This document shows positions 1 through 64,000 of a stretch of 64,000 nucleotides of DNA, one piece after another. The stretch's first letter is position 1. Each line of letters begins with the position of its first letter. The DNA comes from a virus, in the UHGV virus genome UHGV-0311442; one strand, 5' to 3'. The notes beneath the pieces were generated by a model that did no database searches, was not told the origin of the DNA, and was given only the letters and a program-made list of their open reading frames with translations. A program made the translations under genes and the position numbers.

Positions 1-2689
1 AGTTAATTGCACCCCAAACCATGTCTTGCGTCAGTTCGAACTTACGGTTACTGCCCGGTGCGTTATTGTAGTTACGCATCGCTCTGACCATCGCAGTATA
101 GATGTGGTAGGCAATCCTCTGATTTCCTAAGAACATCATTTCATCGCCGTTAATCTCTGGTAAAGAGTGGTCAGTTTGTAACAGTTCGTTAGAACGTTCC
201 AACAAGCCAATAAAGGTTTCCGGTTCACCCATTTTCCTGAGGATACGTGCGTGCATGTCGTCAACAAACGCGGACCGCATCTGTTTCAGCTCGTTGATGT
301 ACCGTGGTGTTAGGCCATCTGCATCACGTAATAAGTTCAGGTAAATGTCTTCACGGTCTGCTTCTGATTCGGTATAAGCAACCAGGTGTTTGAGATAGCG
401 ATCCAAACCATGCAGAATCATCTTCTGCTGATCGTTATCGCATGTAACTAAAAGTTTACAGTCTTGCAGTCGAATAATACTGTCGTAGGCATTCTTATCA
501 ACACGCTGCCCTGCGGGAACCAACTCGTACTGGATACCGAAATGTTTCAACATTCCCTGGAGTCCAAGGTAGAACGAGAAGATAAAACCAAGCGACAAAG
601 ATTTACCCATCAAAGACAGCTCGGTCATTTCGCGAGGCACTTTCTGGTTATTAAAGCCCAGTACCTCTGCGATAGTTCCCACCGGTTCAACTTTGTTTCC
701 GTTCACACCGTAAAGCATGGATTTGTCATCCATTGCCAGGATTGTTTCACTACGCGGACGTTTCGCCACTGGCAAAAGTTTGGCAGCATCGGCGTCTCTG
801 AGTTGTTCGTCGTTAAAGAAGTTAACGGCTTCTTTGTAGTCGAAGTTCCACATATAGCCGTTCGCATTAAAGCTGGCAATACGACGTGCAATCTCCGTAT
901 ACTGACGCGGCAGATGTTGCGTAGGATCGAACACATTTGCTAAACGTGCATCGGTGACTTCGGTGTTTGTCGGGTCAACAGCACGTGTGATAATCGCGTT
1001 GGTTAACCAACGACCGTAATCGTTCGCGACCTTATCACTACGACGGACAAAGTTTTTACCGTAAGCGGTAGTCAGTGCGACAGTATCCGGTGCAACCTTA
1101 CGAATCGGTAAGTCCACACGTTGCCGACGCATGGTGTATTCGACACCATTAGCTACCCAAGTACCGTCCTCGGTCAAGCCTGGGATAGAGAAGCGAACGG
1201 TTGTTGGCTCACCACCGACTGGCTGAACACGTAAAGTGTGGTGCTCGATAGTTCCTGTAACAGAAACTTCTTTTTCCACCGTGTGGTTGTGAACCGCCAG
1301 ACCCAAACGTTGCGAACTGGCGACCGCCGCCAGCACGTCTTTGGTCATCATGGTCTGGTTGTATTGTTTCACCATCTGGTCGGTGACGTTCTCGGCCCAC
1401 CCTTCGTCGGTAACAAGTCGCTGAACCTTTTTCGGCTCGGCTTTAACGACGACATCTTTCTCGTGAACAGTAAGCGCTTCCCCGTAGGTTTCTTTCGGGT
1501 TATACGGGTTAGGTAGCTGAACGAAACGTTTAGACGATTCTGACAGGAACTGATATGCTTTAGAACTTAAGCGGCCCGCTTCAGCTAAGCGTTGTGCTTC
1601 CTGTTTAATAATCTCGTCATGTGGGATGACTTTCTCGACAACAATTGTCGTCGGTTTGACGTCTTCCTTCGGTTCTTCAATAACGACGTCTTCTTTTTCA
1701 TCGAAGGCGTTATCGGATTCCACCACAGCGTCATTAACAACGTCGTCATCGTCGACAACATCAACGGTTTCTTCTTCGACGTCTTTAAGGAAAACACGCT
1801 CGTCGCCTTCAGGCGTTAGGAATTCCGCTTCGTACGCGTTAGACGGTGCTTGTGTCATTACACGCACCAGCGTACGGTAGAACATCCTGGCCATTTGGTC
1901 GTCACTTAAACGACCGCCGGACGACTTACGCATTTTCTCTACAACACCCATGTTCATGGACGTAAAGCCCGTGTTGTGGGTGAAGATAAAGTTCATTCGT
2001 GACAGCTGAGTTAAATCCATTCCCGCGAATAAGGAATCGGATTGTTTTCCATAAGCCCAAGCAAACAATTCTAATAACCACAGCAAGTTGAAGTCCTGGA
2101 ACTTCTCAATCTTGCTCTTAACACGGTCGTTATAGGTTGTTTGAAACTTCTGGAACGAAGGCAATGTCGAACCCAGTTCAATAACGAAATAGTTCTGACG
2201 CATGTATTCTTGCGTGTCGTATTTGAACTGGTTAATCATCAATAGTTGGATGTTACGCAATCTATCGTACCAGGCTAACTGGGTGTCAGGATAGTAGTAG
2301 TGCGACAACATCGGTGTGTAGTTCTCGATCAGGAGAACTTTTAAGTCTTTGCGAACCAGATCGTCTGAGGTAAGACGACGCATCGGGCGGTTTGCACGGT
2401 GGTAAGCAAAGATAGCACGTTCTTGCCCCTGAACAGGTTTGTTGCGCGGATGACCGCTAATACCGTCTTCCGGTAATTTAAAGTGGTGACGAACCTGTGC
2501 AGGTTTTTCTAACGGTTGAATAATCTCGAGTGTTGCAGGTGGCGCTAATACCACCTGGTCGAGATCAATGACATGGAGTACAGAACCACGTGGTATCTGT
2601 AGCTTCTCGAGCGGGATAATCCTCGGATTACCAAACTCGTCAGTTTTACGCACCGAGAAGCGTTGGTTAAACTGTTTAATGAGCAGCAT
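1..2689 (-). CDS. Multisubunit RNA polymerase beta-like subunit, N-terminal-fragment type (phiKZ-lineage virion RNAP). The first 896 codons are in the window and the ORF runs off the left edge.
   Basis: Absent from the supplied track because it is edge-truncated. Hand translation of the minus strand from the ATG at 2689 (MLLIKQFNQRF...) stays open to position 1. It contains GTWVANGVEYTMRRQRVDLPI, which resembles the bacterial beta segment GTFIINGTERVIVSQL. The gene lies immediately downstream of the beta-prime fragment gene. Confidence 0.55.
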   Translation of the reverse strand, partial: MLLIKQFNQRFSVRKTDEFGNPRIIPLEKLQIPRGSVLHVIDLDQVVLAPPATLEIIQPLEKPAQVRHHFKLPEDGISGHPRNKPVQGQERAIFAYHRANRPMRRLTSDDLVRKDLKVLLIENYTPMLSHYYYPDTQLAWYDRLRNIQLLMINQFKYDTQEYMRQNYFVIELGSTLPSFQKFQTTYNDRVKSKIEKFQDFNLLWLLELFAWAYGKQSDSLFAGMDLTQLSRMNFIFTHNTGFTSMNMGVVEKMRKSSGGRLSDDQMARMFYRTLVRVMTQAPSNAYEAEFLTPEGDERVFLKDVEEETVDVVDDDDVVNDAVVESDNAFDEKEDVVIEEPKEDVKPTTIVVEKVIPHDEIIKQEAQRLAEAGRLSSKAYQFLSESSKRFVQLPNPYNPKETYGEALTVHEKDVVVKAEPKKVQRLVTDEGWAENVTDQMVKQYNQTMMTKDVLAAVASSQRLGLAVHNHTVEKEVSVTGTIEHHTLRVQPVGGEPTTVRFSIPGLTEDGTWVANGVEYTMRRQRVDLPIRKVAPDTVALTTAYGKNFVRRSDKVANDYGRWLTNAIITRAVDPTNTEVTDARLANVFDPTQHLPRQYTEIARRIASFNANGYMWNFDYKEAVNFFNDEQLRDADAAKLLPVAKRPRSETILAMDDKSMLYGVNGNKVEPVGTIAEVLGFNNQKVPREMTELSLMGKSLSLGFIFSFYLGLQGMLKHFGIQYELVPAGQRVDKNAYDSIIRLQDCKLLVTCDNDQQKMILHGLDRYLKHLVAYTESEADREDIYLNLLRDADGLTPRYINELKQMRSAFVDDMHARILRKMGEPETFIGLLERSNELLQTDHSLPEINGDEMMFLGNQRIAYHIYTAMVRAMRNYNNAPGSNRKFELTQDMVWGAIN

Positions 2690-2698
2690 TGCTTAGCC

Positions 2699-4318
2699 TT
2701 ATGGGTTCTTTAATAACGCTTGCGTTGCACGTTTAATCACGTTGTTGATAGGATTGATTTTAAAGTTCCCATCAGAATCGAACCAGTAGTTTTTCGAGTG
2801 TATCCAATTCCGGTTTTCCTCGAGCGCTTCCTGGGACATAGGCGCGTTAAACGACCCGGTATCGCCGTCGTAGTCACCCCCTAAGCCACCTAGACGTGAG
2901 GGGTGTGGTGCCATAGACTCAACGAAGGTAGGAACCGACCGGTCAGGGTAGCTGATAGCCCCTCGGGGTTTTTCAGTTTCCCAGTCATCTTCCAGTTCTT
3001 TTAAGTATAAAGATGACGTGGTGGTCTCCAATCTTATGGTCGATGAATACGTCGAGCCTCGGCCTGTAACGGGATAACGTGTAACGAAACCGAAATAATC
3101 GTTCCAAAGTTCGTAGCCCGACAAATAAAGCAATTCGACGAGCGTCATACCGTGGACGAATTTTCGGTCAAACGTTTTAGGAAGTTCTTCAATATCGTAG
3201 AACACCTTAAAATGTTTGGTGTCTTGGTAAACCAACGCAACGTAGTGGGTGTCGTCCAACATAATCGGTTGATGGCGAAGCTCGCGAGCTTCCATTCGGT
3301 TGATTAAGGATTCAATCCCATCGTCGGTGGTAAAGGTGTCGTATACACGACCACCTACTTCCAAGAATTCACGTTTAAGGGTTTTGGTGTTTACGCCGTA
3401 AAGGTTGCCGTCACCAGCACGGATGTTACCGAGGTAACGTTCACGTATCTGGTATTGGGCGACAGGGAGTAATGCTTTTAAACCCTGGTATAAACCAATT
3501 TTGGTGTCGGTGGGACGAATAGCGTCTTCACGACCCATGCACTTAGACCCCGTCGAGAACGAGGACAGTACGTTACGTGTCCCGTTCATTAATTTACGAG
3601 ACGTCACTTTACGACGTTGGAAACCCCCTTTACCGTCTTGGATGTTAAAGAAATACATCCAGATATCGTTGAAGGTTTGTTGCAGCTTCCAGCGTACGGG
3701 GTTAGTTAATTCAACACGGGTTGCTCGGTCAGGGATCGCTCTGGCGAGTGATACCAACCGACGATACATCCCGCCGATTTCTTCTTCCTGCTCTCTACCA
3801 TCTTGTCGAATTACTAAATCGCGTAAACCCGCGGGTAACACGAGAACGTATCGACTAAGACTAACGGGACGGAATTTCAAAAAGAAATCCACGGTTTCGT
3901 CACGTTGTAGGGACTCGTTACGCTTAGGTTTTAAATCGTTATAGTGACTGAGGAAGAAGTTAAAACCGGTATCTGCGCCTGGGTCTCCCGGCAAGGCCGG
4001 TTCGAAATCTTTTTCTTTTTCGCTCCACGTTGCGTAGCGTTTTCCAGAACAAATTTCTTCGTAGAGTTGTTTGAGTTGGAATAACGCCAAACACACCGTC
4101 GGCGAAATGATATCGAGTTTAATATCGATATAAGAGAAAGTAGAGTCTCGCGCTTCACTCCCCGTGAGTCCAAATATCTCTGTAGAGTAAAGACCTTCGG
4201 GGTGAAAGTTTTTTGTTAACCCCTGGAAAGTATCCGTGGTCGTGACGGGTCGTAATCGCGACACAAGAGACTTGTTTACATTGAGCAGATAAAAGTCAAC
4301 CCAATTAAGTTTATTCAC
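2699..4318 (-). CDS. Multisubunit RNA polymerase beta-prime subunit, N-terminal fragment (split beta-prime)
   Basis: Track ORF of 539 aa with a GTG start 7 nt after AGGAG. By-eye matches to bacterial beta-prime: VLVLPAGLRDLV (cf. VLPVxPPxLRP), GKGGFQRRKVTSRKLMNGTRNVLS (cf. [21 protein letters not shown]) and GGDYDGDTGSFNAP (cf. NADFDGDQMAVHVP; nt ~2858-2880). The protein ends about 50 aa after the DxDGD motif. Confidence 0.85.
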   Translation of the reverse strand: MNKLNWVDFYLLNVNKSLVSRLRPVTTTDTFQGLTKNFHPEGLYSTEIFGLTGSEARDSTFSYIDIKLDIISPTVCLALFQLKQLYEEICSGKRYATWSEKEKDFEPALPGDPGADTGFNFFLSHYNDLKPKRNESLQRDETVDFFLKFRPVSLSRYVLVLPAGLRDLVIRQDGREQEEEIGGMYRRLVSLARAIPDRATRVELTNPVRWKLQQTFNDIWMYFFNIQDGKGGFQRRKVTSRKLMNGTRNVLSSFSTGSKCMGREDAIRPTDTKIGLYQGLKALLPVAQYQIRERYLGNIRAGDGNLYGVNTKTLKREFLEVGGRVYDTFTTDDGIESLINRMEARELRHQPIMLDDTHYVALVYQDTKHFKVFYDIEELPKTFDRKFVHGMTLVELLYLSGYELWNDYFGFVTRYPVTGRGSTYSSTIRLETTTSSLYLKELEDDWETEKPRGAISYPDRSVPTFVESMAPHPSRLGGLGGDYDGDTGSFNAPMSQEALEENRNWIHSKNYWFDSDGNFKINPINNVIKRATQALLKNP

Positions 4319-4347
4319 GCTAAATCTCCTGATACGGATTAAACGTT

Positions 4348-7300
4348 ATGGCTAAAAAAGGTAAAGATGATTTCGATGAAATCGATCTTGATAACATGGA
4401 CGACTGGGACGATTTTGATGAGCCCCCTCGTCAACAAGACCAATCGCGTAACCCGGTCATGGACACATTTCGTGCTGCCCGTAAGTCGGCGTTGTCGACT
4501 ATCTGGCCCGAAAACAAACGTGATCAGGTTATTTTAAAAGGGATGCCTAAACCTGCGGCAGAAGCCTACGAAGGCTATCAAAACGTTAAAGCTGCAGGTC
4601 AAGACATTCTGGCCCATACGAAAGACGAGATTGAAAAGACGTCTCGCGTCGTCAAGATGCAAGCGAGACAGTTAGGTCCAACACTGAAACGGTATTTACC
4701 GGAATCCGTAACACGGAAAATCGACAAGTGGGCACGTAACGATCAAATCGACTATGGGAATTACGATCCTAAACAAGCGATGATGGATCGTGAGCTGGAC
4801 AGCGTGTTCTCAGGCGCACCGCAAACAGCGGACCAGCAACGTGAGGCGCAAGAGGGGATGGTTGAAGACCGCTTGCGCGACACGATTAAGGACATGAAGT
4901 CCGACGCACTGTTCCAGACCGTAATCGGTATTGCAAAAGACGTCAACTTAACGACTAGCCTAAGTCGTGGCGTGTTGTTGAATGTTCAGCGTAAGCAGTT
5001 AGAGCTGCAATATCGGACGCTGTTTGCTTTGCAGGATATTGCGAAACTCAAACAAGACGAGTTTGCACGCAACACCCCGGCATTAGAAGCCATCGTTAAG
5101 AACACGGCACTACCCGACTACGCGAAGGAAGAGTTTTCTGAAATTCGTTGGGCTAATGTAAAACGTAAAGCTGCGGAGTGGATGAACCCCTTACACTACG
5201 CAGATAATTTCATTGGCCAGATTCGCGAAAACGCGAAGAAGAAAATCTCGAACATCTTTAGTGATGGTCGTGGGATTCTAGAACAAGTTCTAGGGATGGC
5301 TCAGGAAGATGACTTTGACATGTCGGACAGCTCATCGTTGTCTCCTGACCGTCGTAACACAAACTCGCGCAATAAAGCGGCAGGTTTTGCAGGTGGTTGG
5401 TTAGCAAAACGTCTCCTACAACCACAGATCGAGCGACTTCAGAACTGGACGCGTGGCGAGCTAGAGAAAAACCCAGAAGTCATGAAACGCCTACAGTTGG
5501 CGAAGTATGGCTTTGGAAATTTGTCGTCTATTTCTAACTCGGCAATAGCGGGAGAAACAAGCGGCCCGTTAGCTGATCTGTTTCGACTAATGCACGATTT
5601 GGGGCTAGTTAACCCGCTACGTCGCGAAACGTTAGCATTAGACGATCGCTCTGCGGAATCTCTTTCTGCTGCGGCGAAGTTCGATCGTAAAGCTTACCTT
5701 AGTATCACAGAAGTTATTCCGACGTTACTGTCCGAGATTAACAAATCTATTCGTCGTGGGTATGGCGAACACCACGATCAGGTTTATGACTTGACCACGC
5801 GTGGTATGGTCGATCGTAAGGTTATTGGCAATCGTGTACGTAAGGCCGTTGCTAATGACGATCAGCGCAAACGTTTACAGACGTACATCAACGACACTGT
5901 CGACTTTATCGATAAAGATAAAACGCTTGATAGGAAAACACGTCAAGCGTTAGCGGACTACATCGAGTCTCGTGCCTCAGAAGGGAAAGCGTTCGATGTA
6001 GGGTCTTTATTGAAAGACCCGATGCACATGTATCGTTACATGAACGCAAACGCTGTGGAAGCGATTCAGGGTGTTTTAGAAGCCCGTTCTGCGGAACTGG
6101 TTGGTGGACACCATGAACTGAGTAACGCGATTTCAAACAAAATCGCCGCTATCCAGTCAACGATTCGCGCACGACAGGACACTGTTGATGCTGCGTCTGT
6201 GATTTACGGCGAGAATGCACTTCGTGATTCCGGTATTTTTAAATACGATGCGAAGAAAGACATTTTCGAGGTCGATAAGGACATTAACGATCCCTATACG
6301 TTATTTAATGACCTGTCGATGGGTAAGACCCGCTCTGGACGTTCGTTAACCCGTGAGCAAGAGATTCAGCGTAAATTGCAAAACGGTTCTGCGCTGGGTG
6401 ATTACTTGCGACGGATGGGTGCAGGCGCAGAGCCGAGCTTTGAAGACAAAGAACTGTCCAATGTACGTGGCGGTGGAAAAGGAGGTCGTGGTCGCGGTTT
6501 AAGCGCACGCCAACTCGCTGCGGTACTTTATGGAGAGAAATCCACTAACTTTGTTGAACTGTTAAGCAGTCGTCCAGACACGAACGCCGGGTTGGAACAG
6601 CAATTCGACCGTTTGATTGATGCTGTACGTAAACAGCCCGAATCTAGCATCGTGCAAGACATCCTCAAACACGTTAAGAACATGGATGAGGAAGGTATTC
6701 TTCTAGCCAGTTTAGGCGGTAGTCGTGATGACGGTGACGAACCTGAAAGTTCGGGTGAATCAGGCCGTAAACGTCGTCGTAAGCGCAAACGTATTGTACT
6801 AGGCGAGACAGGTTTGTTACGTCGCTGGGCTGGGGTGCTTTGGGATACCGGTTCTGGTGTAGGACGGTTTGGTAAGAATCTGTTCCTACGTGGGAAAGAT
6901 CGCCTACAAGCATTAGGTGGTTTTATTCGTGGGAAATTCTCAGGCGGTTCCTCCGAAGGTCCTGGCGTATTTAGCCGACTGAAAGGGTTAGTAACTGGTA
7001 CATTATCGACGGGTTGGAATTCTGCTGTAGCTTTCGGTAAAGGCGTTTTAGGCGTTCGCGACATCTACGATGAACGTGGTAACGTCGTATTACAAGGAAG
7101 TCGTTTAGAAGCTGGGGAATATTACCAGGCTGACCCGAAAACTGAGAAGCTGATTCAACTTAAAACTCTCGACGATATTAAACTGGGACGTGACATCGTC
7201 GACGAAGCGGGTAATTTAATCTTAGCTGCTGCTGATTTGGCTGCCGCAGGTAAACTGCGTTTCTACAAAGGCGGTAAAGTTCAAGCGCTTTTCCAGTACA

Positions 7301-10300
7301 TTTCTGGGAAGGCAGGAACGGCGGTAAACAAAGCTGTGACTTTACCGAAGAAACTTCTGGGTTTCATTTCGCCTAAAGCGGCTTCGTTGTTCGAGAAAGC
7401 ACGCGAGTGGTTAAATGAGGTTCCAGAGGGTGCAGAGAAAACCCGTTTACAAAGCATGATTTCCCGCGTAACGGGAATGCCAGCTCGTCTGTGGAACAAT
7501 GCAAAACGTGGGTTTGAGAAGCTCAAAGAGTTGGCTTCTGATAATCCGTTGACACGTTGGTGGCAGAACCGTAAGGAAGGGGGTTCTGGTGGTGGGTTTA
7601 GTGTGTTCTCATGGTCGAATGGCCGTAAAACTAACCACATCTTAATCCGTATCTACAAACTCCTTAACCGGAGATTGCCAGGTGAACCTGAAGATGACAC
7701 CTGGACAGAACAGATGGAGCGGAATACGGGGGCCAGTTCAGTTAAAGGATTATTCCAACGTGCTAAGGACATACGCGAAGGGTTCCGTGAACATTTTCAA
7801 GGGTTCCGGGATTGGCGTGGTCGGATGCGTGACAGAATGTCCCGTTACCGTAGTGCGGTAGGTGGTCGTCTTTCTCGTTGGGGTGGTGCAGCACGTGATT
7901 GGTTTGACCGTTTCCGTGGTCGTGCAAGCGATATGGTCGATACCTTCCGTGATCCGCGTTACGACATTGGAACACGTTATCGAATGGAGAGTCGTTTAGC
8001 AGGACGCGATGACGACGTTGCTGAGTTTTATCGTCAACACATCTACGCAAGAGGCAAGGTGTCTAAAACACGTATCATCGATGCGGCAAAAGAAGACTTG
8101 GATACCGTAACGGATAGCGCTGGACGTGTGATTAATAAAGGGAAACAGAAAGCCCGTAGCGTTGGGTCGGTTTTACTGGAACGCCTGAACCGAATGGTTA
8201 ATCTTCAGGAAATGTCGTGGTTTAATACCATGCGTGATTCTGCGGAAAAAGCAGGTGCTTCGGATGGTTTGTTAAGAACCATGTTCAGTAAGTTCGGTCA
8301 ACGTAACAAGCCACCTGCCAGTGATGAAAAACGCGATTACTTCCAGTTCTTCCGACGCCGTCGTCGCTCTAAGGAAGAGGAAAAGGCTAAGAAAGAGGCT
8401 GAGAAGAAAGGCGGTAAACGTGGGGTAATGGATTTCCTTAAAGGACTGCCGTTGGTAGGGCCGATTGTGAGTATTTTAGGCACAGTGGGTTCAATCTTAG
8501 GTAAAGTCGCAAAATGGGGAATCTTTAAGCCGGTTGGGTTTGCAGGTAAAGCGTTGTGGAACGTTGGTAAGTTTGCTGTGACCCGTTTGGCTGTTCCTGC
8601 GGTGAGTGCTGTCGCGACGGCAGCATCTGCAGTGGTAACTGCGGTTGGCTGGCCGATTATCGGTTTGGTCGCTGCAGGCGCTGCGCTGTCTTGGTTTGCG
8701 TATAAAACTGCAACCCGTGTGAATGCTCAGTATCTGGATAACATGCGATTGGCACAGTACGGATTTAGAGATCACGATGAGTGGTCTTCCGACGATGGCG
8801 CAAAAGCACGTTATTTAGAAGACAACTTGAAACCGTACATCTCTTATACAGAGAATGGCCAAGCACAGTTGCGTGGTTTGTCCGGTGACGACGTGAAGAA
8901 ACTGGCCGAAGGGTTTGGTACTAACGTAGAAGACAAAGGCGAAATGCTGGCGTTTACTGCGTTTATGTTACAACGTTTTGTGCCGATCTATTTACGTTGG
9001 ATTACGGCACTGAAATCCATGGATAATGATATCGCGTTAGCAGATGTCGGTAATCCTGCGAAAGTGTCGAAAGCGGACATGCTTACCATCTTTAACAAAA
9101 TGAAGATGACAAAAGATGCGCCTGCTTTTAAATCACTGACAGACCCCCGTAAAGTTAACCAAGGCTGGTTCTCTAAAGCGTGGGATTTCGTGACCTTCAC
9201 ACCGGCAGAATTTTTGTCAGGTGAAGAAGTTGTCGAAGCACAAGATCGTGTTTTCCGGTCTATCAACATGCGCCGTGACGATAAGCGTAAGGAAACAACT
9301 GGAGCCGGTGCTGTGCCTGAAGGACATAAAGTTGCTTCTGTGGCAGAATCTTCGCAGGTACTCGCGAAGAACGATACCGAGCGTAACGAAACTGTTGCTA
9401 AAGCTGAGGGTTGGGAAGACGGTACTGAACAGGTTCAAATTCAAGTTGACTGGAGAGCATTACCTGAGAAGAAAGATTTGGACGCGATGGAATCCGTCCG
9501 TTGGAAATCTTACGGTGTGAAATCTGTTAATGAGACAACACGTACCCTCTTTAGGTTGCTTGAGAAAGAAGTGTTGAAAGACACGGATATCAAAAATTGC
9601 ATTTATAAGGGCGATTGGAAGAAAGCAATTTCTGCGATTGCGCCTGATGCAATTGGTGGCCCAAAAGAGGAGCGTTACAAGAACTGGTTCTATAATCGAT
9701 TCTTACCTGTATTCATGACCTACGTTTATGGTGTAAAACGCTACGTACCTCATGCAGATCCGTTGGATTTGAAACTCACAGGGGGTTTCCTCTATGAGCT
9801 GGCACTGATGATGCGTGGTGCTTACAACATGAAAGGGGGTATCCGTCAGTCTGTGTGGGAAATCGCATTTAACCCGTTAGGAGGCGATGCGAATACCGAT
9901 GCAGGTTCAGTGAGGGAAGAATTAGCAACGCTGAAAGAGTTGTCTAAAGAACCCGATCTGGCTGTAAGGAACATGCTCAAAGAAACACCGAGCACACCTA
10001 AGCGTATGACATGGAAATCGCCAGCGACAAACTCCAGTGTCCATCAGACGAATGAAGATAACAAAGAGCGTTATAAGGGAATTAACAGCTATGGCGAAGC
10101 TTCAAACGACGGATACTTACCGAAAGGTGGTCAGTCCTACGGTACGCCAGGTGACTTATCACAAGTTGTTGGCGATATGGGTATAGGGAACTATGCGAAG
10201 TATTCCACTGGACAATCTGGCATCACCCTCGGTGAGTTACAAGACGGTGATTACAAATCGTTAGTGACTAAATACCCAAGGGAAATGCTTGGCAAACCGA

Positions 10301-11514
10301 TGCAGTCAAATACTGAAGCCATCAAGTCATTGATTATTGACGCGGCAAACATGGTGGGTGTTCCACCATCTGTTGCGATTGCAATGGCACAAGCAGAATC
10401 TGGCTTACAGTATGGCAACTATCCTGGCGCATCCTCTGGTAGACCGAGAAGTAATAAGATGTCTGCCGCTGGCCTGTTCCAATTTACCAATGGCACTTGG
10501 AATGGGGTTATGAAGCAGTACGCCCGAAGATACGGTATTCCACAAACCGACCAGTTCGACCCGTGGGCTAACGCAATCTTAGGTGTTAACTTCATTAGAG
10601 ACAACATCAAGACCGCACAAAAGGATCTGGGTGGAATTGCCCCACCTCCGGCAGTAGCGTACCTATACCACTTCTTAGGCCCAGGTGGTGGTGCTGAGTT
10701 CCTTAAAGCCTGGAAAACCAATCCTAACGGGTCGCCCGACAAAGTGAAGTACATCACACCTGCCGTTCTTAACGGTAATGAAGGTGTTTTCTATATCATG
10801 AACGGGAAGAAACGCGTTAGGATGCGTACGATCGGTGAGGTTGTCGAGGAACTGAACCGCCGTATGGGTGCGGTTGGAACCAACGAGATTGCAGCAAATC
10901 CTGCGTCTGCGAAAAACATGACGAAAGGGTTATCACCAGTTCCATCGTCTCCTGCAATTGCTGCTGGCGCAGCTAACGATCCGTCTATTGCTGGTCCGGC
11001 AGATAACCTGCCAGCCGCGAACGAGGCGAATCGTGACTCCGCTTTAGCAGACAAAGGTGCGATGGGCGCTGAAGATATTAAAGCTGCAACGGGTGGTGGT
11101 CCGGCTGTGCCGAGTCCTGGCGGTGACGTCACGCCAAGTGATGCGTCTGTCGTTGTTGAAACGGTGGGTCAAAATGCGCGTGCTGACGGTCTGGGCGAAG
11201 AGGAAGTTGCCAAAGTAAAAGAAGGTGCTAGACAGCAAATGGAGAAATCCGCACGTCCTGCACCAACGGTAACGTCTGATGCACAGACTACACCAACAGT
11301 GAACAGTGGTGATCCGATCAGCGTACAGCAGCTGGCGGTTGCAAAAGAGTCTGCGGGCTATCTGAGAGAGATTGTAACAATTCTTCGTCAGAGACCACAG
11401 GCTATGCAGCCATCCCCAGCGACCTCGGCAGCTTCTGCTCCGGGTTCAGCATCACGTAACATCGCGGTTGAACAACCTGCCCGCCAACTCGACGTTGGTC
11501 GTAAACGGGCGTAA
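4348..11514 (+). CDS. Giant virion/tail-associated protein with a lytic transglycosylase (SLT) domain; phiKZ gp181-like cell-wall-degrading or tape-measure-like protein
   Basis: Track ORF of 2388 aa. SLT motifs AIAMAQAESGLQYG...AAGLFQFTNGTWNGVMKQY...AVAYLYHFLGPGG lie at nt ~10300-10760, with the putative catalytic Glu codon at 10396-10398. A cluster of hydrophobic helices lies at nt ~8440-8710. Polybasic and Arg-rich tracts and an Ala/Pro/Gly-rich C-terminal tail are present. A terminator follows at 11523-11551. Confidence 0.8.
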   Translation: MAKKGKDDFDEIDLDNMDDWDDFDEPPRQQDQSRNPVMDTFRAARKSALSTIWPENKRDQVILKGMPKPAAEAYEGYQNVKAAGQDILAHTKDEIEKTSRVVKMQARQLGPTLKRYLPESVTRKIDKWARNDQIDYGNYDPKQAMMDRELDSVFSGAPQTADQQREAQEGMVEDRLRDTIKDMKSDALFQTVIGIAKDVNLTTSLSRGVLLNVQRKQLELQYRTLFALQDIAKLKQDEFARNTPALEAIVKNTALPDYAKEEFSEIRWANVKRKAAEWMNPLHYADNFIGQIRENAKKKISNIFSDGRGILEQVLGMAQEDDFDMSDSSSLSPDRRNTNSRNKAAGFAGGWLAKRLLQPQIERLQNWTRGELEKNPEVMKRLQLAKYGFGNLSSISNSAIAGETSGPLADLFRLMHDLGLVNPLRRETLALDDRSAESLSAAAKFDRKAYLSITEVIPTLLSEINKSIRRGYGEHHDQVYDLTTRGMVDRKVIGNRVRKAVANDDQRKRLQTYINDTVDFIDKDKTLDRKTRQALADYIESRASEGKAFDVGSLLKDPMHMYRYMNANAVEAIQGVLEARSAELVGGHHELSNAISNKIAAIQSTIRARQDTVDAASVIYGENALRDSGIFKYDAKKDIFEVDKDINDPYTLFNDLSMGKTRSGRSLTREQEIQRKLQNGSALGDYLRRMGAGAEPSFEDKELSNVRGGGKGGRGRGLSARQLAAVLYGEKSTNFVELLSSRPDTNAGLEQQFDRLIDAVRKQPESSIVQDILKHVKNMDEEGILLASLGGSRDDGDEPESSGESGRKRRRKRKRIVLGETGLLRRWAGVLWDTGSGVGRFGKNLFLRGKDRLQALGGFIRGKFSGGSSEGPGVFSRLKGLVTGTLSTGWNSAVAFGKGVLGVRDIYDERGNVVLQGSRLEAGEYYQADPKTEKLIQLKTLDDIKLGRDIVDEAGNLILAAADLAAAGKLRFYKGGKVQALFQYISGKAGTAVNKAVTLPKKLLGFISPKAASLFEKAREWLNEVPEGAEKTRLQSMISRVTGMPARLWNNAKRGFEKLKELASDNPLTRWWQNRKEGGSGGGFSVFSWSNGRKTNHILIRIYKLLNRRLPGEPEDDTWTEQMERNTGASSVKGLFQRAKDIREGFREHFQGFRDWRGRMRDRMSRYRSAVGGRLSRWGGAARDWFDRFRGRASDMVDTFRDPRYDIGTRYRMESRLAGRDDDVAEFYRQHIYARGKVSKTRIIDAAKEDLDTVTDSAGRVINKGKQKARSVGSVLLERLNRMVNLQEMSWFNTMRDSAEKAGASDGLLRTMFSKFGQRNKPPASDEKRDYFQFFRRRRRSKEEEKAKKEAEKKGGKRGVMDFLKGLPLVGPIVSILGTVGSILGKVAKWGIFKPVGFAGKALWNVGKFAVTRLAVPAVSAVATAASAVVTAVGWPIIGLVAAGAALSWFAYKTATRVNAQYLDNMRLAQYGFRDHDEWSSDDGAKARYLEDNLKPYISYTENGQAQLRGLSGDDVKKLAEGFGTNVEDKGEMLAFTAFMLQRFVPIYLRWITALKSMDNDIALADVGNPAKVSKADMLTIFNKMKMTKDAPAFKSLTDPRKVNQGWFSKAWDFVTFTPAEFLSGEEVVEAQDRVFRSINMRRDDKRKETTGAGAVPEGHKVASVAESSQVLAKNDTERNETVAKAEGWEDGTEQVQIQVDWRALPEKKDLDAMESVRWKSYGVKSVNETTRTLFRLLEKEVLKDTDIKNCIYKGDWKKAISAIAPDAIGGPKEERYKNWFYNRFLPVFMTYVYGVKRYVPHADPLDLKLTGGFLYELALMMRGAYNMKGGIRQSVWEIAFNPLGGDANTDAGSVREELATLKELSKEPDLAVRNMLKETPSTPKRMTWKSPATNSSVHQTNEDNKERYKGINSYGEASNDGYLPKGGQSYGTPGDLSQVVGDMGIGNYAKYSTGQSGITLGELQDGDYKSLVTKYPREMLGKPMQSNTEAIKSLIIDAANMVGVPPSVAIAMAQAESGLQYGNYPGASSGRPRSNKMSAAGLFQFTNGTWNGVMKQYARRYGIPQTDQFDPWANAILGVNFIRDNIKTAQKDLGGIAPPPAVAYLYHFLGPGGGAEFLKAWKTNPNGSPDKVKYITPAVLNGNEGVFYIMNGKKRVRMRTIGEVVEELNRRMGAVGTNEIAANPASAKNMTKGLSPVPSSPAIAAGAANDPSIAGPADNLPAANEANRDSALADKGAMGAEDIKAATGGGPAVPSPGGDVTPSDASVVVETVGQNARADGLGEEEVAKVKEGARQQMEKSARPAPTVTSDAQTTPTVNSGDPISVQQLAVAKESAGYLREIVTILRQRPQAMQPSPATSAASAPGSASRNIAVEQPARQLDVGRKRA

Positions 11515-11522
11515 CAGTAATC

Positions 11523-11551
11523 GGGGGTAGTTACCTACCCCCTACTTTTTT
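11523..11551 (+). terminator. Rho-independent terminator after the giant SLT protein gene
   Basis: Stem gggggtag/ctaccccc with loop ttac, followed by tacTTTTTT. Confidence 0.75.
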
Positions 11552-11562
11552 AGAGGTATAAA

Positions 11563-13734
11563 GTGGACGCTAGAACAGCTAACGACTCAAGCTGGGTCAA
11601 AAGCCTCTTTAACGGCGTGTTGGATGGCCGAGATGAACGTTTCCTGGCCTTGCGACGCTACTCCAACGGTATGTTATCGTTCGAGGACACCACGTTAGGT
11701 GGCAGTAAAGCGATTAACACACCGCCCCAATTTACATGGTTTGCAGATCCGCCATCGACTGGCGCATTTGCACAACCCGACAACCCGAGAGCCGAAACCA
11801 AAACATTCTCTAATAACCGAGAAACAGGTTCGTATAAACTCGGTACTTATTTCTACGAAAGTATTAATCAGAATTCGTTTTATGTTCACTGTCGGTTCGG
11901 TAAACCGAAATATCTGGGTATGGCCGCATTCTTTGCGAACATGTACGACTCCAACCTAGCGTACTTGGCCCGCACTGGTGACTATCCAGGTATGATGAGA
12001 ACGATGGTTTCGTATTTAGGTGCAGCCGCAATATGGGCCACTGTAGGCACCGTTGCTTTTGCAGTTATTCTCATCACGCCACGAATTCTAAAAGCGGTGT
12101 TGAACAAACAAACATCGCGTTACTATTACGTCAAGCCAACGATGCATTTGTATTTACGTGCCGTGCAAAACATTCTAAACACGCAACTCATTTATCGTCG
12201 TTTGGTTCCCACAGGCGTGCTCGGTAATTTCAAACTACAAGAAAATACCGATGATGGTACAAATTCATACAGCAATGATAAACAAGACTGGTATGCTTCG
12301 TTACCTACTATCTGGAAAGATAACGGGGAGTTTGACGTCTACCGAATGATAAACCGCTATCAAACATTAGCGAATTATCAGACCAAAGCCATAGAGCAAA
12401 TGCGCGTTGAAAGCGGTGGGGACGAAGAAGCATTTGCAAGAAAACTACGTGCGTTTTATAACGAAGGGATGTACTCCAAACGCGTTATTAATGATGCGGG
12501 TAGTTTCGAAGTTTCATTGCATGACTTAGAAACGGTTGCTCAAAAAGACAACGCTTATAAAGCGCCTTTTGAAAATATTAACGATCAAGAGTCTAAGTTG
12601 GTTGAAGGGATCACTGGCACACTGACCGCTGGCGGTACCGCAGATGAAATCGATGCGAACACAAAGAAACTTCGAGAATCGATGGCAGCAAACATGGCTG
12701 CTGCGGAAAAGGCTGAAAACGAAATCGGTGGTGAGGATGTCCCTGATATAGCTAAGATACAAGAATGGGCAGATGCGGGTTCTAAAGAAAACGTAGGGAC
12801 CTTCTTTAAAGATTTCGTCGAAATGGGTAAAAACTATATCGATGGTATTAAGGAAAATGCGCTTTCTGAAATCCGTAACGGCTCACAATGGGTGTCGTGG
12901 CGTATCGACGCTAAAGACACGGTTTCTCGTTCGTTCTCCAACTCTACAAAAGAGCCAGAGATTTCAGGCACCGTTAACTCGTTAACCGCGAAAGCACGTT
13001 CGTTAGAGGTCAACCTTTCCGGCGGTCAAACGGGTTTCAGCGCCGTAGATGCTTTAGTTTCCGGGATTAAGTCCGCGATGCGTGGCGTTGCCGACACCTT
13101 ACATTTGACAGGGATCATGTCGTTGTACAACTCTTCGGTAATTGACTTTCCGGAGGTGTGGGATAGTTCGGATGCATCGGGAGATGACATTACGTTAACG
13201 ATACCGTTACGTTGTTGGTCTGGCAACGACTTGGATATCTTCCAAGACTTGCTCGTTCCACTGTCATTCTGGATCGCTGCGGTTTGTCCGCTGGCTACAG
13301 GTAAACAATCTTTTACTCACCCGTTCTATTTAGAGTGTTACTCACAAGGACGCTTTTCTTTCCGTAATGCGATGGTGACGTCAATGTCACTGCAATTCGG
13401 TGTGGGTGGTTTAGGTTGGCGGCCAGGTGATTCCGTTCCGCTGTCTTGCGACATCTCTGTTACTATTCGTGACTTGACTCGCGTTATGTACATGCCCATT
13501 GTTACCGACACAGGTGTGTGGGATGATGATAACAAATTCAGTGAATTTATGGCGTGTTTAGGTGGTGCTACGTTGTACGAGCGTACTAACGGTATTGCAC
13601 GTGCCAAGATTAATGCGAGCATCTGGGCACAAAACTGGGCATCTGCGTGGTCACAGGGTAGTTTTATTAACTCGGCACTGGATGTTATCCCAGCACGCCA
13701 GATCGCGAACATCTTCTTGCCGCAAGCACGTTAA
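11563..13734 (+). CDS. Hypothetical protein, probably a virion component
   Basis: Track ORF of 723 aa with a GTG start 6 nt after GAGG. One hydrophobic stretch (YLGAAAIWATVGTVAFAVILI). No family recognised. It is co-oriented with the giant virion protein gene. Confidence 0.6.
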   Translation: MDARTANDSSWVKSLFNGVLDGRDERFLALRRYSNGMLSFEDTTLGGSKAINTPPQFTWFADPPSTGAFAQPDNPRAETKTFSNNRETGSYKLGTYFYESINQNSFYVHCRFGKPKYLGMAAFFANMYDSNLAYLARTGDYPGMMRTMVSYLGAAAIWATVGTVAFAVILITPRILKAVLNKQTSRYYYVKPTMHLYLRAVQNILNTQLIYRRLVPTGVLGNFKLQENTDDGTNSYSNDKQDWYASLPTIWKDNGEFDVYRMINRYQTLANYQTKAIEQMRVESGGDEEAFARKLRAFYNEGMYSKRVINDAGSFEVSLHDLETVAQKDNAYKAPFENINDQESKLVEGITGTLTAGGTADEIDANTKKLRESMAANMAAAEKAENEIGGEDVPDIAKIQEWADAGSKENVGTFFKDFVEMGKNYIDGIKENALSEIRNGSQWVSWRIDAKDTVSRSFSNSTKEPEISGTVNSLTAKARSLEVNLSGGQTGFSAVDALVSGIKSAMRGVADTLHLTGIMSLYNSSVIDFPEVWDSSDASGDDITLTIPLRCWSGNDLDIFQDLLVPLSFWIAAVCPLATGKQSFTHPFYLECYSQGRFSFRNAMVTSMSLQFGVGGLGWRPGDSVPLSCDISVTIRDLTRVMYMPIVTDTGVWDDDNKFSEFMACLGGATLYERTNGIARAKINASIWAQNWASAWSQGSFINSALDVIPARQIANIFLPQAR

Positions 13735-13750
13735 TGTTTGAGAGGAAATA

Positions 13751-14314
13751 ATGGCTAATACGCTATTAGGTAAATCAGGAAAACAACTGGTTTATGAGTT
13801 ATTAGTAAAAAAGAATCCTGGTTTGGTAGAGAAAGGTATTACAATCGATAAGTTGAATTTTGGCACACCGTCACATATTCCTGCGGTAGAAACACCAGAA
13901 ACTCAATTTACGCGATTAAATACCCAACTTAGCGTCCAGGGAATTATTGAACAGAAAACGTTTGGTAAAATTGACGTTATTTATCGTCGGTTGGATTTAG
14001 AGCACCTCTTAGGTGACTTTGTAGTTTCTGTTGCGGGTATTAATGCGGCTACGGTATCTGAGGTACTACAGCTTTTTCGCACTAAGTACAATTTGCAGAT
14101 TACCGACGATGAAGTTGAGAACCCAACAGCTGCACCAGACAGCAAAGATAAAACCATCATTATCATGAATGGGAGATCTTTGGCGTGGACAGGTCGGCTG
14201 GAGGTGTACTTAACAGAGCTGCCGTCCGACGGTAAGGATATTTCGAAGTTGATTAAAGTCACCGAACTTGACGGCTTGACGTATATCTCTTCTGGAATTG
14301 TTCCAGGCGCTTAA
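13751..14314 (+). CDS. Hypothetical protein
   Basis: Track ORF of 187 aa with an ATG after GAGAGG. It ends at a bidirectional terminator. Confidence 0.6.
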   Translation: MANTLLGKSGKQLVYELLVKKNPGLVEKGITIDKLNFGTPSHIPAVETPETQFTRLNTQLSVQGIIEQKTFGKIDVIYRRLDLEHLLGDFVVSVAGINAATVSEVLQLFRTKYNLQITDDEVENPTAAPDSKDKTIIIMNGRSLAWTGRLEVYLTELPSDGKDISKLIKVTELDGLTYISSGIVPGA

Positions 14315-14340
14315 AAAAAGAAAAAAAAATAAGAAAGTTA

Positions 14341-14378
14341 ACCTACCTCCGAAAGGAGGTAGGTGCTTTTATTTATTT
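14341..14378. terminator. Bidirectional hairpin terminator between convergent genes
   Basis: Stem acctacctcc/ggaggtaggt with loop gaaa. A T-rich run lies downstream (gcttttatttattt) and a long A-run lies upstream (14313-14330). Confidence 0.75.
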
Positions 14379-15203
14379 CGCCAAGTCTGCTTCTTTTACA
14401 AAGATGCCGTCGGCGTTCAGGTAACCTTTACGGTCTTTGATTTCGTGCCACGCCAAAGAGAAACAATGGCGAATGTTAAGACGGTAGTAAAGAGCCAGTT
14501 TTGCAAGACGGTGCAAAGCCCAACTTAACGTAACGGTGTCCAGTTCAGTACATAAGAACGCAGTAGCGAAGATTTCAGTAGCCTCTAAATACAACTGGTG
14601 TGGATATTTGGTATCGTTTAAACGTTCTTCAACGTCAGCGACATCGTCTACCTGCAACTGTAAACCGTGATCGATGACTTCACCGGTTGACATTCCGCAA
14701 GTCTCTCTGTCTTTATCCAGTTCCAGGATGTTTACCAGAACCACCAATGCATCCCCGATACCGTCCATGATCAGTTCAGGTTTGTTTTTACTGATACCTG
14801 TTGCGATTTCACCAAACTCTTCAAAGAACTTCGTGATTTGTGTTTCCACTTTACCGTTGTCGAGGATACCACGTTCCTTAGACCAACCTTTAACACGCTC
14901 TACACAGTTCTCGATAGAATAGACCGGAACCGCTACGGTGTGCATTACCGTACCGTTAAATTCGGCACCTGTAAGTTTAAGCGGCGCTTCAATCGTTTCA
15001 ATATCCAGTTCCTGATTGCCGGTGTGGCGTTTACCTTCTACACGAACACGGTTAGTACCAGGATTTACTCCGATGGTGTAGATAGCATCAAACTGAATCG
15101 CTTTCTCGTCCATAGCGCGTAGTTGTGTGTTAACTTCTTCCAGGAAGTTACCTGGGTTAAGAACGATGTTGTAGATAGCGTTGATGTTAAAACGTTCGCC
15201 CAT
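14373..15203 (-). CDS. MazG-like nucleoside triphosphate pyrophosphohydrolase domain protein with an extra N-terminal ~100-aa domain
   Basis: Track ORF of 276 aa. The C-terminal two thirds show the all-alpha NTP-PPase pattern: KFFEEFGEIATGI...IMDGIGDALVVLVNI...AWHEIKDRKGYLNADGIFVK. Confidence 0.6.
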   Translation of the reverse strand: MGERFNINAIYNIVLNPGNFLEEVNTQLRAMDEKAIQFDAIYTIGVNPGTNRVRVEGKRHTGNQELDIETIEAPLKLTGAEFNGTVMHTVAVPVYSIENCVERVKGWSKERGILDNGKVETQITKFFEEFGEIATGISKNKPELIMDGIGDALVVLVNILELDKDRETCGMSTGEVIDHGLQLQVDDVADVEERLNDTKYPHQLYLEATEIFATAFLCTELDTVTLSWALHRLAKLALYYRLNIRHCFSLAWHEIKDRKGYLNADGIFVKEADLAK

Positions 15204-15228
15204 TTTAAATCTCCTAACAAAAAAATAA

Positions 15229-15260
15229 TAAAGTAAAAAAGGGTGCTTGCATAAGCACCC
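15229..15260 (-). terminator. Rho-independent terminator (minus strand)
   Basis: Stem gggtgctt/aagcaccc with loop gcat. The minus strand continues with a T-run (plus-strand A-run at 15229-15240). Confidence 0.7.
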
Positions 15261-15269
15261 CAGGAACTG

Positions 15270-15632
15270 TTAAATTTTGCAAGCCCCGCCTGAGCAGTTA
15301 TCGTCTTCCGTGGTCGGGTCGGCTCCCTTCTCTACGGTTGCTTCCGGGTCTAAGCCAGGGATTGCAAATTCGTCAGTTTCTTTAACGGTTTCTACTTTAA
15401 CTTCTTCGGTCATTTTAGTTCCCAATTTTCTTACAAAGGAGTTAGCAATTTCGATTTTAAGATTGGCAAAAGGTGATAGTAGCATTGCCAACCGTGGTAG
15501 ACTTGGCGGTGCCTCTTTATATTGTACAACGCGCACCTTCGACCTACCAGGACCCTTACGTACACGGTTGTAGCCAATAAAATATACAGTACCTGTAAAG
15601 TATCTCAGGCTGTGAAAGCGTGGTTTCTTCAT
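15270..15632 (-). CDS. Hypothetical small protein with a basic N-terminal half and an acidic C-terminal half ending CSGGACKI
   Basis: Track ORF of 120 aa. The ATG overlaps the stop of the upstream small ORF (ATGA) and follows AAGGAAG. An internal Met (MTEEVKV...) is an alternative start. Confidence 0.45.
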   Translation of the reverse strand: MKKPRFHSLRYFTGTVYFIGYNRVRKGPGRSKVRVVQYKEAPPSLPRLAMLLSPFANLKIEIANSFVRKLGTKMTEEVKVETVKETDEFAIPGLDPEATVEKGADPTTEDDNCSGGACKI

Positions 15633-15802
15633 CGCACTTCCTTTTCGAACGGGTTAGTTTCAAGGAACTTGGAATAATCAAGTTGGATTACTTGGAAACG
15701 TTTACGCCCTTTGTTCGGCCCTTTACAATAACGTGTGTTAAAAGTACGGAACTTCTTCGGCTCGAAATACGCTATTGTGAAATTAAGAACATCGTCCAAC
15801 AT
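15629..15802 (-). CDS. Small basic hypothetical protein (57 aa), below the track size cutoff
   Basis: Hand translation: MLDDVLNFTIAYFEPKKFRTFNTRYCKGPNKGRKRFQVIQLDYSKFLETNPFEKEVR. The ATG is preceded by AAGGAAAATTT. It shares a KGPxxGRxK...V.Q motif with the next gene. Confidence 0.4.
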   Translation of the reverse strand: MLDDVLNFTIAYFEPKKFRTFNTRYCKGPNKGRKRFQVIQLDYSKFLETNPFEKEVR

Positions 15803-15821
15803 AAATTTTCCTTATCGTTAA

Positions 15822-16268
15822 CTAACCCATTAAATGTATTACAACGTCTTTAGTTACTGAGTTTGCTAGTAAGCGGAAAAACTTCATGTAACGGAACATG
15901 CTAAAGAAAACCCCAGCGTCGTCTACAATGACAAGACTGTATTTTTCTTTTTCTGTACCCATCTGATAACCAATGATTTGCGTGATATTCTCAGGCAAGT
16001 CTTCGAGACCCAAACGGAATAGCACATCGTCCTCTAAGAACCCTTTTGGGTTAACGAATAACACTTTCCCTTTATGGTTCTTAGCTAACTCGACACCGAA
16101 GTCTGTAAGTCCTGTCTGCCTGCCTGTACCGTAGCGGATAGTACGAAATTCAGATAAGGCATTGGGACCATAACGATCGGTAAACGGATTATCTTTAGAA
16201 TCCAGATCGGTTAAACCTTTTGATAATTCTTCTACTACGATGTTATAGTTAACATGAGTTTTAGACAT
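15822..16268 (-). CDS. Hypothetical protein
   Basis: Track ORF of 148 aa with an ATG after AAAGGAAC. GTGRQTGLT and SLVIVDDAG vaguely recall Walker A and B motifs but lack GK[ST], so no function is called. Confidence 0.6.
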   Translation of the reverse strand: MSKTHVNYNIVVEELSKGLTDLDSKDNPFTDRYGPNALSEFRTIRYGTGRQTGLTDFGVELAKNHKGKVLFVNPKGFLEDDVLFRLGLEDLPENITQIIGYQMGTEKEKYSLVIVDDAGVFFSMFRYMKFFRLLANSVTKDVVIHLMG

Positions 16269-16297
16269 TTTATCGTTCCTTTTAGTTAAGTGGTAGT

Positions 16298-17332
16298 TTA
16301 CACCGCGACAGGCATGGCGATGTGCGGGTGTGATTGGTAACCGACTACTTCAAAGTCCTCGTATTTGTAGTCGAAGATAGATTCGGGTTTACGTTTAATA
16401 ACCAATTTAGGTAACGGGTACGGCTCACGAGTCAGCTGGAGTTTTATTTGATCGAGGTGGTTCAGATATAAATGCACATCGACTCCACTATAAACTAACT
16501 CATCGGGAACCATATTCAATTGTTGGGCAACCATATGAGTTAGCAGAGCGTATGACGCGATGTTGAACGGTTTTCCTAATGCGACATCGTTGCTCCGCAT
16601 CATGTAAAAACATGAAAGCTTACGGCGTGGAATACCTTCACGATCTAAAGTTTCATGAAGACGTTCTTCATCATCAATATCTTCGTGATTAATAAGTGGT
16701 GCGTTCGCAAATTTTTCCGGTTCATTTGCTTCGTACCAATCCAGTCGCTCAAGCAGTGTCATTTCCGTTGTGTAGAATTGGAAATAGTTGTGGCATGGGT
16801 TAAGTGCCATATCGTCCAGGTCACCTACATTCCAGGCACTAACAATAATACGTCGGGAGTCAGGGTCTTCACGAAGTTGCTGGATAACTTTGCTGATCTG
16901 GTCATGTGCTTTCTCATAGACCAAATACGTCGTACCATCTTCCTTCATATTCCCAATATACTTGTAACCCCGCTGCATTAGTTGTTGTGTACGTCTTACG
17001 TCATGACACTCCACAACTTTACAGTCACGCCATTCGCGCCACTGTTTACCATAAACTGGTCCTAAGTTCCCCTCTTCGTCACTCCATTCGTTCCAAATTT
17101 TTACCCCGTTCTCTTGCAGGTACTTCACGTTAGTGTCACCATTTAAGAACCACAGCAGTTCATGAATGATACTTTTCAGGTGAACCTTTTTCGTAGTAAC
17201 TAATGGGAAACCTTCTTTTAGGTCGAAACGTAGTTGGCGACCAAATACAGAAAGTGTCCCTACGCCTGTACGGTCTTTCTTGACAACACCGTTATCCAGA
17301 ATGTCTTGCATTAATGCTAAATACTGTTTCAT
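16298..17332 (-). CDS. thyA: Thymidylate synthase (ThyA family) with two insertions
   Basis: Track ORF of 344 aa. Near-identical blocks to E. coli ThyA: [60 protein letters not shown] (catalytic Cys), [41 protein letters not shown]. Confidence 0.93.
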
Positions 17333-17640
17333 TAGATTTTGTCCTTTTCGAGTTCAGTTAAAATTTCAAACAGGTCTGCGTTGGATTGCAGTACGATTTC
17401 ACTGCCTTCTGCTACAACGGTAATTGAAGGCTTCTTACCACGTAGTAAGAACTCCCAACGCATTGTTCTTACGTGGCTGTCAAGTAACTGTTTTAATTTG
17501 TGGTTAACTTCAACTTCCAATTTGCCCAGTAACTGTGGTGTAATGCTTTCACCTGAGTTTTTGTTATAAAGTGTACGCACTAAAGAACGTAAAGAATAGC
17601 CAATGCACTGCGAAATTGCCCAACCCGAATAGTTTTCCAT
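17332..17640 (-). CDS. Hypothetical protein
   Basis: Track ORF of 102 aa. Its stop overlaps the thyA start (TAATG), giving operon packing. Confidence 0.6.
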
Positions 17641-17641
17641 G

Positions 17642-18187
17642 TTAATCCTTCAAAATGTCTTTAAGTTTTAGTTTTGTATAGAACGGAGAACTACTTAGTT
17701 CTTCTGTCCAACTTATACGTCCGTTCTGTAGAACCCGGTCGAAGATTAGGCCGTTCATCTTTACAATTCTGGCCAATTGATAAAAGAGCGTCGCGAGATG
17801 TAGACGCCGCTCCATTTGTGCGCGAGCGGTACAACTTCGTACCGCTTTGATAGCAAGTACCGCTTCTGGCATCAACGTAACCGCGATTGACTCAGGATGT
17901 TCGTTTTTCCATTTCTTAATGGCTAGTAGTCGGTGTAGCGATTTTTCAAGGGGACGTAAATCCCCGTTATTCATCACGTAAACTAGAGCAGCAATATCCC
18001 ACAAGGCGATACCCACCGCTTTAGCAACAAACAACCCGTCGTGTGTTGTCGTGGACTCACAGACTTTGCCAATACTTCCATAAACACGTGCAGTCCATGC
18101 GTCTGTCTGTTCGCCAGGTTTTATACCCGCGTTATCCAGAAAGTGTTTAAATGCATTAACGTGATCAGTTAACTGTATTTGTTTCAT
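17642..18187 (-). CDS. Hypothetical protein
   Basis: Track ORF of 181 aa, tightly packed in the minus-strand operon. No motif recognised. Confidence 0.6.
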   Translation of the reverse strand: MKQIQLTDHVNAFKHFLDNAGIKPGEQTDAWTARVYGSIGKVCESTTTHDGLFVAKAVGIALWDIAALVYVMNNGDLRPLEKSLHRLLAIKKWKNEHPESIAVTLMPEAVLAIKAVRSCTARAQMERRLHLATLFYQLARIVKMNGLIFDRVLQNGRISWTEELSSSPFYTKLKLKDILKD

Positions 18188-18201
18188 TTCCGATACCCGA
18201 T

Positions 18202-18750
18202 TTAGTCACGAGACTTTATTTTAAGGTACGCAACCGCAGCTCCCATGATTGCAATACCGGCACCCCAACCTATCTTTTCTACTACAGTCAAATCAGACCA
18301 TTTCTTCTCTTCCGTAGTAGACGAGTCAGTATTCGCTGAGAAGGCTTGTGCCCTCATGCGTTCCGTCTCAACATTGTTACGTTCGGCTTCGTCTTCTACC
18401 TGTTTCAACAACGCTTCGCGGTTTAGGTACTTGGCGTTTATCTCCGCAGCTCTGGCATTCATTTCCGCAGCCTTTTGACGTTTCCGTTCTTCAATTTTCC
18501 TAATCAGATCTTCTAAATAGAGCCTCGTTTCTTCCACAGCCTGCTCATAGACGTCTATGCGATCGGGAAGAACTCTCCTGTGGTTGGATTTGTTGCGAAC
18601 GGAGGCAATCATGTGGAGTTTCCGTTCGTATTTTGGTTCGAGAAGATAGGCTATGCTTTTGGTCTTCTCATGAAGTCCGCGACCAGTACCGCCGAGTTTT
18701 TCCACAAGTTCTTCTACAGAAATTGCAAGATCGAGAATATATCCACGCAT
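18202..18750 (-). CDS. Hypothetical coiled-coil protein with a C-terminal membrane anchor
   Basis: Track ORF 18202..18801 begins with TTG. I prefer the ATG at 18750 (MRGYILD...), which lies 8 nt after GGAG. The middle is Lys/Glu/Arg-rich and helical, and the C-terminus is hydrophobic (IGWGAGIAIMGAAVAYL). Confidence 0.55.
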   Translation of the reverse strand: MRGYILDLAISVEELVEKLGGTGRGLHEKTKSIAYLLEPKYERKLHMIASVRNKSNHRRVLPDRIDVYEQAVEETRLYLEDLIRKIEERKRQKAAEMNARAAEINAKYLNREALLKQVEDEAERNNVETERMRAQAFSANTDSSTTEEKKWSDLTVVEKIGWGAGIAIMGAAVAYLKIKSRD

Positions 18751-18810
18751 AATTGTTTCTCCGCTTAAACGTAGTCTTGGGAGACATAAGTCTGTTCCCA
18801 ACTGTAAAAA

Positions 18811-19164
18811 TCATTTCAACAAAACAAGATGAATTTGGTATTCGTCATCCGCAGGAGAAGAATAATCGCCGGTTTCAGGAAACGATAAATCCCCTAGTAG
18901 ACTGTGGAAGGATAATCCGTGTACAGCTTCAACTTTTCGTACAAGCGGAAAACCTGTTCTTTTAATCCAATTGTAATCGACAAACAAAACACCACCAGGA
19001 CTTCCCGAGCCTGACCATACGCGAATATCCACAGTCTTTCCTGAGAAGTTGGCAAGAACGGTGCGTAGTTTTAATAGCACACCGCGTGTGAGGGGTACTT
19101 CAATAACAGATTCAGGGAATCTAAAACCGAATCCGTTGGGAGTATTAAAGAACTGAGCTTGCAT
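18811..19164 (-). CDS. Hypothetical protein
   Basis: Track ORF of 117 aa with an ATG after CTAAAGGAG. It is the first gene after terminator 19185-19224. Confidence 0.55.
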   Translation of the reverse strand: MQAQFFNTPNGFGFRFPESVIEVPLTRGVLLKLRTVLANFSGKTVDIRVWSGSGSPGGVLFVDYNWIKRTGFPLVRKVEAVHGLSFHSLLGDLSFPETGDYSSPADDEYQIHLVLLK

Positions 19165-19184
19165 GGTAAATTCTCCTTTAGGGT

Positions 19185-19224
19185 AAAAAATGAAAATACC
19201 CTACTCCTGTCTAGGAGTAGGGTA
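19185..19224 (-). terminator. Rho-independent terminator (minus strand), CCCTACTCC hairpin family
   Basis: Stem taccctactcct/aggagtagggta with loop gtct. The minus strand continues ttttcatttttt. Confidence 0.75.
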
Positions 19225-19228
19225 GGTG

Positions 19229-19888
19229 TTACATACGGGTAACTGAATCCCAGTAATCGCGAAGATATTCTTGATCCTCAGGATCTTTCGGTGTAGCCGG
19301 AATGTGGCCGTCAAACTCAAACGGAATTACAGACAGAACATCCGCAATCTCGTAACGCTCGACTTCCAGTTCAACTTTCACCCAGTCACCGACGCTGGTA
19401 CTACTACGCATCTCGGTGAGGAGATCGTTAAAGTCACCCGAAACTTCAATTGCGGGGTGTCCGGTGGTGATACTGAAAATATCAATATCCCAATGCTTAG
19501 CACCTTTATCGGCTAATTCGCCCGGTTCTAAGTGGATACGCTTCACCAGGTGCGCCAAATAACCGTCCTTGTAAAAAGAGAGTGCAGAACTAATACCGAT
19601 ATCCGAATTCTCTTCAACCTTTCCGTCCAGGAATTTACGCTTAAGCGTTAGCTGTGCTGTACCGTCTTCTTTAATACGGATACGGCGACGCCCGCCTTCT
19701 ATCGGCATGAGGATGTCCATGAACATCTTAGTGGACTGTGCGTGTAGCCAATCCCATCCCGCTTGCGTAGGTTTAACCCAGACGCAATATTCCTTTTCCA
19801 CTTCGCGTTTAATGGATTCGCCCGCAACGCGAATAACCTCTTCTTCCTGCGCTTTTTCCAATTGCGCAAGGGTATCGAATAATCCCAT
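19229..19888 (-). CDS. CYTH-like (triphosphate tunnel metalloenzyme-like) protein
   Basis: Track ORF of 219 aa. By-eye CYTH pattern: N-terminal ExExK (REVEKEY, nt ~19783-19806), RRRIRIKEDGTAQLTLKRK, KHWDIDIF, and C-terminal alternating Glu strand WVKVELEVE (cf. E. coli YgiF EIELKF...LRIRG...MTMK...ELELEL). The start overlaps the stop of the upstream gene (TAATG). Confidence 0.45.
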   Translation of the reverse strand: MGLFDTLAQLEKAQEEEVIRVAGESIKREVEKEYCVWVKPTQAGWDWLHAQSTKMFMDILMPIEGGRRRIRIKEDGTAQLTLKRKFLDGKVEENSDIGISSALSFYKDGYLAHLVKRIHLEPGELADKGAKHWDIDIFSITTGHPAIEVSGDFNDLLTEMRSSTSVGDWVKVELEVERYEIADVLSVIPFEFDGHIPATPKDPEDQEYLRDYWDSVTRM

Positions 19889-20709
19889 TAGATTAATCCC
19901 ATACTTTCACTGACGCTCGTAATGTCGAACGTTGTGTCGTTAAAGTCGATGTTTTCTACAATAGAAACCACCAGATTAGGAAGCCATTCCGAATGGGGTG
20001 GTGTAATAACCCGGCCGTTCATAACGTAGTAATGCAAGAACGGTAATCCCATCGAATGGCAGTACGATAACACATTACCTAAGCAGCTTCCGTCAAACTT
20101 CAAGAGTCGGAGCTTACGCAATAATGCGTTTTGAAATGCACCGTTCGCGTAATTGCTAAACTCGCCAGGCCGATAATCCGTGCCCCCGTAGATACTCGCC
20201 TTTAATCGACGACCGTGTTGTATACATTCAGCCCCAGTCAGGGTGCGTAATAAACGGATGTCAGGATATTCAGTTTCCAAACGACCCAACGCGTTTATTC
20301 CGTAGCCCTTGTAGAACAGATAGTCTACGATCCTTAAATAATGATAGTAGCCTTCTAACGTTAAAAACTGACCATGTATCGTGTCGAATTTCGCACCGTT
20401 AGGTTGCGCGTAGAAGTTACTGATCATTTTCCCTACGGTAGTACGACCGTTAGAGTAAAGGTTAAGATGGTTGATACCATCGGTAAAAGGGAGTTTTTCG
20501 GGTAACGCACAAACGTAGCCTAAACGACGAAGGTATAGGACATAAACAAAGCGCTCATCAGGAGTAAGCACGATGTTTGACGCGTTAACGTATCCATTAG
20601 GATTATTTCGCCCAGGTTGATAACCCAGCGTTAATGCCAGAGCGTGATTGTCTTCGCCCTGACTTTTGATCTTCTTTAATACGGAACGCAGTAATTGTGG
20701 TTCGGACAT
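19888..20709 (-). CDS. NADAR (YbiA/DUF1768)-like domain protein with an ~85-aa N-terminal extension
   Basis: The track ORF starts at a TTG at 20730. I prefer the ATG at 20709 (MSEPQLL...), 6 nt after AAGAGG and clear of the upstream stop. LNLYSNGRTTVGKMISNFYAQPNGAKFDTIHGQFLTLEGYYHYLRI aligns by eye with E. coli YbiA INFYSTSDDYGDFSNFAAWPIKVDGKTWPTSEHYFQAQKF. Confidence 0.5.
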   Translation of the reverse strand: MSEPQLLRSVLKKIKSQGEDNHALALTLGYQPGRNNPNGYVNASNIVLTPDERFVYVLYLRRLGYVCALPEKLPFTDGINHLNLYSNGRTTVGKMISNFYAQPNGAKFDTIHGQFLTLEGYYHYLRIVDYLFYKGYGINALGRLETEYPDIRLLRTLTGAECIQHGRRLKASIYGGTDYRPGEFSNYANGAFQNALLRKLRLLKFDGSCLGNVLSYCHSMGLPFLHYYVMNGRVITPPHSEWLPNLVVSIVENIDFNDTTFDITSVSESMGLI

Positions 20710-20719
20710 AACCGGCCTC

Positions 20720-21994
20720 TTAAATAGCAAAATAGTCTTCCACGATTTTATCGGTAGACTGGTAACTTACACTGCCCGCAGCAATCACGTAATTACGTTT
20801 CTCAGTGGTCAGTAGCGCCTGAATCGCATTTACGCCTGCATAGGTGTAAAGTTTAAGTTCAGTCATTTCCGGCGTGATGTTTTTCGCTTTGTCCCACTTT
20901 GCATCTAATCCTTTAAATAGCGTTAATAGACGAGTACCATACGTTTTGAAACTGACACCAGGTTCAACCCGTAGGTTAGCCATGAGGTTCTGGATAACGG
21001 TGGCTGCGATCTGGGTCCCTTGTCCCGGTTGCAGTTTATCCAGATAGTATTCCGTTGAATCGAGATTACCTGTCGCTGCCGCCTGAATCATCAACTCGCC
21101 GTACAGTACCTCTTTCGCTTGTGCATCAGTAATCGCTTGAAGCATCGGCTCAATTTTAGCCGGTAAACCATAACTGTTCAGTTTGGTAGATAGGCCATAA
21201 ATCAGCGCTGAAGAGGTATTAATGTCTAACGTGGAGAAACTGTCGCTGCCTTTAAAGCTGTTAATCAGGTTATCGATGGCTAAGAAGTCGTCTAAGTCTT
21301 TGTAGCTGTCGAAAGTATGTTGTACGTCATCAACGATCGAGGTGATTTGATAACGCATACTGTTGACTTCAGACATAAACCCGTTGACTTCTTGGCTAAC
21401 TTCCGAGGGGAGTTTAGCCAGTTGCCCAGCAATGTTCATCGTCCCTTCGAGACGTTTTTTCACCGAGTTAAAGTCAGTACCGATACCTGATAAAACAGAG
21501 TCGGTTAAGCTGCCGATGCTGTCCCACCCTTTACCTAACAGCTTCCCCATTCCACCTGGACTTAGGTAGTCTAACGCCTTTAGACCATCTTCATCCTTTT
21601 TCTTAAAGGGTTCAGAAACGTCACGCTTTTGTGGGTCGAGGACAGGAAGCGTTTCTTTGGTGTTAGATGCAAAACCGGGAACCTTTTGTCCTGGCGACAC
21701 CCCCGAGGCTGAACTCCCCGCAGTCTTAGTTCCCCCAACACTGGCGGTATCACTACCGCCAAAAAGGTTACCAATTTTGCTGGTCAGCTCGTTACCACCG
21801 CTAAGCAGTTTGTTGAATGTTTCACCAGCACGTTCTGATAATCGGTTGACGTTATCGACCGTGTTCTTAATACCACGCTCCGCATTTTCCACCGTTGTTT
21901 GTACGCGGTTTGCGGCGTTCTTTGCCGTATTAACGGAATTATCGATTGCCGACTGACCTTTATTTATCTGACTGGTTATTTGGTCGATTTTCAT
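20720..21994 (-). CDS. Hypothetical protein with a repetitive helical N-terminus
   Basis: Track ORF 20720..22021 starts with TTG. The ATG at 21994 (MKIDQITSQ...) lies 6 nt after GGAG. The N-terminus has repeated N/V/A-rich helical segments (NSVNTAKNAANRVQTTVENAERGIKNTVDNVNRL). Confidence 0.55.
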   Translation of the reverse strand: MKIDQITSQINKGQSAIDNSVNTAKNAANRVQTTVENAERGIKNTVDNVNRLSERAGETFNKLLSGGNELTSKIGNLFGGSDTASVGGTKTAGSSASGVSPGQKVPGFASNTKETLPVLDPQKRDVSEPFKKKDEDGLKALDYLSPGGMGKLLGKGWDSIGSLTDSVLSGIGTDFNSVKKRLEGTMNIAGQLAKLPSEVSQEVNGFMSEVNSMRYQITSIVDDVQHTFDSYKDLDDFLAIDNLINSFKGSDSFSTLDINTSSALIYGLSTKLNSYGLPAKIEPMLQAITDAQAKEVLYGELMIQAAATGNLDSTEYYLDKLQPGQGTQIAATVIQNLMANLRVEPGVSFKTYGTRLLTLFKGLDAKWDKAKNITPEMTELKLYTYAGVNAIQALLTTEKRNYVIAAGSVSYQSTDKIVEDYFAI

Positions 21995-22805
21995 TCTGGT
22001 CTCCAATTTGGTATTCGTCAAGGTTTACCGTGACCTGAACTTCGTAGATTTTATTGTCTTTCTGACGCCTTAAAGTCAAAAGGATTTCGAAACTACGAAC
22101 ATCAATTGCCTTGAGTACCCTCATAAACCATTTCCAGGAAAACTTCTTTTTTAACCTTAGATTGTGCTGCATGTTGTGTCGCAAATCATTTCGTTTCGAC
22201 GGTGTTTGCTCACAGTTAGCAGGATCGTTAACGAAGTTTGTGGAAAGACGGTACCACCAGTCCGCATTCATTTTCATGTTTGCGAAGATAGTCCAAGTTA
22301 ACCGAGATAACGGATGTACCATCATCTTTGCGGTCTCACCACAGTTCTGGAAATAACGGTTCAGTTGCGCAGTTGCAGACTCTTTAGGTCGTTCGTCGTT
22401 ATCTTCGAACAAATCCCGAGCGAGATCTTCACGCACGCGTGTGGTAATTTCAGATACGGTTTTTGTTTTGAAGTGTCCTCGGTAAGTGGTTACACAAATC
22501 CGCAGTGTCTCCACTCCGGTAATCACCAACCCTTCTGTAAAACCTCGCCAGGTAAGATCGACAGGTAGTGCAGGGATGTTACCTGAACTCAGCTTCGTGG
22601 AGATACGTTGTATTCGATCGTCCATCGTTGCTTTTGAACGTGTTTTAAATTCTGGAGACAGAATATGTTTGGCGACGGCGAGTTTATAATCCGAAGGCTT
22701 CCATCCGATCAATTCTTTATAATTCCAATATAGTGTTTGAAGTGGTCCGCCTGCACGTTCGTCTTCAGCGTCCACGACCACACTTACTTTTTTGCTATCC
22801 ATCAC
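21960..22805 (-). CDS. Hypothetical protein
   Basis: Track ORF of 281 aa with an ATG-ATG start after AAGGTG. Its 3' end overlaps the next gene by ~35 nt. Confidence 0.55.
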   Translation of the reverse strand: MMDSKKVSVVVDAEDERAGGPLQTLYWNYKELIGWKPSDYKLAVAKHILSPEFKTRSKATMDDRIQRISTKLSSGNIPALPVDLTWRGFTEGLVITGVETLRICVTTYRGHFKTKTVSEITTRVREDLARDLFEDNDERPKESATAQLNRYFQNCGETAKMMVHPLSRLTWTIFANMKMNADWWYRLSTNFVNDPANCEQTPSKRNDLRHNMQHNLRLKKKFSWKWFMRVLKAIDVRSFEILLTLRRQKDNKIYEVQVTVNLDEYQIGDQNENRPNNQSDK

Positions 22806-22835
22806 ATCACCTTGTTACAAGGGGTTACTGGTTTA

Positions 22836-23384
22836 TTAAATAGGACGTTCTAAAAGGTAGTGTTCAATCAACGTTTCCAACTCCCGGAATAAATGCGCAG
22901 TTTGATTTACCAGCGCTTTGTCTTCGTCGGACTCCGGTTTAAGGAACGCCGATTCATAGGGTTGAATTAGCGCGAGTAATTTACCCAGCTTATAAGCGGC
23001 AACCTCAGGACTGGACGTCCCAAAATAAGTGTCTAGCCATCGGTATTCCGCCAAGTCGTTTCGTTTATTTAAAGCGTCAGGTAATGGTAGCCATTCGATT
23101 GAACTCCTGTTAATTGCTCGTTGGTATTCATTAATGAGAAATGCCAAACGTTGATAAACGAGATCAATGTTATTAATACGCAATTCGAGGAAACCGCGAA
23201 GGCTGGGACGAAAGGGTTCTTCATTTATGTTTAAAGGCAACGTAAGCAATTGTAAGCCGGTAAAGACTCTGACATAGGGGTTGTGGGTGTTCTTATGGAA
23301 CTCCTGCTTCAGAGACTCTCTGAGGGCTTTTAAACGATTATTCTCTAACCGTTGTTTAAAACGAGTTATTATTCCTGTTAACAT
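22836..23384 (-). CDS. Hypothetical protein
   Basis: Track ORF of 182 aa. The ATG lies 28 nt downstream of promoter-like motif AGATATTATC, with an AGGAG SD. Confidence 0.6.
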   Translation of the reverse strand: MLTGIITRFKQRLENNRLKALRESLKQEFHKNTHNPYVRVFTGLQLLTLPLNINEEPFRPSLRGFLELRINNIDLVYQRLAFLINEYQRAINRSSIEWLPLPDALNKRNDLAEYRWLDTYFGTSSPEVAAYKLGKLLALIQPYESAFLKPESDEDKALVNQTAHLFRELETLIEHYLLERPI

Positions 23385-23404
23385 AATTCACTCCTAAAGA
23401 ATGT

Positions 23405-23429
23405 CTCACGTAGATAATATCTGTCTGAC
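23405..23429 (-). promoter_or_regulatory. Promoter-like motif, class B (minus orientation: GTCAGACAGATATTATCTACGTGAG)
   Basis: The AGATATTATC core sits exactly 28 nt upstream of the ATG at 23384, the same core and spacing as at 32521-32545. It lies in a divergent intergenic region. Confidence 0.45.
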
Positions 23430-23455
23430 TTCTTTTTGAAATTGAGGTAGTAAGA

Positions 23456-23920
23456 ATGGCTGACGAAGAAGTGAAATATCAGGCGTTTGATGGAGATGTG
23501 GACGACGAAGAATCGCTTCTCCGCCAAACGCAACAAGCCCGTGTACGGATTGTGAATCTCATCTTAGACGATCCACAAGCACACAAAGACTTGAAAACGG
23601 TAGACCGGTTAGGGTCTTTGCTTAACGACGTTGATAAACAAATCATTTCCAAACGTCGCGTCGCCGCTGCACAGAAAAACAGCGAAGCTAACCAAGATTT
23701 GGCGAATGCACTTAATAGCATCCTCATGCAACGTGGCAACATCAAAATACGTCGTCACGATGAGGAAATCGAAGAAACCCAGGGCTACCAGCCCCCCGTT
23801 CCTGTTATTCCTGATGTTGAAGTAACAGAAGGGGAGCTGGCACCAGTAGGTGAACAAATCGATGTTAAGTCCATTATGACGGCGGCGTTTGCACGTCCTG
23901 AGCAGGGCGAGCAAGACTAA
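23456..23920 (+). CDS. Hypothetical acidic protein
   Basis: Track ORF of 154 aa with an ATG after GAGGTAG. Its 3' end overlaps the convergent gene 23874..24596 by 47 nt. Confidence 0.55.
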   Translation: MADEEVKYQAFDGDVDDEESLLRQTQQARVRIVNLILDDPQAHKDLKTVDRLGSLLNDVDKQIISKRRVAAAQKNSEANQDLANALNSILMQRGNIKIRRHDEEIEETQGYQPPVPVIPDVEVTEGELAPVGEQIDVKSIMTAAFARPEQGEQD

Positions 23921-24596
23921 ATAAAGCGGCATCTCGTGGGTCGACACCGACCCACTCTGCCATAAACCGGATATGTTCCTTAAACGGGTTAACCCCGTCT
24001 TGTTTGATTTGTTCAACCAACACTCCGGTCAGTTCTGGTGTGAGCATGGCAGGGTGTGTGATGGTAAAGCTCGGAATCGGTTTTTTCAAGTGTGTGGCGT
24101 TAAGCTTAATCCACTCGAACCAATCGTACATTATCCAGCAATCCCACGCCAATGACAATCTCCCCGGTGTGAGATCTTCTAACGACCAAGACACTAATTC
24201 AACTTGTACGTTATTGTAGTACATCCGAAACAGATTCAAAAAGGCTTGAAGTTCTTCGCCCGTTAAATCCGTATAAGGCCACGTATTGATGGTCAGAGTG
24301 GGTTTTTCAATTGGCGAATGCATTTCGATTTCAAGCAACATACACTCGAATTCGTTTTTCATTGTTGCCAATAATTCAGTAGGCTGCGCATTAATCAACG
24401 CGCGCTTATCCCGCTTCCGCCACTCTTCATCCCATTTTTCAAATCCAAGTACGCCAGCCCAAGCTTCTGTATAGCGACGACGATAAACGTCGTAGTCTAG
24501 CAATGTTAAGCTTTCAGGCTTAACGGCTTTTACCCAACCTAAACGCGTATCAAATAACGTATCAATATCGATTAAGAAACGCCGAGATAATCTCAT
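23874..24596 (-). CDS. Hypothetical protein
   Basis: Track ORF of 240 aa. Its start overlaps the upstream stop (ATGA). Confidence 0.6.
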   Translation of the reverse strand: MRLSRRFLIDIDTLFDTRLGWVKAVKPESLTLLDYDVYRRRYTEAWAGVLGFEKWDEEWRKRDKRALINAQPTELLATMKNEFECMLLEIEMHSPIEKPTLTINTWPYTDLTGEELQAFLNLFRMYYNNVQVELVSWSLEDLTPGRLSLAWDCWIMYDWFEWIKLNATHLKKPIPSFTITHPAMLTPELTGVLVEQIKQDGVNPFKEHIRFMAEWVGVDPRDAALFSLARPAQDVQTPPS

Positions 24597-25261
24597 GACG
24601 GATGGCCTATGTTGTTACCGATATGCATCGCTTTTAGGTACGCCGACCACGTACGCGTTGCTTTAGAACTCGTTCGCTCCGCCCCAGGCAAATCAATACG
24701 CCCTTTACCGGTTTGGCGCAACGATTGATAGAAAGCACGTTGTAGTGCGTCGTTACCACCACGCGCCCACAAGAACTCTTTCAGTGTCCAGTCGTGACCA
24801 TCGGAGTACATGATGTATGCCTCTGGGAAGGACACCCCGGATGCTTTAGAAGGTCCGACGACTTGACCGGAGAGTTTATCGCGAACTTTGTCGTTTTTCG
24901 CAACCGCCATTTTCTTTTCTTGCATCTGTGTCTGACGACGGACAGGCAAGCGTAAGACTAAGTGAGGGTAACGAGTACGGTGATAGACACCCGTTTTTGG
25001 TTCTGTTAGCCAGAGTCGTTGTTCCAGGTTTACCCCGAGAATTTTGCACACCTCGATATTGCGCAGGTGGTCAATTTCGACTTTACTTCCCACCGGGTTG
25101 TAAATAGGTAAACCGTTACGAAGTCGGTTAAACTGTTCGTCGGTCATTCGTGCGAAGGCTTTCTTCGCGGCTTCGGCATTAATGCCAGAAGGGTCTACCA
25201 ACTTTAAGATTTGTAAGGCGTAGGCTTCCGCCTTTTTACGCCGTGCTGGTTCGAGTTTCAT
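24593..25261 (-). CDS. Hypothetical protein
   Basis: Track ORF of 222 aa with an ATG start, in operon packing. Confidence 0.6.
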   Translation of the reverse strand: MKLEPARRKKAEAYALQILKLVDPSGINAEAAKKAFARMTDEQFNRLRNGLPIYNPVGSKVEIDHLRNIEVCKILGVNLEQRLWLTEPKTGVYHRTRYPHLVLRLPVRRQTQMQEKKMAVAKNDKVRDKLSGQVVGPSKASGVSFPEAYIMYSDGHDWTLKEFLWARGGNDALQRAFYQSLRQTGKGRIDLPGAERTSSKATRTWSAYLKAMHIGNNIGHPS

Positions 25262-25535
25262 TGTCTACCGCCTTACGTAAATTGGATAACGTTTCTGCTT
25301 CAAGCAGGTCAATCCAGTAGCTAATAGCTTCCGTGTTTTCAGGAAGTTCGGAACGTACTGGCGCATACCCGTAACGCACTAATAGATTCGAGTAATACTC
25401 AGCGACCTTTAAACAAAAAGATTCCAGATCGGGAAACGGAAGAGTGAAGGCTTCACGAAATTCGGCCGCTGTTTCTAAATTAACACTTGCCAATCCTTCA
25501 CTTAAGCGTTCCACAATCTCCGTTTGATAACGCAT
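25236..25535 (-). CDS. Hypothetical protein
   Basis: Track ORF of 99 aa with an ATG after CTAAGGAG. It overlaps the next gene by 26 nt. Confidence 0.5.
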   Translation of the reverse strand: MRYQTEIVERLSEGLASVNLETAAEFREAFTLPFPDLESFCLKVAEYYSNLLVRYGYAPVRSELPENTEAISYWIDLLEAETLSNLRKAVDNETRTSTA

Positions 25536-25549
25536 GATGACTCCTTAGG

Positions 25550-25573
25550 TCGGGTAGGGTAATCCCTACCCGA
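25550..25573. other. Intercistronic hairpin (tcgggtaggg/ccctacccga)
   Basis: 10-bp stem with loop taat, between the UvsX-like gene and the next minus-strand gene. The T-run (tatttatttcttttt) lies on the plus-strand side only. Confidence 0.5.
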
Positions 25574-25579
25574 GCCTAT

Positions 25580-27076
25580 TTATTTCTTTTTCGTCAGGAA
25601 CTTCGGTTCTAGCCCATCGACAGCCATACCCAGAATAGTACGTGCAGTCAATGTACGTTTACCACCTTTGGTTTCCTGGTCTTTAAACATCCAGTATTCT
25701 ACCGTGTTGTCCAGAATTTCATTCCAGTCCCACTTCTCGTCAATCATTTTGTAAATCTCACCCATGCTGAGATGATACTTCATTTCAAGACGATGGTAGT
25801 TGTTTTGCATATAAGCAATTGCCGCCGTGATCTCTAAAGCGCGACGTAAGCGTGCGTTATCAGAAATCATATCACGGATCGTCGTGCGTTGGAATTTCAC
25901 ACCAGGTAGAATGTCCAGTTCTTTGATGGAACCGCCACTACCGCTTGATGTGAAACCAAAGTCTGACTTCTTCAGCGTGTCACTTAAATAGTGCCACAGG
26001 CTCAGGTGATATAACAGACCCATTTCCTGAGAGAAGATCATCTGAAATTTCACACCGGTGTGACCACCCTTCGCACGATACTGGGTAAAGGTGATAATCT
26101 TCAAGTCGTTTACCGACGCATTCATCGCTTTAGAACGTGACGTCGGATAAAGTTCTTCGTTAACACCCGTCTGCGCGTTATAGCTCTGGTCTTTTTTCAG
26201 CTCCCCTGATTTCGTCGCGACGATAAAAGAGTTTGTTAAAAAGCTAAGCTGACGGCGAGGAATACCTGCGAATTTTAAATCGTCGTTGGCATCGTCAAGA
26301 ATTTTCGCATTTGCTTTTTGTGCCTGACGACCACCTGCCATCGCTTTCCCAGAGTCATCGGCCATCTGTGCCACGAAGCCCATGTAAAAACCACCGCGTG
26401 CAAACGCAGACGGCCAGCGGCTCATCATATTCGATTTTTGCAACGCGTCGTGGGCGTTCAGGATGTTCTGATCAGAATCCCCAATATCCGTTTTTGCGTG
26501 CTTGTCTTCCAGCGAACTGGAATGCCACTCTGACAGGGAGTCGATAGAATAAAGCCAGGGGTCCAGGATTTCTTTTAACTTACGACGAACCGGATCGGGG
26601 AACGGTGTTACGCGGGTTTTACCAGACATATACTGTTTGAAGCGTTTTTCAACTTCATCACGAATATAATCACTGTAATACTGTTCCCCAGGCATTACGT
26701 CAGAACCGACCAGGTTATAACGACCTTCGTGGATAAGCTCCAGTACGGATGTTCCGTCGTCGATACCGTTGGCGTTCATGGCAGAGATGTACCCAGTTTC
26801 TAAACGATCGAGGGCAGCGGACACTTCTGTATCGTACTTAGAACCCCACTCTGCTTTATAACGTTGCAGGATTTGGAAGATACAGAAATCTAACAAGGTG
26901 GATTTAAAGGTGTTACCGCGACCTGCGAAACCCATGATGTGGGCAAAACCACCGTTAAGGTAGTACAAACCATCTTCACCTTTTTCGTAGTTACCTAAGG
27001 CATGATCCATGATGGTGTAAACGTTAAAACGTGGACGAATTACTTCACCGATAACTTGCTTAGTTGGGCCTGCCAT
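25580..27076 (-). CDS. UvsX/RecA-like recombination ATPase
   Basis: Track ORF of 498 aa. Walker A variant GFAGRGNTFKSTLL (cf. T4 UvsX LAGPSKSFKSNFGL), then YDTEVS (cf. YDSEFG) and the Walker B-like LYSIDSLSEW (cf. VVFIDSLGNL). Confidence 0.6.
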   Translation of the reverse strand: MAGPTKQVIGEVIRPRFNVYTIMDHALGNYEKGEDGLYYLNGGFAHIMGFAGRGNTFKSTLLDFCIFQILQRYKAEWGSKYDTEVSAALDRLETGYISAMNANGIDDGTSVLELIHEGRYNLVGSDVMPGEQYYSDYIRDEVEKRFKQYMSGKTRVTPFPDPVRRKLKEILDPWLYSIDSLSEWHSSSLEDKHAKTDIGDSDQNILNAHDALQKSNMMSRWPSAFARGGFYMGFVAQMADDSGKAMAGGRQAQKANAKILDDANDDLKFAGIPRRQLSFLTNSFIVATKSGELKKDQSYNAQTGVNEELYPTSRSKAMNASVNDLKIITFTQYRAKGGHTGVKFQMIFSQEMGLLYHLSLWHYLSDTLKKSDFGFTSSGSGGSIKELDILPGVKFQRTTIRDMISDNARLRRALEITAAIAYMQNNYHRLEMKYHLSMGEIYKMIDEKWDWNEILDNTVEYWMFKDQETKGGKRTLTARTILGMAVDGLEPKFLTKKK

Positions 27077-27091
27077 TTAGCGCTCCGATAA

Positions 27092-27391
27092 TTAACGATT
27101 CTTGGTCGGAAGAAGGAGACGGCGGTTGTGCCAGAATTCAAAGTAGGTTTCTACCCACTCAGTAACTTCTTCCGCATTTTCAGGATAAGGGTTTTCAATA
27201 GACTCGAAACGGCGTTTGTTACGCTCGTCAATTTCCAGTTCCATAACACGTTTACCGCTCGGGCACGACGTTACGCTCAAGACTTTTCCAACTTGAATAG
27301 GCTTACCGTTCTGACCTTTTTTAACTGGGGACAGATAAATTTCCGGTTCTAAACGCGGTGTGGTGTTTCGAGTCAGTAATTTGATTTTCAT
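27092..27391 (-). CDS. Hypothetical protein
   Basis: Track ORF of 99 aa with an ATG start. It is the first gene of the minus-strand unit after the divergent region 27392-27489. Confidence 0.55.
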   Translation of the reverse strand: MKIKLLTRNTTPRLEPEIYLSPVKKGQNGKPIQVGKVLSVTSCPSGKRVMELEIDERNKRRFESIENPYPENAEEVTEWVETYFEFWHNRRLLLPTKNR

Positions 27392-27454
27392 CGAGCTTTA
27401 CCTTTATGGAAGAGTCTCGGTCATAAGGTTTGGGTGAACTGTAAAAAGACTTTA

Positions 27455-27479
27455 CTATGTAACCCTGACTTATAATCCG
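27455..27479 (-). promoter_or_regulatory. Weak variant of the class B promoter-like motif (minus orientation: CGGATTATAAGTCAGGGTTACATAG)
   Basis: Resembles AGATATTATCCAGGTGTAAC at 32521-32545 but the core differs. It lies upstream of the minus-strand gene starting at 27391. Confidence 0.25.
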
Positions 27480-27489
27480 AGGTTTTAGA

Positions 27490-28245
27490 ATGAATGTAAA
27501 TCCACTTGCAGCGTTATCTAGCTTCGCCGCTAAAGCGTCTGCAATCTTACCGAAAGGGTTTAGCGGCCCTCAACAAGAGATTGCATTAACCACTTATGAC
27601 GAGATGTCGGACGTTTCCAAGTGGATGCAACAAGAAAAATTCCTACACTTTGCGGGAATGTTGGTTATCGTTCCACCAGGGTTTAATACCTACGTGATGG
27701 ATCATTTGAACCGCTTAGAATCTGTATGGAGTTCACTACAAAACATCTATACGGGTATTCTGCTACCGGTCGATAAACAACTTTCGGCCCTTACACATGA
27801 TGTGGGGGTACTGTCATTACCGATTGGTTTCCGTTACAAAAACGTTAATTTGCCGTTACGTAATGTTAACCCGAAAGACCTGGTTAACTTATTAGCGAAA
27901 TCGTACACTAATAACGTTATTGACCAGCGACCAATTGAGAAGACGTACCACAGCGCGTCTGAGATTGACGTTGCGTTCAATCGTGCTAAAGCCCTGAACG
28001 TTGAAATCACAAAACGTCTACGGACGAACATCGACAAGTCAATCGAGTCCATTCGCACTACGTCAGAAATCTTGTCCGAACAAAACATTCATCCGAATGT
28101 AGCAAAAGAACTGACGATGATGTTAGATTTTGCATCCGATTGGGTGGAGCTGTTTGGTTTGTTCATGAAACAGGTTAACGAGTTAATCGAATGTCTGAAC
28201 GTTACTGCCGAACGCTTAAAAGCGCTTAAGGCAAACAAAAAATAA
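27490..28245 (+). CDS. Hypothetical protein
   Basis: Track ORF of 251 aa with an ATG after GAGG. It ends at a bidirectional terminator. Confidence 0.6.
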   Translation: MNVNPLAALSSFAAKASAILPKGFSGPQQEIALTTYDEMSDVSKWMQQEKFLHFAGMLVIVPPGFNTYVMDHLNRLESVWSSLQNIYTGILLPVDKQLSALTHDVGVLSLPIGFRYKNVNLPLRNVNPKDLVNLLAKSYTNNVIDQRPIEKTYHSASEIDVAFNRAKALNVEITKRLRTNIDKSIESIRTTSEILSEQNIHPNVAKELTMMLDFASDWVELFGLFMKQVNELIECLNVTAERLKALKANKK

Positions 28246-28255
28246 AAAAGTAAAG

Positions 28256-28290
28256 TTACCCCTAGACCACACGGTCTAGGGGTAAACTAT
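28256..28290. terminator. Bidirectional hairpin terminator between convergent genes
   Basis: 13-bp stem ttacccctagacc/ggtctaggggtaa with loop acac. An A-run lies upstream and a T-rich run downstream. Confidence 0.75.
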
Positions 28291-29190
28291 TTATTTCCCA
28301 CGATAAAATCCAGAAATGTAACTCGGCGCTATCCATCGCCATTCGCGCCAGCGCATTTCTGACATTTTACCACACCATACACGCTTCCAATGCGCACGAC
28401 GGATATGTGCGGCGCAATAAATCGCCAAACAAACCTCGTGTCCTTCCTTGCGTTGCTGCTCTATATCTTCCCATTGTACCGGACTTACGTCTAAAACGAC
28501 TGCTTCACTACGTGGGCGAATTTCTGTATCAGGAACATAACGAATGGACCTTCCGCGAAATTCTTTTTTCTCGCGCTCAGTTCGTTTAATTCGTGATGAA
28601 AGATATAACCCGATGTAGACGGCGTCGAGTAGTCGCTGATTCTCCTTAACCGAAGTAAGGAGCGGCTTTAACTCCACGAAATCATCATTACTTTTATCGA
28701 TCGTGTAAATCTCAAACTCCATGTATACCGACTCGTCATGTTCTTCGCATGACATCACAAAGAGAACTTCTTCACCTTCGTAAAGACGTCTTCCGATAAA
28801 TAACGTGATCGGACATTCGTCGAGATTTACGGTAACCGAGAAAGTAAATGAAGGGATGGTTTCTATCCAGAAGTACGGGATATTTTTTAGTCTCTCAGTT
28901 TTTGCTAAGAGTGCCATCAGTTCTTCATCCGAGATGATTTCAACAGCAGCGTATTGCCATCCTAGTCCCAGGGACTGCTTAATCAGTCTGGGAATCTGTT
29001 CGGTAACGCCATACTCACGATAGGTCGGATCTTTAACTGGCATAAACGTTACAGGTATTTGACGTTTATGCTCGTTAATGAACCGAATAAAGCGGCACTG
29101 ATCCAATCCGTGAATTGTTTGGTGTGCCTTTTCTATCTGTTCGCTCATGCGTCTTAGCGCTTTCCCGTAAAGTCTATTATTCGTTGTCAT
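28291..29190 (-). CDS. Hypothetical protein; paralog of 29216..30142 with a conserved basic/Trp-rich C-terminus
   Basis: The track ORF extends to 29286. I prefer the ATG at 29190 (MTTNNRLYGK...) after TTTAGGAGC, which removes the overlap with the upstream gene. The C-terminus is AAHIRRAHWKRVWCGK...WRWIAPSYISGFY. Confidence 0.6.
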   Translation of the reverse strand: MTTNNRLYGKALRRMSEQIEKAHQTIHGLDQCRFIRFINEHKRQIPVTFMPVKDPTYREYGVTEQIPRLIKQSLGLGWQYAAVEIISDEELMALLAKTERLKNIPYFWIETIPSFTFSVTVNLDECPITLFIGRRLYEGEEVLFVMSCEEHDESVYMEFEIYTIDKSNDDFVELKPLLTSVKENQRLLDAVYIGLYLSSRIKRTEREKKEFRGRSIRYVPDTEIRPRSEAVVLDVSPVQWEDIEQQRKEGHEVCLAIYCAAHIRRAHWKRVWCGKMSEMRWREWRWIAPSYISGFYRGK

Positions 29191-29215
29191 TTTAATGCTC
29201 CTAAACACTTTTAGC

Positions 29216-30142
29216 TTAATTGTGGGGTACGTAGCCACGGACAAATGTCGGTGGAATCCAGTAAAGTTTTCTCTTCCTTTCACCATTTCTAGGACCGACC
29301 CAATATCTGCGCCAGTGCGCGCGACGAATATGTGCGGCCTTGGCGTGTTTGATACCTTCCATGGTTTTCAAGTCAGTGTTAAACCCTTTTAGATAATTCA
29401 CTTGTCCTGGCGTGATATCTATCTTAACATCGCGTTCACGAGGTTTAACGTCGTAACTAATACTACCGTTCTTTTTGATTTCCTTGAACTTAATATCATT
29501 AAAAGACTCCCTGTAATTAGGCGGGATTAGCGTACAGAGAAATATCAACGATATGGCGGTTTTGGCCAGTGATAGCCATAACGTCTTCTCTTGTTCGGTC
29601 TGTACGCCAGTTGTATAATCGATTTCAACAAGCCCGTTTCCAACACTACATATCTCTAACGAGCAGGTGGCGATCGTGGTAACGCCTTCTGTTAACCCGT
29701 AATCAGTATTTGTAGCAATTATAATAAACCTTCTATTCCCATTTTTTCGATAACCGAGAAAGAAAGTCTCATCTTCTTTACCTACATCGATTGCTACAGT
29801 CCAAGTAGGTATAAAGTCTAACCACTCTTCAGGGAATTTACTGGGCATCTCAGTCTCGAAAACAAGTTCTCTAAGTGCTCGATTGGATATTAAGGAAGCG
29901 CCCCCGTATAGCCATCCAATTGCCAATGTTTGTGCGTGAAGGGAACGGGGATCTTTGAGACCTAACTCAGCGTCGTATGGTATAAAGGCATTAGTTAAAT
30001 GCTTACGATTCTTTTTTATCCATTTCGAGACGGGATTTTCTTTTGTTTGATTTTCTTCCATGACATTTTCTAGATGCTGACTCCCCATTTGTCTAAGGCA
30101 GTCTTTAATACCTTTTACTTTTTTACTTTTGTACAAATACAT
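29216..30142 (-). CDS. Hypothetical protein; paralog of 28291..29190
   Basis: Track ORF of 308 aa. The C-terminus AAHIRRAHWRRYWVGPRNGERKRKLYWIPPTFVRGY and internal blocks (LAIGWLYGGASLIS, FIPTWTVAIDVG) match the downstream paralog. Confidence 0.6.
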   Translation of the reverse strand: MYLYKSKKVKGIKDCLRQMGSQHLENVMEENQTKENPVSKWIKKNRKHLTNAFIPYDAELGLKDPRSLHAQTLAIGWLYGGASLISNRALRELVFETEMPSKFPEEWLDFIPTWTVAIDVGKEDETFFLGYRKNGNRRFIIIATNTDYGLTEGVTTIATCSLEICSVGNGLVEIDYTTGVQTEQEKTLWLSLAKTAISLIFLCTLIPPNYRESFNDIKFKEIKKNGSISYDVKPRERDVKIDITPGQVNYLKGFNTDLKTMEGIKHAKAAHIRRAHWRRYWVGPRNGERKRKLYWIPPTFVRGYVPHN

Positions 30143-30164
30143 GGTATATTCTCCTAAAATGGTT

Positions 30165-30196
30165 AAAAATAAAGTTACCCTAGCCGAAGCTAGGGT
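30165..30196 (-). terminator. Rho-independent terminator (minus strand)
   Basis: Stem accctagc/gctagggt with loop cgaa. The minus strand continues aactttattttt. Confidence 0.7.
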
Positions 30197-30201
30197 GTCT
30201 A

Positions 30202-30690
30202 TTAGTCGATTTTGACGTAATCAGGATAATTAGCTTTTAGCCACTCCCACAGGTGCAGCGCGAGCATACCCTGGTCGTAACTAATGATTTCCACAATACC
30301 GTGTGAGTGTGCTTCATTACTCCAAATTTGACTATAGAAACGACGCCACTCACCTTCTGCATAAGGTAGCACAGTTCCTGGGATAAAACCGTTGTGGTAT
30401 TCGTTAATTAGCGATTGTAAAGTTTCAATGCGGATTCCGTATAATCGGCTATCGATGAACGATTTTGTAATCCCACCAAAGAAACCAACAAAGAAATTAT
30501 CCAGATTCATCATAAGTCTGGATCTGTAATTACCTACAATGTAGTCGGCGGCTGCCGCAGCCATCCACGGAGTATCGACGACTCTTGGCGTCAGTTTATC
30601 GTGGATTGTTGTACGTACACGGACGGTGTGGTTAAGAAATTCATGAATCATGTCGGAGTTTTTCAAAGCGATTATCTGATTTAAGTTCAT
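30202..30690 (-). CDS. Hypothetical protein
   Basis: Track ORF of 162 aa with an ATG start, 1 nt after the upstream stop. Confidence 0.6.
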   Translation of the reverse strand: MNLNQIIALKNSDMIHEFLNHTVRVRTTIHDKLTPRVVDTPWMAAAAADYIVGNYRSRLMMNLDNFFVGFFGGITKSFIDSRLYGIRIETLQSLINEYHNGFIPGTVLPYAEGEWRRFYSQIWSNEAHSHGIVEIISYDQGMLALHLWEWLKANYPDYVKID

Positions 30691-30691
30691 T

Positions 30692-31216
30692 TTATTGTCC
30701 TAATATTGGGGTGAGTCTGTCTGCGGTGTTTAACAACGCTTTTGTAATTTCGTAGTCGGTTTCTTTCAGGATGGCGATACAAACGGTGATGTAAACTTCG
30801 ATTGCTAACATGATTTCTTGTTCGGACAGCAACGGTTCGGTACCGCCAATCCCGTAACGCTGCGCCGCATACTCAATTTCAAGTTTCAAACGTTTCCATA
30901 ATGCCTTGTCGTCGGTTAAACGTGCACAGGCACGATCAAAACGTCTTTTATAAACGCCGATCTTGTGGTCAATTTCACGACGCAGTTGGTCGGCTGCTAC
31001 GCCATCATCAAGAGTGATGGTGACATTGTCAACTAAACAGTAATGCACTGTGTGTCGTAAGTTGTGTAATGTGGCGACAGTAACGACCCGCTCCTGATGG
31101 TCGCTAAAGCCGTGAGCACCACAGAGCTTGCGTGCAACCGCGCCAGAGATTTTCTCCTCTAGCGCTATCGGTGTGGCAATGGTTGTTTTCTTACGAAGCT
31201 GAATTAAAATATCCAC
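30692..31216 (-). CDS. Hypothetical protein
   Basis: Track ORF of 174 aa with a GTG start 7 nt after AAAGGAG. Confidence 0.6.
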   Translation of the reverse strand: MDILIQLRKKTTIATPIALEEKISGAVARKLCGAHGFSDHQERVVTVATLHNLRHTVHYCLVDNVTITLDDGVAADQLRREIDHKIGVYKRRFDRACARLTDDKALWKRLKLEIEYAAQRYGIGGTEPLLSEQEIMLAIEVYITVCIAILKETDYEITKALLNTADRLTPILGQ

Positions 31217-31218
31217 GA

Positions 31219-31761
31219 TTATACTCCTTTAGGTTGACCGTATTTTGATGACAGGTAGATGAGCTCAGCATGGCAGACTTTCTCAACTAACCCGAGTGTC
31301 TCAAGGAAAATATCCCGGATACGGGACATTGTTTCGTTGGTAAGAATATCGCTCCAACACGTTGTGTCTATTATATCCGTCGTTGAAGATTGTCGCTGCA
31401 ATATGGCGACATATACCTCGTCGAGGGTATCTGGAGCATTATTCTGTAAGTAATGCGCGGCATGTAGAAAGGCTTTCTCAAGAATCAGGTGAATATCCGT
31501 ATCAGGATCAGTTACCCGCACTAAATGTGGGTATGTCATGGCCGAATGGATTTTTCGTTCTAACTGTTCAATGAGATTATTCACCATCGCTTCTGAATCC
31601 AGGATAGTAATTTCGGCCCCACTGTGTTCTTCAGAAATCTTGTTCTCATGTACTGCTATCGCGTCGTGCAGTTCAAACGCAACGCGGCTACGCATCTCAC
31701 TTAACAGTTTGTTTAATTTACCCCGTGACTCGCTGAGTGAGAAATCGATAAGTATTTTCAT
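31219..31761 (-). CDS. Hypothetical protein
   Basis: The track ORF starts at a GTG at 31791 and would overlap the upstream gene. The ATG at 31761 (MKILIDF...) directly follows the upstream stop. The start is uncertain. Confidence 0.5.
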   Translation of the reverse strand: MKILIDFSLSESRGKLNKLLSEMRSRVAFELHDAIAVHENKISEEHSGAEITILDSEAMVNNLIEQLERKIHSAMTYPHLVRVTDPDTDIHLILEKAFLHAAHYLQNNAPDTLDEVYVAILQRQSSTTDIIDTTCWSDILTNETMSRIRDIFLETLGLVEKVCHAELIYLSSKYGQPKGV

Positions 31762-31762
31762 G

Positions 31763-32500
31763 TTAATAGCCCTGATAAATGATGTCGTCACGGTCTTTAC
31801 GTAACTGGCAGTATGTTACGTCAGCACCGTTAGGGATTTGTACGCCAGCGTCTTCAAGATAAATAACACCAGTCTGATTACAGAAATAAAAAGACCACAA
31901 GTACGGATTGCCTTGACAACTGTTTTCACGATGATCGAAGGGCCAATAACCGCGATACAATTCGTCGTAATCGCCGCGCTCGATACCAAAAGCAATCATT
32001 TCTTTTTCCCACAATCTGCTTTCGGCGTCGTAAATCGAAAACCAGAAACCGACGAGGTTCTTTGTCCGTTTAACGTTCATTAAGTCGTTATAAATGGGGA
32101 AGAGTGCTTTATTGAAACTTTCTAACATCTCTGGAGAGAGTAGAAAGTTCACGTAGTATTCTAGCCATTGATAAACGGCTTCCCAGACATCTTCAGAAGA
32201 GAAATGCTCGAATACGGCGTCATCACAATCGTAGTTATCGAAGACCCCTGAGAGATCTATTATGACGTCGCGAAGGTCAAAGTTTCGGTTGGTATTGACA
32301 GCCTCAATAACTTCGGAGATAAGACGAGTAAAGACGTTTGTGCAGGCAGTCTGTGCGGTATAAAAGAATTCTCCTTGTGCGGTTGACCACTTCGGGTCCT
32401 TCAAATGTTCATTGAAGTATTGTGGCCAAATTTTATAAAAGATTCCCTCGAACAACGAGGGATTGATACGTTGTAATTGAGGGACATAAACTTTTAGCAT
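31763..32500 (-). CDS. Hypothetical protein
   Basis: Track ORF of 245 aa. The ATG lies 28 nt downstream of AGATATTATC, with a TGGAG SD. Confidence 0.6.
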   Translation of the reverse strand: MLKVYVPQLQRINPSLFEGIFYKIWPQYFNEHLKDPKWSTAQGEFFYTAQTACTNVFTRLISEVIEAVNTNRNFDLRDVIIDLSGVFDNYDCDDAVFEHFSSEDVWEAVYQWLEYYVNFLLSPEMLESFNKALFPIYNDLMNVKRTKNLVGFWFSIYDAESRLWEKEMIAFGIERGDYDELYRGYWPFDHRENSCQGNPYLWSFYFCNQTGVIYLEDAGVQIPNGADVTYCQLRKDRDDIIYQGY

Positions 32501-32520
32501 TTTAATAACTCCAATGGTGT

Positions 32521-32545
32521 TACACCTGGATAATATCTATCTAAG
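32521..32545 (-). promoter_or_regulatory. Promoter-like motif, class B (minus orientation: CTTAGATAGATATTATCCAGGTGTA)
   Basis: The AGATATTATC core sits exactly 28 nt upstream of the ATG at 32500. The TAG stop of the upstream gene forms the 5' end of the motif. Confidence 0.45.
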
Positions 32546-33205
32546 AATATTTTTAGCGAAAAAAGGATCGACTGTAAACTCCTTCACCTGTGAGTCATAA
32601 CCCGAATGTATTTGATCGCTACTGAGCAAATACTGGTCTAAATCGTGCGGAAGAATCCAAGAATCGCCTTGCTTAAAAATACCATAATCTGCTGTTCCTG
32701 CGGAAAAAATGATTTCCTCTGGAAACGAATAGATGTGGCGTAAGGCAAGATCGGATGGCTTTAACACGATTAATCGAACGGGATGTTGACTGACTGCCTC
32801 TTTAATAAACTGTTCACGATTAAACCAAATTATTTTTTCGGGGTAAGTTTCGAATTCAGCCCATGTCCGCGTGATAACTAATTTGGAAATCTTTCTCAAT
32901 TCTTCAGAATGCTCTGCGTAGCCAATACACTCCTTGCGTACTTCATGATTTTCTACCGATGCTGTGAATTTTTGGAATAGGTGTTGTTGGAAAAAGCCGT
33001 TCTCCGGGATATCACAACCCGCGTTGTATAGTGCAATGATCTCCCACAACAACGAAAGAGAAAACACAAATGCTAACTTTTCCACCACTTCCCAATCTTC
33101 GGAGTAAGGGGCTTTAAAGCCCCAATACTGCCGTGCGTTATACATAAAGTGAGTTTGTAAAAACCGGGGGGCTTTTGACAAGACCTCACTATAAACGATC
33201 AGCAT
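32537..33205 (-). CDS. Hypothetical protein
   Basis: Track ORF of 222 aa. The ATG overlaps the 3' end of the RNase H gene by 7 nt. Confidence 0.6.
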   Translation of the reverse strand: MLIVYSEVLSKAPRFLQTHFMYNARQYWGFKAPYSEDWEVVEKLAFVFSLSLLWEIIALYNAGCDIPENGFFQQHLFQKFTASVENHEVRKECIGYAEHSEELRKISKLVITRTWAEFETYPEKIIWFNREQFIKEAVSQHPVRLIVLKPSDLALRHIYSFPEEIIFSAGTADYGIFKQGDSWILPHDLDQYLLSSDQIHSGYDSQVKEFTVDPFFAKNILR

Positions 33206-34719
33206 TCAAGCTCCTTATCCGTCAGTATTCGTTTGTTTGAATAATAGCCGCACCACAACCCATGATATTTTTCCCCGATATAAACCAACGCATATTCGAT
33301 ATACTGCCGTTCTGGACGCCGTACCGCCACGTAGAAACGCCCTTCTGGTTCTTTCATACGGTTGATTTCCGTACGCGTCGGTATGTCGATACCACGAGTA
33401 AGGATAGTTTTAACCTTGTTTTTGCTACCAGGGATATGGATAGTTACGTCAAAACCTTTATCTACATTACGATAAAAGTCTTTCTTCGGCTTACCCTTCT
33501 CATCGTAAAGCAGGTCAGTAATGTCGTTCATTACGACTGAGTTTTTCCCCTCCATGGCATCGCGTAACCAACCTGCAAGCTCATCACGAATCGTAATGCA
33601 GCGATAAGACAATAACGCGGGACGAAGAATTCGTGTAATCGAAAGATCTTCAAACATCCATAGGTTTTTGTCTTCGCTAAAATGCATCCGATCGACAGGA
33701 ATACCGTTAGCTGCGGCTTCTGCGAACTTCTTACGTTTTACGAATAAGTTAAAAACAACGGCGATGGGATCAAACTGACGTAAACGGGGCACCCCTTCCC
33801 ATGCTTTCGCAGAGTGGGTATTTACCAACTCGTATACGTTGTTCCATGGTTCTTTGGTAAACATTACGCAGAATTGTGCGTCTGGAATGTACTTACCAAC
33901 GAAGACGATATCGTCCTTCTGTTTTGCATGGTTCCCACCGAACATGTAATAAAGTTTATTACCGTTAACTGTAACCGTGGGATGCGGTTCGTTCACCATC
34001 GGGTAACAGAACTTCGTAACACAGATATCGGGAAAAGCAGACAAATTGACACCTTCACCAACAACTTCTGGTTGCTGTTCTTCCTCAGGCATCTCGTCTT
34101 TTGACCAATACGGTGTATAGTCTAGCCCCTCACCTCGAGCCGAGATACTTGAACCTTTCCGTGCTAACTCGTCGGCACGCTCGTTTCCATAACGCCCTGA
34201 GTGACCTTTAATTTTAAGGACACGAACGCCTTTCCCTTCTTTCTTTAACCGCTGTTTAACCTCCCACATCCGTTGGATTAATTCCAAATTCGCAATGGGT
34301 GTGCCGTCCGCACGACGCCAGCCGCGTGCTGCCCAACCATCAATCCAATCGTTATACGTGTTGACAACGTAAGATGCGTCGATATAGATAACATAGTTTT
34401 TGGCAACGAAAGGGGCGTGTTCGAAGACGGTCAGGAAAGCCACGAGTTCTGCAACGTCGGAGTGTGACATTTTTGGTACAGGCACAACACCGTCAATAAA
34501 CTCCACGGTTTCTGGTAAAGGTGGAAGTTTTTCATCCTTGTTTATCTGGCGGTATCCTGACGTCGTAATCCCCTCGGGAATAGAGGGATGGCGGTAAACC
34601 CGACCATCCTCAATCGTTTCACGATTAAATAAGTATCCATGAATCCCCGCTCCTGTACCGAGCGGGGAGGTCAAATGGCTACCATCCGTGTAAATTACTG
34701 CAACATCAACGTTCTTCAT
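33199..34719 (-). CDS. RNase HI domain protein fused to a ~300-aa C-terminal domain of unknown function
   Basis: Track ORF of 506 aa. The N-terminal ~200 aa carry RNase HI motifs: VIYTDGS, AELVAFL, IYIDASYVVNTYNDWIDGWAARGW, KIKGHSGRYGNERADELARKG. The remaining ~300 aa match nothing I recognise. Confidence 0.75.
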   Translation of the reverse strand: MKNVDVAVIYTDGSHLTSPLGTGAGIHGYLFNRETIEDGRVYRHPSIPEGITTSGYRQINKDEKLPPLPETVEFIDGVVPVPKMSHSDVAELVAFLTVFEHAPFVAKNYVIYIDASYVVNTYNDWIDGWAARGWRRADGTPIANLELIQRMWEVKQRLKKEGKGVRVLKIKGHSGRYGNERADELARKGSSISARGEGLDYTPYWSKDEMPEEEQQPEVVGEGVNLSAFPDICVTKFCYPMVNEPHPTVTVNGNKLYYMFGGNHAKQKDDIVFVGKYIPDAQFCVMFTKEPWNNVYELVNTHSAKAWEGVPRLRQFDPIAVVFNLFVKRKKFAEAAANGIPVDRMHFSEDKNLWMFEDLSITRILRPALLSYRCITIRDELAGWLRDAMEGKNSVVMNDITDLLYDEKGKPKKDFYRNVDKGFDVTIHIPGSKNKVKTILTRGIDIPTRTEINRMKEPEGRFYVAVRRPERQYIEYALVYIGEKYHGLWCGYYSNKRILTDKELEC

Positions 34720-34721
34720 TC

Positions 34722-35456
34722 TTAATCCCTGGTTAATTGATCACGAATCTGCGGCGCAACATACTCGCCAGTTTTCAGTTCTTCGTGACAGGCTTTGGCG
34801 CGTTCAAACCCGTATTGGCGGGTGACCAAAGCGAGGTGATAAATACGTGCCGTAGTGTAGGCTTCTTTTGCTGCATCCCACATTGCGTGGTGCTCAAAAG
34901 CGGGCTTACCGCGCGTCCAATAAACTTGCTCTACCGTTAAGTCGGGTTCGAAACCAAACGCAAAAGCTAAACGCTCTGCGGTACGATCGCTATCTAACGC
35001 GCTAAATTTACGGAACTTCCCTGGCGGGATATCGCATTGTGCGAATGCGTTCATGAAAACCGGCGCATCGAAGTCGGGACCGCGCATGGTAATAACAAAC
35101 TCATGCTTTGCGGTGATCTCTCCGAGCCATTTTTGCATCGCCCACAGCGCGTCTGGCAATGCTGTTGTTCCACCCCAGGCTTCTTCATACGCTTCACGAG
35201 ATGGTGCGTATTCGGGTTCACCTTTACCTTCCCACCAACCAACGGTTTGTGGGTCTTCGTGGAAAATGGCTTTTGCTTTAGGATCGTTAGGATCAATACG
35301 GATGTATGAAGAACCGACCATTTTCAAGGTAGGGACGTCAAAAGCCACTAAACCTGCACTCAACAGATAAGCATCAGGACGTAACGATTTGGTTTCTGCA
35401 TCAGCACCAATAACCAGTGTCGGTGTGTACGGGGTGACAATTTTTGGGTAGGTCAT
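34722..35456 (-). CDS. DEDDh-type 3'-5' exonuclease (Rv2179c-like/DnaQ-like fold)
   Basis: Track ORF of 244 aa. Motifs: VIGADAETKSL (DxE), MRGPDFDAPVFMNAF, HHAMWDAAKEAY (H-x4-D). Confidence 0.6.
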   Translation of the reverse strand: MTYPKIVTPYTPTLVIGADAETKSLRPDAYLLSAGLVAFDVPTLKMVGSSYIRIDPNDPKAKAIFHEDPQTVGWWEGKGEPEYAPSREAYEEAWGGTTALPDALWAMQKWLGEITAKHEFVITMRGPDFDAPVFMNAFAQCDIPPGKFRKFSALDSDRTAERLAFAFGFEPDLTVEQVYWTRGKPAFEHHAMWDAAKEAYTTARIYHLALVTRQYGFERAKACHEELKTGEYVAPQIRDQLTRD

Positions 35457-35500
35457 GTTGAATTCTCCTGTTAGTCTACATTAAAATAGTCGTAAACGTT

Positions 35501-35542
35501 AAAAAGAAAGACCCTCCTGTACCACGAAAGGGTACAGGAGGG
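35501..35542 (-). terminator. Rho-independent terminator (minus strand)
   Basis: 12-bp stem ccctcctgtacc/ggtacaggaggg. The minus strand continues tctttcttttt. Confidence 0.75.
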
Positions 35543-35546
35543 AGTG

Positions 35547-36002
35547 TCAGTACAAACACGATGTCAAGTATTGGTTATACGAATCGAGCAGTGTCTGACG
35601 GTCGGAACGGTAATTCCACAACAAATTATTGAGTTTACGCGATAAATCACGGCTAATCTCTTGGGGCGTTAAAGAACTTTCATCAAGAGATAAGCGTTCA
35701 GGTACAACATGTAACTTCGGTAACTCATAACGTTCACAAAGTGGAGCCAGCATTGGTGGGCTCCAGCCACGTTTAACGGCTTGTTGGTTTAAATTTCGGG
35801 TGTAGACATAAACGTAGTAAGCATAGGTGTTGACATCCGCAACATACTCACGCATTGCATTATTGTCAATTTTCCAATTCACCATTATTGGCGGTGTAGG
35901 AGGAAGTTCCAGTGGCCTATAAGCTGGACGTTTAACTTCGTCGCCGTAGCTATTACTCACCAACCCCACGAACACCATCATGATGAATAACAGCATTTTC
36001 AT
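35547..36002 (-). CDS. Secreted (signal-peptide) protein with a Pro-rich mature N-terminus
   Basis: The track ORF starts at a TTG at 36005. The ATG at 36002 (MKMLLFIMMVFVGLVSNSYG/DEV) lies 6 nt after AAGGAG. There is no lipobox Cys. Confidence 0.55.
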   Translation of the reverse strand: MKMLLFIMMVFVGLVSNSYGDEVKRPAYRPLELPPTPPIMVNWKIDNNAMREYVADVNTYAYYVYVYTRNLNQQAVKRGWSPPMLAPLCERYELPKLHVVPERLSLDESSLTPQEISRDLSRKLNNLLWNYRSDRQTLLDSYNQYLTSCLY

Positions 36003-36005
36003 CAA

Positions 36006-36509
36006 TCACTCCTTAGAAGACGTTAGCGTCTTTATGATCTCCTGTCGAAAACTGTTCGCATTTAAATTGCCAACAGGTCTCGCCGAAGCCTCTTTACGTT
36101 GTTCTGGTGTTGAAGCTGGATTAACAGGAGTTTCTGGTTTTGTCGAAGACAGATCCTTCGCCGTACCGCTCGCTTTCGATGAATTAAACGTGCTTTCATA
36201 TGGCGGTTTCTGGCCGAGGCAAACGAAGAGCCTGTCGTATAACTTCCCATTATCTTCTTTTAGTTTATCTCGATCTTGTTTCATCTCTTGGTAAGACTGC
36301 GACATATAAGTGTCATGAGACTGCACTGCAACGAGCGCGTGAAACTGTTGTACATAGGCGTAGGAGACGAAGCCAGAATACGACAACAAGATCGTGATGA
36401 TTAAAGTCATTATCTTGCTTGCTCTTGATACGTTTTCTCCTTCTCCTGGTTTAAATGCTTCCATTAACATCTGAAGGAAGAACGGAAGCACTTTAAAAAA
36501 TGAACCCAT
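36006..36509 (-). CDS. Membrane protein with a TM segment followed by a coiled-coil-like region
   Basis: Track ORF of 167 aa. The hydrophobic segment IMTLIITILLSYSGFVSYAYV is followed by QEMKQDRDKLKEDNGKLYDRL. The gene directly abuts the downstream signal-peptide gene. Confidence 0.55.
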   Translation of the reverse strand: MGSFFKVLPFFLQMLMEAFKPGEGENVSRASKIMTLIITILLSYSGFVSYAYVQQFHALVAVQSHDTYMSQSYQEMKQDRDKLKEDNGKLYDRLFVCLGQKPPYESTFNSSKASGTAKDLSSTKPETPVNPASTPEQRKEASARPVGNLNANSFRQEIIKTLTSSKE

Positions 36510-36534
36510 TGCTCACCTCGGAGTATTTTTAATT

Positions 36535-37908
36535 ATGTTAGACTTACAAGGTTTTATTCAGATACCGGCACTGTTTGACAATCAGGACGGCGTCACCGCT
36601 CCGGTGGGCGAGCTGTCGGATTTGACACTCTCGTACGCGAAGAGTAAACAGACGTTTACTAAAACCAATTTGCAAGTTCAATTGGTGACTTTTACGTCTA
36701 AACGAGAAAAACAGACGGTTGTTGTGCCAGCCGAGTTTTCTGATCATATTCTAACCGTTTCTCAATGGATTTACCAGCAAGCCATCTTGGGGAATCTGAG
36801 AAATGACGAACTCGAATTCCAGCGCCTGTTATTAGGCCAATTCCAATCAACCATTTCTGGTGTTCAGTCTGGTGCGATGATACAGACGAACAGTAACTGG
36901 TTCCCACGTTGGGTGAGCTGGAAATATGAAGTAACGGCAGATCAAGTACAAGATGACACTGATGTAGATAATCAGATCATTGTTTGGTTCTCGGATGAAG
37001 ACTTCGATCAAGATTACACAGGGTTCGAAATCGAAGTACAGATGCCGATTTCACCAATCGACACATTTTTGTCGACCAAGTCAGTCGTTGAAAAGGCGAT
37101 GGAAGGGTTTAACCTTACCGAACACCATAAGAAAATCAATGAGTTAATGGCAGGGTTTCCTTACACCGCTATCCAAACCAACTACTATACTTGGCACGAT
37201 CAAGAAAACTACGAGTCCACCCTAGTTGTCCCAATGTCGGTTATTATTTACGGACGTGCGGGGAAAAACCCAACGAAAATAAAGCAGGCGTTGCGAGAAC
37301 ATATTCTCGCTAATTCCAGCTTTACTGTCCCTGTCGGGGTAAAAGTATTTCCCGAGATTTTCACTACCACGAAATTTACAATTGTTCCCGGATGGAAAAT
37401 TCGTGGAATACCCAATGAGGAAGATGTGGCGGCGCTTTATTCCCCCATCCTTCCATATGATTTCTGGGTCAAAGCTATCAGTCGGTTTGGAGAATGGGCA
37501 GACCTGACGGTAGCAGAAAGAAATACTAAAACGATCAGTAAACCTACAACAGACGTAACTGACTTACCAACAGTTTATAAATCATTAAACTGTGTTGTAA
37601 TCAGTGGGCCGGAAAACGATACACGGAAAGCGACCTTACACGAAACTATCCCGGATTATGCGTTAATTGCGACGACTAACCCTGATATTGCGCGTATGTC
37701 GAAAACAACGACCGAATGGTTGGCGTTATTCTTCCAGGCACTTATTGCTGCGGAAGAATACCACCCGTATCAAACCAGCTTAGATGTTGTAAAACTGGTC
37801 GATGAGGCCGACCCTGATAACTACTTCTGGGTGTTTGAATACGACAACGTAGAATATCGTATCCTGTCTCGGAAAGCGAAATGGTACACCGAGTTAGACG
37901 AGGAGTAA
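36535..37908 (+). CDS. Hypothetical protein (possibly structural)
   Basis: Track ORF of 457 aa with an ATG start. Its start is only 25 nt from the divergent start at 36509. Confidence 0.6.
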   Translation: MLDLQGFIQIPALFDNQDGVTAPVGELSDLTLSYAKSKQTFTKTNLQVQLVTFTSKREKQTVVVPAEFSDHILTVSQWIYQQAILGNLRNDELEFQRLLLGQFQSTISGVQSGAMIQTNSNWFPRWVSWKYEVTADQVQDDTDVDNQIIVWFSDEDFDQDYTGFEIEVQMPISPIDTFLSTKSVVEKAMEGFNLTEHHKKINELMAGFPYTAIQTNYYTWHDQENYESTLVVPMSVIIYGRAGKNPTKIKQALREHILANSSFTVPVGVKVFPEIFTTTKFTIVPGWKIRGIPNEEDVAALYSPILPYDFWVKAISRFGEWADLTVAERNTKTISKPTTDVTDLPTVYKSLNCVVISGPENDTRKATLHETIPDYALIATTNPDIARMSKTTTEWLALFFQALIAAEEYHPYQTSLDVVKLVDEADPDNYFWVFEYDNVEYRILSRKAKWYTELDEE

Positions 37909-37911
37909 TGA

Positions 37912-38535
37912 ATGGCTACGCGTTTACCACTCCAGGTACCGGTCAACACCACGGGACTGTTCAAAGTAAAAACACCATTTACTTTGGCCGAGACGGTCAT
38001 TTATACGGTAGAAGCGTCACGTACCTTCCCAGATTTAGTACGTCAGAATATTGACGTTTATAACTCGTATTACCAGCCAGTAGGGCTAGGACGTGAAGAA
38101 TATTTAGCAGATGCGAATGTTAGTGCGTCGATTCTGACATTTAAATCTCGGGACGGTCAAGTTGTATATATACCTGACACCTACCTGGAATCATACCCAG
38201 GTTTATCCGGGATCACGTATCAACGAAATGTGTTAGTGGTAGATTTGGCACTGGTACCGGATTACGTGAAAGTGTCGTCTATAACAAAAGACGTTTCAGA
38301 TATTCTCACGCATACACTAGGGATTGAGCCGAAAGTTGAAATTACAACACTCGAGTATGAGGGGAAGGTAACGGAGGAACAACACTTGCAGATGGAAGCG
38401 GCACGAAAAAATAAAATTCGTGAATCTATTCCATTAGGTGAGAAAGTTGCTGCGTTGACAGAAGAGAACAAAAAATTAAAAGAGTTAAACAACCAAATGT
38501 TAGAGATTCTTAAAGCTAACGGGTTAGTTAATTAA
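37912..38535 (+). CDS. Hypothetical protein with a C-terminal coiled coil
   Basis: Track ORF of 207 aa with an ATG after GAGGAG. It ends at a bidirectional terminator. Confidence 0.6.
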   Translation: MATRLPLQVPVNTTGLFKVKTPFTLAETVIYTVEASRTFPDLVRQNIDVYNSYYQPVGLGREEYLADANVSASILTFKSRDGQVVYIPDTYLESYPGLSGITYQRNVLVVDLALVPDYVKVSSITKDVSDILTHTLGIEPKVEITTLEYEGKVTEEQHLQMEAARKNKIRESIPLGEKVAALTEENKKLKELNNQMLEILKANGLVN

Positions 38536-38577
38536 AAAAGATTACCCTACTCCTTCGGGAGTAGGGTAGCTTTTATT
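38534..38577. terminator. Bidirectional hairpin terminator, CCCTACTCC family
   Basis: Stem taccctactcc/ggagtagggta with loop ttcg. An A-run lies upstream and gcttttatttt downstream. Confidence 0.8.
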
Positions 38578-39129
38578 TTAAATGTCGACTTCTAGTTTAC
38601 GGTAATCGATGACGCCTTGAGCAATCATAGCAGCAACATCGTTCCAAGTACGAAAAATGAAGTAAACGGTATCCCCGTTTAAATAGATATTGGATTCTTT
38701 ATCCGGGAAATCATCTTCACTGAGGTAGTAGTAGGGTTTGTCGAATGGGAAGTCACGTTCATCAGAGGAACCAAGTACCGCATAACGATTGCCACAATCA
38801 AACAGAATCTTCCAACCAGACATTTCACTATTAGCGTCAATACGATCGTCGATTTCAACGGTAATAGGAGAATGATCAAGAAAGCTGATTGTAACCTCCC
38901 CGTTATGTTGTCGTTTGAATCGATGAATATCTGTAGGCACAATTTCAGATGCTGCTATAAGGGAATAAAGTTGCGTTACGGTGATCTTTTTGTAAACACT
39001 ATCGCCATCCCACAAACGATCAAATAAGAAATTAGCCAGGAAATTTATATCCTTTAAACGTGAACGGAAAACAGAGCCACGACGAATACCGTAAGCCAGA
39101 TGAGTTAAATATTCAGACGATGGAAACAT
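38578..39129 (-). CDS. Hypothetical protein; paralog of the N-terminal part of 39192..40124
   Basis: Track ORF of 183 aa. MFPSSEYLTHLAYGIRR... and NGDTVYFIFRTWNDVAAMI correspond to MTFPSEVIYELANTLRR... and NGGVVYFILSNWSHVSYVL. Confidence 0.6.
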   Translation of the reverse strand: MFPSSEYLTHLAYGIRRGSVFRSRLKDINFLANFLFDRLWDGDSVYKKITVTQLYSLIAASEIVPTDIHRFKRQHNGEVTISFLDHSPITVEIDDRIDANSEMSGWKILFDCGNRYAVLGSSDERDFPFDKPYYYLSEDDFPDKESNIYLNGDTVYFIFRTWNDVAAMIAQGVIDYRKLEVDI

Positions 39130-39147
39130 TTTAATACTCCTAAGGTG

Positions 39148-39184
39148 GAAAAAAGAATTAACCCTACTCCCGGAGGAGTAGGGG
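39148..39184 (-). terminator. Rho-independent terminator (minus strand), CCCTACTCC family
   Basis: Stem ccctactcc/ggagtaggg with loop cgga. The minus strand continues ttaattctttttt. Confidence 0.75.
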
Positions 39185-39191
39185 ATTTAAA

Positions 39192-40124
39192 TTACTTTTT
39201 GGTTTGACCCAGGTTTTCAAGAACCAGCTCACGAATGTACTTCTGAGTACGTTTCTTCGGTGGTAAAGCCATAAGGGTGTCAACGATTCCCTGGCCGCCG
39301 ATAACCTTGCTGACGAGTTGTTGAACTTGGAAGAGTTCTGCTTCTTCGTCGCTAATTTCGTTAGCTTGGTCTTTCTGACACAATGCTTCTACCAGGTCAG
39401 CTACGGATATTTCATTTTCGTCACCAGGGAAATCCAGGTTTAACGATTCGAAAACATCACGCTTAACGAGCACAGATTTCAGATCATCGTAGTTTTCACA
39501 AACGGCGACTTCTGTGCCAGGTACCGTTTCTTCTTCGTCTTGATCTTCATTCTCAGCGGAGAGGTAACTTACTTCTGTTGCGTGGAATGTTGCGTCAGCT
39601 TTTCTCAGGACGTAGCTCACATGCGACCAATTGCTCAGGATGAAGTAGACAACACCCCCATTTAATCCGATATTGCCCTGGCGAAGTTCGAGAGCAATTT
39701 CCAGGCGGCGTGAAATCTGCCCCAAGTCAAAGAAAGACTCGTCGCGTGCCGCAACAACTTCGTACTGATTCACCCCTTGTTCTACAACAACGAACCAGTT
39801 ATCCGGGAGAGGATACGGGTTGCGCATGAAAGAAAGTTCGTTCCCTACGCCTGGGTCAACAGTAACGGATGTATGGCGCATTCCCATGGAGAAGTTGAAC
39901 GTATCCCCATTTAGAACCGCAATTGCACCGTCAATCGGAAGAATTTTGGTGGTACGATCAATAGAGAAAATCTCTTTCTGCGCAATTGAAGGCTGATTAC
40001 TGCCTAGGAAATGGTTACGCAGAAAAGCAGCGGTTGGGCCTAAGCTGGCTTGCAGTATATGGTAGTTATAACGACGACGCAGCGTGTTAGCCAGTTCGTA
40101 AATTACTTCAGATGGAAAAGTCAT
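39192..40124 (-). CDS. Hypothetical protein; paralog of 38578..39129 with an acidic C-terminal extension
   Basis: Track ORF of 310 aa with an ATG after AAAGAGGAC. Confidence 0.6.
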   Translation of the reverse strand: MTFPSEVIYELANTLRRRYNYHILQASLGPTAAFLRNHFLGSNQPSIAQKEIFSIDRTTKILPIDGAIAVLNGDTFNFSMGMRHTSVTVDPGVGNELSFMRNPYPLPDNWFVVVEQGVNQYEVVAARDESFFDLGQISRRLEIALELRQGNIGLNGGVVYFILSNWSHVSYVLRKADATFHATEVSYLSAENEDQDEEETVPGTEVAVCENYDDLKSVLVKRDVFESLNLDFPGDENEISVADLVEALCQKDQANEISDEEAELFQVQQLVSKVIGGQGIVDTLMALPPKKRTQKYIRELVLENLGQTKK

Positions 40125-40177
40125 TTTAATAGTCCTCTTTTAGGTTTGTTCAAATCAACTAAGGGTTATGTAAAAAG

Positions 40178-40657
40178 TTAAAATAATGGCAAGTTACGCC
40201 ATTGCCCTACCGAGTAAAAAGCTTTTGGATGTTTACGGATATACGCTTTCGCTTCTTCTGGCAACCAACGATCGCCTACCAGTTTTTGTTGTGCAACAAT
40301 TACCGCCATCAACAAATACGGATTTTTCGCACCGGGGAACTTTGCATTGGTTTCTAGCGCAATATCCAACATTGACGACCAGCCCAATAATTTATGTTGC
40401 GCCGGTAAACGTTCTTCAATATACATCAGCCATTTCATGATTTGTTTAGGCTTATACGGACAGGTATAATTCGCCCAACAGACCATGACGAACTTAATAG
40501 CCTTCGCAATCACCCATACAGGGACAGTCACGAAAAGGCAGAAAATGGCCAACTGCGAGGCGGGCGCTTCGACAAAAGTAATCGCCACAAGGACCATAAA
40601 CAATTCAAGTACCACAAACCAAAAACGCGTTGGATAACGCCAAATGAATTTTATCAT
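40178..40657 (-). CDS. Membrane protein (two N-terminal TM helices plus a soluble C-terminal domain)
   Basis: Track ORF of 159 aa. The hydrophobic segments are FWFVVLELFMVLVAITFV and LAIFCLFVTVPVWVIAKAIKFVMV. Confidence 0.6.
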   Translation of the reverse strand: MIKFIWRYPTRFWFVVLELFMVLVAITFVEAPASQLAIFCLFVTVPVWVIAKAIKFVMVCWANYTCPYKPKQIMKWLMYIEERLPAQHKLLGWSSMLDIALETNAKFPGAKNPYLLMAVIVAQQKLVGDRWLPEEAKAYIRKHPKAFYSVGQWRNLPLF

Positions 40658-40677
40658 AACTCTGTTCCTTTAGGGAA

Positions 40678-40719
40678 TGAAAATAAAAGTACCCCTTACT
40701 CCGTATAGGGTAAGGGGTA
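40678..40719 (-). terminator. Rho-independent terminator (minus strand)
   Basis: Stem tacccctta...taaggggta. The minus strand continues cttttattttc. Confidence 0.65.
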
Positions 40720-40723
40720 GAGG

Positions 40724-41233
40724 TTAGAAGAACGGCTGGTTTGGAATGACAGCGTACTCTAAAATGAACATGTGTTCTGGGGCGTCTTCTTTACGCCAGA
40801 CTTTGTGCGTCGTCACAAGTTTTTCCAGAATCGTTAAAAAACTACGCTGGCAGTATGTGTTTTCACCAAGCAGTAGATTTTGAAGTTCTACAGTAGCGTC
40901 CATATACGCCTGTTTAAAGACTAAACTACGATTATACTGTCCGGTAAAATTCCAAAGCAAGACTTTCCCTTCTTCGGTTTCTTTTACCGTTGGCCGTAAA
41001 CCACAAATCCACAACAAGGCAAGGTTGACGTTCCAGTCAAACTCTAAACCTTCTTCTTCGTCATCACCGAATGCTGTGGGTAAAGCATCGTAAAATTCGT
41101 GTTTCTCTGCGAATTCTTCATCTGACTTAATCTCGTCTTCGATGCTGCTTCGGACGATACTGTAAACGTCTTTCGCGGTCAATTGTGCGGCTTTTGTAAT
41201 GCCTTTATACCAATCGGTTACTACGATGCTCAA
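40724..41233 (-). CDS. Hypothetical protein
   Basis: Track ORF of 169 aa with a TTG start 7 nt after GAGGAG. It overlaps the stop of the SLT gene. Confidence 0.55.
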   Translation of the reverse strand: MSIVVTDWYKGITKAAQLTAKDVYSIVRSSIEDEIKSDEEFAEKHEFYDALPTAFGDDEEEGLEFDWNVNLALLWICGLRPTVKETEEGKVLLWNFTGQYNRSLVFKQAYMDATVELQNLLLGENTYCQRSFLTILEKLVTTHKVWRKEDAPEHMFILEYAVIPNQPFF

Positions 41234-41928
41234 AGGGTAACTCCTCTATTGATTGGAAAACTCGTGTTTATCGTATCCCAAATTTTACTAACTTCCGCCA
41301 ATTGAATCTGACGTGGTGTTTTCTTCGCAAACGCAAGCTGACGTGGGGCCGAGCCCACAACAACAGGCACATCGATTTTCGCGCTATAGAACGCGGCGTC
41401 TTTCATAAAGCCTGCCATTTCTCGTTGTGCTGCTCGAGATTTGCTTTTGATTCGCGTGTGAGCGCCACTTTCACCCCAGTGGTAAGCTAACGCAACTTCA
41501 GCCATGGTGGGCTTGCGTTTGAGTCGTTTGGTTAACCCCTTTTCAAGATGTTTAACATACGCGGCAGCCAGCAAAACAGCATTACGCGGATTATACAAAT
41601 CGGCGTTCTGACTAAGACCTAATTCTTTTCCATAAAGCCTTAGCAGATTACGCTTGGTACTTGGAAGCATCTGTACCAGGCTGTGTGCTCGTGAGCTTTT
41701 GTTGTAAGCCTTGGGATCAAAACGCGATTCACGATAAATCAGCGTAATCATCAGCTTAGGATCAACGCCTTGCTTTCGAGAGATTTCCACAATTAACGGG
41801 CTGACTTTTTCGAACCGATGTTGGATTTGTGTAAACTCACGCTGATGCTTAGATTGCGGCGTTGATGTTGACGCCTGTGCGTTAAACGCGAAAAGTGTTA
41901 CCAGTAAAAGAAAGAAGATACGAAACAT
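41230..41928 (-). CDS. Secreted lytic transglycosylase (SLT domain); candidate signal-peptide endolysin
   Basis: The track ORF starts at 41955. The ATG at 41928 after TGGAG gives MFRIFFLLLVTLFAFNAQA/ST, a Sec-type signal. SLT motifs: LIYRESRFDPKAYNKSSRAHSLVQMLPST, LYNPRNAVLLAAAYVKHL, ALAYHWGESG. Confidence 0.75.
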   Translation of the reverse strand: MFRIFFLLLVTLFAFNAQASTSTPQSKHQREFTQIQHRFEKVSPLIVEISRKQGVDPKLMITLIYRESRFDPKAYNKSSRAHSLVQMLPSTKRNLLRLYGKELGLSQNADLYNPRNAVLLAAAYVKHLEKGLTKRLKRKPTMAEVALAYHWGESGAHTRIKSKSRAAQREMAGFMKDAAFYSAKIDVPVVVGSAPRQLAFAKKTPRQIQLAEVSKIWDTINTSFPINRGVTL

Positions 41929-42010
41929 TTTGTTTCTCCAGTTGGATTTATACATTTCCGTATTCCGTAAGACGAAATGACGGCGCGGACAGCTAATACT
42001 CCTTTGTTGT

Positions 42011-42035
42011 GTGCCCTAATGATAATATCTATTTA
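42011..42035 (-). promoter_or_regulatory. Promoter-like motif, class B (minus orientation: TAAATAGATATTATCATTAGGGCAC)
   Basis: Same TAGATATTATC core as 32521-32545, again beginning with the TAG stop of the upstream gene. It lies upstream of the SLT gene. Confidence 0.4.
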
Positions 42036-42526
42036 AAAGAGTTTGGAATTAATGACTCTGCTTCTCGGTACAGCTTATCGGGTAAGTATAACGTGTAGTG
42101 TTGTCTCCTCGGTTCAAGTTTTTTGTAAAGCCACAAAAAGATTTCTTGTCTTTCCCAGGAATCTAACCACCCATTTGCCATCCCCAGTGGAGGGATAGCA
42201 ACGCTGGTATCCAGTTCCTCAACACAATCTGCTAATGCGGTAATGCCCGCAGTAACATAAGAAACCTGGGACTTTAAACGCCAATGTGTTTTCGTTGGGA
42301 GCAAGATGCACTTTTCATCAGGGTAAACGTAAACGCTTCCAATCTTAATTTCGTCTTCGCGACACCGCTTACGGTAATCTTGATAAAGGTTGGGGTAGCG
42401 TTCACGGCACGCCAGTGCAATACCGCGACCCATCGCTCCTACGCAGTTAATGGTAACGACTTTATAGTCTTCGGGCGCATTAAAAAGATCGTTACCAATT
42501 TCAGATTCTTTACGTACCGTTAACAT
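42029..42526 (-). CDS. Macrodomain protein, DarG/TARG1-like class (ADP-ribose hydrolase-like)
   Basis: The track ORF starts at a TTG at 42589. The ATG at 42526 (MLTVRKE...) is preferred but uncertain. VVTINCVGAMGRGIALACRERYPNLYQDYRKRC...LLPTKTHWRLKS...VAIPPLGMANGWLDSW matches by eye the DarG-type pattern NTVGVMGKGIALQFK..FP..Y..Y...C...NFPTKxHWRxxS...SxAxPxLGCGxGGLxW. Confidence 0.7.
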   Translation of the reverse strand: MLTVRKESEIGNDLFNAPEDYKVVTINCVGAMGRGIALACRERYPNLYQDYRKRCREDEIKIGSVYVYPDEKCILLPTKTHWRLKSQVSYVTAGITALADCVEELDTSVAIPPLGMANGWLDSWERQEIFLWLYKKLEPRRQHYTLYLPDKLYREAESLIPNSFK

Positions 42527-42613
42527 AACGAAACGCCCGGAGTTGATGTGTAGTATTAAAACGTGTACCGCCGATTGATAACTCGACAAGTATAGCGATA
42601 TATGTTTTACCCA

Positions 42614-42982
42614 TTAGCGATTTTTCGTAATCCATTGTTTGACCGCCGCTTCTAAACCTTCGTGTTGTAAGCCCAGGCGTTGCATAGTCAGCGCCAAGTT
42701 GAGCGTGTGCACAACCTGTTCACGGAACTGATGATCGTTCATGCGGTCCCAGACCTTCTCTACCGAAATATTGTGTTTCCAGAGCAAATAAGCTTCGCGA
42801 CACGATGCGCGACGAACCAAGCTGGGTTTAACAAAAGGCAACTCGATTTCAGGCAAGTAACCTAAAAGCTTAACTAGCGGCGTTACCTGCGTCTTACCGA
42901 AGTCACCGCACTGATAACAAATTTGTAGAATATCAATTTCATTCAACGGTATACCGTAAATTGATGGGTTCTCTGTGAACAT
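42614..42982 (-). CDS. Hypothetical protein
   Basis: Track ORF of 122 aa with an ATG 8 nt after GAGGAG. Its start lies inside the 3' end of the upstream ORF (44-nt overlap). Confidence 0.5.
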   Translation of the reverse strand: MFTENPSIYGIPLNEIDILQICYQCGDFGKTQVTPLVKLLGYLPEIELPFVKPSLVRRASCREAYLLWKHNISVEKVWDRMNDHQFREQVVHTLNLALTMQRLGLQHEGLEAAVKQWITKNR

Positions 42983-43184
42983 TCATATTCTCCTCAGGCT
43001 CGAAATGTGTTTCGGGTGGCAACGTCCCTAAAGCCCCTTGGATACAAGCTGTCAGCGTAGGTTTGCCGAAACAGACCTTACCTATTGTCCCCACATTGGG
43101 ATGCTGTAAGAACGCTTTTGCACGTTCGTATTCCTTCCAACAAATACTCGTATCCAAACCACCCACTCCGTACGATTTTAACAT
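42939..43184 (-). CDS. Hypothetical small protein
   Basis: Track ORF of 81 aa. The ATG lies 4 nt after the long inverted repeat 43189-43241, whose arm contains the only SD-like sequence (AAGAGAG). Confidence 0.45.
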   Translation of the reverse strand: MLKSYGVGGLDTSICWKEYERAKAFLQHPNVGTIGKVCFGKPTLTACIQGALGTLPPETHFEPEENMNVHREPINLRYTVE

Positions 43185-43188
43185 AATT

Positions 43189-43241
43189 AGCTCTCTTGAC
43201 GTAAATTTCTCACACTCATAGTGAGGTACGTCAAGAGAGCT
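43189..43241. repeat. Perfect 15-bp inverted repeat (agctctcttgacgta / tacgtcaagagagct) with a 23-nt spacer containing an inner ctcac/gtgag stem
   Basis: Read directly from the sequence. It lies between the GNAT stop (43251) and the ATG at 43184. The T-run is on the plus-strand side only. Confidence 0.8.
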
Positions 43242-43250
43242 TGATTGTTT

Positions 43251-43694
43251 TTAGAATGTTTTGCTAAAATCGACCCACTCACGATCGTGCGAGTAAACCG
43301 CCTGATAGCCGCGTCGGATGAAATACTCTTTTGCTTCTTTACATTTCGCATACATGCCAGTAACAATCTCGCCGAAAACTTCATCAGCTGCAATTGCTTT
43401 GAAAATCTCTTTCATTACACCCCGTTGACGGTAGTCTGGGAGCACGTATACTGAACGTATCTTAAGTGAACCGTTACGATTCCGATAACTACAGTATCCT
43501 ACCGCGACGTCATCCTGATACACCAGAACTATGCAGTTACCTTCGATCAGTTGCCGAGCTTTTAATTTCGGTACCGACGTTTTGATTTTCAGTAACGTGG
43601 CCTGGTGGTCTAAGTAACGGTAGTGCAGTTTGAGTAAATCGGCAGCTTGTCGCTCACCGACTTTAGAAGATGCGTTCAACAAATAAATTTCCAT
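43251..43694 (-). CDS. GNAT-family N-acetyltransferase
   Basis: The track ORF starts at a TTG at 43700. The ATG at 43694 lies 8 nt after TAAGGT. Acetyl-CoA motif A-like: IRSVYVLPDYRQRGVMKEIFKAI. The beta-strand pattern VAVGYCSYR precedes it. Confidence 0.6.
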   Translation of the reverse strand: MEIYLLNASSKVGERQAADLLKLHYRYLDHQATLLKIKTSVPKLKARQLIEGNCIVLVYQDDVAVGYCSYRNRNGSLKIRSVYVLPDYRQRGVMKEIFKAIAADEVFGEIVTGMYAKCKEAKEYFIRRGYQAVYSHDREWVDFSKTF

Positions 43695-43725
43695 TTGCAA
43701 ACCTTAGAGACGCAAAAAAGTAAAA

Positions 43726-43854
43726 TTAAAACCAACGCGCGATGACGAAAGCCGCAGCGGCTAATATGGCTGTGGTGATTATTAACCCACCCCATGAAAG
43801 TTCCGCGTCGTATAGTGCGGATATCGCTACATTCGTAGCGTTTATCGTGGTCAT
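43726..43854 (-). CDS. Tiny hydrophobic protein (42 aa), below the track cutoff
   Basis: Hand translation: MTTINATNVAISALYDAELSWGGLIITTAILAAAAFVIARWF. The ATG is preceded by GGAGCAGAAA. Confidence 0.4.
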   Translation of the reverse strand: MTTINATNVAISALYDAELSWGGLIITTAILAAAAFVIARWF

Positions 43855-43911
43855 TTTCTGCTCCTATCAATACCCTCACACCGGAGGGTATCTTCTGGAT
43901 TATTTGGGTGG

Positions 43912-44010
43912 TTAATCTTCGAACGCCCAACGGTGTCGTTTAATCAGCCAGTTTAAACCTTTACCAATTAACCACAACGAGCCAAGTGTTAACAGAACCC
44001 CTACAACCAT
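43912..44010 (-). CDS. Tiny hydrophobic protein (32 aa), below the track cutoff
   Basis: Hand translation: MVVGVLLTLGSLWLIGKGLNWLIKRHRWAFED. The ATG is preceded by AGGAGAGGGAAT. Confidence 0.35.
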   Translation of the reverse strand: MVVGVLLTLGSLWLIGKGLNWLIKRHRWAFED

Positions 44011-44020
44011 ATTCCCTCTC

Positions 44021-44200
44021 CTAATTCCGCCATTCGCATTCGCGTTGACGCCAAATTGAACCCCACGATAGTTTAATCAGATAAGATGAAACTACCCATA
44101 AAATCATCACCACACAAAACATGACATAAAGAACCGCTAGAATGGACATGAAGCCAAACCCTGCCGCATCCACAATACGACGGAACCAATCAGTTTGCAT
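44021..44200 (-). CDS. Small membrane protein (59 aa from the ATG)
   Basis: Track ORF 44021..44206 (TTG); an ATG lies at 44200. The hydrophobic core is AAGFGFMSILAVLYVMFCVVMILWVVSSYL. Its start overlaps the stop of the Rad50-like gene. Confidence 0.45.
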   Translation of the reverse strand: MQTDWFRRIVDAAGFGFMSILAVLYVMFCVVMILWVVSSYLIKLSWGSIWRQRECEWRN

Positions 44201-46694
44201 AAACAATTTTTACTCCTTCGTTATACACCGCAGGCAATGTCACCCCTTCCGGTTCGATGACACAGTACGATGCTTCATTAAGTTTAGAATGAACCTCGGC
44301 TTCGTGGGAGACTACCAACAGTTGTGAAAATTCTCCTGAGTTTGCTAACGTTTTAATAAAGCCGACCAGGTTGTTACGGTGCTCCTCATCCATGCCCTCC
44401 GAAGGTTCATCCAAAAGCAACGGAAACTGATGCAACTTCAGCGCTTTGTACGCAGTCAGTCTGAACATCAGATTAAATATCGCACGCTGCGCCTTTGACC
44501 CTTTACGCACGTCAGGAACAGGCTCAGGATGCGTTTTTAGCTGGACAGGAAAAGTATAATCCAAATCGCCGTCAGTGAGATCACAAGGCATAACACGCAT
44601 GGGGTACGTCCAGACCTGTTCGATATAACGCGTCATTAACTCTGTGATTCTAACGATAGCGTTGTAAAAATACTTTCTAAGTACACCCTTTTCTGGCGAG
44701 AAGGCTTGAATCATCAGTTTGTTATTGAACTGCTGGGCTTGTAAGTCAGCAAGTTCGCGTTCCAAACTGTTGAGCTGGTTCAATTCATTTTCCATCTGAC
44801 GATAACGTTCGCGTGCGGTTGTAAAAGCATCCAGCTTCCCTTCTCGTGTACGTAAGAGTTCCTCGACGACCGTATTTGTCAACGTAACCTTAACGTCACT
44901 CTCTAACCGTTCGAATAACGCACTGAAATCATCTACAGCACGTTTAACATTCACTAGATAGGTAAGTGTCGTGTTAGCCAGTTCGTGCTCTCTACGACGC
45001 ATTGAGAGCATCTCTGTGGCTTTACCTAATCGCGACTGTTGGAAGGCGATCTTTTGTTGTAAAGCACCATCGACGTTACCAACGGCCGCTACGGCATCCT
45101 GCCATTCTTTTTCCGCCTTCACTAACCGTTGTCTGGTTTCATGGTACTCAATAGCAGAGTACAACTCACCGTCAAACGCTGCGCATAGACTCCCGAACTG
45201 CTCGCGAGACTCTGTGAAAACGTTACGTTCTTGCAAACGCTTAAAGAACATACTCAAAACAGGGTCCTTTGAATACGTCAGTACAATCTCACGAACCTGC
45301 CGCATATAAGTTACATCAGATTCTAATTCAACACGATCGCGTAATAAGGTCTCTAACTGCGTTTGCAGTTCCGTGCGCTGCTGTTGCTGTCCACGAATCG
45401 AAGACTCAAGTTCAGGCAAAGAACGCGTAACGCCTGGTCGAAACTTAAACCGACACTGCGGACAATCCACTTCCGCTGTTTCTAAGTAGTGGTTACGTTC
45501 GTGATTTAAATTCTGTAAAACGTTCTCCACTCGCTGGAGTCTATCCCGCAACCCGGCGGTTTTTTGATCCATCACCAGAAGCCGTTCTTCCAAAACATTG
45601 AGTTTTTCGGTCGAATGAATTGCGTCCAGCGTTGTTCCTAACCGTTGTCCCCAAACACGCGCGTCGGTAGCCGCACGAAGTTGGTCTAAATTGACGTTAT
45701 CGTTAAATAGACCCGGAAAGAGATGTTCAGTGTCCCATTTGGTAAGTAACTCACGTAAACGTGCCAGCGTATTCTTGAGACCTTCGTGATTCCGCATCAG
45801 GTAGTCCTGTCGTGTCGACTCATCCATCAATAACGACAAGTCTTTATTCAACATCGATACCTCTGTTTCAGTAGACACGACAGCTTCGCGGGCGGTCGCC
45901 TCGTTTTGTCGTGCGACCTGTATCTGTTCATCAGTAGGCAGACCACCACGATGTTGTAATATTGCGTCGATGGTTGGACCCAAGCTGTTTAATGACGCTT
46001 GGATTGTTTCGATGGTGACGCCGCGATTTAATCCTGGCAACTGTTCGATTTCTCGGTTCAGTTCACGTAAATCCGATTCCAAACCTTTTAATCTCGTCGC
46101 TAACTGCTGCCGTTCTTCCTCGTTCTCAATAACACGCGTCCGTAATTCGGCGATCTTACGGCTGGTGATTTCAATACCCCCATTTAAGGCAGTAAGGTTT
46201 TTACGTAAACGTTGATAAAACCCTAACGCGTAAGTGAGGTCAGAGGTGCTTAAACGGTAAAACCACTTGCGACGTAATTCGGTTCCCGCATCGGTTAACA
46301 AGACCTCACCATTTAATAGTTCTTTAATTTCTTTCGTAATACCCGTGATTTCTTCAACACGGGAGTTGTAGACTTTCGCATTACCTTGCTCGACGATCTT
46401 TGCCCCCGTGGTCAGGTTCTCAATATCACAAACCAAAGAGTTGCCTTTACGGGCAACTTTGAATCGATAGCGTTGATCGCCGACTAAACAGTAATTCGTG
46501 TAAGAACCGCCGTCCCTGAATTCAGTTTTAGCTGGTGCTAAGGGTAAGAACACAGACAGTAGACTGGTTTTCCCGCAGCCGTTCCCACCCAGGATAATTG
46601 TTGTTGGAGACTGGATAGTGAAATCGAAGGTTTCAATTTCATGTAACCCCATCCCCGTAAAACCTTTGAGTATAATGCGTTCAACTTTTAGCAT
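44190..46694 (-). CDS. Rad50/SbcC-like (T4 gp46-like) SMC-type ATPase
   Basis: The track ORF extends to 46769. The ATG at 46694 (MLKVERIILKGF...) lies after GGAGGTGGGT. Walker A is GGNGCGKTSLL (nt ~46565-46595). A long heptad-rich middle contains a CPQC hook-like motif (nt ~45453-45464). C-terminal FPLLLDEPSEGMD (Walker B) and LLVVSHE follow. Confidence 0.7.
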   Translation of the reverse strand: MLKVERIILKGFTGMGLHEIETFDFTIQSPTTIILGGNGCGKTSLLSVFLPLAPAKTEFRDGGSYTNYCLVGDQRYRFKVARKGNSLVCDIENLTTGAKIVEQGNAKVYNSRVEEITGITKEIKELLNGEVLLTDAGTELRRKWFYRLSTSDLTYALGFYQRLRKNLTALNGGIEITSRKIAELRTRVIENEEERQQLATRLKGLESDLRELNREIEQLPGLNRGVTIETIQASLNSLGPTIDAILQHRGGLPTDEQIQVARQNEATAREAVVSTETEVSMLNKDLSLLMDESTRQDYLMRNHEGLKNTLARLRELLTKWDTEHLFPGLFNDNVNLDQLRAATDARVWGQRLGTTLDAIHSTEKLNVLEERLLVMDQKTAGLRDRLQRVENVLQNLNHERNHYLETAEVDCPQCRFKFRPGVTRSLPELESSIRGQQQQRTELQTQLETLLRDRVELESDVTYMRQVREIVLTYSKDPVLSMFFKRLQERNVFTESREQFGSLCAAFDGELYSAIEYHETRQRLVKAEKEWQDAVAAVGNVDGALQQKIAFQQSRLGKATEMLSMRRREHELANTTLTYLVNVKRAVDDFSALFERLESDVKVTLTNTVVEELLRTREGKLDAFTTARERYRQMENELNQLNSLERELADLQAQQFNNKLMIQAFSPEKGVLRKYFYNAIVRITELMTRYIEQVWTYPMRVMPCDLTDGDLDYTFPVQLKTHPEPVPDVRKGSKAQRAIFNLMFRLTAYKALKLHQFPLLLDEPSEGMDEEHRNNLVGFIKTLANSGEFSQLLVVSHEAEVHSKLNEASYCVIEPEGVTLPAVYNEGVKIVYAN

Positions 46695-46772
46695 ACCCAC
46701 CTCCATAAAGACGGAGTGTGGTGTAAAAAGAAAAAAATAAAGAAAGGGAGAACCCGAAGGTTCTCCCAAACG

Positions 46773-47381
46773 TTATTTGGTGTACAGGTGATAACCCATT
46801 GAAGTCCAATAATCGACGTTCTTCGTGTTTTCTACCCAAACCTGTCCCGCCTTTGTGGCTAAGACTTCCATTGTCAATGTACAGATCAGATTTGTTACCG
46901 GGATACAATTTCCAGGTGTAACATCATCCAGATAAACCGGATATAAAAACGGCGATTTAATGGATTGGTACGGGTAAGAATAGTGGCTACCGACCTTCCA
47001 CCCTTCTTCTACAGGACAGAGATTAAAAGTGCGTGTTTCAGGAACTGCGTTTTCAGAGATCCAGTTAACAACATCGGCTTTAATTCGATCGTGGTCGATA
47101 TAGTAGAACACAACACGTTGTGGGATACTTGTGGTACCAGCCGGGTCTAAAGCCTCCAACGCCTTAAAAGGCGACGTTAACAATGTTGTACTGTTCTCAA
47201 GCGCGTAAACCAACTTTTCGTAAGCAGTCGGTGTTTTACGTTTAAAATATTCCCGTAAGCGAGGGTATGCCAGGAAGCCCTCTACTTCTTCTTCCATTAA
47301 GTCAATGAATAAAGGCGTATGCGAAAAGCGTTCTGCATTTTGCATCGCTTCAAGAAAACGAACTAATGTAATTTCGTTCAT
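46773..47381 (-). CDS. Hypothetical protein
   Basis: Track ORF of 202 aa with an ATG after AAAGGAAAG. No phosphoesterase (Mre11/SbcD) motifs are seen. Confidence 0.6.
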   Translation of the reverse strand: MNEITLVRFLEAMQNAERFSHTPLFIDLMEEEVEGFLAYPRLREYFKRKTPTAYEKLVYALENSTTLLTSPFKALEALDPAGTTSIPQRVVFYYIDHDRIKADVVNWISENAVPETRTFNLCPVEEGWKVGSHYSYPYQSIKSPFLYPVYLDDVTPGNCIPVTNLICTLTMEVLATKAGQVWVENTKNVDYWTSMGYHLYTK

Positions 47382-47401
47382 CTGGTCTTTCCTTTTAGAT
47401 C

Positions 47402-47429
47402 AAAAAAAGAAGCCCCGAGTAAACGGGGC
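47402..47429 (-). terminator. Rho-independent terminator (minus strand)
   Basis: Stem gccccg/cggggc. The minus strand continues ttcttttttt. Confidence 0.7.
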
Positions 47430-47437
47430 CGGGCTAA

Positions 47438-47914
47438 TTACAGCCCTAAGTGCGTGAGTGATAAAATAGGTTGTGTTTCACCTTTAATCGTCGCGAAGGA
47501 ACGATACATTTCTGCGTTACTTGAAAAAACTTCGTTAGCAACGATACATTCACCCGTCTCTAAAGAAAGGAGATAAATGTAGTCGCTCCATACGCTTTGT
47601 ACCAACACCCACTCAAGTGCGGTATCATTTTCGCGTGTTGTTCGCAGGTGGTGAAAGTAAGGACGGATTGCATCAACTGCCGCATTAAAACGACGGTGAT
47701 AAATTCGGGTTAAATCAAAGGTCCAGATTGTTTCCAGGTCGACTGGATGTAGTGTGCGCACCGTTTCGATAATTGTCGACTGATCATTAAGGCGCGAGGC
47801 TTCGGCGATACGCAGCAGTTTCCAGGCCACCGTTAAGTTGTGGCGAATTTGTTCAGGTTTAGCCGACAGGTCATGATGAAATTGCGCAGCTTGGTAAACG
47901 TTAGATAATTGCAT
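47438..47914 (-). CDS. Hypothetical protein
   Basis: Track ORF of 158 aa with an ATG after CCTAAAGGAGTATTAAA. Confidence 0.6.
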   Translation of the reverse strand: MQLSNVYQAAQFHHDLSAKPEQIRHNLTVAWKLLRIAEASRLNDQSTIIETVRTLHPVDLETIWTFDLTRIYHRRFNAAVDAIRPYFHHLRTTRENDTALEWVLVQSVWSDYIYLLSLETGECIVANEVFSSNAEMYRSFATIKGETQPILSLTHLGL

Positions 47915-47943
47915 TTTAATACTCCTTTAGGTAAACATGTCGT

Positions 47944-47970
47944 AAAAAGGACCCCGGACGTACCGGGGTC
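47944..47970 (-). terminator. Rho-independent terminator (minus strand)
   Basis: Stem gaccccgg/ccggggtc with loop acgta. The minus strand continues cttttt. Confidence 0.7.
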
Positions 47971-47980
47971 AAGACTACAC

Positions 47981-48370
47981 TCAATGATCTAATTCAATAG
48001 CACCAGCCATCTTGCCCCGTTCTTCGATAACAATCAGATAACGGTCGCGAGATTTGCTTTTAGCGAGAGTTAAGACAACAGTAGGGTCGCATGTTTTCGT
48101 GGTGATAGGAAGAACCTCTCTTTCGACGGAATCGAGCAGAAAGTAATAACCTGCGGGACACATTGTGCCACCGTCAGCTTTTACCAGAATATAGCGCCCG
48201 TCTGCGCCGACTTCTTGGCAGATTGTTTCACCGACTTCGCAAACTTCAAACCCCGGAGGATTGTACTGATAATCGGTATTGTTGTTTGGGGTTAGCAGTA
48301 AATCGTTAACTTGAGTAGATGCTGCTACACTCAGGGAGAAGAAGAATGCTAAAACGCAGACGAGACGCAT
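47981..48370 (-). CDS. Secreted small Cys-containing protein; paralog of 48381..48791
   Basis: Track ORF of 129 aa with signal-like MRLVCVLAFFFSLSVAAS. There are four Cys. CEVGETICQ...RYILVKADGGTMC corresponds to CTEIDGLYCQ...RYVFIVEQGGAWC in the neighbour. Confidence 0.6.
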   Translation of the reverse strand: MRLVCVLAFFFSLSVAASTQVNDLLLTPNNNTDYQYNPPGFEVCEVGETICQEVGADGRYILVKADGGTMCPAGYYFLLDSVEREVLPITTKTCDPTVVLTLAKSKSRDRYLIVIEERGKMAGAIELDH

Positions 48371-48380
48371 GAGTTACTCC

Positions 48381-48791
48381 TTAAATTTTAAGTTTATCCA
48401 TAGCTACAACGATAGGTTTTTCCGAAGTGTCTAATATCCCTACCATTGGCACACCATCTACGACTTCGAAGAATGGTTTGTTATTACCAGAGCATAGACG
48501 TTTGTCGTTGTATTCGAGACGTTGGGCCTTCCACGTTTCGAGGTTGAGTACAGACATTGGGCTGTCGTAGCACCAGGCACCACCTTGCTCAACGATGAAT
48601 ACGTATCTGCTACCTTTGTATTTAAACAGACTCTTCGCCTGACAGTACAACCCGTCAATTTCCGTACAATAGAAATCATCGGTGCTATTGACGTATTTAA
48701 TATTGTCTGGCAACTGAATCGTCTTTGCTGTAGCGTTGACAGAGAACAGAACAGCCATTGCAATGAGAAGAGTGTTGATGATAGTTTTCAT
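48381..48791 (-). CDS. Secreted small Cys-containing protein; paralog of 47981..48370
   Basis: Track ORF of 136 aa with signal-like MKTIINTLLIAMAVLFSVNATA/KT. It shares the four-Cys pattern with the neighbour. Confidence 0.6.
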   Translation of the reverse strand: MKTIINTLLIAMAVLFSVNATAKTIQLPDNIKYVNSTDDFYCTEIDGLYCQAKSLFKYKGSRYVFIVEQGGAWCYDSPMSVLNLETWKAQRLEYNDKRLCSGNNKPFFEVVDGVPMVGILDTSEKPIVVAMDKLKI

Positions 48792-48802
48792 GATAAAAGT
48801 CC

Positions 48803-49288
48803 TTAGTATTTAGATTGTTCTACGTATTTCTTAACCAGGTAAGCGAATTCAGCAACACCGATATCACCGAACCAAATCAGGTAACCGGGGTCGATGTTGT
48901 AGTAATAGCCGACGAGTTTCTTGGTGTGTGGGTTGTATAGCGTTACGATGTATTCCCAACCACAAGCGTTAGCTTTACAACCGCCGCTTTCAATCCAGAT
49001 TTTGTTGTTGATATTTACCGGATACATGTTACCGCCAGGGCCATCCATGTAACCTTTAGAGCCGAACATACCATCCAGTCCCACAGGGTCTAGTGTTTTA
49101 TCAACAACGGCTTTAAACGACTTATCGGTATCGTACAAGTCGTTGATGTTTGGGCACGCATTTGGCTGACCTTCCCAAGCGTTTCCATCGCAGGTAAGCA
49201 ATTCGTCTACGGAGGCCGCATCTACAGTTGGCGTGGCACCGATAAACAAGAAAACCAGAAAGAACATCAGTGTATGTAAACGTTTCAT
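48803..49288 (-). CDS. Secreted protein, Ivy-like (inhibitor of lysozyme / lytic transglycosylase family) candidate
   Basis: Track ORF of 161 aa with signal MKRLHTLMFFLVFLFIGATPTVDA/AS. IWIESGGCKANACGWEYIVTLYNPHTKKLVGYYYNID...LIWFGDIG aligns by eye with E. coli Ivy YQVMSACKPHDCGSQRIAVMWSEKSNQMTGLFSTID...LTWLNVND. The loop His is replaced (CKANAC; nt ~48959-48985). Confidence 0.4.
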   Translation of the reverse strand: MKRLHTLMFFLVFLFIGATPTVDAASVDELLTCDGNAWEGQPNACPNINDLYDTDKSFKAVVDKTLDPVGLDGMFGSKGYMDGPGGNMYPVNINNKIWIESGGCKANACGWEYIVTLYNPHTKKLVGYYYNIDPGYLIWFGDIGVAEFAYLVKKYVEQSKY

Positions 49289-49306
49289 TGTAACTACTCC
49301 TTTAGA

Positions 49307-49699
49307 TTATTCGGCAGGACGATTTAAGGTAACGCGTCCGATTAATTCGGCGTTGTGAAAGAAGTCCACAGCGGTATAATTACCAACGGATAATGGGTGA
49401 ATACTAACTGACATTACTTTCGGTTGTTCGCAAGCAATATCGGTTAGACGTTGGTAGACTTGCGCACGGGTGTCAGCAATGAGTAACCCCGTACACGCTT
49501 CACCACGCACTAAACGATAAACTTGCAGTTTACCGAAACTGCGCATTAACGTAGGCGTCTCATCCGGGTTGATAATCGGTGAGTCAGGAGCCGGTTCGTA
49601 ATAGCGGACATCCGAATCACCGAAAGCATAAGTGCCAGTAATTCCGACCGCACAGAAAATAATGATAGTATAAAGTATAGTTCTGATATTCATTTTCAC
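49307..49699 (-). CDS. Secreted or membrane-anchored small protein
   Basis: Track ORF of 130 aa (GTG at 49699; alternative ATG at 49693). The N-terminus IRTILYTIIIFCAVGITGTYA/FG is hydrophobic and signal-like. Confidence 0.55.
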   Translation of the reverse strand: MKMNIRTILYTIIIFCAVGITGTYAFGDSDVRYYEPAPDSPIINPDETPTLMRSFGKLQVYRLVRGEACTGLLIADTRAQVYQRLTDIACEQPKVMSVSIHPLSVGNYTAVDFFHNAELIGRVTLNRPAE

Positions 49700-49721
49700 G
49701 CACTCTAAAAAAGATTAATAG

Positions 49722-50183
49722 TTATTTGTTAGGACGGGTGTGCCCACAGTTTTGGAAGAAAGTTTCAGATAAACGATCGCCTTCTACGGTAAAGTTAGCG
49801 GCATCGTTACCATTGATACTCACACTGAAAGTTTTGGCATTACCGATAGCATTAACGAAAGCAACCCAAGCGTGTTCTGCCTTGTCACTACCGTCCACGG
49901 TAGGGATGTTATAGGTTTTGCCGTTTACGACAATATCCATCGTGTTATCTTCAGCGTTAGTTGCACCTACGGGTTCCCCGTAATACCAAACCATGCGACC
50001 GTAAAATTTGCGATTCGCAGTTTCAGTGTCACAGTTGATAGACAGTCCGTTTCCGGCGGTGTCTTCAATTTCGTAAACTGCCTGGCCAGGGTTTTGTATT
50101 TGTTCCCAGCTGTTGATAGCGGCGTGTGCAGTATTGAAACCGATTACGAAAAGGGCGATTAAAAAGGAAGTGAAGATTTTCAT
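49722..50183 (-). CDS. Secreted small protein
   Basis: Track ORF of 153 aa with signal MKIFTSFLIALFVIGFNTAHA/AI and an ATG after ATAAAGGAGC. It is the first gene after promoter-like motif 50231-50257. Confidence 0.6.
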   Translation of the reverse strand: MKIFTSFLIALFVIGFNTAHAAINSWEQIQNPGQAVYEIEDTAGNGLSINCDTETANRKFYGRMVWYYGEPVGATNAEDNTMDIVVNGKTYNIPTVDGSDKAEHAWVAFVNAIGNAKTFSVSINGNDAANFTVEGDRLSETFFQNCGHTRPNK

Positions 50184-50230
50184 TGTTTTGCTCCTTTATG
50201 GCGTTAATGTATAAAGAGTTAATCGTAACT

Positions 50231-50257
50231 CTCACCTAAGTAATATATATCTGAAAT
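50231..50257 (-). promoter_or_regulatory. Promoter-like motif, class A (minus orientation: ATTTCAGATATATATTACTTAGGTGAG)
   Basis: Near-identical to 54517-54543. It lies directly downstream (minus sense) of terminator 50276-50308 and ~50 nt upstream of the ATG at 50183. The upstream flank is AT-rich. Confidence 0.5.
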
Positions 50258-50275
50258 TATTTTTAATATTAACGA

Positions 50276-50308
50276 ACAAAAAATAAAAGGTGGGGGTAAA
50301 CCCCCACC
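50276..50308 (-). terminator. Rho-independent terminator (minus strand)
   Basis: Stem ggtggggg/cccccacc with loop taaa. The minus strand continues ttttatttttt. Confidence 0.8.
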
Positions 50309-50312
50309 GATG

Positions 50313-50891
50313 TTATACATCGAACCGGTACTGCCGGGAGTTAATGAGGAACTCGGTATTCAGCTCAATCCATTCGAGTAAATCACCCAACGGTAATCGG
50401 TTTGGGTTTTCTAACTCAATAGACGCTACCGGATAAGAGTTTACTAATTCCGTAATTGCCTCAATACCCTCTTGCGTTCCGTCGTCTTCTAAGGTGATTG
50501 TAAACGGCATATCGGTACGATCCGCATTAGGATTGTACAAACTGACTTTCGTTGCTTGGACAAACGCAGTCAGGTCGTCACGTATAATGCGTGTATCAGG
50601 CGCTAGAACTACCCAGAGATGTTGTCCTGGCTGGAGTTTACGTTTTGCGTAGTTTAAGAACGGGTTAGCCGGTAAGCTTTCCAAACCACTGCAAATGTTC
50701 CGTAAATGAATCCCTCGTGGGTCTTTATAGTCCACGCTGAAGATTCCTACCGGTTCCTTCGCTGCCTGTTTTATCAGAAAGACCAATACCGTGTCCGCTC
50801 TTTCTGGTAAGGAAAGCTCTATTCCCTCAAGCTCCCCATCGACGAGGTTTTCCAACCAAACGTCTTTTCGCATTTCTATTAATCGGTACAC
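50313..50891 (-). CDS. Hypothetical protein
   Basis: Track ORF of 192 aa with a GTG start after GTGAGGTGG. It lacks the C-terminal GW...QLLF module of the four upstream genes. Confidence 0.55.
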   Translation of the reverse strand: MYRLIEMRKDVWLENLVDGELEGIELSLPERADTVLVFLIKQAAKEPVGIFSVDYKDPRGIHLRNICSGLESLPANPFLNYAKRKLQPGQHLWVVLAPDTRIIRDDLTAFVQATKVSLYNPNADRTDMPFTITLEDDGTQEGIEAITELVNSYPVASIELENPNRLPLGDLLEWIELNTEFLINSRQYRFDV

Positions 50892-50903
50892 GGTACCACC
50901 TCA

Positions 50904-51677
50904 CTATTGATTAAGTTTTACATCGGCAATAAACAGCAATTGTTTACCATGTTGCTGCACTTCTTTCCAACCTAGTTTCATAGCAGCGTCAACAACATCT
51001 AACATGCTGTAACGGGACATCAACGCGGTTGATTTTGTTCCTGACATTAAATAAAGCGGCTCATTAGGGCAACGGTCTCGAGCATCAGGAAGTTCTCGAA
51101 TAACCGCTGAGCCTTCGGGTGCGGTAACAACGTGAATCACGGTAAATGGTCTCTTATGCGTTAAATAGATACGAAATCCAACGTGTTCAGATTCATGAAA
51201 GATTTTCTTCACAACCACATCTTTTAGTGTTGTCTGAACATCATCCCCAGGTAATATCGTGGATTCACGAGAAACGAAACAACGACTATTTTCAATCGTG
51301 GAGAAATAATTACGTATCGGCAAACTGGCGTTATGATCGCGCAGTTTTTTGCTCAATAGATCGAAGTTCAGTTCTTTAACTTTTTCTAACCACTCTTTGG
51401 CTTGTTGAATGTAATAACTACCAACAGCGCGATAAGTTAATACCTTACCTGTGCTCACTTTCCAAAGCTTGATGCTTAGTGAATTTGGCTTATAGCGACG
51501 ATACTCACCCTGCGTATGGTTGATGCGCTCGTAACGCTCTACATCATCAACTGGTGCAGATTCGACCGATTGTAATTGCAGCGTACGATCTAATCTATCG
51601 GCAAATAGTAGTGATGATAGCGGGCCTTCGATCATATACGGTTCGGTTTTAAAGATATCGTCTAAATGGACTTTCAT
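50904..51677 (-). CDS. Member of the tandem paralog family (C-terminal GW...QLLF module)
   Basis: Track ORF of 257 aa. The N-terminus MKVHLDDIFKTE corresponds to MKELLDDIFTNT of 53511..54248. The C-terminus is LGWKEVQQHGKQLLFIADV. Confidence 0.6.
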   Translation of the reverse strand: MKVHLDDIFKTEPYMIEGPLSSLLFADRLDRTLQLQSVESAPVDDVERYERINHTQGEYRRYKPNSLSIKLWKVSTGKVLTYRAVGSYYIQQAKEWLEKVKELNFDLLSKKLRDHNASLPIRNYFSTIENSRCFVSRESTILPGDDVQTTLKDVVVKKIFHESEHVGFRIYLTHKRPFTVIHVVTAPEGSAVIRELPDARDRCPNEPLYLMSGTKSTALMSRYSMLDVVDAAMKLGWKEVQQHGKQLLFIADVKLNQ

Positions 51678-51692
51678 TTCTATTTCCTTCTT

Positions 51693-51718
51693 AACAAAAG
51701 CCGCGACTAAAGCGCGGC
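51693..51718 (-). terminator. Hairpin terminator (minus strand), weaker
   Basis: Stem gccgcg/cgcggc. The minus strand continues ttttgtt. Confidence 0.55.
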
Positions 51719-51744
51719 AGTTAGAGAAAGTGTAGTTTCACTTA

Positions 51745-52896
51745 TTAAAGGTCAGCAACAAACAGCAGCTGACTGCCGTACGGTTCGACAGATTTCCAAC
51801 CGTAATCTTTACCGATCGTCGTTAGATGGCCGGTATTTAACTTTTTGTCAACCATCCGCAGACGCATCATTAGCGTATTGGATTCTGCCGCATCGAGTAA
51901 CAACGCAGGTTCTTTTTCAGTGCGGTCATCCGCTTTCGGGAAGAAACTGTAATACTGACTTTTGGGCAGTTCGATTGTCAACGTATAGTTTTTCTTTGTA
52001 ATGAATAACGCCATCCCTTCGAAATTACAATCGAAACGATATTCCCAACCCGCCTCGGCTAAAACGTCTTTTAGCATTTCCATGACTTTAAGCTGGTTAA
52101 CGCTAGGCAGTCGGTAAGCTGCAAGGTTACTTGGAAATATGCGTATACCGTCGACGACACTATCGGTGGTTTCGTCAATAAGTTCAGGATAACGTTGCGA
52201 GAAAATATGATCGCTCTTGCTTTTCTCTTCGATGTCACGAATGAATTGGGCTATTTCGTCTCTTAAGCCAGACACTTGATTTTCTCCTTCGACTTCAATA
52301 ATCTGGTGGGGTTCGCCGCTAATTAAAATGTGGTAAACGATGTCGTCGGTAGAACGGTAAGTGAGTTTGATAGCTTTATCACTTAACATTTCGTAGCGGA
52401 AGAAACTTTCGTACCAAGTTGACCCGAAATCGTTTCGTGTAAGTTCCTGCTCAACTTTGATGGTTTTTGCTTCAAAACCAATTAACCCACTTAATAACGC
52501 GTGTTCTGGTTTAGTTAAAATGTTCGCACCGTGAAAGGGCACTTTCTCAAGCTGAAAACATAAATTACTGACTTTACCACTTGGGAAGACCTTAAACATA
52601 ATCTTCCGGCTGCTACTCTTTTCCCTAACAACGAGTTTACGGTAATTTAGTCCACAATTTGTGTAAACCGCGAACTTGTAACCTTCAATTTCTTCATCGT
52701 AAGTACAGACATCGACAGGTGCGATAATCTCATTGTATTCAGTAAGTACACAGCAGCCCAAGTTATAACCAAACAACTCACGTTGTAATGAAGATTCGAT
52801 GGTTAAGCTTGGTAGTGACCAAGTCCGATTATAGCATCTGTCCATCAGTTCTTTTAGGATCTTGGCATGTCCTGGCTTAGAAATAATATTTCGCAT
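51745..52896 (-). CDS. Member of the tandem paralog family; carries two copies of the GW...LF module
   Basis: Track ORF of 383 aa. The C-terminus is YGWKSVEPYGSQLLFVADL, and an internal copy reads AGWEYRFDCNFEGMALFITK. Confidence 0.6.
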   Translation of the reverse strand: MRNIISKPGHAKILKELMDRCYNRTWSLPSLTIESSLQRELFGYNLGCCVLTEYNEIIAPVDVCTYDEEIEGYKFAVYTNCGLNYRKLVVREKSSSRKIMFKVFPSGKVSNLCFQLEKVPFHGANILTKPEHALLSGLIGFEAKTIKVEQELTRNDFGSTWYESFFRYEMLSDKAIKLTYRSTDDIVYHILISGEPHQIIEVEGENQVSGLRDEIAQFIRDIEEKSKSDHIFSQRYPELIDETTDSVVDGIRIFPSNLAAYRLPSVNQLKVMEMLKDVLAEAGWEYRFDCNFEGMALFITKKNYTLTIELPKSQYYSFFPKADDRTEKEPALLLDAAESNTLMMRLRMVDKKLNTGHLTTIGKDYGWKSVEPYGSQLLFVADL

Positions 52897-52926
52897 TTTT
52901 ACTCTCCTTTAGGGTTTTTTTGTTAC

Positions 52927-53481
52927 TTAAGCAGGGTAAGCTAAAAACAACAACTGCTGGCCGAGTTTACGTACAGTATACCAACCGTGGGCTTTAGCGA
53001 CCGCGATCAACGTTTCCCAGTCATCAACATCACACTGCTCATTCCGAAGTCTTGTAAAGAGTGCCTCGGCTTCGCTTTGGTTTAATAACTTACCTGGGTT
53101 GTCTGGGGTGCAGTCAGTAGGGGTTGGAAAGAAAGTATACTGACGCGCTAGGAGAAAATCGACCAGATACTTGGTATTTTCTTTATAAACCAGCGTGGAA
53201 GACTTTCCTTCGTGGAAGAAGCTGCCTGTTTTCCAAGCGCTATCCCCCAGTAAGCTCTGAAGGTAATCTGTAAAGCCCGTTCTGAAAGGGATATGGTTTT
53301 TACGTGTGATGTTACGACGCAGCGGGGTTTCCTCTACAGCTTGTACACCCACCCCTACTATCATCGCACCTGGCTGAATAATGCTATTGGTCAGTACGGT
53401 ATAAGGACGGACAAAGAAATGTTCGCCTACGCCTTTTTCAAGGGTTTGGATAATTTCATTTTTCAGTTCAGTTTGAAACAT
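52927..53481 (-). CDS. Member of the tandem paralog family
   Basis: Track ORF of 184 aa. The C-terminus is HGWYTVRKLGQQLLFLAYPA. Confidence 0.6.
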   Translation of the reverse strand: MFQTELKNEIIQTLEKGVGEHFFVRPYTVLTNSIIQPGAMIVGVGVQAVEETPLRRNITRKNHIPFRTGFTDYLQSLLGDSAWKTGSFFHEGKSSTLVYKENTKYLVDFLLARQYTFFPTPTDCTPDNPGKLLNQSEAEALFTRLRNEQCDVDDWETLIAVAKAHGWYTVRKLGQQLLFLAYPA

Positions 53482-53510
53482 GGTATATTCTCCTTTTTCG
53501 GTTTTCTTAA

Positions 53511-54248
53511 TTACGCGGTTTTAATTAACAGCAGATAGTCCTTCGTAATCTCAGCACAACCCCACCCTCTCATCGCGGCGATTTTACGAAGATCAATTTT
53601 CTCGTGATATCTCAATAAGGGATCGCCTGAGTTAATCTCAACCAGGTGTGTGGCTTTAGAAATCGTTTCTACATCAGGGATCTGTTTTGCTAAGTCGGAT
53701 GCAATTAACTCGATGATACGGTATCCCTCTAACACAGAAACATAGATGCGCAAACCATATAGCGTGCCTTCGTCTTCTAATGGACAAAGATCGATGCCGG
53801 GTCCAAGCAGTGATAACTCGACGTTATCGGGAAGGTTTTCTGCATTTCGGAGTAACCCTATCCCATTTCTAAACAGAGGGAAGTAAGAGAATAGTGGTGG
53901 TAAAGCCCAACCGTTCCCAATAAGCACATCAGCGATACTCGTAGGTGTGTTCGCAAGAAGACGAATGTGGTCAGCCACAACTTCAAGTTCGGCGTCACTG
54001 ATCAACTTATAGATTAACATGACACTGGTTTCGGTATTAATAACAAAGAAGACGCGGTTGGCGTAACTGCCTATCACGTATTCGTCAATCATACAGTCGA
54101 TAACGTCACTGTCTGGATAATCTTCAGGTTTAATTGTTCCAGCATCGATTAACTTAGCAGGTTGCGATTGTTTTATTAGTTCGTTAACCACCGTAGAAGA
54201 AAGTTCTAAACTGGTGTTGGTAAAGATATCGTCTAATAATTCTTTCAT
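53511..54248 (-). CDS. Member of the tandem paralog family (most divergent C-terminus)
   Basis: Track ORF of 245 aa. The C-terminus is RGWGCAEITKDYLLLIKTA, and the N-terminus matches 50904..51677. Confidence 0.6.
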   Translation of the reverse strand: MKELLDDIFTNTSLELSSTVVNELIKQSQPAKLIDAGTIKPEDYPDSDVIDCMIDEYVIGSYANRVFFVINTETSVMLIYKLISDAELEVVADHIRLLANTPTSIADVLIGNGWALPPLFSYFPLFRNGIGLLRNAENLPDNVELSLLGPGIDLCPLEDEGTLYGLRIYVSVLEGYRIIELIASDLAKQIPDVETISKATHLVEINSGDPLLRYHEKIDLRKIAAMRGWGCAEITKDYLLLIKTA

Positions 54249-54344
54249 GATTTACTCGCTAATCCCAATGAAGGGAAGGCTATTATTATGGATTGTAAAA
54301 GAGGTATAAGGAAGTCACTACGTTCCTCTGGGAAGAGTATGTCG

Positions 54345-54382
54345 GTATACTCCGTATACCTCCGCTATTTATATCCGTATAC
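54345..54382. repeat. Three copies of C(C/G)GTATAC (palindromic GTATAC cores at 54345-50, 54354-59 and 54377-82)
   Basis: Read directly from the sequence, in the 319-bp non-coding region between divergent genes. Candidate operator array. Confidence 0.6.
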
Positions 54383-54388
54383 ATAATG

Positions 54389-54402
54389 CCCCCTACCCCC
54401 TA
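54389..54402. repeat. Tandem heptamer CCCCCTA x2
   Basis: Read directly from the sequence (ccccctaccccctacc). Confidence 0.7.
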
Positions 54403-54487
54403 CCGGTATCCCGAGTAGCAGAATAAAGGGACATAATGTAATTTTTAGTAACCTTTAACGAAAGGTACTAAAAGGGTAACGTGTCCG

Positions 54488-54516
54488 TAGGGACTGAACT
54501 GGTACTTCAGTCCCTA
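54488..54516 (-). other. 11-bp hairpin (tagggactgaa/ttcagtcccta) immediately downstream (minus sense) of promoter-like motif 54517-54543
   Basis: Read directly from the sequence. It would form the 5' end of a minus-strand transcript. Confidence 0.55.
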
Positions 54517-54543
54517 TTCACTTAAGTAAAATATATCTGAAAT
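54517..54543 (-). promoter_or_regulatory. Promoter-like motif, class A (minus orientation: ATTTCAGATATATTTTACTTAAGTGAA)
   Basis: Near-identical to 50231-50257. It points toward the paralog array but lies ~270 nt upstream of its first ATG (54248). Confidence 0.45.
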
Positions 54544-54568
54544 CAATTCCGATCTAAGGAACGTCCCG

Positions 54569-55534
54569 ATGGAGAAATCCAGTGTTGATTTTTTCTCAAT
54601 TGGTATCGTCGCGGAAGACAAACCCCGTGGTACAGATCGGGTAAAAGTGATACCAATTGAAACTAACTTTGCTAACCCTACCGTGGTGCAATCTGTTTCT
54701 TCAGCAACTGAAAAGACGCATGAAACGTCTGGTGCAACAGATAACCTAACCATTAAGACGGGTAACACGATAACAGCAAAGTGGTGGAAGTTTAACTCCA
54801 ACCGAATTAATTCCCCTGACGTTAAACGAGAAGACTACGTTATCTTGTTACGTTTGGGGAAAACCGATATTTATTTTTGGATTGATCTGAACTTCGCTAA
54901 CGTTAAGCGATTAGAAGATGCGGTTTATGCGTGGTCGGCTGACCCTGAAAACCAAATGGCGGATGACTTGTCCAATGCGTATGTGTTGAACGTTTCGACG
55001 ATTGACAAACATATCACGCTAAGAACAAGTATGGTGAATGGCGAGAAAGCGGCGTGGTTGTTTCAGTTTGATAATGCAAACGGTACGTGGCAGTGCGTTG
55101 ACCATAAAGGAAACAAGTATTACATTAACTCGGTTGAAGATGATCTCGGGTTTGAGAATGCGATGCTTTCAAAAGTGAACATCAACAAAGAAGATGCGTT
55201 CATTTATTCAAAGCGTTCTATTAACCTGGAAACGAAAACGATTAATGAAAAATGCGAAGTTCGCAATACAGAAGCAGCGAAATCCGTTACGTTTAAAACA
55301 CAAACCTGGTTAACGGAAGCGGGAAGTTCGACAACGTTTAAAACGCCGAACTTTAAACAAGAAGGGAAGGAAGCGATGTTCACCGGTAATTTGGAAATCG
55401 CTAAGAACTTCAAATACGGTGGTACGGGTGAAGGTGTGGGTGTCTTTACGGTTAAAGATGCTGTTATTTCCGGTATTACCTTTAGCGTTCACATTCACCA
55501 AGGTAAACATGGTCCGACATCACCTCCGCAATAA
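54569..55534 (+). CDS. Baseplate central spike / cell-puncturing protein (gpV/gp5 OB-fold-like)
   Basis: Track ORF of 321 aa. The N-terminus FFSIGIVAEDKPRGTDRVKVIPIE is OB-fold-like. The C-terminus VHIHQGKHGPTSPPQ resembles the HxH...G.T..P apex motif of P2 gpV/Mu gp45-type spikes. It neighbours tail-fibre genes. Confidence 0.45.
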   Translation: MEKSSVDFFSIGIVAEDKPRGTDRVKVIPIETNFANPTVVQSVSSATEKTHETSGATDNLTIKTGNTITAKWWKFNSNRINSPDVKREDYVILLRLGKTDIYFWIDLNFANVKRLEDAVYAWSADPENQMADDLSNAYVLNVSTIDKHITLRTSMVNGEKAAWLFQFDNANGTWQCVDHKGNKYYINSVEDDLGFENAMLSKVNINKEDAFIYSKRSINLETKTINEKCEVRNTEAAKSVTFKTQTWLTEAGSSTTFKTPNFKQEGKEAMFTGNLEIAKNFKYGGTGEGVGVFTVKDAVISGITFSVHIHQGKHGPTSPPQ

Positions 55535-55740
55535 TTCCCCTTTTTCTTACGTTGTTTTTATATATTGTGACCTGACGTTGGTAAAACTTTTTATCAACAC
55601 TTTTCTTAAACCCATCGTTTAGTTAAGCAGGCCACTTTTTTCGCGCACTCTACTCCTCCCTACGGGGAGGAGCTATCTTATGCTTCGGTTGTAACACACG
55701 TCGGTCTTAGACCACCTTCCTTTTGAAATGGAGAGCTGTT

Positions 55741-55950
55741 ATGTCTATTAAAGAGTTCTCTTCTGCTGAGCATATTCCAGAAGAGTTTAAGAAAATCGGT
55801 AACGTTAGCGCCTTCGGCGATACCGTTGATCATGTAACTGGTAAGCTGGCTGCTGAAGCCGAAAAAATTGGCGGCGACGCATTCAAAGTTATCGGTATTT
55901 CCGGCAACAACAAACTGCACGGTAACGCGATTGTCTACAAAAAAGACTAA
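55741..55950 (+). CDS. DUF1471 (YdgH/BhsA/McbA-like) small protein lacking a signal peptide
   Basis: The track ORF starts at a TTG at 55723. The ATG at 55741 follows GGAGAGCTGTT. KKIGNVSAFGDTVDHVTGKLAAEAEKIGGDAFKVIGISGNNKLHGNAIVYKK matches the enterobacterial BhsA/YhcN-family core pattern (IG.VS..G...S.......LA.KA...GA....I.S.......L.G.A..YK). Confidence 0.6.
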   Translation: MSIKEFSSAEHIPEEFKKIGNVSAFGDTVDHVTGKLAAEAEKIGGDAFKVIGISGNNKLHGNAIVYKKD

Positions 55951-55953
55951 GCG

Positions 55954-56010
55954 AAAAAAAAACGTGCTACTCCTACCCTCTAAGAGGGTAGGAGGTTACT
56001 TTATTTTTTT
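55954..56010. terminator. Bidirectional hairpin terminator
   Basis: 11-bp stem ctcctaccctc/gagggtaggag with loop taa. An A9 run lies upstream and tttattttttt downstream. Confidence 0.8.
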
Positions 56011-57263
56011 CGTGCTCTAAAGCGATGCATTTCTAAATACACTTTTTCCCAGGGACCGAATGGACCAACGATTGCTTGAGCATCGTTAATCTTCTTCTGA
56101 TTATACCACCGGGCTTCACGAAAGACGTAGTTTTGACTGTCGAATTCGGTGGTGTTAAATACCCACTCACCTTCCTCCCACGTAGGCCAATAACCTACCG
56201 TCTTACCAAATCGATTATTTAAGTACCCTAATGGTTTTTCAGAATCAGGATCGTTAGGGTCCTTGAGATAACAACGTCCCCAAACTGCGTTATGGGATAC
56301 ACCCACAACCTCTTCTTCTAAATACGGATTATCTACCGTAAAGATAAAAGAGGATTCGTGGAGTAAAAGTGCCTTTAATGTTTCGGGGTTGCGAATACGT
56401 TGGACATTAGTAGGTGTTGATAAATCCCCCACACCGATGGCGTCCCAGTCGTAATAGCGACGGGTTTCCAGAACGGTCCGTGCAAGATCAAAATTCGGTA
56501 AAGAAATCATGATAGCACGGTCGGAGAAATAACCGCCCGGGGGCAACCAACGTAACATCCCGCCTATGACGAAACCCACGGTTTTTCCCGTAATAGATTC
56601 GGGCAGCGATATCATTAACGTAGAGTAATAGTCGCGTGTAGTGTCGAGCTTGTTTAGGGTAAGGTTGGCAATGGGGTAAGTTTTAACATTCCCTAACTGA
56701 CCAAAAACCATACAACCAATATCTGGCGTACAGGCTCTCCGTACGATTTTACCGGCCCCGGGTAATCGCACACCTACGGTATCCGTCTGGTGTGGTACCC
56801 ACTGACCGTTGATGTTGTAGAGCACACTATTACGGTATTTGTCCTTCCACTTGTCCTCACAAACGACGACAACGTCATCAGCATCGTCTAAGCTGAAATC
56901 TTGACTGTGATGGTACCCCGGCGGACACAGATATGTCTCGACAGGCACATCGGCATTAATTGATTGGTAGTGTGCCCAACTGAATTCCAGTTTCGGCAAT
57001 CCGGCCTTTAGAGTGGGGATGACGTTTCCGGCTTTTTCATTTAACCAATCTTGTAAAGTGTCTGTTCGGTTTTGTAGTTCGGCAAGATGGTATTGACTGA
57101 CTAACGTATAGTCTTTACCAAGTGCACTTAAACCGATCTCAAAGGTGTGGTAGTCTGAACACAACGTATTTAAGGGTTGCGTGACATCGATGGCTCCCCA
57201 GGTACGGGACTCTCGAGAGAAGCCAAAAGCGCTGTCGGGCCGCACTTGATAAGCAGTAGTCAC
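56001..57263 (-). CDS. Hypothetical protein (possibly baseplate/tail-associated by context)
   Basis: Track ORF of 420 aa with a GTG start after GAGGAAAAG. It is divergent from the tail-fibre operon. Confidence 0.55.
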   Translation of the reverse strand: MTTAYQVRPDSAFGFSRESRTWGAIDVTQPLNTLCSDYHTFEIGLSALGKDYTLVSQYHLAELQNRTDTLQDWLNEKAGNVIPTLKAGLPKLEFSWAHYQSINADVPVETYLCPPGYHHSQDFSLDDADDVVVVCEDKWKDKYRNSVLYNINGQWVPHQTDTVGVRLPGAGKIVRRACTPDIGCMVFGQLGNVKTYPIANLTLNKLDTTRDYYSTLMISLPESITGKTVGFVIGGMLRWLPPGGYFSDRAIMISLPNFDLARTVLETRRYYDWDAIGVGDLSTPTNVQRIRNPETLKALLLHESSFIFTVDNPYLEEEVVGVSHNAVWGRCYLKDPNDPDSEKPLGYLNNRFGKTVGYWPTWEEGEWVFNTTEFDSQNYVFREARWYNQKKINDAQAIVGPFGPWEKVYLEMHRFRARKK

Positions 57264-57331
57264 AGCTCTTTTCCTCTATAGATTCAAGTCATAGTATGAA
57301 CTTCGACGCCCACGGACTATAGGAGTAGAGA

Positions 57332-60300
57332 ATGGCTGTCGTCCTAGACCCACACTTCAAAAAACCGGGGAATAAAATAACCGGTGAAGCGGTCGCCGTC
57401 TTTGGTACGAAATACCGAATGTTGGTACCTGCCCACGCCCCTTTTTTCACCACATCCCTGGTGGTCAAGAGCGGCGGCAAAACACTGACCATAGGCGACG
57501 ATTACGTTATTACGCACCCGTACGAGACCGGTATGTTGCGCACAGCCTATCTCATTCACGGGATGATTTGGATTGTTAATGACAAATACAAATCGAATTT
57601 TACGGTAGATTACCACGCCGTTGGTTGTGGTCAGGCTACCCAACAACAGATTACCGCAGAACGCGAACTCAATAAAGATAAATACCCGTCTGCGTGTCAG
57701 TGGGACACCGTCATCGGGGACGTTTACTTTCCACCGGTCGATATCCAGTTCGATTGGGAGAATTGGAAAGGTGAACTGGAATTAATGCAGGCTATTGCTG
57801 GATTAGGCGATTCGTTAGGGGAAGTCGTGAGTCGGCTTAACCCCATCGCACGCAATACCCTGGATTTAGAATACCGTGCTAATAGCAAGGTTATCACTTC
57901 CGAGCAGTATGCCGTATACGACAATAAAGGTGGCTTCACCTACAACACTGCCCGTCATCGTTATAGCTTGAGTTATAAAACTGCAACCTTTAACGACTAC
58001 GCCCTGTCAGTGAAACACAGAATTCCTGCTATTCTGCCAGACATGACGAAATTGAATCCAAACGAACAGATCGATTGGATGCTCTGTTATGCTAACGGCG
58101 GTGCAAGTATTCTACGGCTGCAGCTAAAACAGCGCAAAATCTCACTGGTCTTAACGGTCGCTATTGGTAGCGGTTCAACAAACTACGATTATACGTTAAT
58201 CAACGGCTTAACTGACGATGAGTTAAAAAACGATATCGATTTTAGTGTAACCCGACAACCCGGAAACGGTGTTTACGTCATCGTAGTAAAAACAAATAAA
58301 CAGACCATGGATTACACATTCAATGTCGATACGCCGCCTGATGAGTTCTCGGCAGGGTATTCGAAAACGGATGTTGCTAAATGGTTGAAGTTTAAAACGA
58401 ACATTAATTTAAACTGGTATGCGGCCGAAAACGATTATATTCAAATTCGTTCTTTACCCGGCGCACCAGAACCTGACATCGATAACGATGTTTACCAGTT
58501 AATAGTCAAATACCATCAGTTAGTTGAGCAGCTGTATCGTAACGCGCCTGCACACGAACACGTTACACGTAAGGACAACCCGCACACCGATACGTGGGGT
58601 CCGATCCGTGCGTTAGAGCTGAATGGTATTGCGACAGATGCCGCGTTAGCTTACGGGAAGACGAAACAGCAGTTAACGGATTATGTTAATGCTAAGTACC
58701 CAACACAAGCAACGTTAACCGCACAGAAAAAACTGCTTCGTGAATCGCCGAGCAAGAACGTTAACGGCACGATTACCACACTTCCGGGTTTTACTTCGTT
58801 CACGACGGAAGTTGATCCGGTCTCGATGTCGAAATACGTGAGTCCTTATTTTAGCGAAAGCTATGTTAGTAGTGGTCACAGATATCACGGCGCGCTTCGT
58901 TATACAGGAGCGAAAAGCGGTTTCAGTGCTAACTTTAATGCAGTGCCTGCCAACCTGCAAGATATTGACTTTATTGTTACTGGACGTAAAACAGCGTCTG
59001 GTAATGAAGCGGTCGGTAGGGTTGGTTTACGTTTCTACGAAAATCCTGGTAGTAACTCCGGTAAGTACGTAGAGATTACCGGTGAAGTCTGGTCCGGTAC
59101 TCTTACTATCGAACTGGCGTTGCACGGTTACGGTAGTCCGGTACCGGCAGTTCGGTATATTTCACAAGCTCCTAACCCGGCAATACCGGATGGGGATTTT
59201 ACGCTACGTTTTCAACTGAAGCGTACAGGGAATGTGTTTGACGTCGTTATTACCGTAAACAGTAAAACGTATAGCGGTAGGATTAACTTCAATAACATGG
59301 ACGCTGCGTTAGAAGCATTAGAGAATCAGCACCACTTTAAATCGCTGATCAATAATGTTGCCGACGCCGTTACCATTAGTTCGCAAAACAAAGGTAACAC
59401 GGTTACCATTAAGAAAGCACCGGATGTTGTTGACGAGACACGTTTAGGTGCCCAGTTTGTTGTTGATCCGAAATCCATCAAGTTTATTGGCCAAGGTTCA
59501 ACTGATGTTAACGTGGCTAACAACCCCGTAACGTTCCAAGCAGGTACTAACCAGCTTGTGCTATACCCCGATGACCGAGGATTGTTGTGGCGTGGTAAAA
59601 AACTCTTAGACCCCACCACCGTAGCCCCGTATCTGCCAGGCAATACCGCAGGTGGCACAGGTTTATTCTACGCAAGTTCGACAACAACGGTTACGATCAC
59701 CGGTAGCGGGATAAAAGCCTCGCCGTTCGTAGCGACCTTTATTCTTCCTACCGCGACCGATACAACAGCTCTGGCAGCTTGGCAGTTGACCGATGAGTTC
59801 GGTACCGCTGAAAACCTTGCAGCAACGCCAGCACTGATTGAAAAACTCGATGCGGAGTTCACCGGTAAGTTAGTTGCAGTTAAATCGTACATTAACGACA
59901 TGCAACTTACCAGCTCGGTTACTATCGATAAGATTACCTTTGGTTTAGGTAACGTTGCGAATACGCCTGATGTCGATTTACCGATTTCTACAGCACAACG
60001 TGCGGAGTTAGATAAATACTCGCCTAAAGTTCACCAACACCCGTTTACCGCTTTTGGTACAGGGAACGCAACCACAGCGCAACGTGGTCTGATTAAATTT
60101 GGTCTGGATGTGGATGATGCGACTTTAGCACTCGATGGGAGTGTGGTAATGGCGCAGACTTCCCAGATTGAAAAATTGGAGCGCGCTGTCAGCGGTGTTG
60201 ACTCGGAGGCACGTCTTGACATTATACGTTTTGGTGAGTCTGGTAACGACTTAATAGACGTTACGGTCAAAGACAAAATTCTGGTCACGCTTCCAGCTTC

Positions 60301-61654
60301 AACGTATTTTATCGGTGGTGAAACATACGACGTTCCGTTGATGACGATTAACGTCAGTGAACGTTTTCCGAAATTGAATACAGAAATCTACGCAGGGATT
60401 TTTGTTGATATTGTTGACAACAAAGCGAAGTATATTGTCCACGACAGCTACAGTCAGGCTGAAACGGATACCATGACGCGTGTAGGGTTGATTGGTGTTA
60501 ACGACATTTCTGAGGTGTTCGTTACGGAGATGCGTAATGTCACACGGTTGGGCGATTTCCGTGAACTGAAAGATCATAAAGCCGATGACAACGCACACAT
60601 TCAACGCTCCGCGTCACGTGCAGCGCTTGGGTTAGCTAACTTAACCGTAGGTGCGCCTTGCTGGGCTTCTGGACTCCAGGCAGTAGTACGCGGTGAAGCA
60701 GATTGGCGTTATGTTGTCGATGGGCAGTATAAAGCCTTAGACGGGGTGAAATACGACCAGCTCGCATCCAAGTGGATTTTTGACGCGAAAGGGGTAAGCG
60801 ATAACCTGCACGGGTTTATCCACAGCATGTTCCCAGCTTTTAAGAACGCAGGAATGCGGGTAAGTTGGGAAACAGAAAGTAACGCAAAAACCGGTACGGT
60901 GCTAGAAACTGTTTTAGGATGCTGGAAAAACACCGACGGCGAGTTTATGCGGTTGTCGTTACTTATCACTCGTGGTTATCGTTTAACTGACAGCAACGGT
61001 GAATATTGTTACGCAGGGTTCGGTTTGAACTTCGGTAGCGGGAAATCGGTAGTGTTAGGTTTCACACCAACGAAGCGTGTTACGCCTGCACCGTGGAATA
61101 CGTTACAACCTGACGTAACGTTTACCCACACCCGTGCTGCAAATAACGCAATAACGTTTAACGCAACATTGACCTTAGCGGGCACTACGTATACCATCGT
61201 GGTGTTTTTATCTGCGACTGATAAATACGTAAGTTGCACGGCAGCAGGGGGAGCTACGCAGAAAATCCCTCTAACTGACCGTTTAACTGGGTTCAATATC
61301 GCACCTATCGTTAACGATCCGTATACCCCTATTTACTACGGTTTAGGGGGACTTTATGAGGATGAAGTTCGTGCCAACATCCGTTCTACGGCAGATAGCG
61401 CAACCGCGAATAAAGTCTATGGTACGTTGTTAGACTATATTAGCAACTATTCCTCATTAAATCGTGTGCGCGTTATGGAATTGACCGGTGTCAGTTCAGA
61501 CCCCGAAACGCTTAATGCGTTAGTGGCAACTGAATTTAATAACAACCTGGCGGATTACGCTGCGTTACCGATACCTCCTTATCTTAACAAGGAGCGCGTA
61601 ATGTCGTTTATCGACACCAACAATAAAGTGCAGGCGGTAATCATTCGCGATTAA
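57332..61654 (+). CDS. Large tail fibre / baseplate-fibre protein
   Basis: Track ORF of 1440 aa with an ATG after AGGAG. Tail-fibre hallmarks: ITFGLGNVANTPDVDLPIS and ATTAQRGLIKFG (cf. the LGLGNVxNTxDxxKPVS and ATxxxxGxxxLA motifs common in myovirus fibres). The composition is beta-rich (T/N/G/V). Confidence 0.6.
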   Translation: MAVVLDPHFKKPGNKITGEAVAVFGTKYRMLVPAHAPFFTTSLVVKSGGKTLTIGDDYVITHPYETGMLRTAYLIHGMIWIVNDKYKSNFTVDYHAVGCGQATQQQITAERELNKDKYPSACQWDTVIGDVYFPPVDIQFDWENWKGELELMQAIAGLGDSLGEVVSRLNPIARNTLDLEYRANSKVITSEQYAVYDNKGGFTYNTARHRYSLSYKTATFNDYALSVKHRIPAILPDMTKLNPNEQIDWMLCYANGGASILRLQLKQRKISLVLTVAIGSGSTNYDYTLINGLTDDELKNDIDFSVTRQPGNGVYVIVVKTNKQTMDYTFNVDTPPDEFSAGYSKTDVAKWLKFKTNINLNWYAAENDYIQIRSLPGAPEPDIDNDVYQLIVKYHQLVEQLYRNAPAHEHVTRKDNPHTDTWGPIRALELNGIATDAALAYGKTKQQLTDYVNAKYPTQATLTAQKKLLRESPSKNVNGTITTLPGFTSFTTEVDPVSMSKYVSPYFSESYVSSGHRYHGALRYTGAKSGFSANFNAVPANLQDIDFIVTGRKTASGNEAVGRVGLRFYENPGSNSGKYVEITGEVWSGTLTIELALHGYGSPVPAVRYISQAPNPAIPDGDFTLRFQLKRTGNVFDVVITVNSKTYSGRINFNNMDAALEALENQHHFKSLINNVADAVTISSQNKGNTVTIKKAPDVVDETRLGAQFVVDPKSIKFIGQGSTDVNVANNPVTFQAGTNQLVLYPDDRGLLWRGKKLLDPTTVAPYLPGNTAGGTGLFYASSTTTVTITGSGIKASPFVATFILPTATDTTALAAWQLTDEFGTAENLAATPALIEKLDAEFTGKLVAVKSYINDMQLTSSVTIDKITFGLGNVANTPDVDLPISTAQRAELDKYSPKVHQHPFTAFGTGNATTAQRGLIKFGLDVDDATLALDGSVVMAQTSQIEKLERAVSGVDSEARLDIIRFGESGNDLIDVTVKDKILVTLPASTYFIGGETYDVPLMTINVSERFPKLNTEIYAGIFVDIVDNKAKYIVHDSYSQAETDTMTRVGLIGVNDISEVFVTEMRNVTRLGDFRELKDHKADDNAHIQRSASRAALGLANLTVGAPCWASGLQAVVRGEADWRYVVDGQYKALDGVKYDQLASKWIFDAKGVSDNLHGFIHSMFPAFKNAGMRVSWETESNAKTGTVLETVLGCWKNTDGEFMRLSLLITRGYRLTDSNGEYCYAGFGLNFGSGKSVVLGFTPTKRVTPAPWNTLQPDVTFTHTRAANNAITFNATLTLAGTTYTIVVFLSATDKYVSCTAAGGATQKIPLTDRLTGFNIAPIVNDPYTPIYYGLGGLYEDEVRANIRSTADSATANKVYGTLLDYISNYSSLNRVRVMELTGVSSDPETLNALVATEFNNNLADYAALPIPPYLNKERVMSFIDTNNKVQAVIIRD

Positions 61655-61667
61655 GGAGATTTTTTTG

Positions 61668-64000
61668 ATGAAAGCGTATCCTTACGATCCTCGGGGGACG
61701 AAAGCCGAGAATCACTTCTTAGAGGAGCGTATCATCGGGTCAGAAAATAACAACGATCGGGTGGTGATTTTAGACCATCGCCCGTTCTTTGAAGATTTAG
61801 TCGTCAGACAACCAGGTTCAACCACCCCACTGAGTCGTGGGGTGGACTACGAACTGCAATATCAGCTGACGGAACTGGATGACTCGGTAGCAGCCAACGT
61901 GTATTGTGGGGTACACCTTATCAACCCATCCATCAAAGGCATCGTAACCTTTGAAGGGCAAATGCTCGGCGGTACGTTCTACGACCCGTTTGTTGATATT
62001 CTCGATGAACTGGTGAAATATTTGAATAACCCAGTCAGTGCTGACTGGCTGTTATTAGACGGTAGACCATCGTTATATCCAGCGACGCCAGCAGCAACGT
62101 CCTGGGCGGATTTGCTGAACAAAAAATATTTAGCGTCGGCAGTTCACGATATTGAATTGAAAACCGACGACGCTAACCAGCTAATTAAAGACAAATTAGC
62201 TGAAGTTAAAGCGTTAGTGACTGCGTTGGGTAAAGAAATCGAAGCATTTAACTACCCGGCACATATCGCAGCGAAGAACCCGCACGAAACCACATCCGCG
62301 CAGATTAACGCGCATCCTGTTAACTTGAAAACACCCGACACCTTTATGGCGTACGGGTTAAAGTTGAAAGCACTGACGGATGAGCTGAAAGCGTTTCGTT
62401 TACCGCAGTCGGTTATCGATACGTATATCTCTCACTGGATTTCTTCGGAAGTGCGGGGCGTGTTTAACTGTACGGTGTCAGGAAACCGCGCACAGTTCCG
62501 TTCGAAAAACGGTGAGTCCGAAATCATTTTTGCCAACGATGGTTTTACGTTAAAATCCAACGGTTCTGTGGTGTTAGCGGTAGGGCATCTGGAAGGCACA
62601 GGTGCAGGACGCTATATCAACTGGCGTGCCGGTAAAAACACATTACGCATCGAGTCAACAGGCGATGCTTTAGGGATGAACAAACTCACCCTGAACGGTA
62701 ACCCGTTACTGACTACCACGGCGTTGATGGAATACCAACAAGATCCAGATGCGGGTTCTGGTGGCGGTGGCGACCCTGATGACTCGAAGGTGTACATTGA
62801 AGGTCGTAATGGGATTAGCTTTACCGGTAAAGGTTCTCGCGCCGACCCTATCGTGGGGACTATCGACCCAACAAAAGCGACAACCGCCGAAAAAGGCGTC
62901 GCTAAACTTAAAACAGGTAAAGGTACAGAAACGACTGGGGTTGCTGCAACACCGGCTTCGTTAGCACCATACTCGACCGACCTATCGGGGTATGTGGCTA
63001 AAACGACCATGATTAACGGTAAGCCGATGAACGACGGCTCCAGGACAATCACGAAAGCTGATCTGGGGTTAGGGCGAGCGGATAACACCGCAGACGTTGA
63101 CAAGCCGTTGTCTACCGAGTTAAATACGGCGCTTAGTGGTTTAGCGGATGCAGGTCACCACCACGATTGGTCGGAACTAGGCATTTATAAAGCCTCGCAA
63201 ACCGTTTACGGTATCGGTCGTTACGCAACTAACCAGAACGGTTTGGTTGAAAACCGTGCAGTGGTGCCGAACGTCTTAAAAGAACTTTCGGCGCGTTTAG
63301 ATGTGGTCGCCGCGGCGATTGCAAACGCGAAAGAAGGGTCGGTAACAGATTTCGCTGCGGTAAAAGGCGCAGACTGGCGCTTTAATAGCCAGGGTACGGC
63401 AATCTCCGTTCAAGATTTGAAATATTTCTATTTGCTGAACGGTGCGAAAGCTGATAGCGCCGTTACAGGTTCGATTGACCTGCAAACTACGCCGATGTTT
63501 AACTGGTTCTCACCGAACAACCAAATTGAGACGACCTGGCCTACGGGGAAAGTGAGTGCTGGTAAGGGCATTAGCTGGACAGGTATTGAAGAACCACCAC
63601 TAATGGGTTTCCAATCTGTTCCGGTAGGTAAAACTGCCTCACAGATGGGCGACCAGTCAGTTGTTACTGTGTTGGCCAAAACGCGGGTAAGAGCACGCCA
63701 GCCGAAGCTTTGGGTTTATGCCGCTGGAGGTGGCCCGGTTACAGTTTACATTAACGGTATCCAGGCAGCCACAGGCCAGTCTCCGCTCGTTGCAGTGTAC
63801 GAAACATCAGCGGACGTTGAAAACTACACCGTAGCGGTTAAAGCTGAGTGTAGCGACACGGCTAAATCCGCAGCGGTGCAATTCGAAATTTACGACGGTG
63901 ACTACCCCGTTTATTTCAGTGGCCCTGAAACGCACGTAGAGCTTCTCCAAGAGTTTGTTACAACACACGTAGGCATTCGTCATTATCTGTACGTTAACAT
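61668..64000 (+). CDS. Tail fibre protein (5' 777 codons; the ORF runs off the right edge)
   Basis: Absent from the track because it is edge-truncated. Hand translation from the ATG at 61668 (AAGGAG 9 nt upstream; MKAYPYDPRGTK...) is open to 64000. Motifs: ATTAEKGVAKLKTGKGTETTGVAATPASL (nt ~62873-62960) and ADLGLGRADNTADVDKPLS (nt ~63058-63115). Confidence 0.6.
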   Translation, partial: MKAYPYDPRGTKAENHFLEERIIGSENNNDRVVILDHRPFFEDLVVRQPGSTTPLSRGVDYELQYQLTELDDSVAANVYCGVHLINPSIKGIVTFEGQMLGGTFYDPFVDILDELVKYLNNPVSADWLLLDGRPSLYPATPAATSWADLLNKKYLASAVHDIELKTDDANQLIKDKLAEVKALVTALGKEIEAFNYPAHIAAKNPHETTSAQINAHPVNLKTPDTFMAYGLKLKALTDELKAFRLPQSVIDTYISHWISSEVRGVFNCTVSGNRAQFRSKNGESEIIFANDGFTLKSNGSVVLAVGHLEGTGAGRYINWRAGKNTLRIESTGDALGMNKLTLNGNPLLTTTALMEYQQDPDAGSGGGGDPDDSKVYIEGRNGISFTGKGSRADPIVGTIDPTKATTAEKGVAKLKTGKGTETTGVAATPASLAPYSTDLSGYVAKTTMINGKPMNDGSRTITKADLGLGRADNTADVDKPLSTELNTALSGLADAGHHHDWSELGIYKASQTVYGIGRYATNQNGLVENRAVVPNVLKELSARLDVVAAAIANAKEGSVTDFAAVKGADWRFNSQGTAISVQDLKYFYLLNGAKADSAVTGSIDLQTTPMFNWFSPNNQIETTWPTGKVSAGKGISWTGIEEPPLMGFQSVPVGKTASQMGDQSVVTVLAKTRVRARQPKLWVYAAGGGPVTVYINGIQAATGQSPLVAVYETSADVENYTVAVKAECSDTAKSAAVQFEIYDGDYPVYFSGPETHVELLQEFVTTHVGIRHYLYVN

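What the first reader, a model, noticed from the sequence alone, without database searches (positions are those of the whole stretch)
54249..54568. 319-bp non-coding hub between the paralog array and the baseplate spike gene: operator-like GTATAC repeats, a tandem heptamer and a structured leader
This is the longest non-coding stretch in the window. Reading in minus sense from the class A motif (54543-54517), a transcript would begin with an 11-bp hairpin (54516-54488). It would then traverse a CCCCCTA x2 repeat (54389-54402) and three C(C/G)GTATAC boxes (54345-54382, with cores spaced 9 and 23 nt apart) before reaching the first ATG at 54248.

Such a long, repeat-rich leader suggests one of three things:
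- an operator array for a DNA-binding regulator at divergent promoters;
- a regulatory 5' UTR;
- a small non-coding RNA.

The only ORF here (32 codons, MDCKRG...) has no SD and is composed of the repeats themselves.
Basis: seen in the sequence. Interest (0 to 1): 0.55.

Follow-up and report, generated by a model that had tools for sequence, protein, structure and literature searches.

The report
Conserved structured leader beside baseplate gene
The 319-bp gap next to the baseplate gene of this giant phiKZ-like phage holds an old, strongly conserved non-coding module, most likely a structured RNA leader or small RNA for the leftward accessory genes, and the "GTATAC operator boxes" are the two arms of its covarying hairpin.

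Summary
The window comes from a phiKZ-like jumbo phage related to Erwinia phages Stratton/Asesino and Salmonella phage SPN3US.

- **Conservation.** The core (54306-54430) is homologous to a module upstream of the gp164-like baseplate gene in at least five genera. A covariance model built only from those other genera finds the window once (38.4 bits, E=4e-7).
- **Constraint.** Among close relatives the module is 96-99% identical. Third-codon positions of the adjacent gene have fallen to 68-79%.
- **GTATAC boxes.** Boxes 1 and 2 are the arms of a 7-bp hairpin whose arms covary across genera. They are not operators.
- **Other parts.** CCCCCTA x2 is a conserved C5-N-C5 block. The right third is clade-specific: an early-type promoter, a covarying 11-bp hairpin and the stump of a deleted 25-codon ORF.

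Best reading (about 0.45): a minus-strand leader or small RNA that heads the leftward accessory-gene array and ends in a terminator-like hairpin followed by UCCUUAUUC.

Rivals are a plus-strand control region for the baseplate gene and a DNA-level hairpin site. There is no Rfam match and no transcript data. The strand and the function are inferred.

The parts
53511..54248 (-). First leftward gene (245 aa, no known family). It heads the accessory 'paralog array' that separates the SbcC-like gene (44190-46769) from the baseplate gene.
   Evidence: ORF. No PHROG or Pfam hit and no tblastn hit in phages. In other genera this position holds unrelated genes: phrog_18565, or paralogs of phrog_26772/18480.
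54293..54304 (-). T-run+AC promoter-like motif (CCTCTTTTACAA on the minus strand), 45 nt upstream of the leftward ATG. This is 'P_down'.
   Evidence: TTTTTAC[AG]-type motifs are enriched in intergenic DNA and point towards the next gene, both in the window and in Stratton/SPN3US. The window copy has only four T and fails the strict pattern. It is absent in L005-type relatives, where the gene starts 27 nt after unit 1.
54306..54326 (.). Unit 1, the minimal bulged hairpin: ATAA-GGA-A-GTC-AC-TAC-GT-TCC. On the minus strand it reads GGA-AC-GUA-GU-GAC-U-UCC-UUAU.
   Evidence: The same unit occurs in Erskinevirus (AC/GT), in Derbicusvirus (GC/GC) and in Aeromonas phage pAEv1810. The 2-bp stem covaries AC/GT <-> GC/GC.
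54335..54364 (.). Unit 2. The head AGAGTATGTC replaces the consensus AAGGA-N-GTC. P1 hairpin: GGTATAC (54344-50), loop TCC (54351-53), GTATACC (54354-60), then TCCG. This unit contains GTATAC boxes 1 and 2, and a TATG at 54338-41.
   Evidence: Six of 7 inner pairs change on both sides across 15 sequences from other genera. That is 24 cells, 0 of 500 shuffles reach it, and slid controls are much lower. Stem variants are listed. Within the clade the only variable base is the loop middle, 54352 C/A.
54365..54388 (.). Spacer containing GTATAC box 3. It aligns with the conserved YACAYA(G)AT block that precedes the C-run in relatives. Most relatives show a short variable hairpin here (P2).
   Evidence: Alignments. 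Only 54386 varies within the clade.
54389..54404 (.). C5-N2-3-C5 block (CCCCCTACCCCCTACC). On the minus strand it reads GGUAGGGGGUAGGGGG.
   Evidence: Present in all relatives that carry the module: CCCCCTTACCCCC, CCCCCGGTCCCCC, CCCCCTCTCCCC, CCCCCTACCCCC. It is unique in the window.
54405..54446 (.). Clade-conserved segment GGTATCCCGAGTAGCAGAATAAAGGGACA, followed by TGTAATTTTT. The latter is the degraded counterpart of the relatives' CGTAAAAAAG (minus-strand TTTTTTACG, 'P_up').
   Evidence: In relatives TTTTTTACG lies 34-35 nt from the C-run. It sits back to back with the late promoter TA[AG]TATGA of the baseplate gene.
54446..54472 (-). Hairpin TAGTAACCTTT/AAAGGTACTA. It overlaps the last five codons and stop (FSTFR*) of a roughly 25-codon minus-strand micro-ORF that is intact in relatives and was removed here by a deletion of about 100 bp.
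   Evidence: L005, L164 and L167 read MSTEKK(S/G)GLDEVIE(L/Q)FKRYNPAIPR. L006 and L169 read MFAEQKDGIEEVVRLFRHYSPYLPR. The distance from the module to the ATG is 258-264 nt in the window type and 360-365 nt in the ORF-bearing type.
54488..54516 (.). 11-bp hairpin immediately downstream (minus sense) of the class A promoter.
   Evidence: The clade shows five stem variants that keep pairing. Two genomes carry a G.T wobble readable only on the plus strand, and none the reverse.
54517..54543 (-). Class A (early, virion-RNA-polymerase-type) promoter motif: ATTTCAGATATATTTTACTTAAGTGAA.
   Evidence: Recurs at 50232-50253. The same motif lies upstream of minus-strand genes in Stratton, SPN3US, Phobos, Derbicus, L013 and L175. 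Jumbo-phage early promoters are AT-rich motifs of about 10 nt centred near -10 (PMC7598289).
54544..54568 (+). Proximal 5' region of the baseplate gene, with an AAGGA Shine-Dalgarno sequence at 54556-60. The strict late-promoter motif is absent here.
   Evidence: The strict pattern TA[ACG]TATG[AT] occurs only at 27453 and at 57292/57296 in the window.
54569..55534 (+). Baseplate / cell-puncturing gene. It is the homologue of phiKZ gp164 and the constant right-hand neighbour of the module.
   Evidence: phrog_3216, E=9e-114. tblastn finds 290 phage records.

Best explanation
The gap is a compound divergent control region.

**What the core is.** The core (about 54306-54446) is an ancient cis-module that sits at the head of the leftward accessory-gene array in enterobacterial phiKZ-like phages. 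It most likely acts as RNA read on the minus strand.

**Path of the transcript.**
1. Transcription starts on the baseplate side. In this phage it starts at the class A early-type promoter (54543-54517). In other genera it starts at a TTTTTTACG motif placed back to back with the baseplate late promoter.
2. In this clade the RNA opens with a 5' stem-loop (54516-54488).
3. It crosses the G-rich block GGUAGGGGGUAGGGGG and a short variable hairpin.
4. It ends in, or reads through, one or two bulged hairpins of the form GGA-[stem-loop]-GAC-N-UCC, followed by UUAUUC and further U-rich sequence. This resembles the 'hairpin + TTAT' terminators of phiKZ-type phages.

**Outcome.** Partial termination would release a small RNA: about 100-110 nt in the relatives and about 170-220 nt here. 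Read-through would feed the leftward gene(s). The module would therefore work as a leader or attenuator, or as a 5'-UTR-derived small RNA.

**Shown.**
- Homology and strong purifying selection.
- Hairpin covariation.
- Promoter-like motifs on both flanks in the minus orientation.
- A U-rich tail.
- Co-occurrence of the module with the inserted array.

**Inferred.** That the module is transcribed at all, the strand, termination at the hairpin, and any target.
For: 1. **Homology and uniqueness.** Model R1, built only from 15 sequences of other genera in the minus sense, hits the window once. The hit is 54296-54449(-), 38.4 bits, E=4e-7. The next hit scores 10.3 bits.
2. **Selection.** Third-codon identity of the baseplate gene falls to 68-79% in L005-7, L165 and L169. 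In the same genomes 54306-54430 differs only at 54352 and 54386.
3. **Structure.** P1 covaries: 6 of 7 pairs change on both sides, with 0 of 500 shuffles reaching that value. There are ten stem variants.
4. **Promoter-like motifs in the minus orientation.**
   - The class A motif is here.
   - T-run+AC motifs lie mostly in intergenic DNA and point at the next gene. This holds for 4 of 10 minus-strand hits in the window and 5 of 8 hits in Stratton.
   - In relatives such motifs bracket the module on both sides.
   - R1's promoter segment also matches 55539-55581(+), upstream of the DUF1471-like gene, though not significantly (10.3 bits, E=0.67).
5. **Tail.** In the minus sense, 14 of 16 units are followed by T-rich sequence: TTATTC, TTTATTCTTTTT, TTTTTG. 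Canonical terminators of this phage family end in, for example, TATCC-TTATTTTTT. phiKZ terminators are a stem-loop followed by TTAT (PMC10914365).
6. **Context.**
   - More distant phiKZ-like phages have the SbcC-like gene next to the baseplate gene. Their gaps are only about 20-75 bp and carry no module. These are phiKZ, Vibrio MS32, Aeromonas D3, Pantoea Survivor and Erwinia RAY.
   - The module is seen only where an accessory array has been inserted between the two genes, always at the array's upstream end.
   - The first array gene varies from genus to genus.
7. **Stand-alone copy.** In Aeromonas phage pAEv1810 a short version lies between convergent genes and is flanked by their terminators. 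R1 scores it 19.1 bits, E=0.011. This arrangement fits a stand-alone transcription unit, not a gene's promoter.
8. **Leader in L005-type relatives.** The leftward ATG lies 27 nt after unit 1 with no promoter motif in between, so the module must be part of that gene's leader.
9. **Precedent.** 5'-UTR-derived small RNAs made by premature termination are common in phiKZ and 201phi2-1 (PMC10914365; PMC11512511).
10. **Folding.** The minus strand folds best, with z = -4.8.
Against: - There are no transcript data for this phage or any SPN3US-like phage.
- The module's spacing is conserved relative to the baseplate gene, not the leftward gene. The C-run lies 75-106 nt from the baseplate ATG in other genera.
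- In Phobos, Derbicus and L013 a canonical class A promoter lies between the module and the leftward gene. That gene therefore does not need the module as a leader.
- P1 stems show no G.U pair in about 50 bp, which is unusual for an RNA helix and gives no evidence on strand.
- The two wobble pairs in the 54488-54516 hairpin are readable only on the plus strand.
- The E. coli-type terminator scan calls nothing inside 54249-54568.
- STsAS and pEa29 lack the U-rich tail.
- Unit 2 in this window has lost the UCCUUAUUC tail.
- One relative, L175 (54% baseplate identity), lacks the module.
Confidence: 0.45

Rival explanations
1. Plus-strand function. The module is an upstream control region or long 5' leader of the baseplate (gp164-like) gene. 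In this clade the AGAGTATGT at 54335-43 would serve as a phiKZ-type late promoter (T-3 A T G+1). It would give a 227-nt structured 5' UTR running through the C-run and both hairpins. In other genera the module would act as an upstream element of the TA[AG]TATGA late promoter.
For: - The baseplate gene is the constant neighbour and the spacing to it is conserved. The C-run lies 75-106 nt from the ATG and 34-35 nt from CGTAAAAAA.
- The window lacks the strict late motif in front of the baseplate gene. It carries TATG exactly where relatives have AAGGATGTC.
- L005-type relatives keep TACTATGA downstream of the module, which would give a leader of about 190 nt.
- Both wobble pairs in the 54488-54516 hairpin fit plus-strand folding.
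- The plus strand also folds better than all shuffles, with z = -3.5.
Against: - In all other genera the late TATG lies downstream of the module, so the module is not in the baseplate mRNA.
- phiKZ late promoters show no upstream sequence requirement (PMC7598289).
- The Aeromonas copy has no downstream gene in the plus sense.
- GAGTATGT departs from the strict TA-N-TATG seen at the three clear late promoters in the window.
- Phages without the leftward array lack the module yet still express the same gene.
Confidence: 0.2
2. DNA-level structural site. The hairpins would extrude from negatively supercoiled DNA between divergent promoters, or form on single-stranded DNA. They would serve as a replication-priming or origin site, or another protein-loading site.
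For: - The P1 stems are perfect inverted repeats with no wobble across ten variants.
- On the minus strand the loops of the short forms read GNA closed by C-G. From my own knowledge, this is the d(GCGNAGC) class of extra-stable DNA mini-hairpins. phiX174's F-G primosome-site region contains GCGAAGC and GAAGCGG.
- The module is single-copy in the window. The flank-extended minimal-unit pattern also occurs once per jumbo contig of 107-246 kb.
- All 125 nt are invariant within the clade.
- The site lies at the switch of gene orientation, which is also the minimum of cumulative GC skew.
- Several relatives carry 3-4 GATC sites within the module.
- The same 19-nt motif lies on the viral strand of many about 6-kb Microviridae contigs.
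Against: - There is no similarity to the G4 primase origin or the phiX174 primosome site beyond short words. R1 scores them at noise level.
- The GC-skew minimum is explained by gene orientation.
- In the microviruses the motif is best explained as the 5' arm of a long terminator-like hairpin with many G.U pairs. R1 gives that motif only 6.5 bits.
- The 19-nt pattern is expected about 35 times by chance in IMG/VR (my estimate).
- Some relatives lack the module.
Confidence: 0.12
3. An operator array. The GTATAC boxes would be binding sites for a dimeric double-stranded-DNA-binding regulator acting on the divergent promoters.
For: Within this clade there are three identical palindromic hexamers in 38 bp, placed between divergent genes.
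Against: - The hexamer is not conserved outside the clade.
- Arms 1 and 2 change together, and stem length varies from 2 to 7 bp.
- Box 3 aligns with non-palindromic sequence in relatives.
Confidence: 0.04

Closest known systems
5'-UTR-derived small RNAs made by premature termination in phiKZ and 201phi2-1, including the conserved sRNA upstream of tail gene gp182/gp277 (Putzeys 2024, PMC10914365; PMC11512511)
   Same: It is a conserved, structured non-coding element in a jumbo phiKZ-like phage, next to a tail/baseplate gene. A promoter-like motif is followed within 100-250 nt by a hairpin with a TTAT-type tail. It is conserved by position across genera.
   Different: - The locus is different. 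This one lies beside the gp164 homologue. The gp182 homologue of this window (11563-13734, identified by its position after the 2388-aa gp181-like gene) has only a 48-nt upstream gap.
- The sequence and fold are different.
- The element lies on the strand opposite to the structural gene.
- No transcript evidence exists.
phiKZ-type intrinsic terminators (5'-BCCYCCCCHWWDGGGRRGGBYTTATKYYGT-3')
   Same: A stem-loop is followed by TTAT and pyrimidines. The family's own terminators (CYCCTACYCC stems) end in, for example, TATCC-TTATTTTTT, which resembles GACATCC-TTATTC.
   Different: - The P1 stem sequence is unrelated to the conserved terminator stem.
- Seven nucleotides (GAC-N-UCC) separate the stem from TTAT.
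- The U-run is short or absent in some relatives.
phiKZ-type early promoters (virion RNA polymerase) followed by a 5' stem-loop
   Same: The class A motif is AT-rich, recurs upstream of leftward genes, and is followed at once by a hairpin. This is seen both at 54488-54516 and at 50232-50253.
   Different: This describes only the right-hand 60 nt. It does not explain the conserved core.
Primase/PriA single-strand initiation sites of Microviridae (G4 oric, phiX174 n' site)
   Same: Stable hairpins lie in a non-coding region. GNA-type mini-hairpin words and a 'CCCTAC' word are shared.
   Different: There is no significant alignment. The defining CTG start site after the hairpin and the AAGCGG word are absent from the module.

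Membership tests
phiKZ-type early (vRNAP) promoter | A conserved AT-rich motif of about 10 nt centred near -10, recurring upstream of early operons | tested here: met
   CAGATATAT(A/T)TTACTTARGTGA occurs at 54518-54539 and 50232-50253 on the minus strand, with 0 matches expected by chance. Homologous motifs lie upstream of minus-strand genes in relatives. The definition comes from PMC7598289.
phiKZ-type early (vRNAP) promoter | A mapped transcription start about 7-10 nt downstream that is independent of protein synthesis | not testable with these tools
   No transcript data are held for this phage group.
phiKZ-type late promoter | T-3 A T G+1 at the start site, upstream of structural genes | tested here: inconclusive
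   The strict motif TA[ACG]TATG[AT] precedes the baseplate gene in Stratton and SPN3US but not in the window. The window has only AGAGTATGT, at 54335-43.
Intrinsic / phiKZ-type terminator | A GC-rich stem-loop followed directly by a U-run or TTAT | tested here: inconclusive
   In the minus sense, P1 and unit 1 are followed by UCC-UUAU(U/A)C, and in most relatives by further U-rich sequence. The E. coli-type scan finds no terminator in 54249-54568. Two relatives lack the U-rich tail.
5'-UTR-derived sRNA (premature termination) | A start site followed by a termination site within 250 nt, giving an abundant short RNA | not testable with these tools
   Only sequence-level proxies are available: promoter-like and terminator-like motifs 100-250 nt apart.
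5'-UTR-derived sRNA (premature termination) | Conservation of position and secondary structure in related genera | tested here: met
Operator array for a dimeric DNA-binding regulator | The repeated recognition sequence and its spacing are conserved among relatives | tested here: not met
   The arms covary, stem length varies from 2 to 7 bp, and box 3 is not conserved.
Any Rfam family (riboswitch, ribozyme, known sRNA) | A covariance-model match | tested here: not met
   Nothing appears at gathering thresholds in the whole window. Only noise appears at E<=10 in 53000-56000. There are also no relevant hits in the Aeromonas, microvirus and L040-type loci. No tRNA or tmRNA was found.
G4-type primase origin / PriA primosome assembly site | A hairpin followed by the CTG start site (G4), or an AAGCGG-containing hairpin (phiX174) | tested here: not met
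   The G4 and phiX174 sequences were read. Neither feature is in the module. R1 scores both genomes at noise level.
Protein-coding micro-ORF across the module | A reading frame and start codon conserved among relatives | tested here: not met
   The ATGTCGG start is AAG in the Machinavirus-type sequences. The frame differs between Stratton and Asesino through a 1-nt indel in the C-run. The window's 32-codon ORF loses its start in L005-type relatives.

The most novel reading that the evidence does not exclude
The bulged hairpin (GGA-[stem, GNA loop]-GAC-N-TCC-TTAT on the minus strand) would be a structure-specific DNA or RNA signal read by a universal host or phage machine, for example a replication-priming or origin hairpin. 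Under this reading its short form is genuinely shared between dsDNA jumbo phages (SPN3US-like and the Aeromonas Ferozepurvirus), a large lineage of gut ssDNA Microviridae, and a repeated element in an Acidobacteriaceae chromosome. That would mark the first recognisable replication or priming signal of nucleus-forming jumbo phages.
Probability: 0.08. Interest if true: 0.85.

Novelty: new member of a known kind. Interest (0 to 1): 0.58.

Why it matters
Nucleus-forming jumbo phages run their own transcription programme. Apart from short promoter and terminator motifs, almost nothing is known about their cis-regulatory RNA or DNA.

- **What is new.** This module is a 125-nt non-coding element kept nearly invariant while neighbouring synonymous sites diverge by 20-30%. 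It is found in at least five genera and has a hairpin proven by covariation. It is absent from Rfam.
- **Where it sits.** It lies at the boundary between a fast-evolving leftward accessory-gene array, which carries early-type promoter motifs, and a late structural gene. That makes it a concrete candidate for controlling the early/late switch or the array's expression.
- **How testable it is.** It can be tested directly in SPN3US, which has a genetic system, and in the Erwinia phages.
- **Correction for annotation.** Palindromic 'operator' repeats in such gaps can be the arms of RNA or DNA hairpins.

Tried and rejected
- **Near-identical phage DNA.** No match in phages. A distant blastn with the module gave only weak hits.
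- **Rfam and tRNA scans.** Nothing found.
- **Coding potential of the module and the 32-codon ORF.** Rejected.
- **G4 and phiX174 priming sites.** I fetched both because I recalled a 'CCCTAC' word and the GCGAAGC mini-hairpin. G4 has GTCCCTACTG after a hairpin and phiX174 has GCGAAGC, but there is no real similarity to the module.
- **Wide distribution of the 19-nt unit.**
  - The pattern AAGGANGTCRCTNCGYTCC hit more than 120 IMG/VR contigs, mostly microviruses of about 6 kb.
  - About 35 chance hits are expected (my estimate), and the microviruses are one lineage.
  - RNAalifold places the motif in the 5' arm of a long terminator-like hairpin there, and R1 scores it 6.5 bits.
  - The shared flank GCCCTAC(C/G)CGGGC with the Aeromonas phage has p of about 0.003, which is suggestive only.
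  - The flank-extended pattern gave jumbo phages plus a 39-kb element family, where the motif lies 270 nt upstream of an ArdA gene, plus one other contig. About one chance hit is expected.
  - A genome-wide scan found two copies on one Acidobacteriaceae contig.
- **Trans-acting antiterminator.** I asked whether the G-block pairs with the family's conserved CCTAC terminator arms. The complementarity is present in this phage but does not track across genera: Stratton has GGT and SPN3US has TTA spacers. Dropped.
- **CsrA-site (ARGGAUGU), boxA/boxB and 16S-3'-end mimicry.** These are resemblances recalled from memory. None could be tested and none is used.
- **Strand from wobble pairs.** P1 has no wobble pairs. 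Marginal cases conflict.
- **Literature on SPN3US-like transcription.** None found. Ceyssens 2014 is not held.
Full report
**What is there.**
- The window is part of a jumbo phage of the phiKZ-like (nucleus-forming) group.
- The gene to the right of the gap (54569-55534) matches phrog_3216 'baseplate assembly protein' at E=9e-114.
- It has 290 tblastn relatives. The best are Erwinia phages Stratton/phiEaH2 (73%) and Asesino (69%), then Salmonella phages STsAS (67%) and SPN3US (62%). It is the homologue of phiKZ gp164.
- No phage record is close at the DNA level. Metagenomic contigs of about 222-229 kb carry the same gene at 93-100% protein identity.

**The core is an old, conserved module.**
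- Reading the region upstream of the baseplate gene in relatives showed that the left part of the gap is homologous across genera. These are Erskinevirus, Seoulvirus, Machinavirus, Wellingtonvirus, Derbicusvirus and several metagenomic phages.
- On the plus strand the common plan has four parts:
  1. (G)AATAAGGA-N-GTC, a hairpin of variable sequence and length, then TCCG.
  2. About 25 nt, often with a second small hairpin, ending in YACAYAGAT.
  3. CCCCC-N2-3-CCCCC.
  4. After 34-35 nt, CGTAAAAAAG, followed by the late-promoter motif TA(A/G)TATGA and the start codon.
- A covariance model built only from 15 sequences of other genera (alignment A3, model R1) finds exactly one significant match in the 64-kb window. 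It lies at 54296-54449 on the minus strand, with 38.4 bits and E=4e-7. The next match scores 10.3 bits.
- Within the window's own clade, third-codon positions of the adjacent baseplate gene have diverged to 68-79% identity. In the same genomes 54306-54430 differs only at 54352 (the middle base of the hairpin loop) and at 54386. This is strong purifying selection on non-coding DNA.

**The 'operator boxes' are a hairpin.**
- GTATAC boxes 1 and 2 are the arms of a 7-bp hairpin: GGTATAC-TCC-GTATACC, 54344-54360.
- In other genera the arms are GGTGAC/GTCACC, GGTATCC/GGATACC, GGTACTC/GAGTACC, GGTACCC/GGGTACC, GGTAGC/GCTACC, GGAG/CTCC and GTCT/AGAC.
- In the minimal form the stem is only GC/GC or AC/GT around a T-N-C loop.
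- On A3, six of the seven inner pairs change on both sides. That is 24 cells. None of 500 shuffles reaches the observed value, and slid controls fall to 35-59% paired against 90%.
- The flanking GGA and TCC never vary. They could form an outer helix that leaves a 4-nt bulge. That is my model and is not shown.
- The window carries two tandem units:
  - Unit 1 (54306-54326) has the minimal form.
  - Unit 2 (54335-54364) has the long hairpin. Its head has changed from AAGGATGTC to AGAGTATGTC.
- Box 3 aligns with the YACAYA block, which is not GTATAC in relatives.
- CCCCCTA x2 is the conserved C5-N-C5 block.
- A double-stranded operator would conserve its sequence and spacing. This element conserves only its pairing, so the operator reading is rejected.

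**The right third is clade-specific and partly deleted.**
- In the window's clade an insertion separates the module from the baseplate gene. In the minus sense it holds, in order:
  - the class A promoter motif (54543-54517);
  - an 11-bp hairpin (54516-54488);
  - in L005, L006, L007, L014 and L163-L169, a second hairpin and a micro-ORF of about 25 codons. The peptide is conserved while the DNA diverges: MSTEKKSGLDEVIELFKRYNPAIPR against MFAEQKDGIEEVVRLFRHYSPYLPR.
- The window and four relatives (L004, L161, L162, L166) have lost about 100 bp. In the window only the last five codons and the stop remain, at 54455-54472.
- The 11-bp hairpin keeps its pairing through five stem variants. Two genomes carry a G.T pair that is readable only on the plus strand.

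**Promoter and terminator grammar.**
- The class A motif recurs at 50232-50253 and upstream of leftward genes in relatives. It fits the published description of jumbo-phage early promoters (PMC7598289).
- The strict motif TA[ACG]TATG[AT] occurs only upstream of structural genes. In the window it lies at 27453 and at 57292/57296. In Stratton and SPN3US it also precedes the baseplate gene. It is absent before the window's baseplate gene.
- A T-run+AC motif, TTTTT(T)AC(A/G), lies mostly in intergenic DNA and points at the next gene.
- In relatives one copy (TTTTTTACG) sits back to back with the late promoter at the right edge of the module. Several relatives have a second copy just left of the module. 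Both are in the minus orientation.
- In the minus sense the hairpin unit is followed by UCC-UUAUUC and usually by more U.
- The family's canonical terminators have CYCCTACYCC stems and tails such as TATCC-TTATTTTTT. phiKZ terminators are described as a stem-loop followed by TTAT (PMC10914365).

**Context.**
- In more distant phiKZ-like phages the baseplate gene sits next to the SbcC-like gene. The gaps are only about 20-75 bp and carry no module. This holds for phiKZ, Vibrio MS32, Aeromonas D3, Pantoea Survivor and Erwinia RAY.
- In the window the SbcC-like gene is 7.8 kb away (44190-46769), behind an array of leftward accessory genes.
- The module is seen only where such an array exists, always at the array's upstream end. 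The first array gene differs between genera.
- A short version of the module occurs in Aeromonas phage pAEv1810. There it lies between two convergent genes and their terminators. R1 scores it 19.1 bits, E=0.011.

**Interpretation.**
- The best-supported reading is a minus-strand RNA. It would be a leader, attenuator or small RNA that heads the leftward array, starts at an early-type promoter and ends in or reads through the terminator-like hairpin units. I put it at about 0.45.
- It fits the following observations:
  - the promoter motifs and the U-rich tail;
  - the link with the array and the stand-alone Aeromonas copy;
  - the L005-type genomes, where the module must lie in the leftward gene's leader;
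  - the known abundance of 5'-UTR-derived small RNAs in phiKZ and 201phi2-1.
- It is not proven.
  - There are no transcript data.
  - The spacing is conserved relative to the baseplate gene.
  - Some relatives have a separate promoter after the module.
  - The stems give no wobble evidence on strand.
- Two rivals remain:
  - A plus-strand role for the baseplate gene, about 0.2. This clade has a TATG at 54338-41 exactly where it lost the canonical late promoter.
  - A DNA-level hairpin site, about 0.12.

**Leads that weakened.**
- The 19-nt minimal unit matches more than 120 viral contigs, mostly one lineage of microviruses of about 6 kb. There it lies on the coding (viral) strand.
- That number of lineages is about what chance predicts.
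- The microvirus alignment places the motif in the 5' arm of a long terminator-like hairpin with G.U pairs. Model R1 does not support homology.
- Only a shared flanking word with the Aeromonas copy is suggestive, with p of about 0.003.
- Two copies on an Acidobacteriaceae contig and a copy upstream of an ArdA gene in a family of 39-kb elements remain unexplained.

**Verdict.**
- The operator reading is wrong.
- The leader or small-RNA reading is plausible and now has comparative support.
- The module is a new, well-constrained member of the growing class of jumbo-phage non-coding regulatory elements. Its strand and mechanism are still to be shown.

Noticed in passing
window 54446-54472; L005:2740-2960, L006, L007, L014, L163-L169: A minus-strand micro-ORF of about 25 codons lies between the class A promoter hairpin and the module in close relatives (MSTEKKSGLDEVIELFKRYNPAIPR / MFAEQKDGIEEVVRLFRHYSPYLPR). 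The peptide is conserved while the DNA diverges. It has been deleted in the window, where only FSTFR* remains. L014 and L163 carry a third, frame-ambiguous version.
   Followed up: partly
window 14341-14364, 19197-19224, 38543-38568, 39162-39183, 55970-55994; L001:5389-5416; L003:5368-5392; L010:4428-4453: Canonical terminators of this phage family share a sequence-conserved stem (CYCCTACYCC ... GGRGTAGGRG) and a tail of N3-5-C-TTTATTTT. This is comparable to the conserved terminator motif reported for phiKZ. The module's C-block (CCCCCTACCCCC) looks like such a 5' arm without a partner.
   Followed up: partly
window 57285-57300: A near-palindromic TCATAGTATGA gives the late-promoter motif TA-N-TATGA on both strands between the divergent structural genes 56001-57263(-) and 57332-61654(+). 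The same arrangement is found in Stratton and SPN3US.
   Followed up: partly
window 55535-55950: A small DUF1471/BhsA-like gene (about 55742-55950, +) follows the baseplate gene, as in relatives. It has a leader of about 200 nt that carries a TTTTTCTTACGTT promoter-like motif (55539-55581) and a hairpin with CTATCTTAT (55653-55672).
   Followed up: no
window 18810, 27447, 40176, 47948 (minus strand); L001:995, 3405, 3842, 3971, 5072: The T-run+AC motif TTTTT(T)AC(A/G) lies in intergenic DNA 25-60 nt upstream of start codons, always in the sense orientation. It is a candidate promoter class distinct from the class A and TATG motifs.
   Followed up: partly
L039-L158 (IMG/VR contigs of about 6 kb), e.g. 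L046:2770-2942: A large lineage of gut Microviridae carries a highly conserved non-coding region between the pilot-protein gene and the small ORFs that precede the replication-initiator gene. It contains several covarying hairpins, a long terminator-like hairpin holding GGAGCGGAGCGACTTCC, and a GAGCGATATACAC word that could be the Rep nick site.
   Followed up: partly
L181:6623-6682 and L182:1288-1327 (Acidobacteriaceae MAG contig CAVTQV010000013.1): Two copies of AAGGA(A/C)GTCGCTTCGCTCC-N16-CCCTACC-loop-GGTAGG lie on one bacterial contig. This looks like a repeated extragenic element.
   Followed up: no
L040:2134-2156 and six sister contigs (39-kb elements): TGAATAAGGATGTCGCTTCGCTCCGCTA lies between divergent sigma-70-like promoters, 270 nt upstream of an ArdA anti-restriction gene (Pfam ArdA, 37.6 bits).
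   Followed up: partly
window 43701-44189: A 489-bp 'gap' holds several short hydrophobic ORFs on the minus strand (42, 32 and 61 aa). They look like small membrane proteins and are easily missed by annotation.
   Followed up: no
window 44190-54248 compared with phiKZ, Aeromonas D3, Pantoea Survivor, Erwinia RAY: The SbcC-like gene and the baseplate gene are immediate divergent neighbours in distant relatives. Here they are separated by a 7.8-kb array of leftward accessory genes. Several of these share a C-terminal domain (phrog_26772/24489/33648).
   Followed up: partly

What the first reader, a model, noticed from the sequence alone, without database searches (positions are those of the whole stretch)
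55535..56010. Moron-like insertion of a host-type DUF1471 (BhsA/YhcN-family) gene, minus its signal peptide, between baseplate and tail genes
A 69-aa ORF matches the core of the enterobacterial YdgH/BhsA/McbA stress/biofilm family, whose members are normally exported. It starts directly at the mature-like domain (MSIKEFSSAEH...).

The ORF is set apart from the structural genes by a 206-bp upstream spacer. That spacer contains an AT-rich TTTTTATATATTGTGACC element (55555-55572) and a hairpin (55653-55672). A very strong bidirectional terminator follows the ORF.

Its own regulatory signals, host-like origin and position between structural genes fit a moron. A cytoplasmic version of a periplasmic stress protein is odd and may act as a decoy or regulator.
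Basis: partly seen in the sequence, partly recalled or inferred. Interest (0 to 1): 0.5.

Follow-up and report, generated by a model that had tools for sequence, protein, structure and literature searches.

The report
Signal-less DUF1471 gene of jumbo phages
The small gene is a real copy of a bacterial periplasmic stress-protein domain that has lost its export signal, but it is an old, already annotated gene found in every SPN3US-like giant phage and is probably linked to the tail, so it is not a recent add-on.

Summary
Window 55741-55950 (+) encodes a 69-aa protein that matches Pfam PF07338 (DUF1471, YdgH/BhsA/McbA-like) above its threshold. It has no signal peptide. A 206-bp spacer with a hairpin lies upstream and a strong bidirectional terminator lies downstream.

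The "moron" reading holds only partly. The window is an uncultured SPN3US-like jumbo phage. The gene is the ortholog of SPN3US gp172 (phrog_8068). RefSeq already labels gp172 "DUF1471 domain-containing protein", and other records label it "BhsA".

- It sits at the same site, between the gp173-like baseplate gene and the gp171-like essential tail gene, in all 62 related phage records.
- Its base composition and codon use match the rest of the phage, and it is under strong purifying selection.
- The nearest outgroup, a Vibrio phage, has the same two flanking genes and no such gene. The gene was therefore captured from a host, but long ago.
- SPN3US gp172 was found by mass spectrometry in purified wild-type virions, but not in five other particle preparations.

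New points from this work:
- Two roughly 45%-identical allelic types have been swapped between phage genera as a small cassette.
- The spacer carries conserved phiKZ-type promoter motifs and a conserved leader.

The function is unknown. I consider a minor tail or baseplate-associated protein the most likely role.

The parts
54569..55534 (+). Upstream gene: homolog of SPN3US gp173, a baseplate-assembly-like protein of 321 aa
   Evidence: phrog_3216 'baseplate assembly protein', E=9e-114. It is syntenic in all relatives examined. SPN3US gp173 is absent from tailless particles.
55547..55571 (+). Promoter-like element P1: TTAC-N15-TGTGAC, starting 13 nt after the upstream stop codon.
   Evidence: TTAC-N15-T[A/G]T[G/A] holds the same position and spacing in 11 phages of four genera, while the sequence in between differs. 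It resembles the phiKZ motifs: TATG with G at +1, and a TTAC box near -24 (PMC4666361). It has not been tested experimentally.
55569..55652 (+). Conserved leader, which is also the 3'UTR of the upstream gene. It contains a hairpin at 55577-55598 and the near-invariant GCCACTTTTTTC at 55631-55642.
   Evidence: Alignment A4. The fold has z = -3.1. Close relative L016 has a compensatory A-U to G-C change in the 55577-55598 hairpin. There is no Rfam match. Its function is unknown.
55653..55672 (+). GC-rich internal hairpin of the phage's terminator type, without a clean T-run in this phage
   Evidence: Nine of the ten other phages in the spacer alignment have a hairpin at the equivalent place, with unrelated stem sequences and usually a T-run; SPN3US has none.
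55679..55682 (+). Promoter-like element P2: a TATG core, which would give a 5'UTR of about 58 nt
   Evidence: TATG(C) is invariant in 11 of 11 aligned spacers. In 10 of them a TTTAC box lies 15-16 nt upstream. In the window that box is replaced by CTAC in the hairpin loop. The motif follows phiKZ late promoters.
55730..55733 (+). Ribosome-binding site GGAG, 7 nt before the ATG
   Evidence: Sequence. Conserved as GGAG or GAGG in all relatives.
55741..55950 (+). 69-aa DUF1471 protein without a signal peptide; ortholog of SPN3US gp172 (phrog_8068)
   Evidence: Pfam 38.2 bits. phrog_8068 E=4.5e-32. AlphaFold2 pLDDT 89, with top fold matches to DUF1471 structures. dN/dS 0.01-0.27.
55954..56010 (.). 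Bidirectional intrinsic terminator shared by the two convergent genes: A9 run, 11-bp stem at 55970-55994, T7 run
   Evidence: It is conserved in relatives, with compensatory stem changes.
56001..57263 (-). Convergent downstream gene: homolog of SPN3US gp171, an essential tail-associated virion protein of 420 aa
   Evidence: 77% identical to SPN3US gp171. gp171 is essential and tail-associated (PMC5105663).
57288..57301 (.). Palindrome GGTCATAGTATGAAC: back-to-back TATG cores for the divergent gp171-like and gp170-like genes. Used here as a control for the promoter motif.
   Evidence: Invariant in 10 of 10 phages compared.

Best explanation
**What it is.** The ORF is the local ortholog of SPN3US gp172. 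It is a single DUF1471 domain that an ancestor of the enterobacterial SPN3US-like jumbo phages captured from a host periplasmic-protein gene. The capture dropped it between the baseplate gene (gp173-like) and the essential tail gene (gp171-like), and it lost its signal peptide.

**How it most likely works (inferred).**
- Without a signal peptide, the protein stays in the cytoplasm, where tails and baseplates are assembled.
- It is transcribed as its own short unit from a phiKZ-type TATG promoter and stops at a bidirectional terminator.
- Its most likely role is a low-copy, perhaps loosely bound, tail or baseplate-associated virion protein, or an accessory factor of that assembly.
- Placed there, a domain that normally works in the enterobacterial envelope would face the host envelope at infection.
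- Two old allelic types are swapped between phage genera. This suggests the protein's partner varies, for example a host factor or a fast-evolving tail protein.

**Shown versus inferred.** Shown here: family identity, lack of signal peptide, fixation across the clade, absence from the outgroup, purifying selection and cassette exchange. Taken from the literature: virion detection, for SPN3US only. Inferred: the promoters, the location in the tail and the function.
For: - **Identity.** Pfam PF07338 above threshold. phrog_8068 full-length match at E=4.5e-32. A PDB profile hit to 2MA4/2NOC (Salmonella YahO by my own knowledge of Eletsky 2014; the tool labels it only 'putative periplasmic protein') at E of about 1e-11. 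An AlphaFold2 model with pLDDT 89 whose best fold matches are DUF1471 structures 4EVU, 2M2J, 2MA8, 2JNA and 2NOC, plus RcsF, at TM 0.73-0.85.
- **No signal peptide.** All 15 phage homologs examined lack one. In a search of 1.84 billion representatives, the four phage-type clusters start the domain at residue 1, while the bacterial hits carry 22-35 aa leaders.
- **Fixation and synteny.** 60 records by tblastn plus Caitlin's 2 records make 62 of 62 records that have the gp171 homolog. Gene order is the same in five genera.
- **Ancient capture.** Vibrio phage pVa-21 has the gp173 homolog (42% identity) and the gp171 homolog (27%) convergent, with a 318-bp gap and no DUF1471 ORF.
- **Adapted to the phage.** GC and codon use match, with a CAI-like index of 0.78 against 0.72 +/- 0.04 for other genes. 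dN/dS is 0.04 against the Enterobacter ludwigii 'plasmid' copy and 0.01-0.27 in other pairs.
- **Virion link.** SPN3US gp172 had 4 unique peptides, 81% coverage and spectral count per mass of 0.86, compared with 0.93 for the portal, in CsCl-purified virions (PMC5694885). Its neighbours gp171, gp173 and gp168-170 are tail or baseplate proteins that are missing from tailless particles.
- **Own transcription unit.** TATG and TTAC motifs and the terminator are conserved in all aligned spacers. The same TATG core is invariant at the neighbouring divergent promoter.
- **Cassette exchange.** SPAsTU has Seoulvirus flanks but an Erskinevirus-type 5'UTR and ORF. Caitlin has Machinavirus flanks but an SPN3US-type ORF.
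Against: - **Weak virion evidence.** gp172 gave only 6 spectra. It was not found in the 47(am1) particles or in any of the four particle preparations in Thomas 2016 Table S4, where gp171 and gp173 were found. The authors themselves say its status is unresolved and that the low-mass gel region may have been missed.
- **Distant ortholog.** The window protein is only 44% identical to gp172 and belongs to the other allelic type.
- **No location or structure data.** Nothing places the protein in the tail, and no baseplate structure exists for this clade.
- **Promoter calls rest on conservation only.** TATG-type motifs are not enriched in the window's non-coding DNA. The window lacks the TTAC box of P2.
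Confidence: 0.5

Rival explanations
1. The protein is non-structural, is expressed on its own and stays in the infected cell's cytoplasm. There it interferes with host physiology, for example as a decoy for a partner of the host's DUF1471 or RcsF-type envelope-stress proteins. Its occasional detection in virions would be contamination by an abundant small protein.
For: - It has its own promoter-like motifs and terminator.
- It moves between phage genera as a cassette, with two old allelic types, as host-interaction genes often do.
- It was not detected in five of six SPN3US particle preparations.
- Its codon adaptation is high, which fits an abundant soluble protein.
- Wellington-type phages have a second signal-less paralog with a long acidic disordered tail, which does not look like a virion building block.
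Against: - The known partners and sites of action of bacterial DUF1471 proteins are periplasmic (PMC4092069), so a cytoplasmic decoy has no obvious target.
- The gene is fixed inside the tail and baseplate module in 62 of 62 records.
- It was detected with 81% sequence coverage in CsCl-purified wild-type virions.
- Its promoter-like motif is of the TATG (late) type, the same as at the neighbouring structural genes.
Confidence: 0.28
2. The protein is a tail or baseplate assembly chaperone or scaffold. It acts in the cytoplasm on neighbouring gene products (gp173-like, gp171-like or the gp168-170 fibre and baseplate proteins) and is mostly released before the virion is complete.
For: - It lies within the tail module and has the same conservation pattern as its neighbours.
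- Its trace-level, variable detection in particles is typical of assembly factors.
- The allele swaps could track co-evolving tail proteins.
Against: - No DUF1471 protein is known to act as a chaperone.
- The flanking gp171 and gp173 do not share the allele pattern. This argues against tight co-evolution with them.
- There is no direct evidence for this role.
Confidence: 0.15
3. The ORF is a chance or decaying reading frame, and the functional element here is the RNA or the regulatory region.
For: The spacer is unusually long and conserved for a gene-dense genome.
Against: - dN/dS is 0.01-0.27.
- The full-length ORF is kept in all relatives.
- The exact protein occurs in 876 index blocks of metagenome assemblies.
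- Peptides covering 81% of the ortholog were observed.
Confidence: 0.01

Closest known systems
SPN3US gp172 (SPN3US_0172; RefSeq YP_009153466.1 'DUF1471 domain-containing protein'); PHROG phrog_8068; labelled 'putative multiple stress resistance protein BhsA' in Erwinia phages Stratton, Kwan and Wellington and in Salmonella phage SPAsTU
   Same: It has the same length (66-73 aa) and the same domain, and it lacks a signal peptide. It sits in the same position between the gp173-like and gp171-like genes, with the same long upstream spacer and downstream bidirectional terminator.
   Different: It is only 44% identical to gp172 itself. The window carries the other allelic type, which is 72-80% identical to the SPAsTU, Erskinevirus and Machinavirus copies. 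In the window the internal hairpin replaces the TTAC box of the proximal promoter-like element.
Enterobacterial single-domain DUF1471 proteins (BhsA/YcfR, YbiJ, YahO, McbA, YhcN, SrfN; Pfam PF07338)
   Same: It shares the domain sequence motif and the beta-beta-alpha-beta-beta, RcsF-like fold. The phage hosts belong to the same bacterial order that owns the family.
   Different: It has no Sec signal peptide, so it is not exported by that route. It scores below every NCBIfam equivalog cut-off; BhsA gives 46.8 bits against 90. It is therefore not an ortholog of any named member, and no donor lineage can be identified. It is encoded in a virulent phage's tail module.
Morons of temperate phages (for example lambda bor and lom, or HK97 gp15-type insertions)
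   Same: It is a small host-derived gene set between structural genes, with its own promoter-like signals and terminator. It can be exchanged as a cassette.
   Different: It is fixed in the whole clade rather than variably present. It has no compositional signature of recent arrival. The phages are virulent, so there is no lysogen to benefit. The ortholog has been reported in virions.

Membership tests
DUF1471 / YdgH_BhsA-like (Pfam PF07338) | Profile match above the curated gathering score | tested here: met
   38.2 bits against a cut-off of 27, E=1.4e-9, covering profile positions 2-55 of 55.
DUF1471 / YdgH_BhsA-like (Pfam PF07338) | Mixed alpha+beta fold similar to RcsF (Eletsky 2014, PMC4092069) | tested here: met
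   AlphaFold2 pLDDT 89.4 with strand-strand-helix-strand-strand order. Top Foldseek PDB hits are 4EVU and 2M2J (YdgH domains), RcsF 2Y1B, 2MA8 and 2JNA (SrfN), and 2NOC, at TM 0.73-0.85.
DUF1471 / YdgH_BhsA-like (Pfam PF07338) | N-terminal signal sequence that targets the protein to the periplasm (true of most members) | tested here: not met
   There is no hydrophobic N-terminus and the domain starts at about residue 9. All 15 phage homologs lack a signal sequence. Bacterial hits have 22-35 aa leaders.
DUF1471 / YdgH_BhsA-like (Pfam PF07338) | Restricted to Enterobacteriaceae / Enterobacterales | tested here: met
   Every phage that carries the gene infects Salmonella, Erwinia, Escherichia, Cronobacter or Proteus (and probably Enterobacter). 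The Vibrio-phage outgroup lacks it.
BhsA (NCBIfam NF047859 equivalog), the name used in several phage records | Score at or above the equivalog cut-off of 90 bits | tested here: not met
   46.8 bits, matching profile positions 30-85 only. The SPN3US copy scores best against McbA (40.9 bits against 110). The 'BhsA' label is an over-annotation.
SPN3US gp172 / phrog_8068 phage family | Full-length profile match | tested here: met
   E=4.5e-32, residues 1-69 against profile positions 1-70 of 70.
SPN3US gp172 / phrog_8068 phage family | Conserved position between the gp173-like and gp171-like genes | tested here: met
SPN3US gp172 / phrog_8068 phage family | Virion association | not testable with these tools
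   The only evidence is from the literature and for SPN3US alone. It was detected in wild-type virions and not detected in five other particle preparations.
Moron | Own promoter and terminator, independent of the flanking operon | tested here: inconclusive
   The terminator is confirmed. The promoter-like TTAC-N15-T[A/G]TG and TATG motifs are conserved across genera, but they are not enriched in the window and no transcript data exist.
Moron | Present in some phages and absent from otherwise closely related ones | tested here: not met
   Present in 62 of 62 SPN3US-like records. It is absent only from a distant outgroup.
Moron | Base composition or codon use unlike the surrounding phage genes | tested here: not met
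   GC is 43.3% against 43.9 +/- 2.3% for other genes. The CAI-like index is 0.78 against 0.72 +/- 0.04.
Moron | Benefits the lysogen, is expressed from the prophage and is dispensable for lytic growth | not testable with these tools
   From general knowledge, the relatives are virulent, nucleus-forming jumbo phages. No knockout of this gene has been reported.

The most novel reading that the evidence does not exclude
The protein is a virion-borne mimic of the host's own periplasmic DUF1471 / RcsF-like envelope proteins. It would be made without a signal peptide so that it can be built into the tail tip. The contracting tail would then deliver it into the periplasm, where it would engage the partner of its cellular homologues, such as an outer-membrane protein, a porin or an envelope-stress sensor, to help penetration or blunt the envelope-stress response. 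The two allelic types exchanged between phage genera would reflect an arms race with that partner.

A second, independent novelty could be that the conserved leader between the distal promoter-like element and the internal terminator is a small regulatory RNA of the tail module.
Probability: 0.12. Interest if true: 0.65.

Novelty: new member of a known kind. Interest (0 to 1): 0.3.

Why it matters
As found, this is a new ortholog of an already annotated jumbo-phage protein family of unknown function, so it is of modest interest.

It is still a clean example of a virulent phage domesticating a host periplasmic domain: the signal peptide was lost, the gene became fixed in the tail module, and it evolved its own regulation.

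Two results give concrete experimental handles in the SPN3US genetic system:
- The two-allele cassette exchange between phage genera.
- The unresolved virion status of SPN3US gp172.

If the protein does act on the host envelope from the virion, it could also shed light on what DUF1471 proteins do in bacteria. That question has been open since the first E. coli genome was sequenced.

Tried and rejected
- **AT-rich element as a repeated promoter.** It occurs once in the window at up to 3 mismatches. Its AT-rich part is not conserved in relatives; only the TTAC and TGTGAC parts are.
- **Sigma-70 promoter scan.** Nothing was found in the spacer, and the region has fewer hits than shuffled sequence.
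- **General enrichment of the promoter motifs.** TTAC-N15/16-TATG gives 6 hits against 4.5 expected. TATG, TATGA[AC], T[AG]TGAC and TATGC are not enriched in non-coding DNA. The motifs therefore cannot be validated from this window alone.
- **Rfam scan of 55300-56200 at E up to 5.** Only chance-level hits, none in the spacer.
- **GCCACTTTTTT as a repeated motif in the window.** Not above chance.
- **Donor lineage.** The best bacterial matches are only E of about 1e-10, and the best named family differs between the two phage alleles (BhsA versus McbA). No donor can be named.
- **Literature.** No paper links SPN3US-like phages with DUF1471 or BhsA. The time-course proteomics paper on SPN3US (Weintraub 2019) is not held in the library. 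I found no tail or baseplate structure for this clade.
- **Word-indexed protein search.** It returned only 7 close phage-type proteins. The exhaustive profile search was needed to reach bacterial relatives.
- **Apparent absence from phage Caitlin.** This was a tblastn sensitivity miss; the gene is there as gp182.
Full report
**1. What is in the sequence**

The window has an ORF from ATG 55741 to the stop at 55948-55950 on the + strand. It encodes 69 aa (MSIKEFSSAEH...IVYKKD), 7.4 kDa, pI 6.3. GGAG at 55730-55733 lies 7 nt upstream of the ATG. The only possible in-frame extension is a TTG at 55723, which would add six non-hydrophobic residues.

The protein matches Pfam PF07338 (YdgH/BhsA/McbA-like, DUF1471) at 38.2 bits against a gathering score of 27, over nearly the whole profile.

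- The spacer 55535-55740 is 206 bp.
- The string TTTTTATATATTGTGACC is at 55555-55572.
- The hairpin is at 55653-55672.
- The terminator has its stem at 55970-55994, flanked by A9 and T7 runs. It folds at about -21 kcal/mol on either strand, with z of about -4.3.

**2. Genomic context**

The window is an SPN3US-like jumbo phage. Nucleotide identity to Seoulvirus and Erskinevirus genomes is about 73%.
- The upstream gene (54569-55534) matches phrog_3216, 'baseplate assembly protein', and is the homolog of SPN3US gp173.
- The convergent downstream gene (56001-57263, - strand) is the homolog of SPN3US gp171.
- The next gene (57332-61654) is a gp170-like virion protein.

In SPN3US, gp171 is essential and tail-associated. 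gp171, gp173 and gp168-170 are all missing from tailless particles (PMC5105663; PMC5694885).

The exact 69-aa protein occurs in 876 index blocks of metagenome assemblies, on contigs of about 223-228 kb. A 92%-identical copy with the same gene order lies on a 222-kb circular 'plasmid' of Enterobacter ludwigii. The phage is therefore common, uncultured, and probably infects Enterobacter.

**3. The gene is an old, fixed member of the clade**

A tblastn search finds one copy in each of 60 phage records, all of them SPN3US-like. The gp171 homolog is found in 62 such records. The two extra records are phage Caitlin, which does have the gene as gp182 but fell below the tblastn threshold. The gene is therefore present in 62 of 62 records.

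Gene order is the same in Seoulvirus, Erskinevirus, Machinavirus, Wellingtonvirus and Derbicusvirus: gp173-like gene, a long spacer of 200-400 bp, the DUF1471 gene, then the convergent gp171-like gene.

SPN3US gp172 is the ortholog. RefSeq already calls it 'DUF1471 domain-containing protein', and several GenBank records call it 'BhsA'.

The gene shows no sign of recent arrival:
- GC content is 43.3%, against 43.9 +/- 2.3% for other genes.
- The codon-adaptation index is 0.78, against 0.72 +/- 0.04.

It is under strong purifying selection, with dN/dS of 0.01-0.27 in the computable pairs. Against the Enterobacter ludwigii copy, which was not selected by exact-protein lookup, dN/dS is 0.04.

**4. 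Host origin and loss of the signal peptide**

A profile search of 1.84 billion representative proteins gave 91 hits.
- The top four clusters are 68-78 aa, and their domain starts at residue 1. These are the phage type.
- The great majority of the remaining hits are 80-110-aa proteins whose domain starts at about residue 27-35; a few are shorter, apparently truncated sequences or long multi-domain proteins. Most of those whose sequences I read carry an obvious Sec signal sequence.

All 15 phage homologs examined lack a signal peptide.

The family is described as exclusive to Enterobacteriaceae and mostly periplasmic (PMC4092069). All carrier phages infect Enterobacterales.

In the nearest outgroup, Vibrio phage pVa-21, the gp173 homolog (42% identity) and the gp171 homolog (27%) are convergent and adjacent. 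The 318-bp gap between them holds no DUF1471 ORF.

The gene was therefore captured from a host and inserted at this exact site, but at the base of the enterobacterial clade.

No donor can be named. The best bacterial E-value is about 1e-10. The best named NCBIfam family is BhsA for the window allele and McbA for the SPN3US allele, and both score far below the equivalog cut-offs. The 'BhsA' name in the databases is therefore an over-annotation.

**5. Structure**

AlphaFold2 gives a confident model, with pLDDT 89 and strand-strand-helix-strand-strand order. Its best PDB fold matches are the solved DUF1471 domains (YdgH 4EVU and 2M2J; SrfN 2MA8 and 2JNA; 2NOC) and RcsF, at TM 0.73-0.85.

By sequence profile, the closest solved protein is 2MA4/2NOC at E of about 1e-11. 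I recognise this as Salmonella YahO from Eletsky et al. 2014. That identification is my own knowledge, because the tool gives only 'putative periplasmic protein'.

The residues that are invariant among the phage copies are the core motif of the family.

**6. Evidence on function**

The only experimental data concern SPN3US gp172.
- Ali et al. 2017 detected it in CsCl-purified wild-type virions and called it the smallest virion protein. They found 4 unique peptides, 6 spectra and 81% coverage. Spectral count per mass was 0.86, against 0.93 for the portal.
- It was absent from 47(am1) particles, and the authors said its status needs further work.
- In Thomas et al. 2016 Table S4 it is absent from all four particle preparations, whereas gp171 and gp173 are listed.

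Virion association is therefore suggested but not settled. I found no tail or baseplate structure for this clade.

**7. Regulation**

I aligned the spacers of 11 phages from four genera. The sequences are otherwise poorly alignable, but they share a common architecture:
- (a) TTAC-N15-T[A/G]T[G/A] starts within a few bases of the upstream stop codon in the relatives and 13 nt after it in the window. In the window, TTAC is at 55547-55550 and TGTGAC at 55566-55571.
- (b) A leader follows whose stems differ between phages. It ends in a nearly invariant G(C/T)(C/T)ACTTTTTTC (window 55631-55642).
- (c) A GC-rich hairpin of the phage's usual terminator type comes next. It has unrelated stem sequences in different phages and is absent only in SPN3US. 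In the window it is at 55653-55672.
- (d) A TTTAC box is followed 15-16 nt later by an invariant TATG(C), at 55679-55682 in the window. In the window the box is replaced by CTAC in the hairpin loop.
- (e) A 5'UTR of 45-80 nt and the ribosome-binding site complete the unit.

In phiKZ, late promoters have TATG with the G as +1, and middle promoters have AAanTTACc near -24 (PMC4666361). As an internal control, the divergent gp171/gp170 intergenic region carries the invariant palindrome GGTCATA(G/A)TATGA(A/C)C in 10 of 10 phages compared, which amounts to back-to-back TATG cores.

Within the window these short motifs are not enriched in non-coding DNA. The same is reported for phiKZ. The promoter assignments therefore rest only on conservation across genera.

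The downstream terminator is conserved, with compensatory stem changes. The gene thus looks like its own small transcription unit, probably of the middle or late class. This is inference, since no transcript data exist.

**8. Cassette exchange**

The phage DUF1471 proteins fall into two deep allelic types that are about 45% identical.
- Type A: the window, SPAsTU, Erskinevirus, Machina and ChrisDB.
- Type B: SPN3US, pEa_SNUABM_29 and Caitlin.
- Wellingtonvirus and Derbicusvirus copies are further forms.

The distribution of the two types conflicts with the flanking genes.
- SPAsTU has Seoulvirus-like flanks (gp171 85-89% identical to SPN3US and SNUABM_29). Its DUF1471 is 90% identical to Erskinevirus and only 41-43% to SPN3US and SNUABM_29.
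- Caitlin has Machinavirus flanks (gp171 72-85% identical). Its DUF1471 is 78% identical to SPN3US and only 46-49% to Machina and ChrisDB.

Sliding-window comparison places the swapped block at about 270 bp in SPAsTU (the 5'UTR plus the ORF) and at roughly the ORF alone in Caitlin.

This is the part of the 'moron-like' idea that survives. The unit is modular and mobile within the clade, as genes that face a variable partner often are.

Wellington-type phages also carry a second signal-less paralog of 186 aa, with a long acidic, probably disordered tail.

**9. Interpretation**

- Most likely (about 0.5): a minor tail or baseplate-associated virion protein. It folds in the cytoplasm because the signal peptide was lost, is expressed from its own TATG-type promoter, and places an envelope-type domain at the host interface.
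- Rival (about 0.28): a non-structural, host-directed cytoplasmic protein.
- Rival (about 0.15): a transient assembly factor of the tail module.
- Rival (about 0.01): not a real gene. The selection and peptide data make this untenable.

These options can be separated by targeted proteomics of virions, tails and tailless heads, by a knockout, and by 5'-end-resolved RNA-seq.

**10. Verdict**

- Supported: host-derived, signal-less, inserted between the baseplate and tail genes, and self-contained.
- Not supported: that the gene is accessory or recently inserted; it is fixed in every relative. Whether its product is non-structural is unresolved, since the SPN3US ortholog was detected in virions only once.

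It is a new ortholog of a known, annotated phage family of unknown function, so overall interest is modest.

Noticed in passing
window 55547-55675 (and the equivalent spacers in L001-L011 and L022): A conserved leader lies between the gp173-like stop codon and the internal hairpin. It consists of TTAC-N15-T[A/G]TGAC, variable stem-loops, a near-invariant G(C/T)(C/T)ACTTTTTTC, and a terminator-type hairpin. Compensatory changes occur in L016 (hairpin 55577-55598) and in Caitlin (ACTATTT..AAATAGT against ACTTTTTT..AAAAAAGT in ChrisDB). It could be a 5'UTR- or 3'UTR-derived small RNA or an attenuator, like the short transcripts reported in 201phi2-1 and phiKZ (PMC11512511). It has no Rfam match.
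   Followed up: partly
L003 (SPAsTU) and L022 (Caitlin) compared with L001, L005, L007, L008 and L011: Two DUF1471 alleles about 45% identical are distributed in conflict with the flanking gp171 and gp173 genes. This shows that a cassette of about 210-270 bp has been exchanged between phage genera.
   Followed up: yes
L019 = NZ_CP134650.1, 222,441-bp circular 'plasmid unnamed1' of Enterobacter ludwigii 51A:C: This 'plasmid' has the same gene order as the window (genes of 321, 69, 420 and at least 535 aa, the last cut off at the end of the fetched locus where the window has its 1440-aa gene), and its DUF1471 is 92% identical. That points to Enterobacter as the host and perhaps to a carrier state.
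   Followed up: partly
L015-L018 (metagenome contigs of about 223-228 kb): The exact 69-aa protein is listed in 876 index blocks of public assemblies. The window's phage lineage is therefore widespread in metagenomes although no cultured isolate is in the phage collection.
   Followed up: no
window 57288-57301 and the same intergenic region in nine relatives: The invariant palindrome GGTCATA(G/A)TATGA(A/C)C lies between the divergent gp171-like and gp170-like genes. It amounts to back-to-back phiKZ-type TATG cores and is a good candidate for a bidirectional late promoter in this clade.
   Followed up: partly
L009 2087-2647 (Wellington gp189) and L010 2105-2671: Wellingtonvirus phages carry a second signal-less DUF1471 paralog just downstream. 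It is 186-188 aa, with the domain at the N-terminus and a long acidic, low-complexity tail. They also have an extra 52-aa ORF in the upstream spacer.
   Followed up: partly
window 50184-50312 (- strand orientation): This AT-rich intergenic region contains ATATATATTAC downstream of a terminator.
   Followed up: no
window intergenic regions, e.g. 19165-19228, 35457-35546, 39130-39191, 40658-40723, 11515-11562: Many terminators share a CCTACTCC...GGAGTAGG-type stem followed by TTTTTTAC. This points to a phage-specific terminator family, similar to the terminator motifs reported for 201phi2-1 and phiKZ (PMC11512511).
   Followed up: no
L020 4740-5057 (Vibrio phage pVa-21): In the outgroup, the gap at the equivalent site is 318 bp, GA-rich and without a credible ORF, but it ends in a similar bidirectional terminator. 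What it encodes, if anything, is unknown.
   Followed up: no
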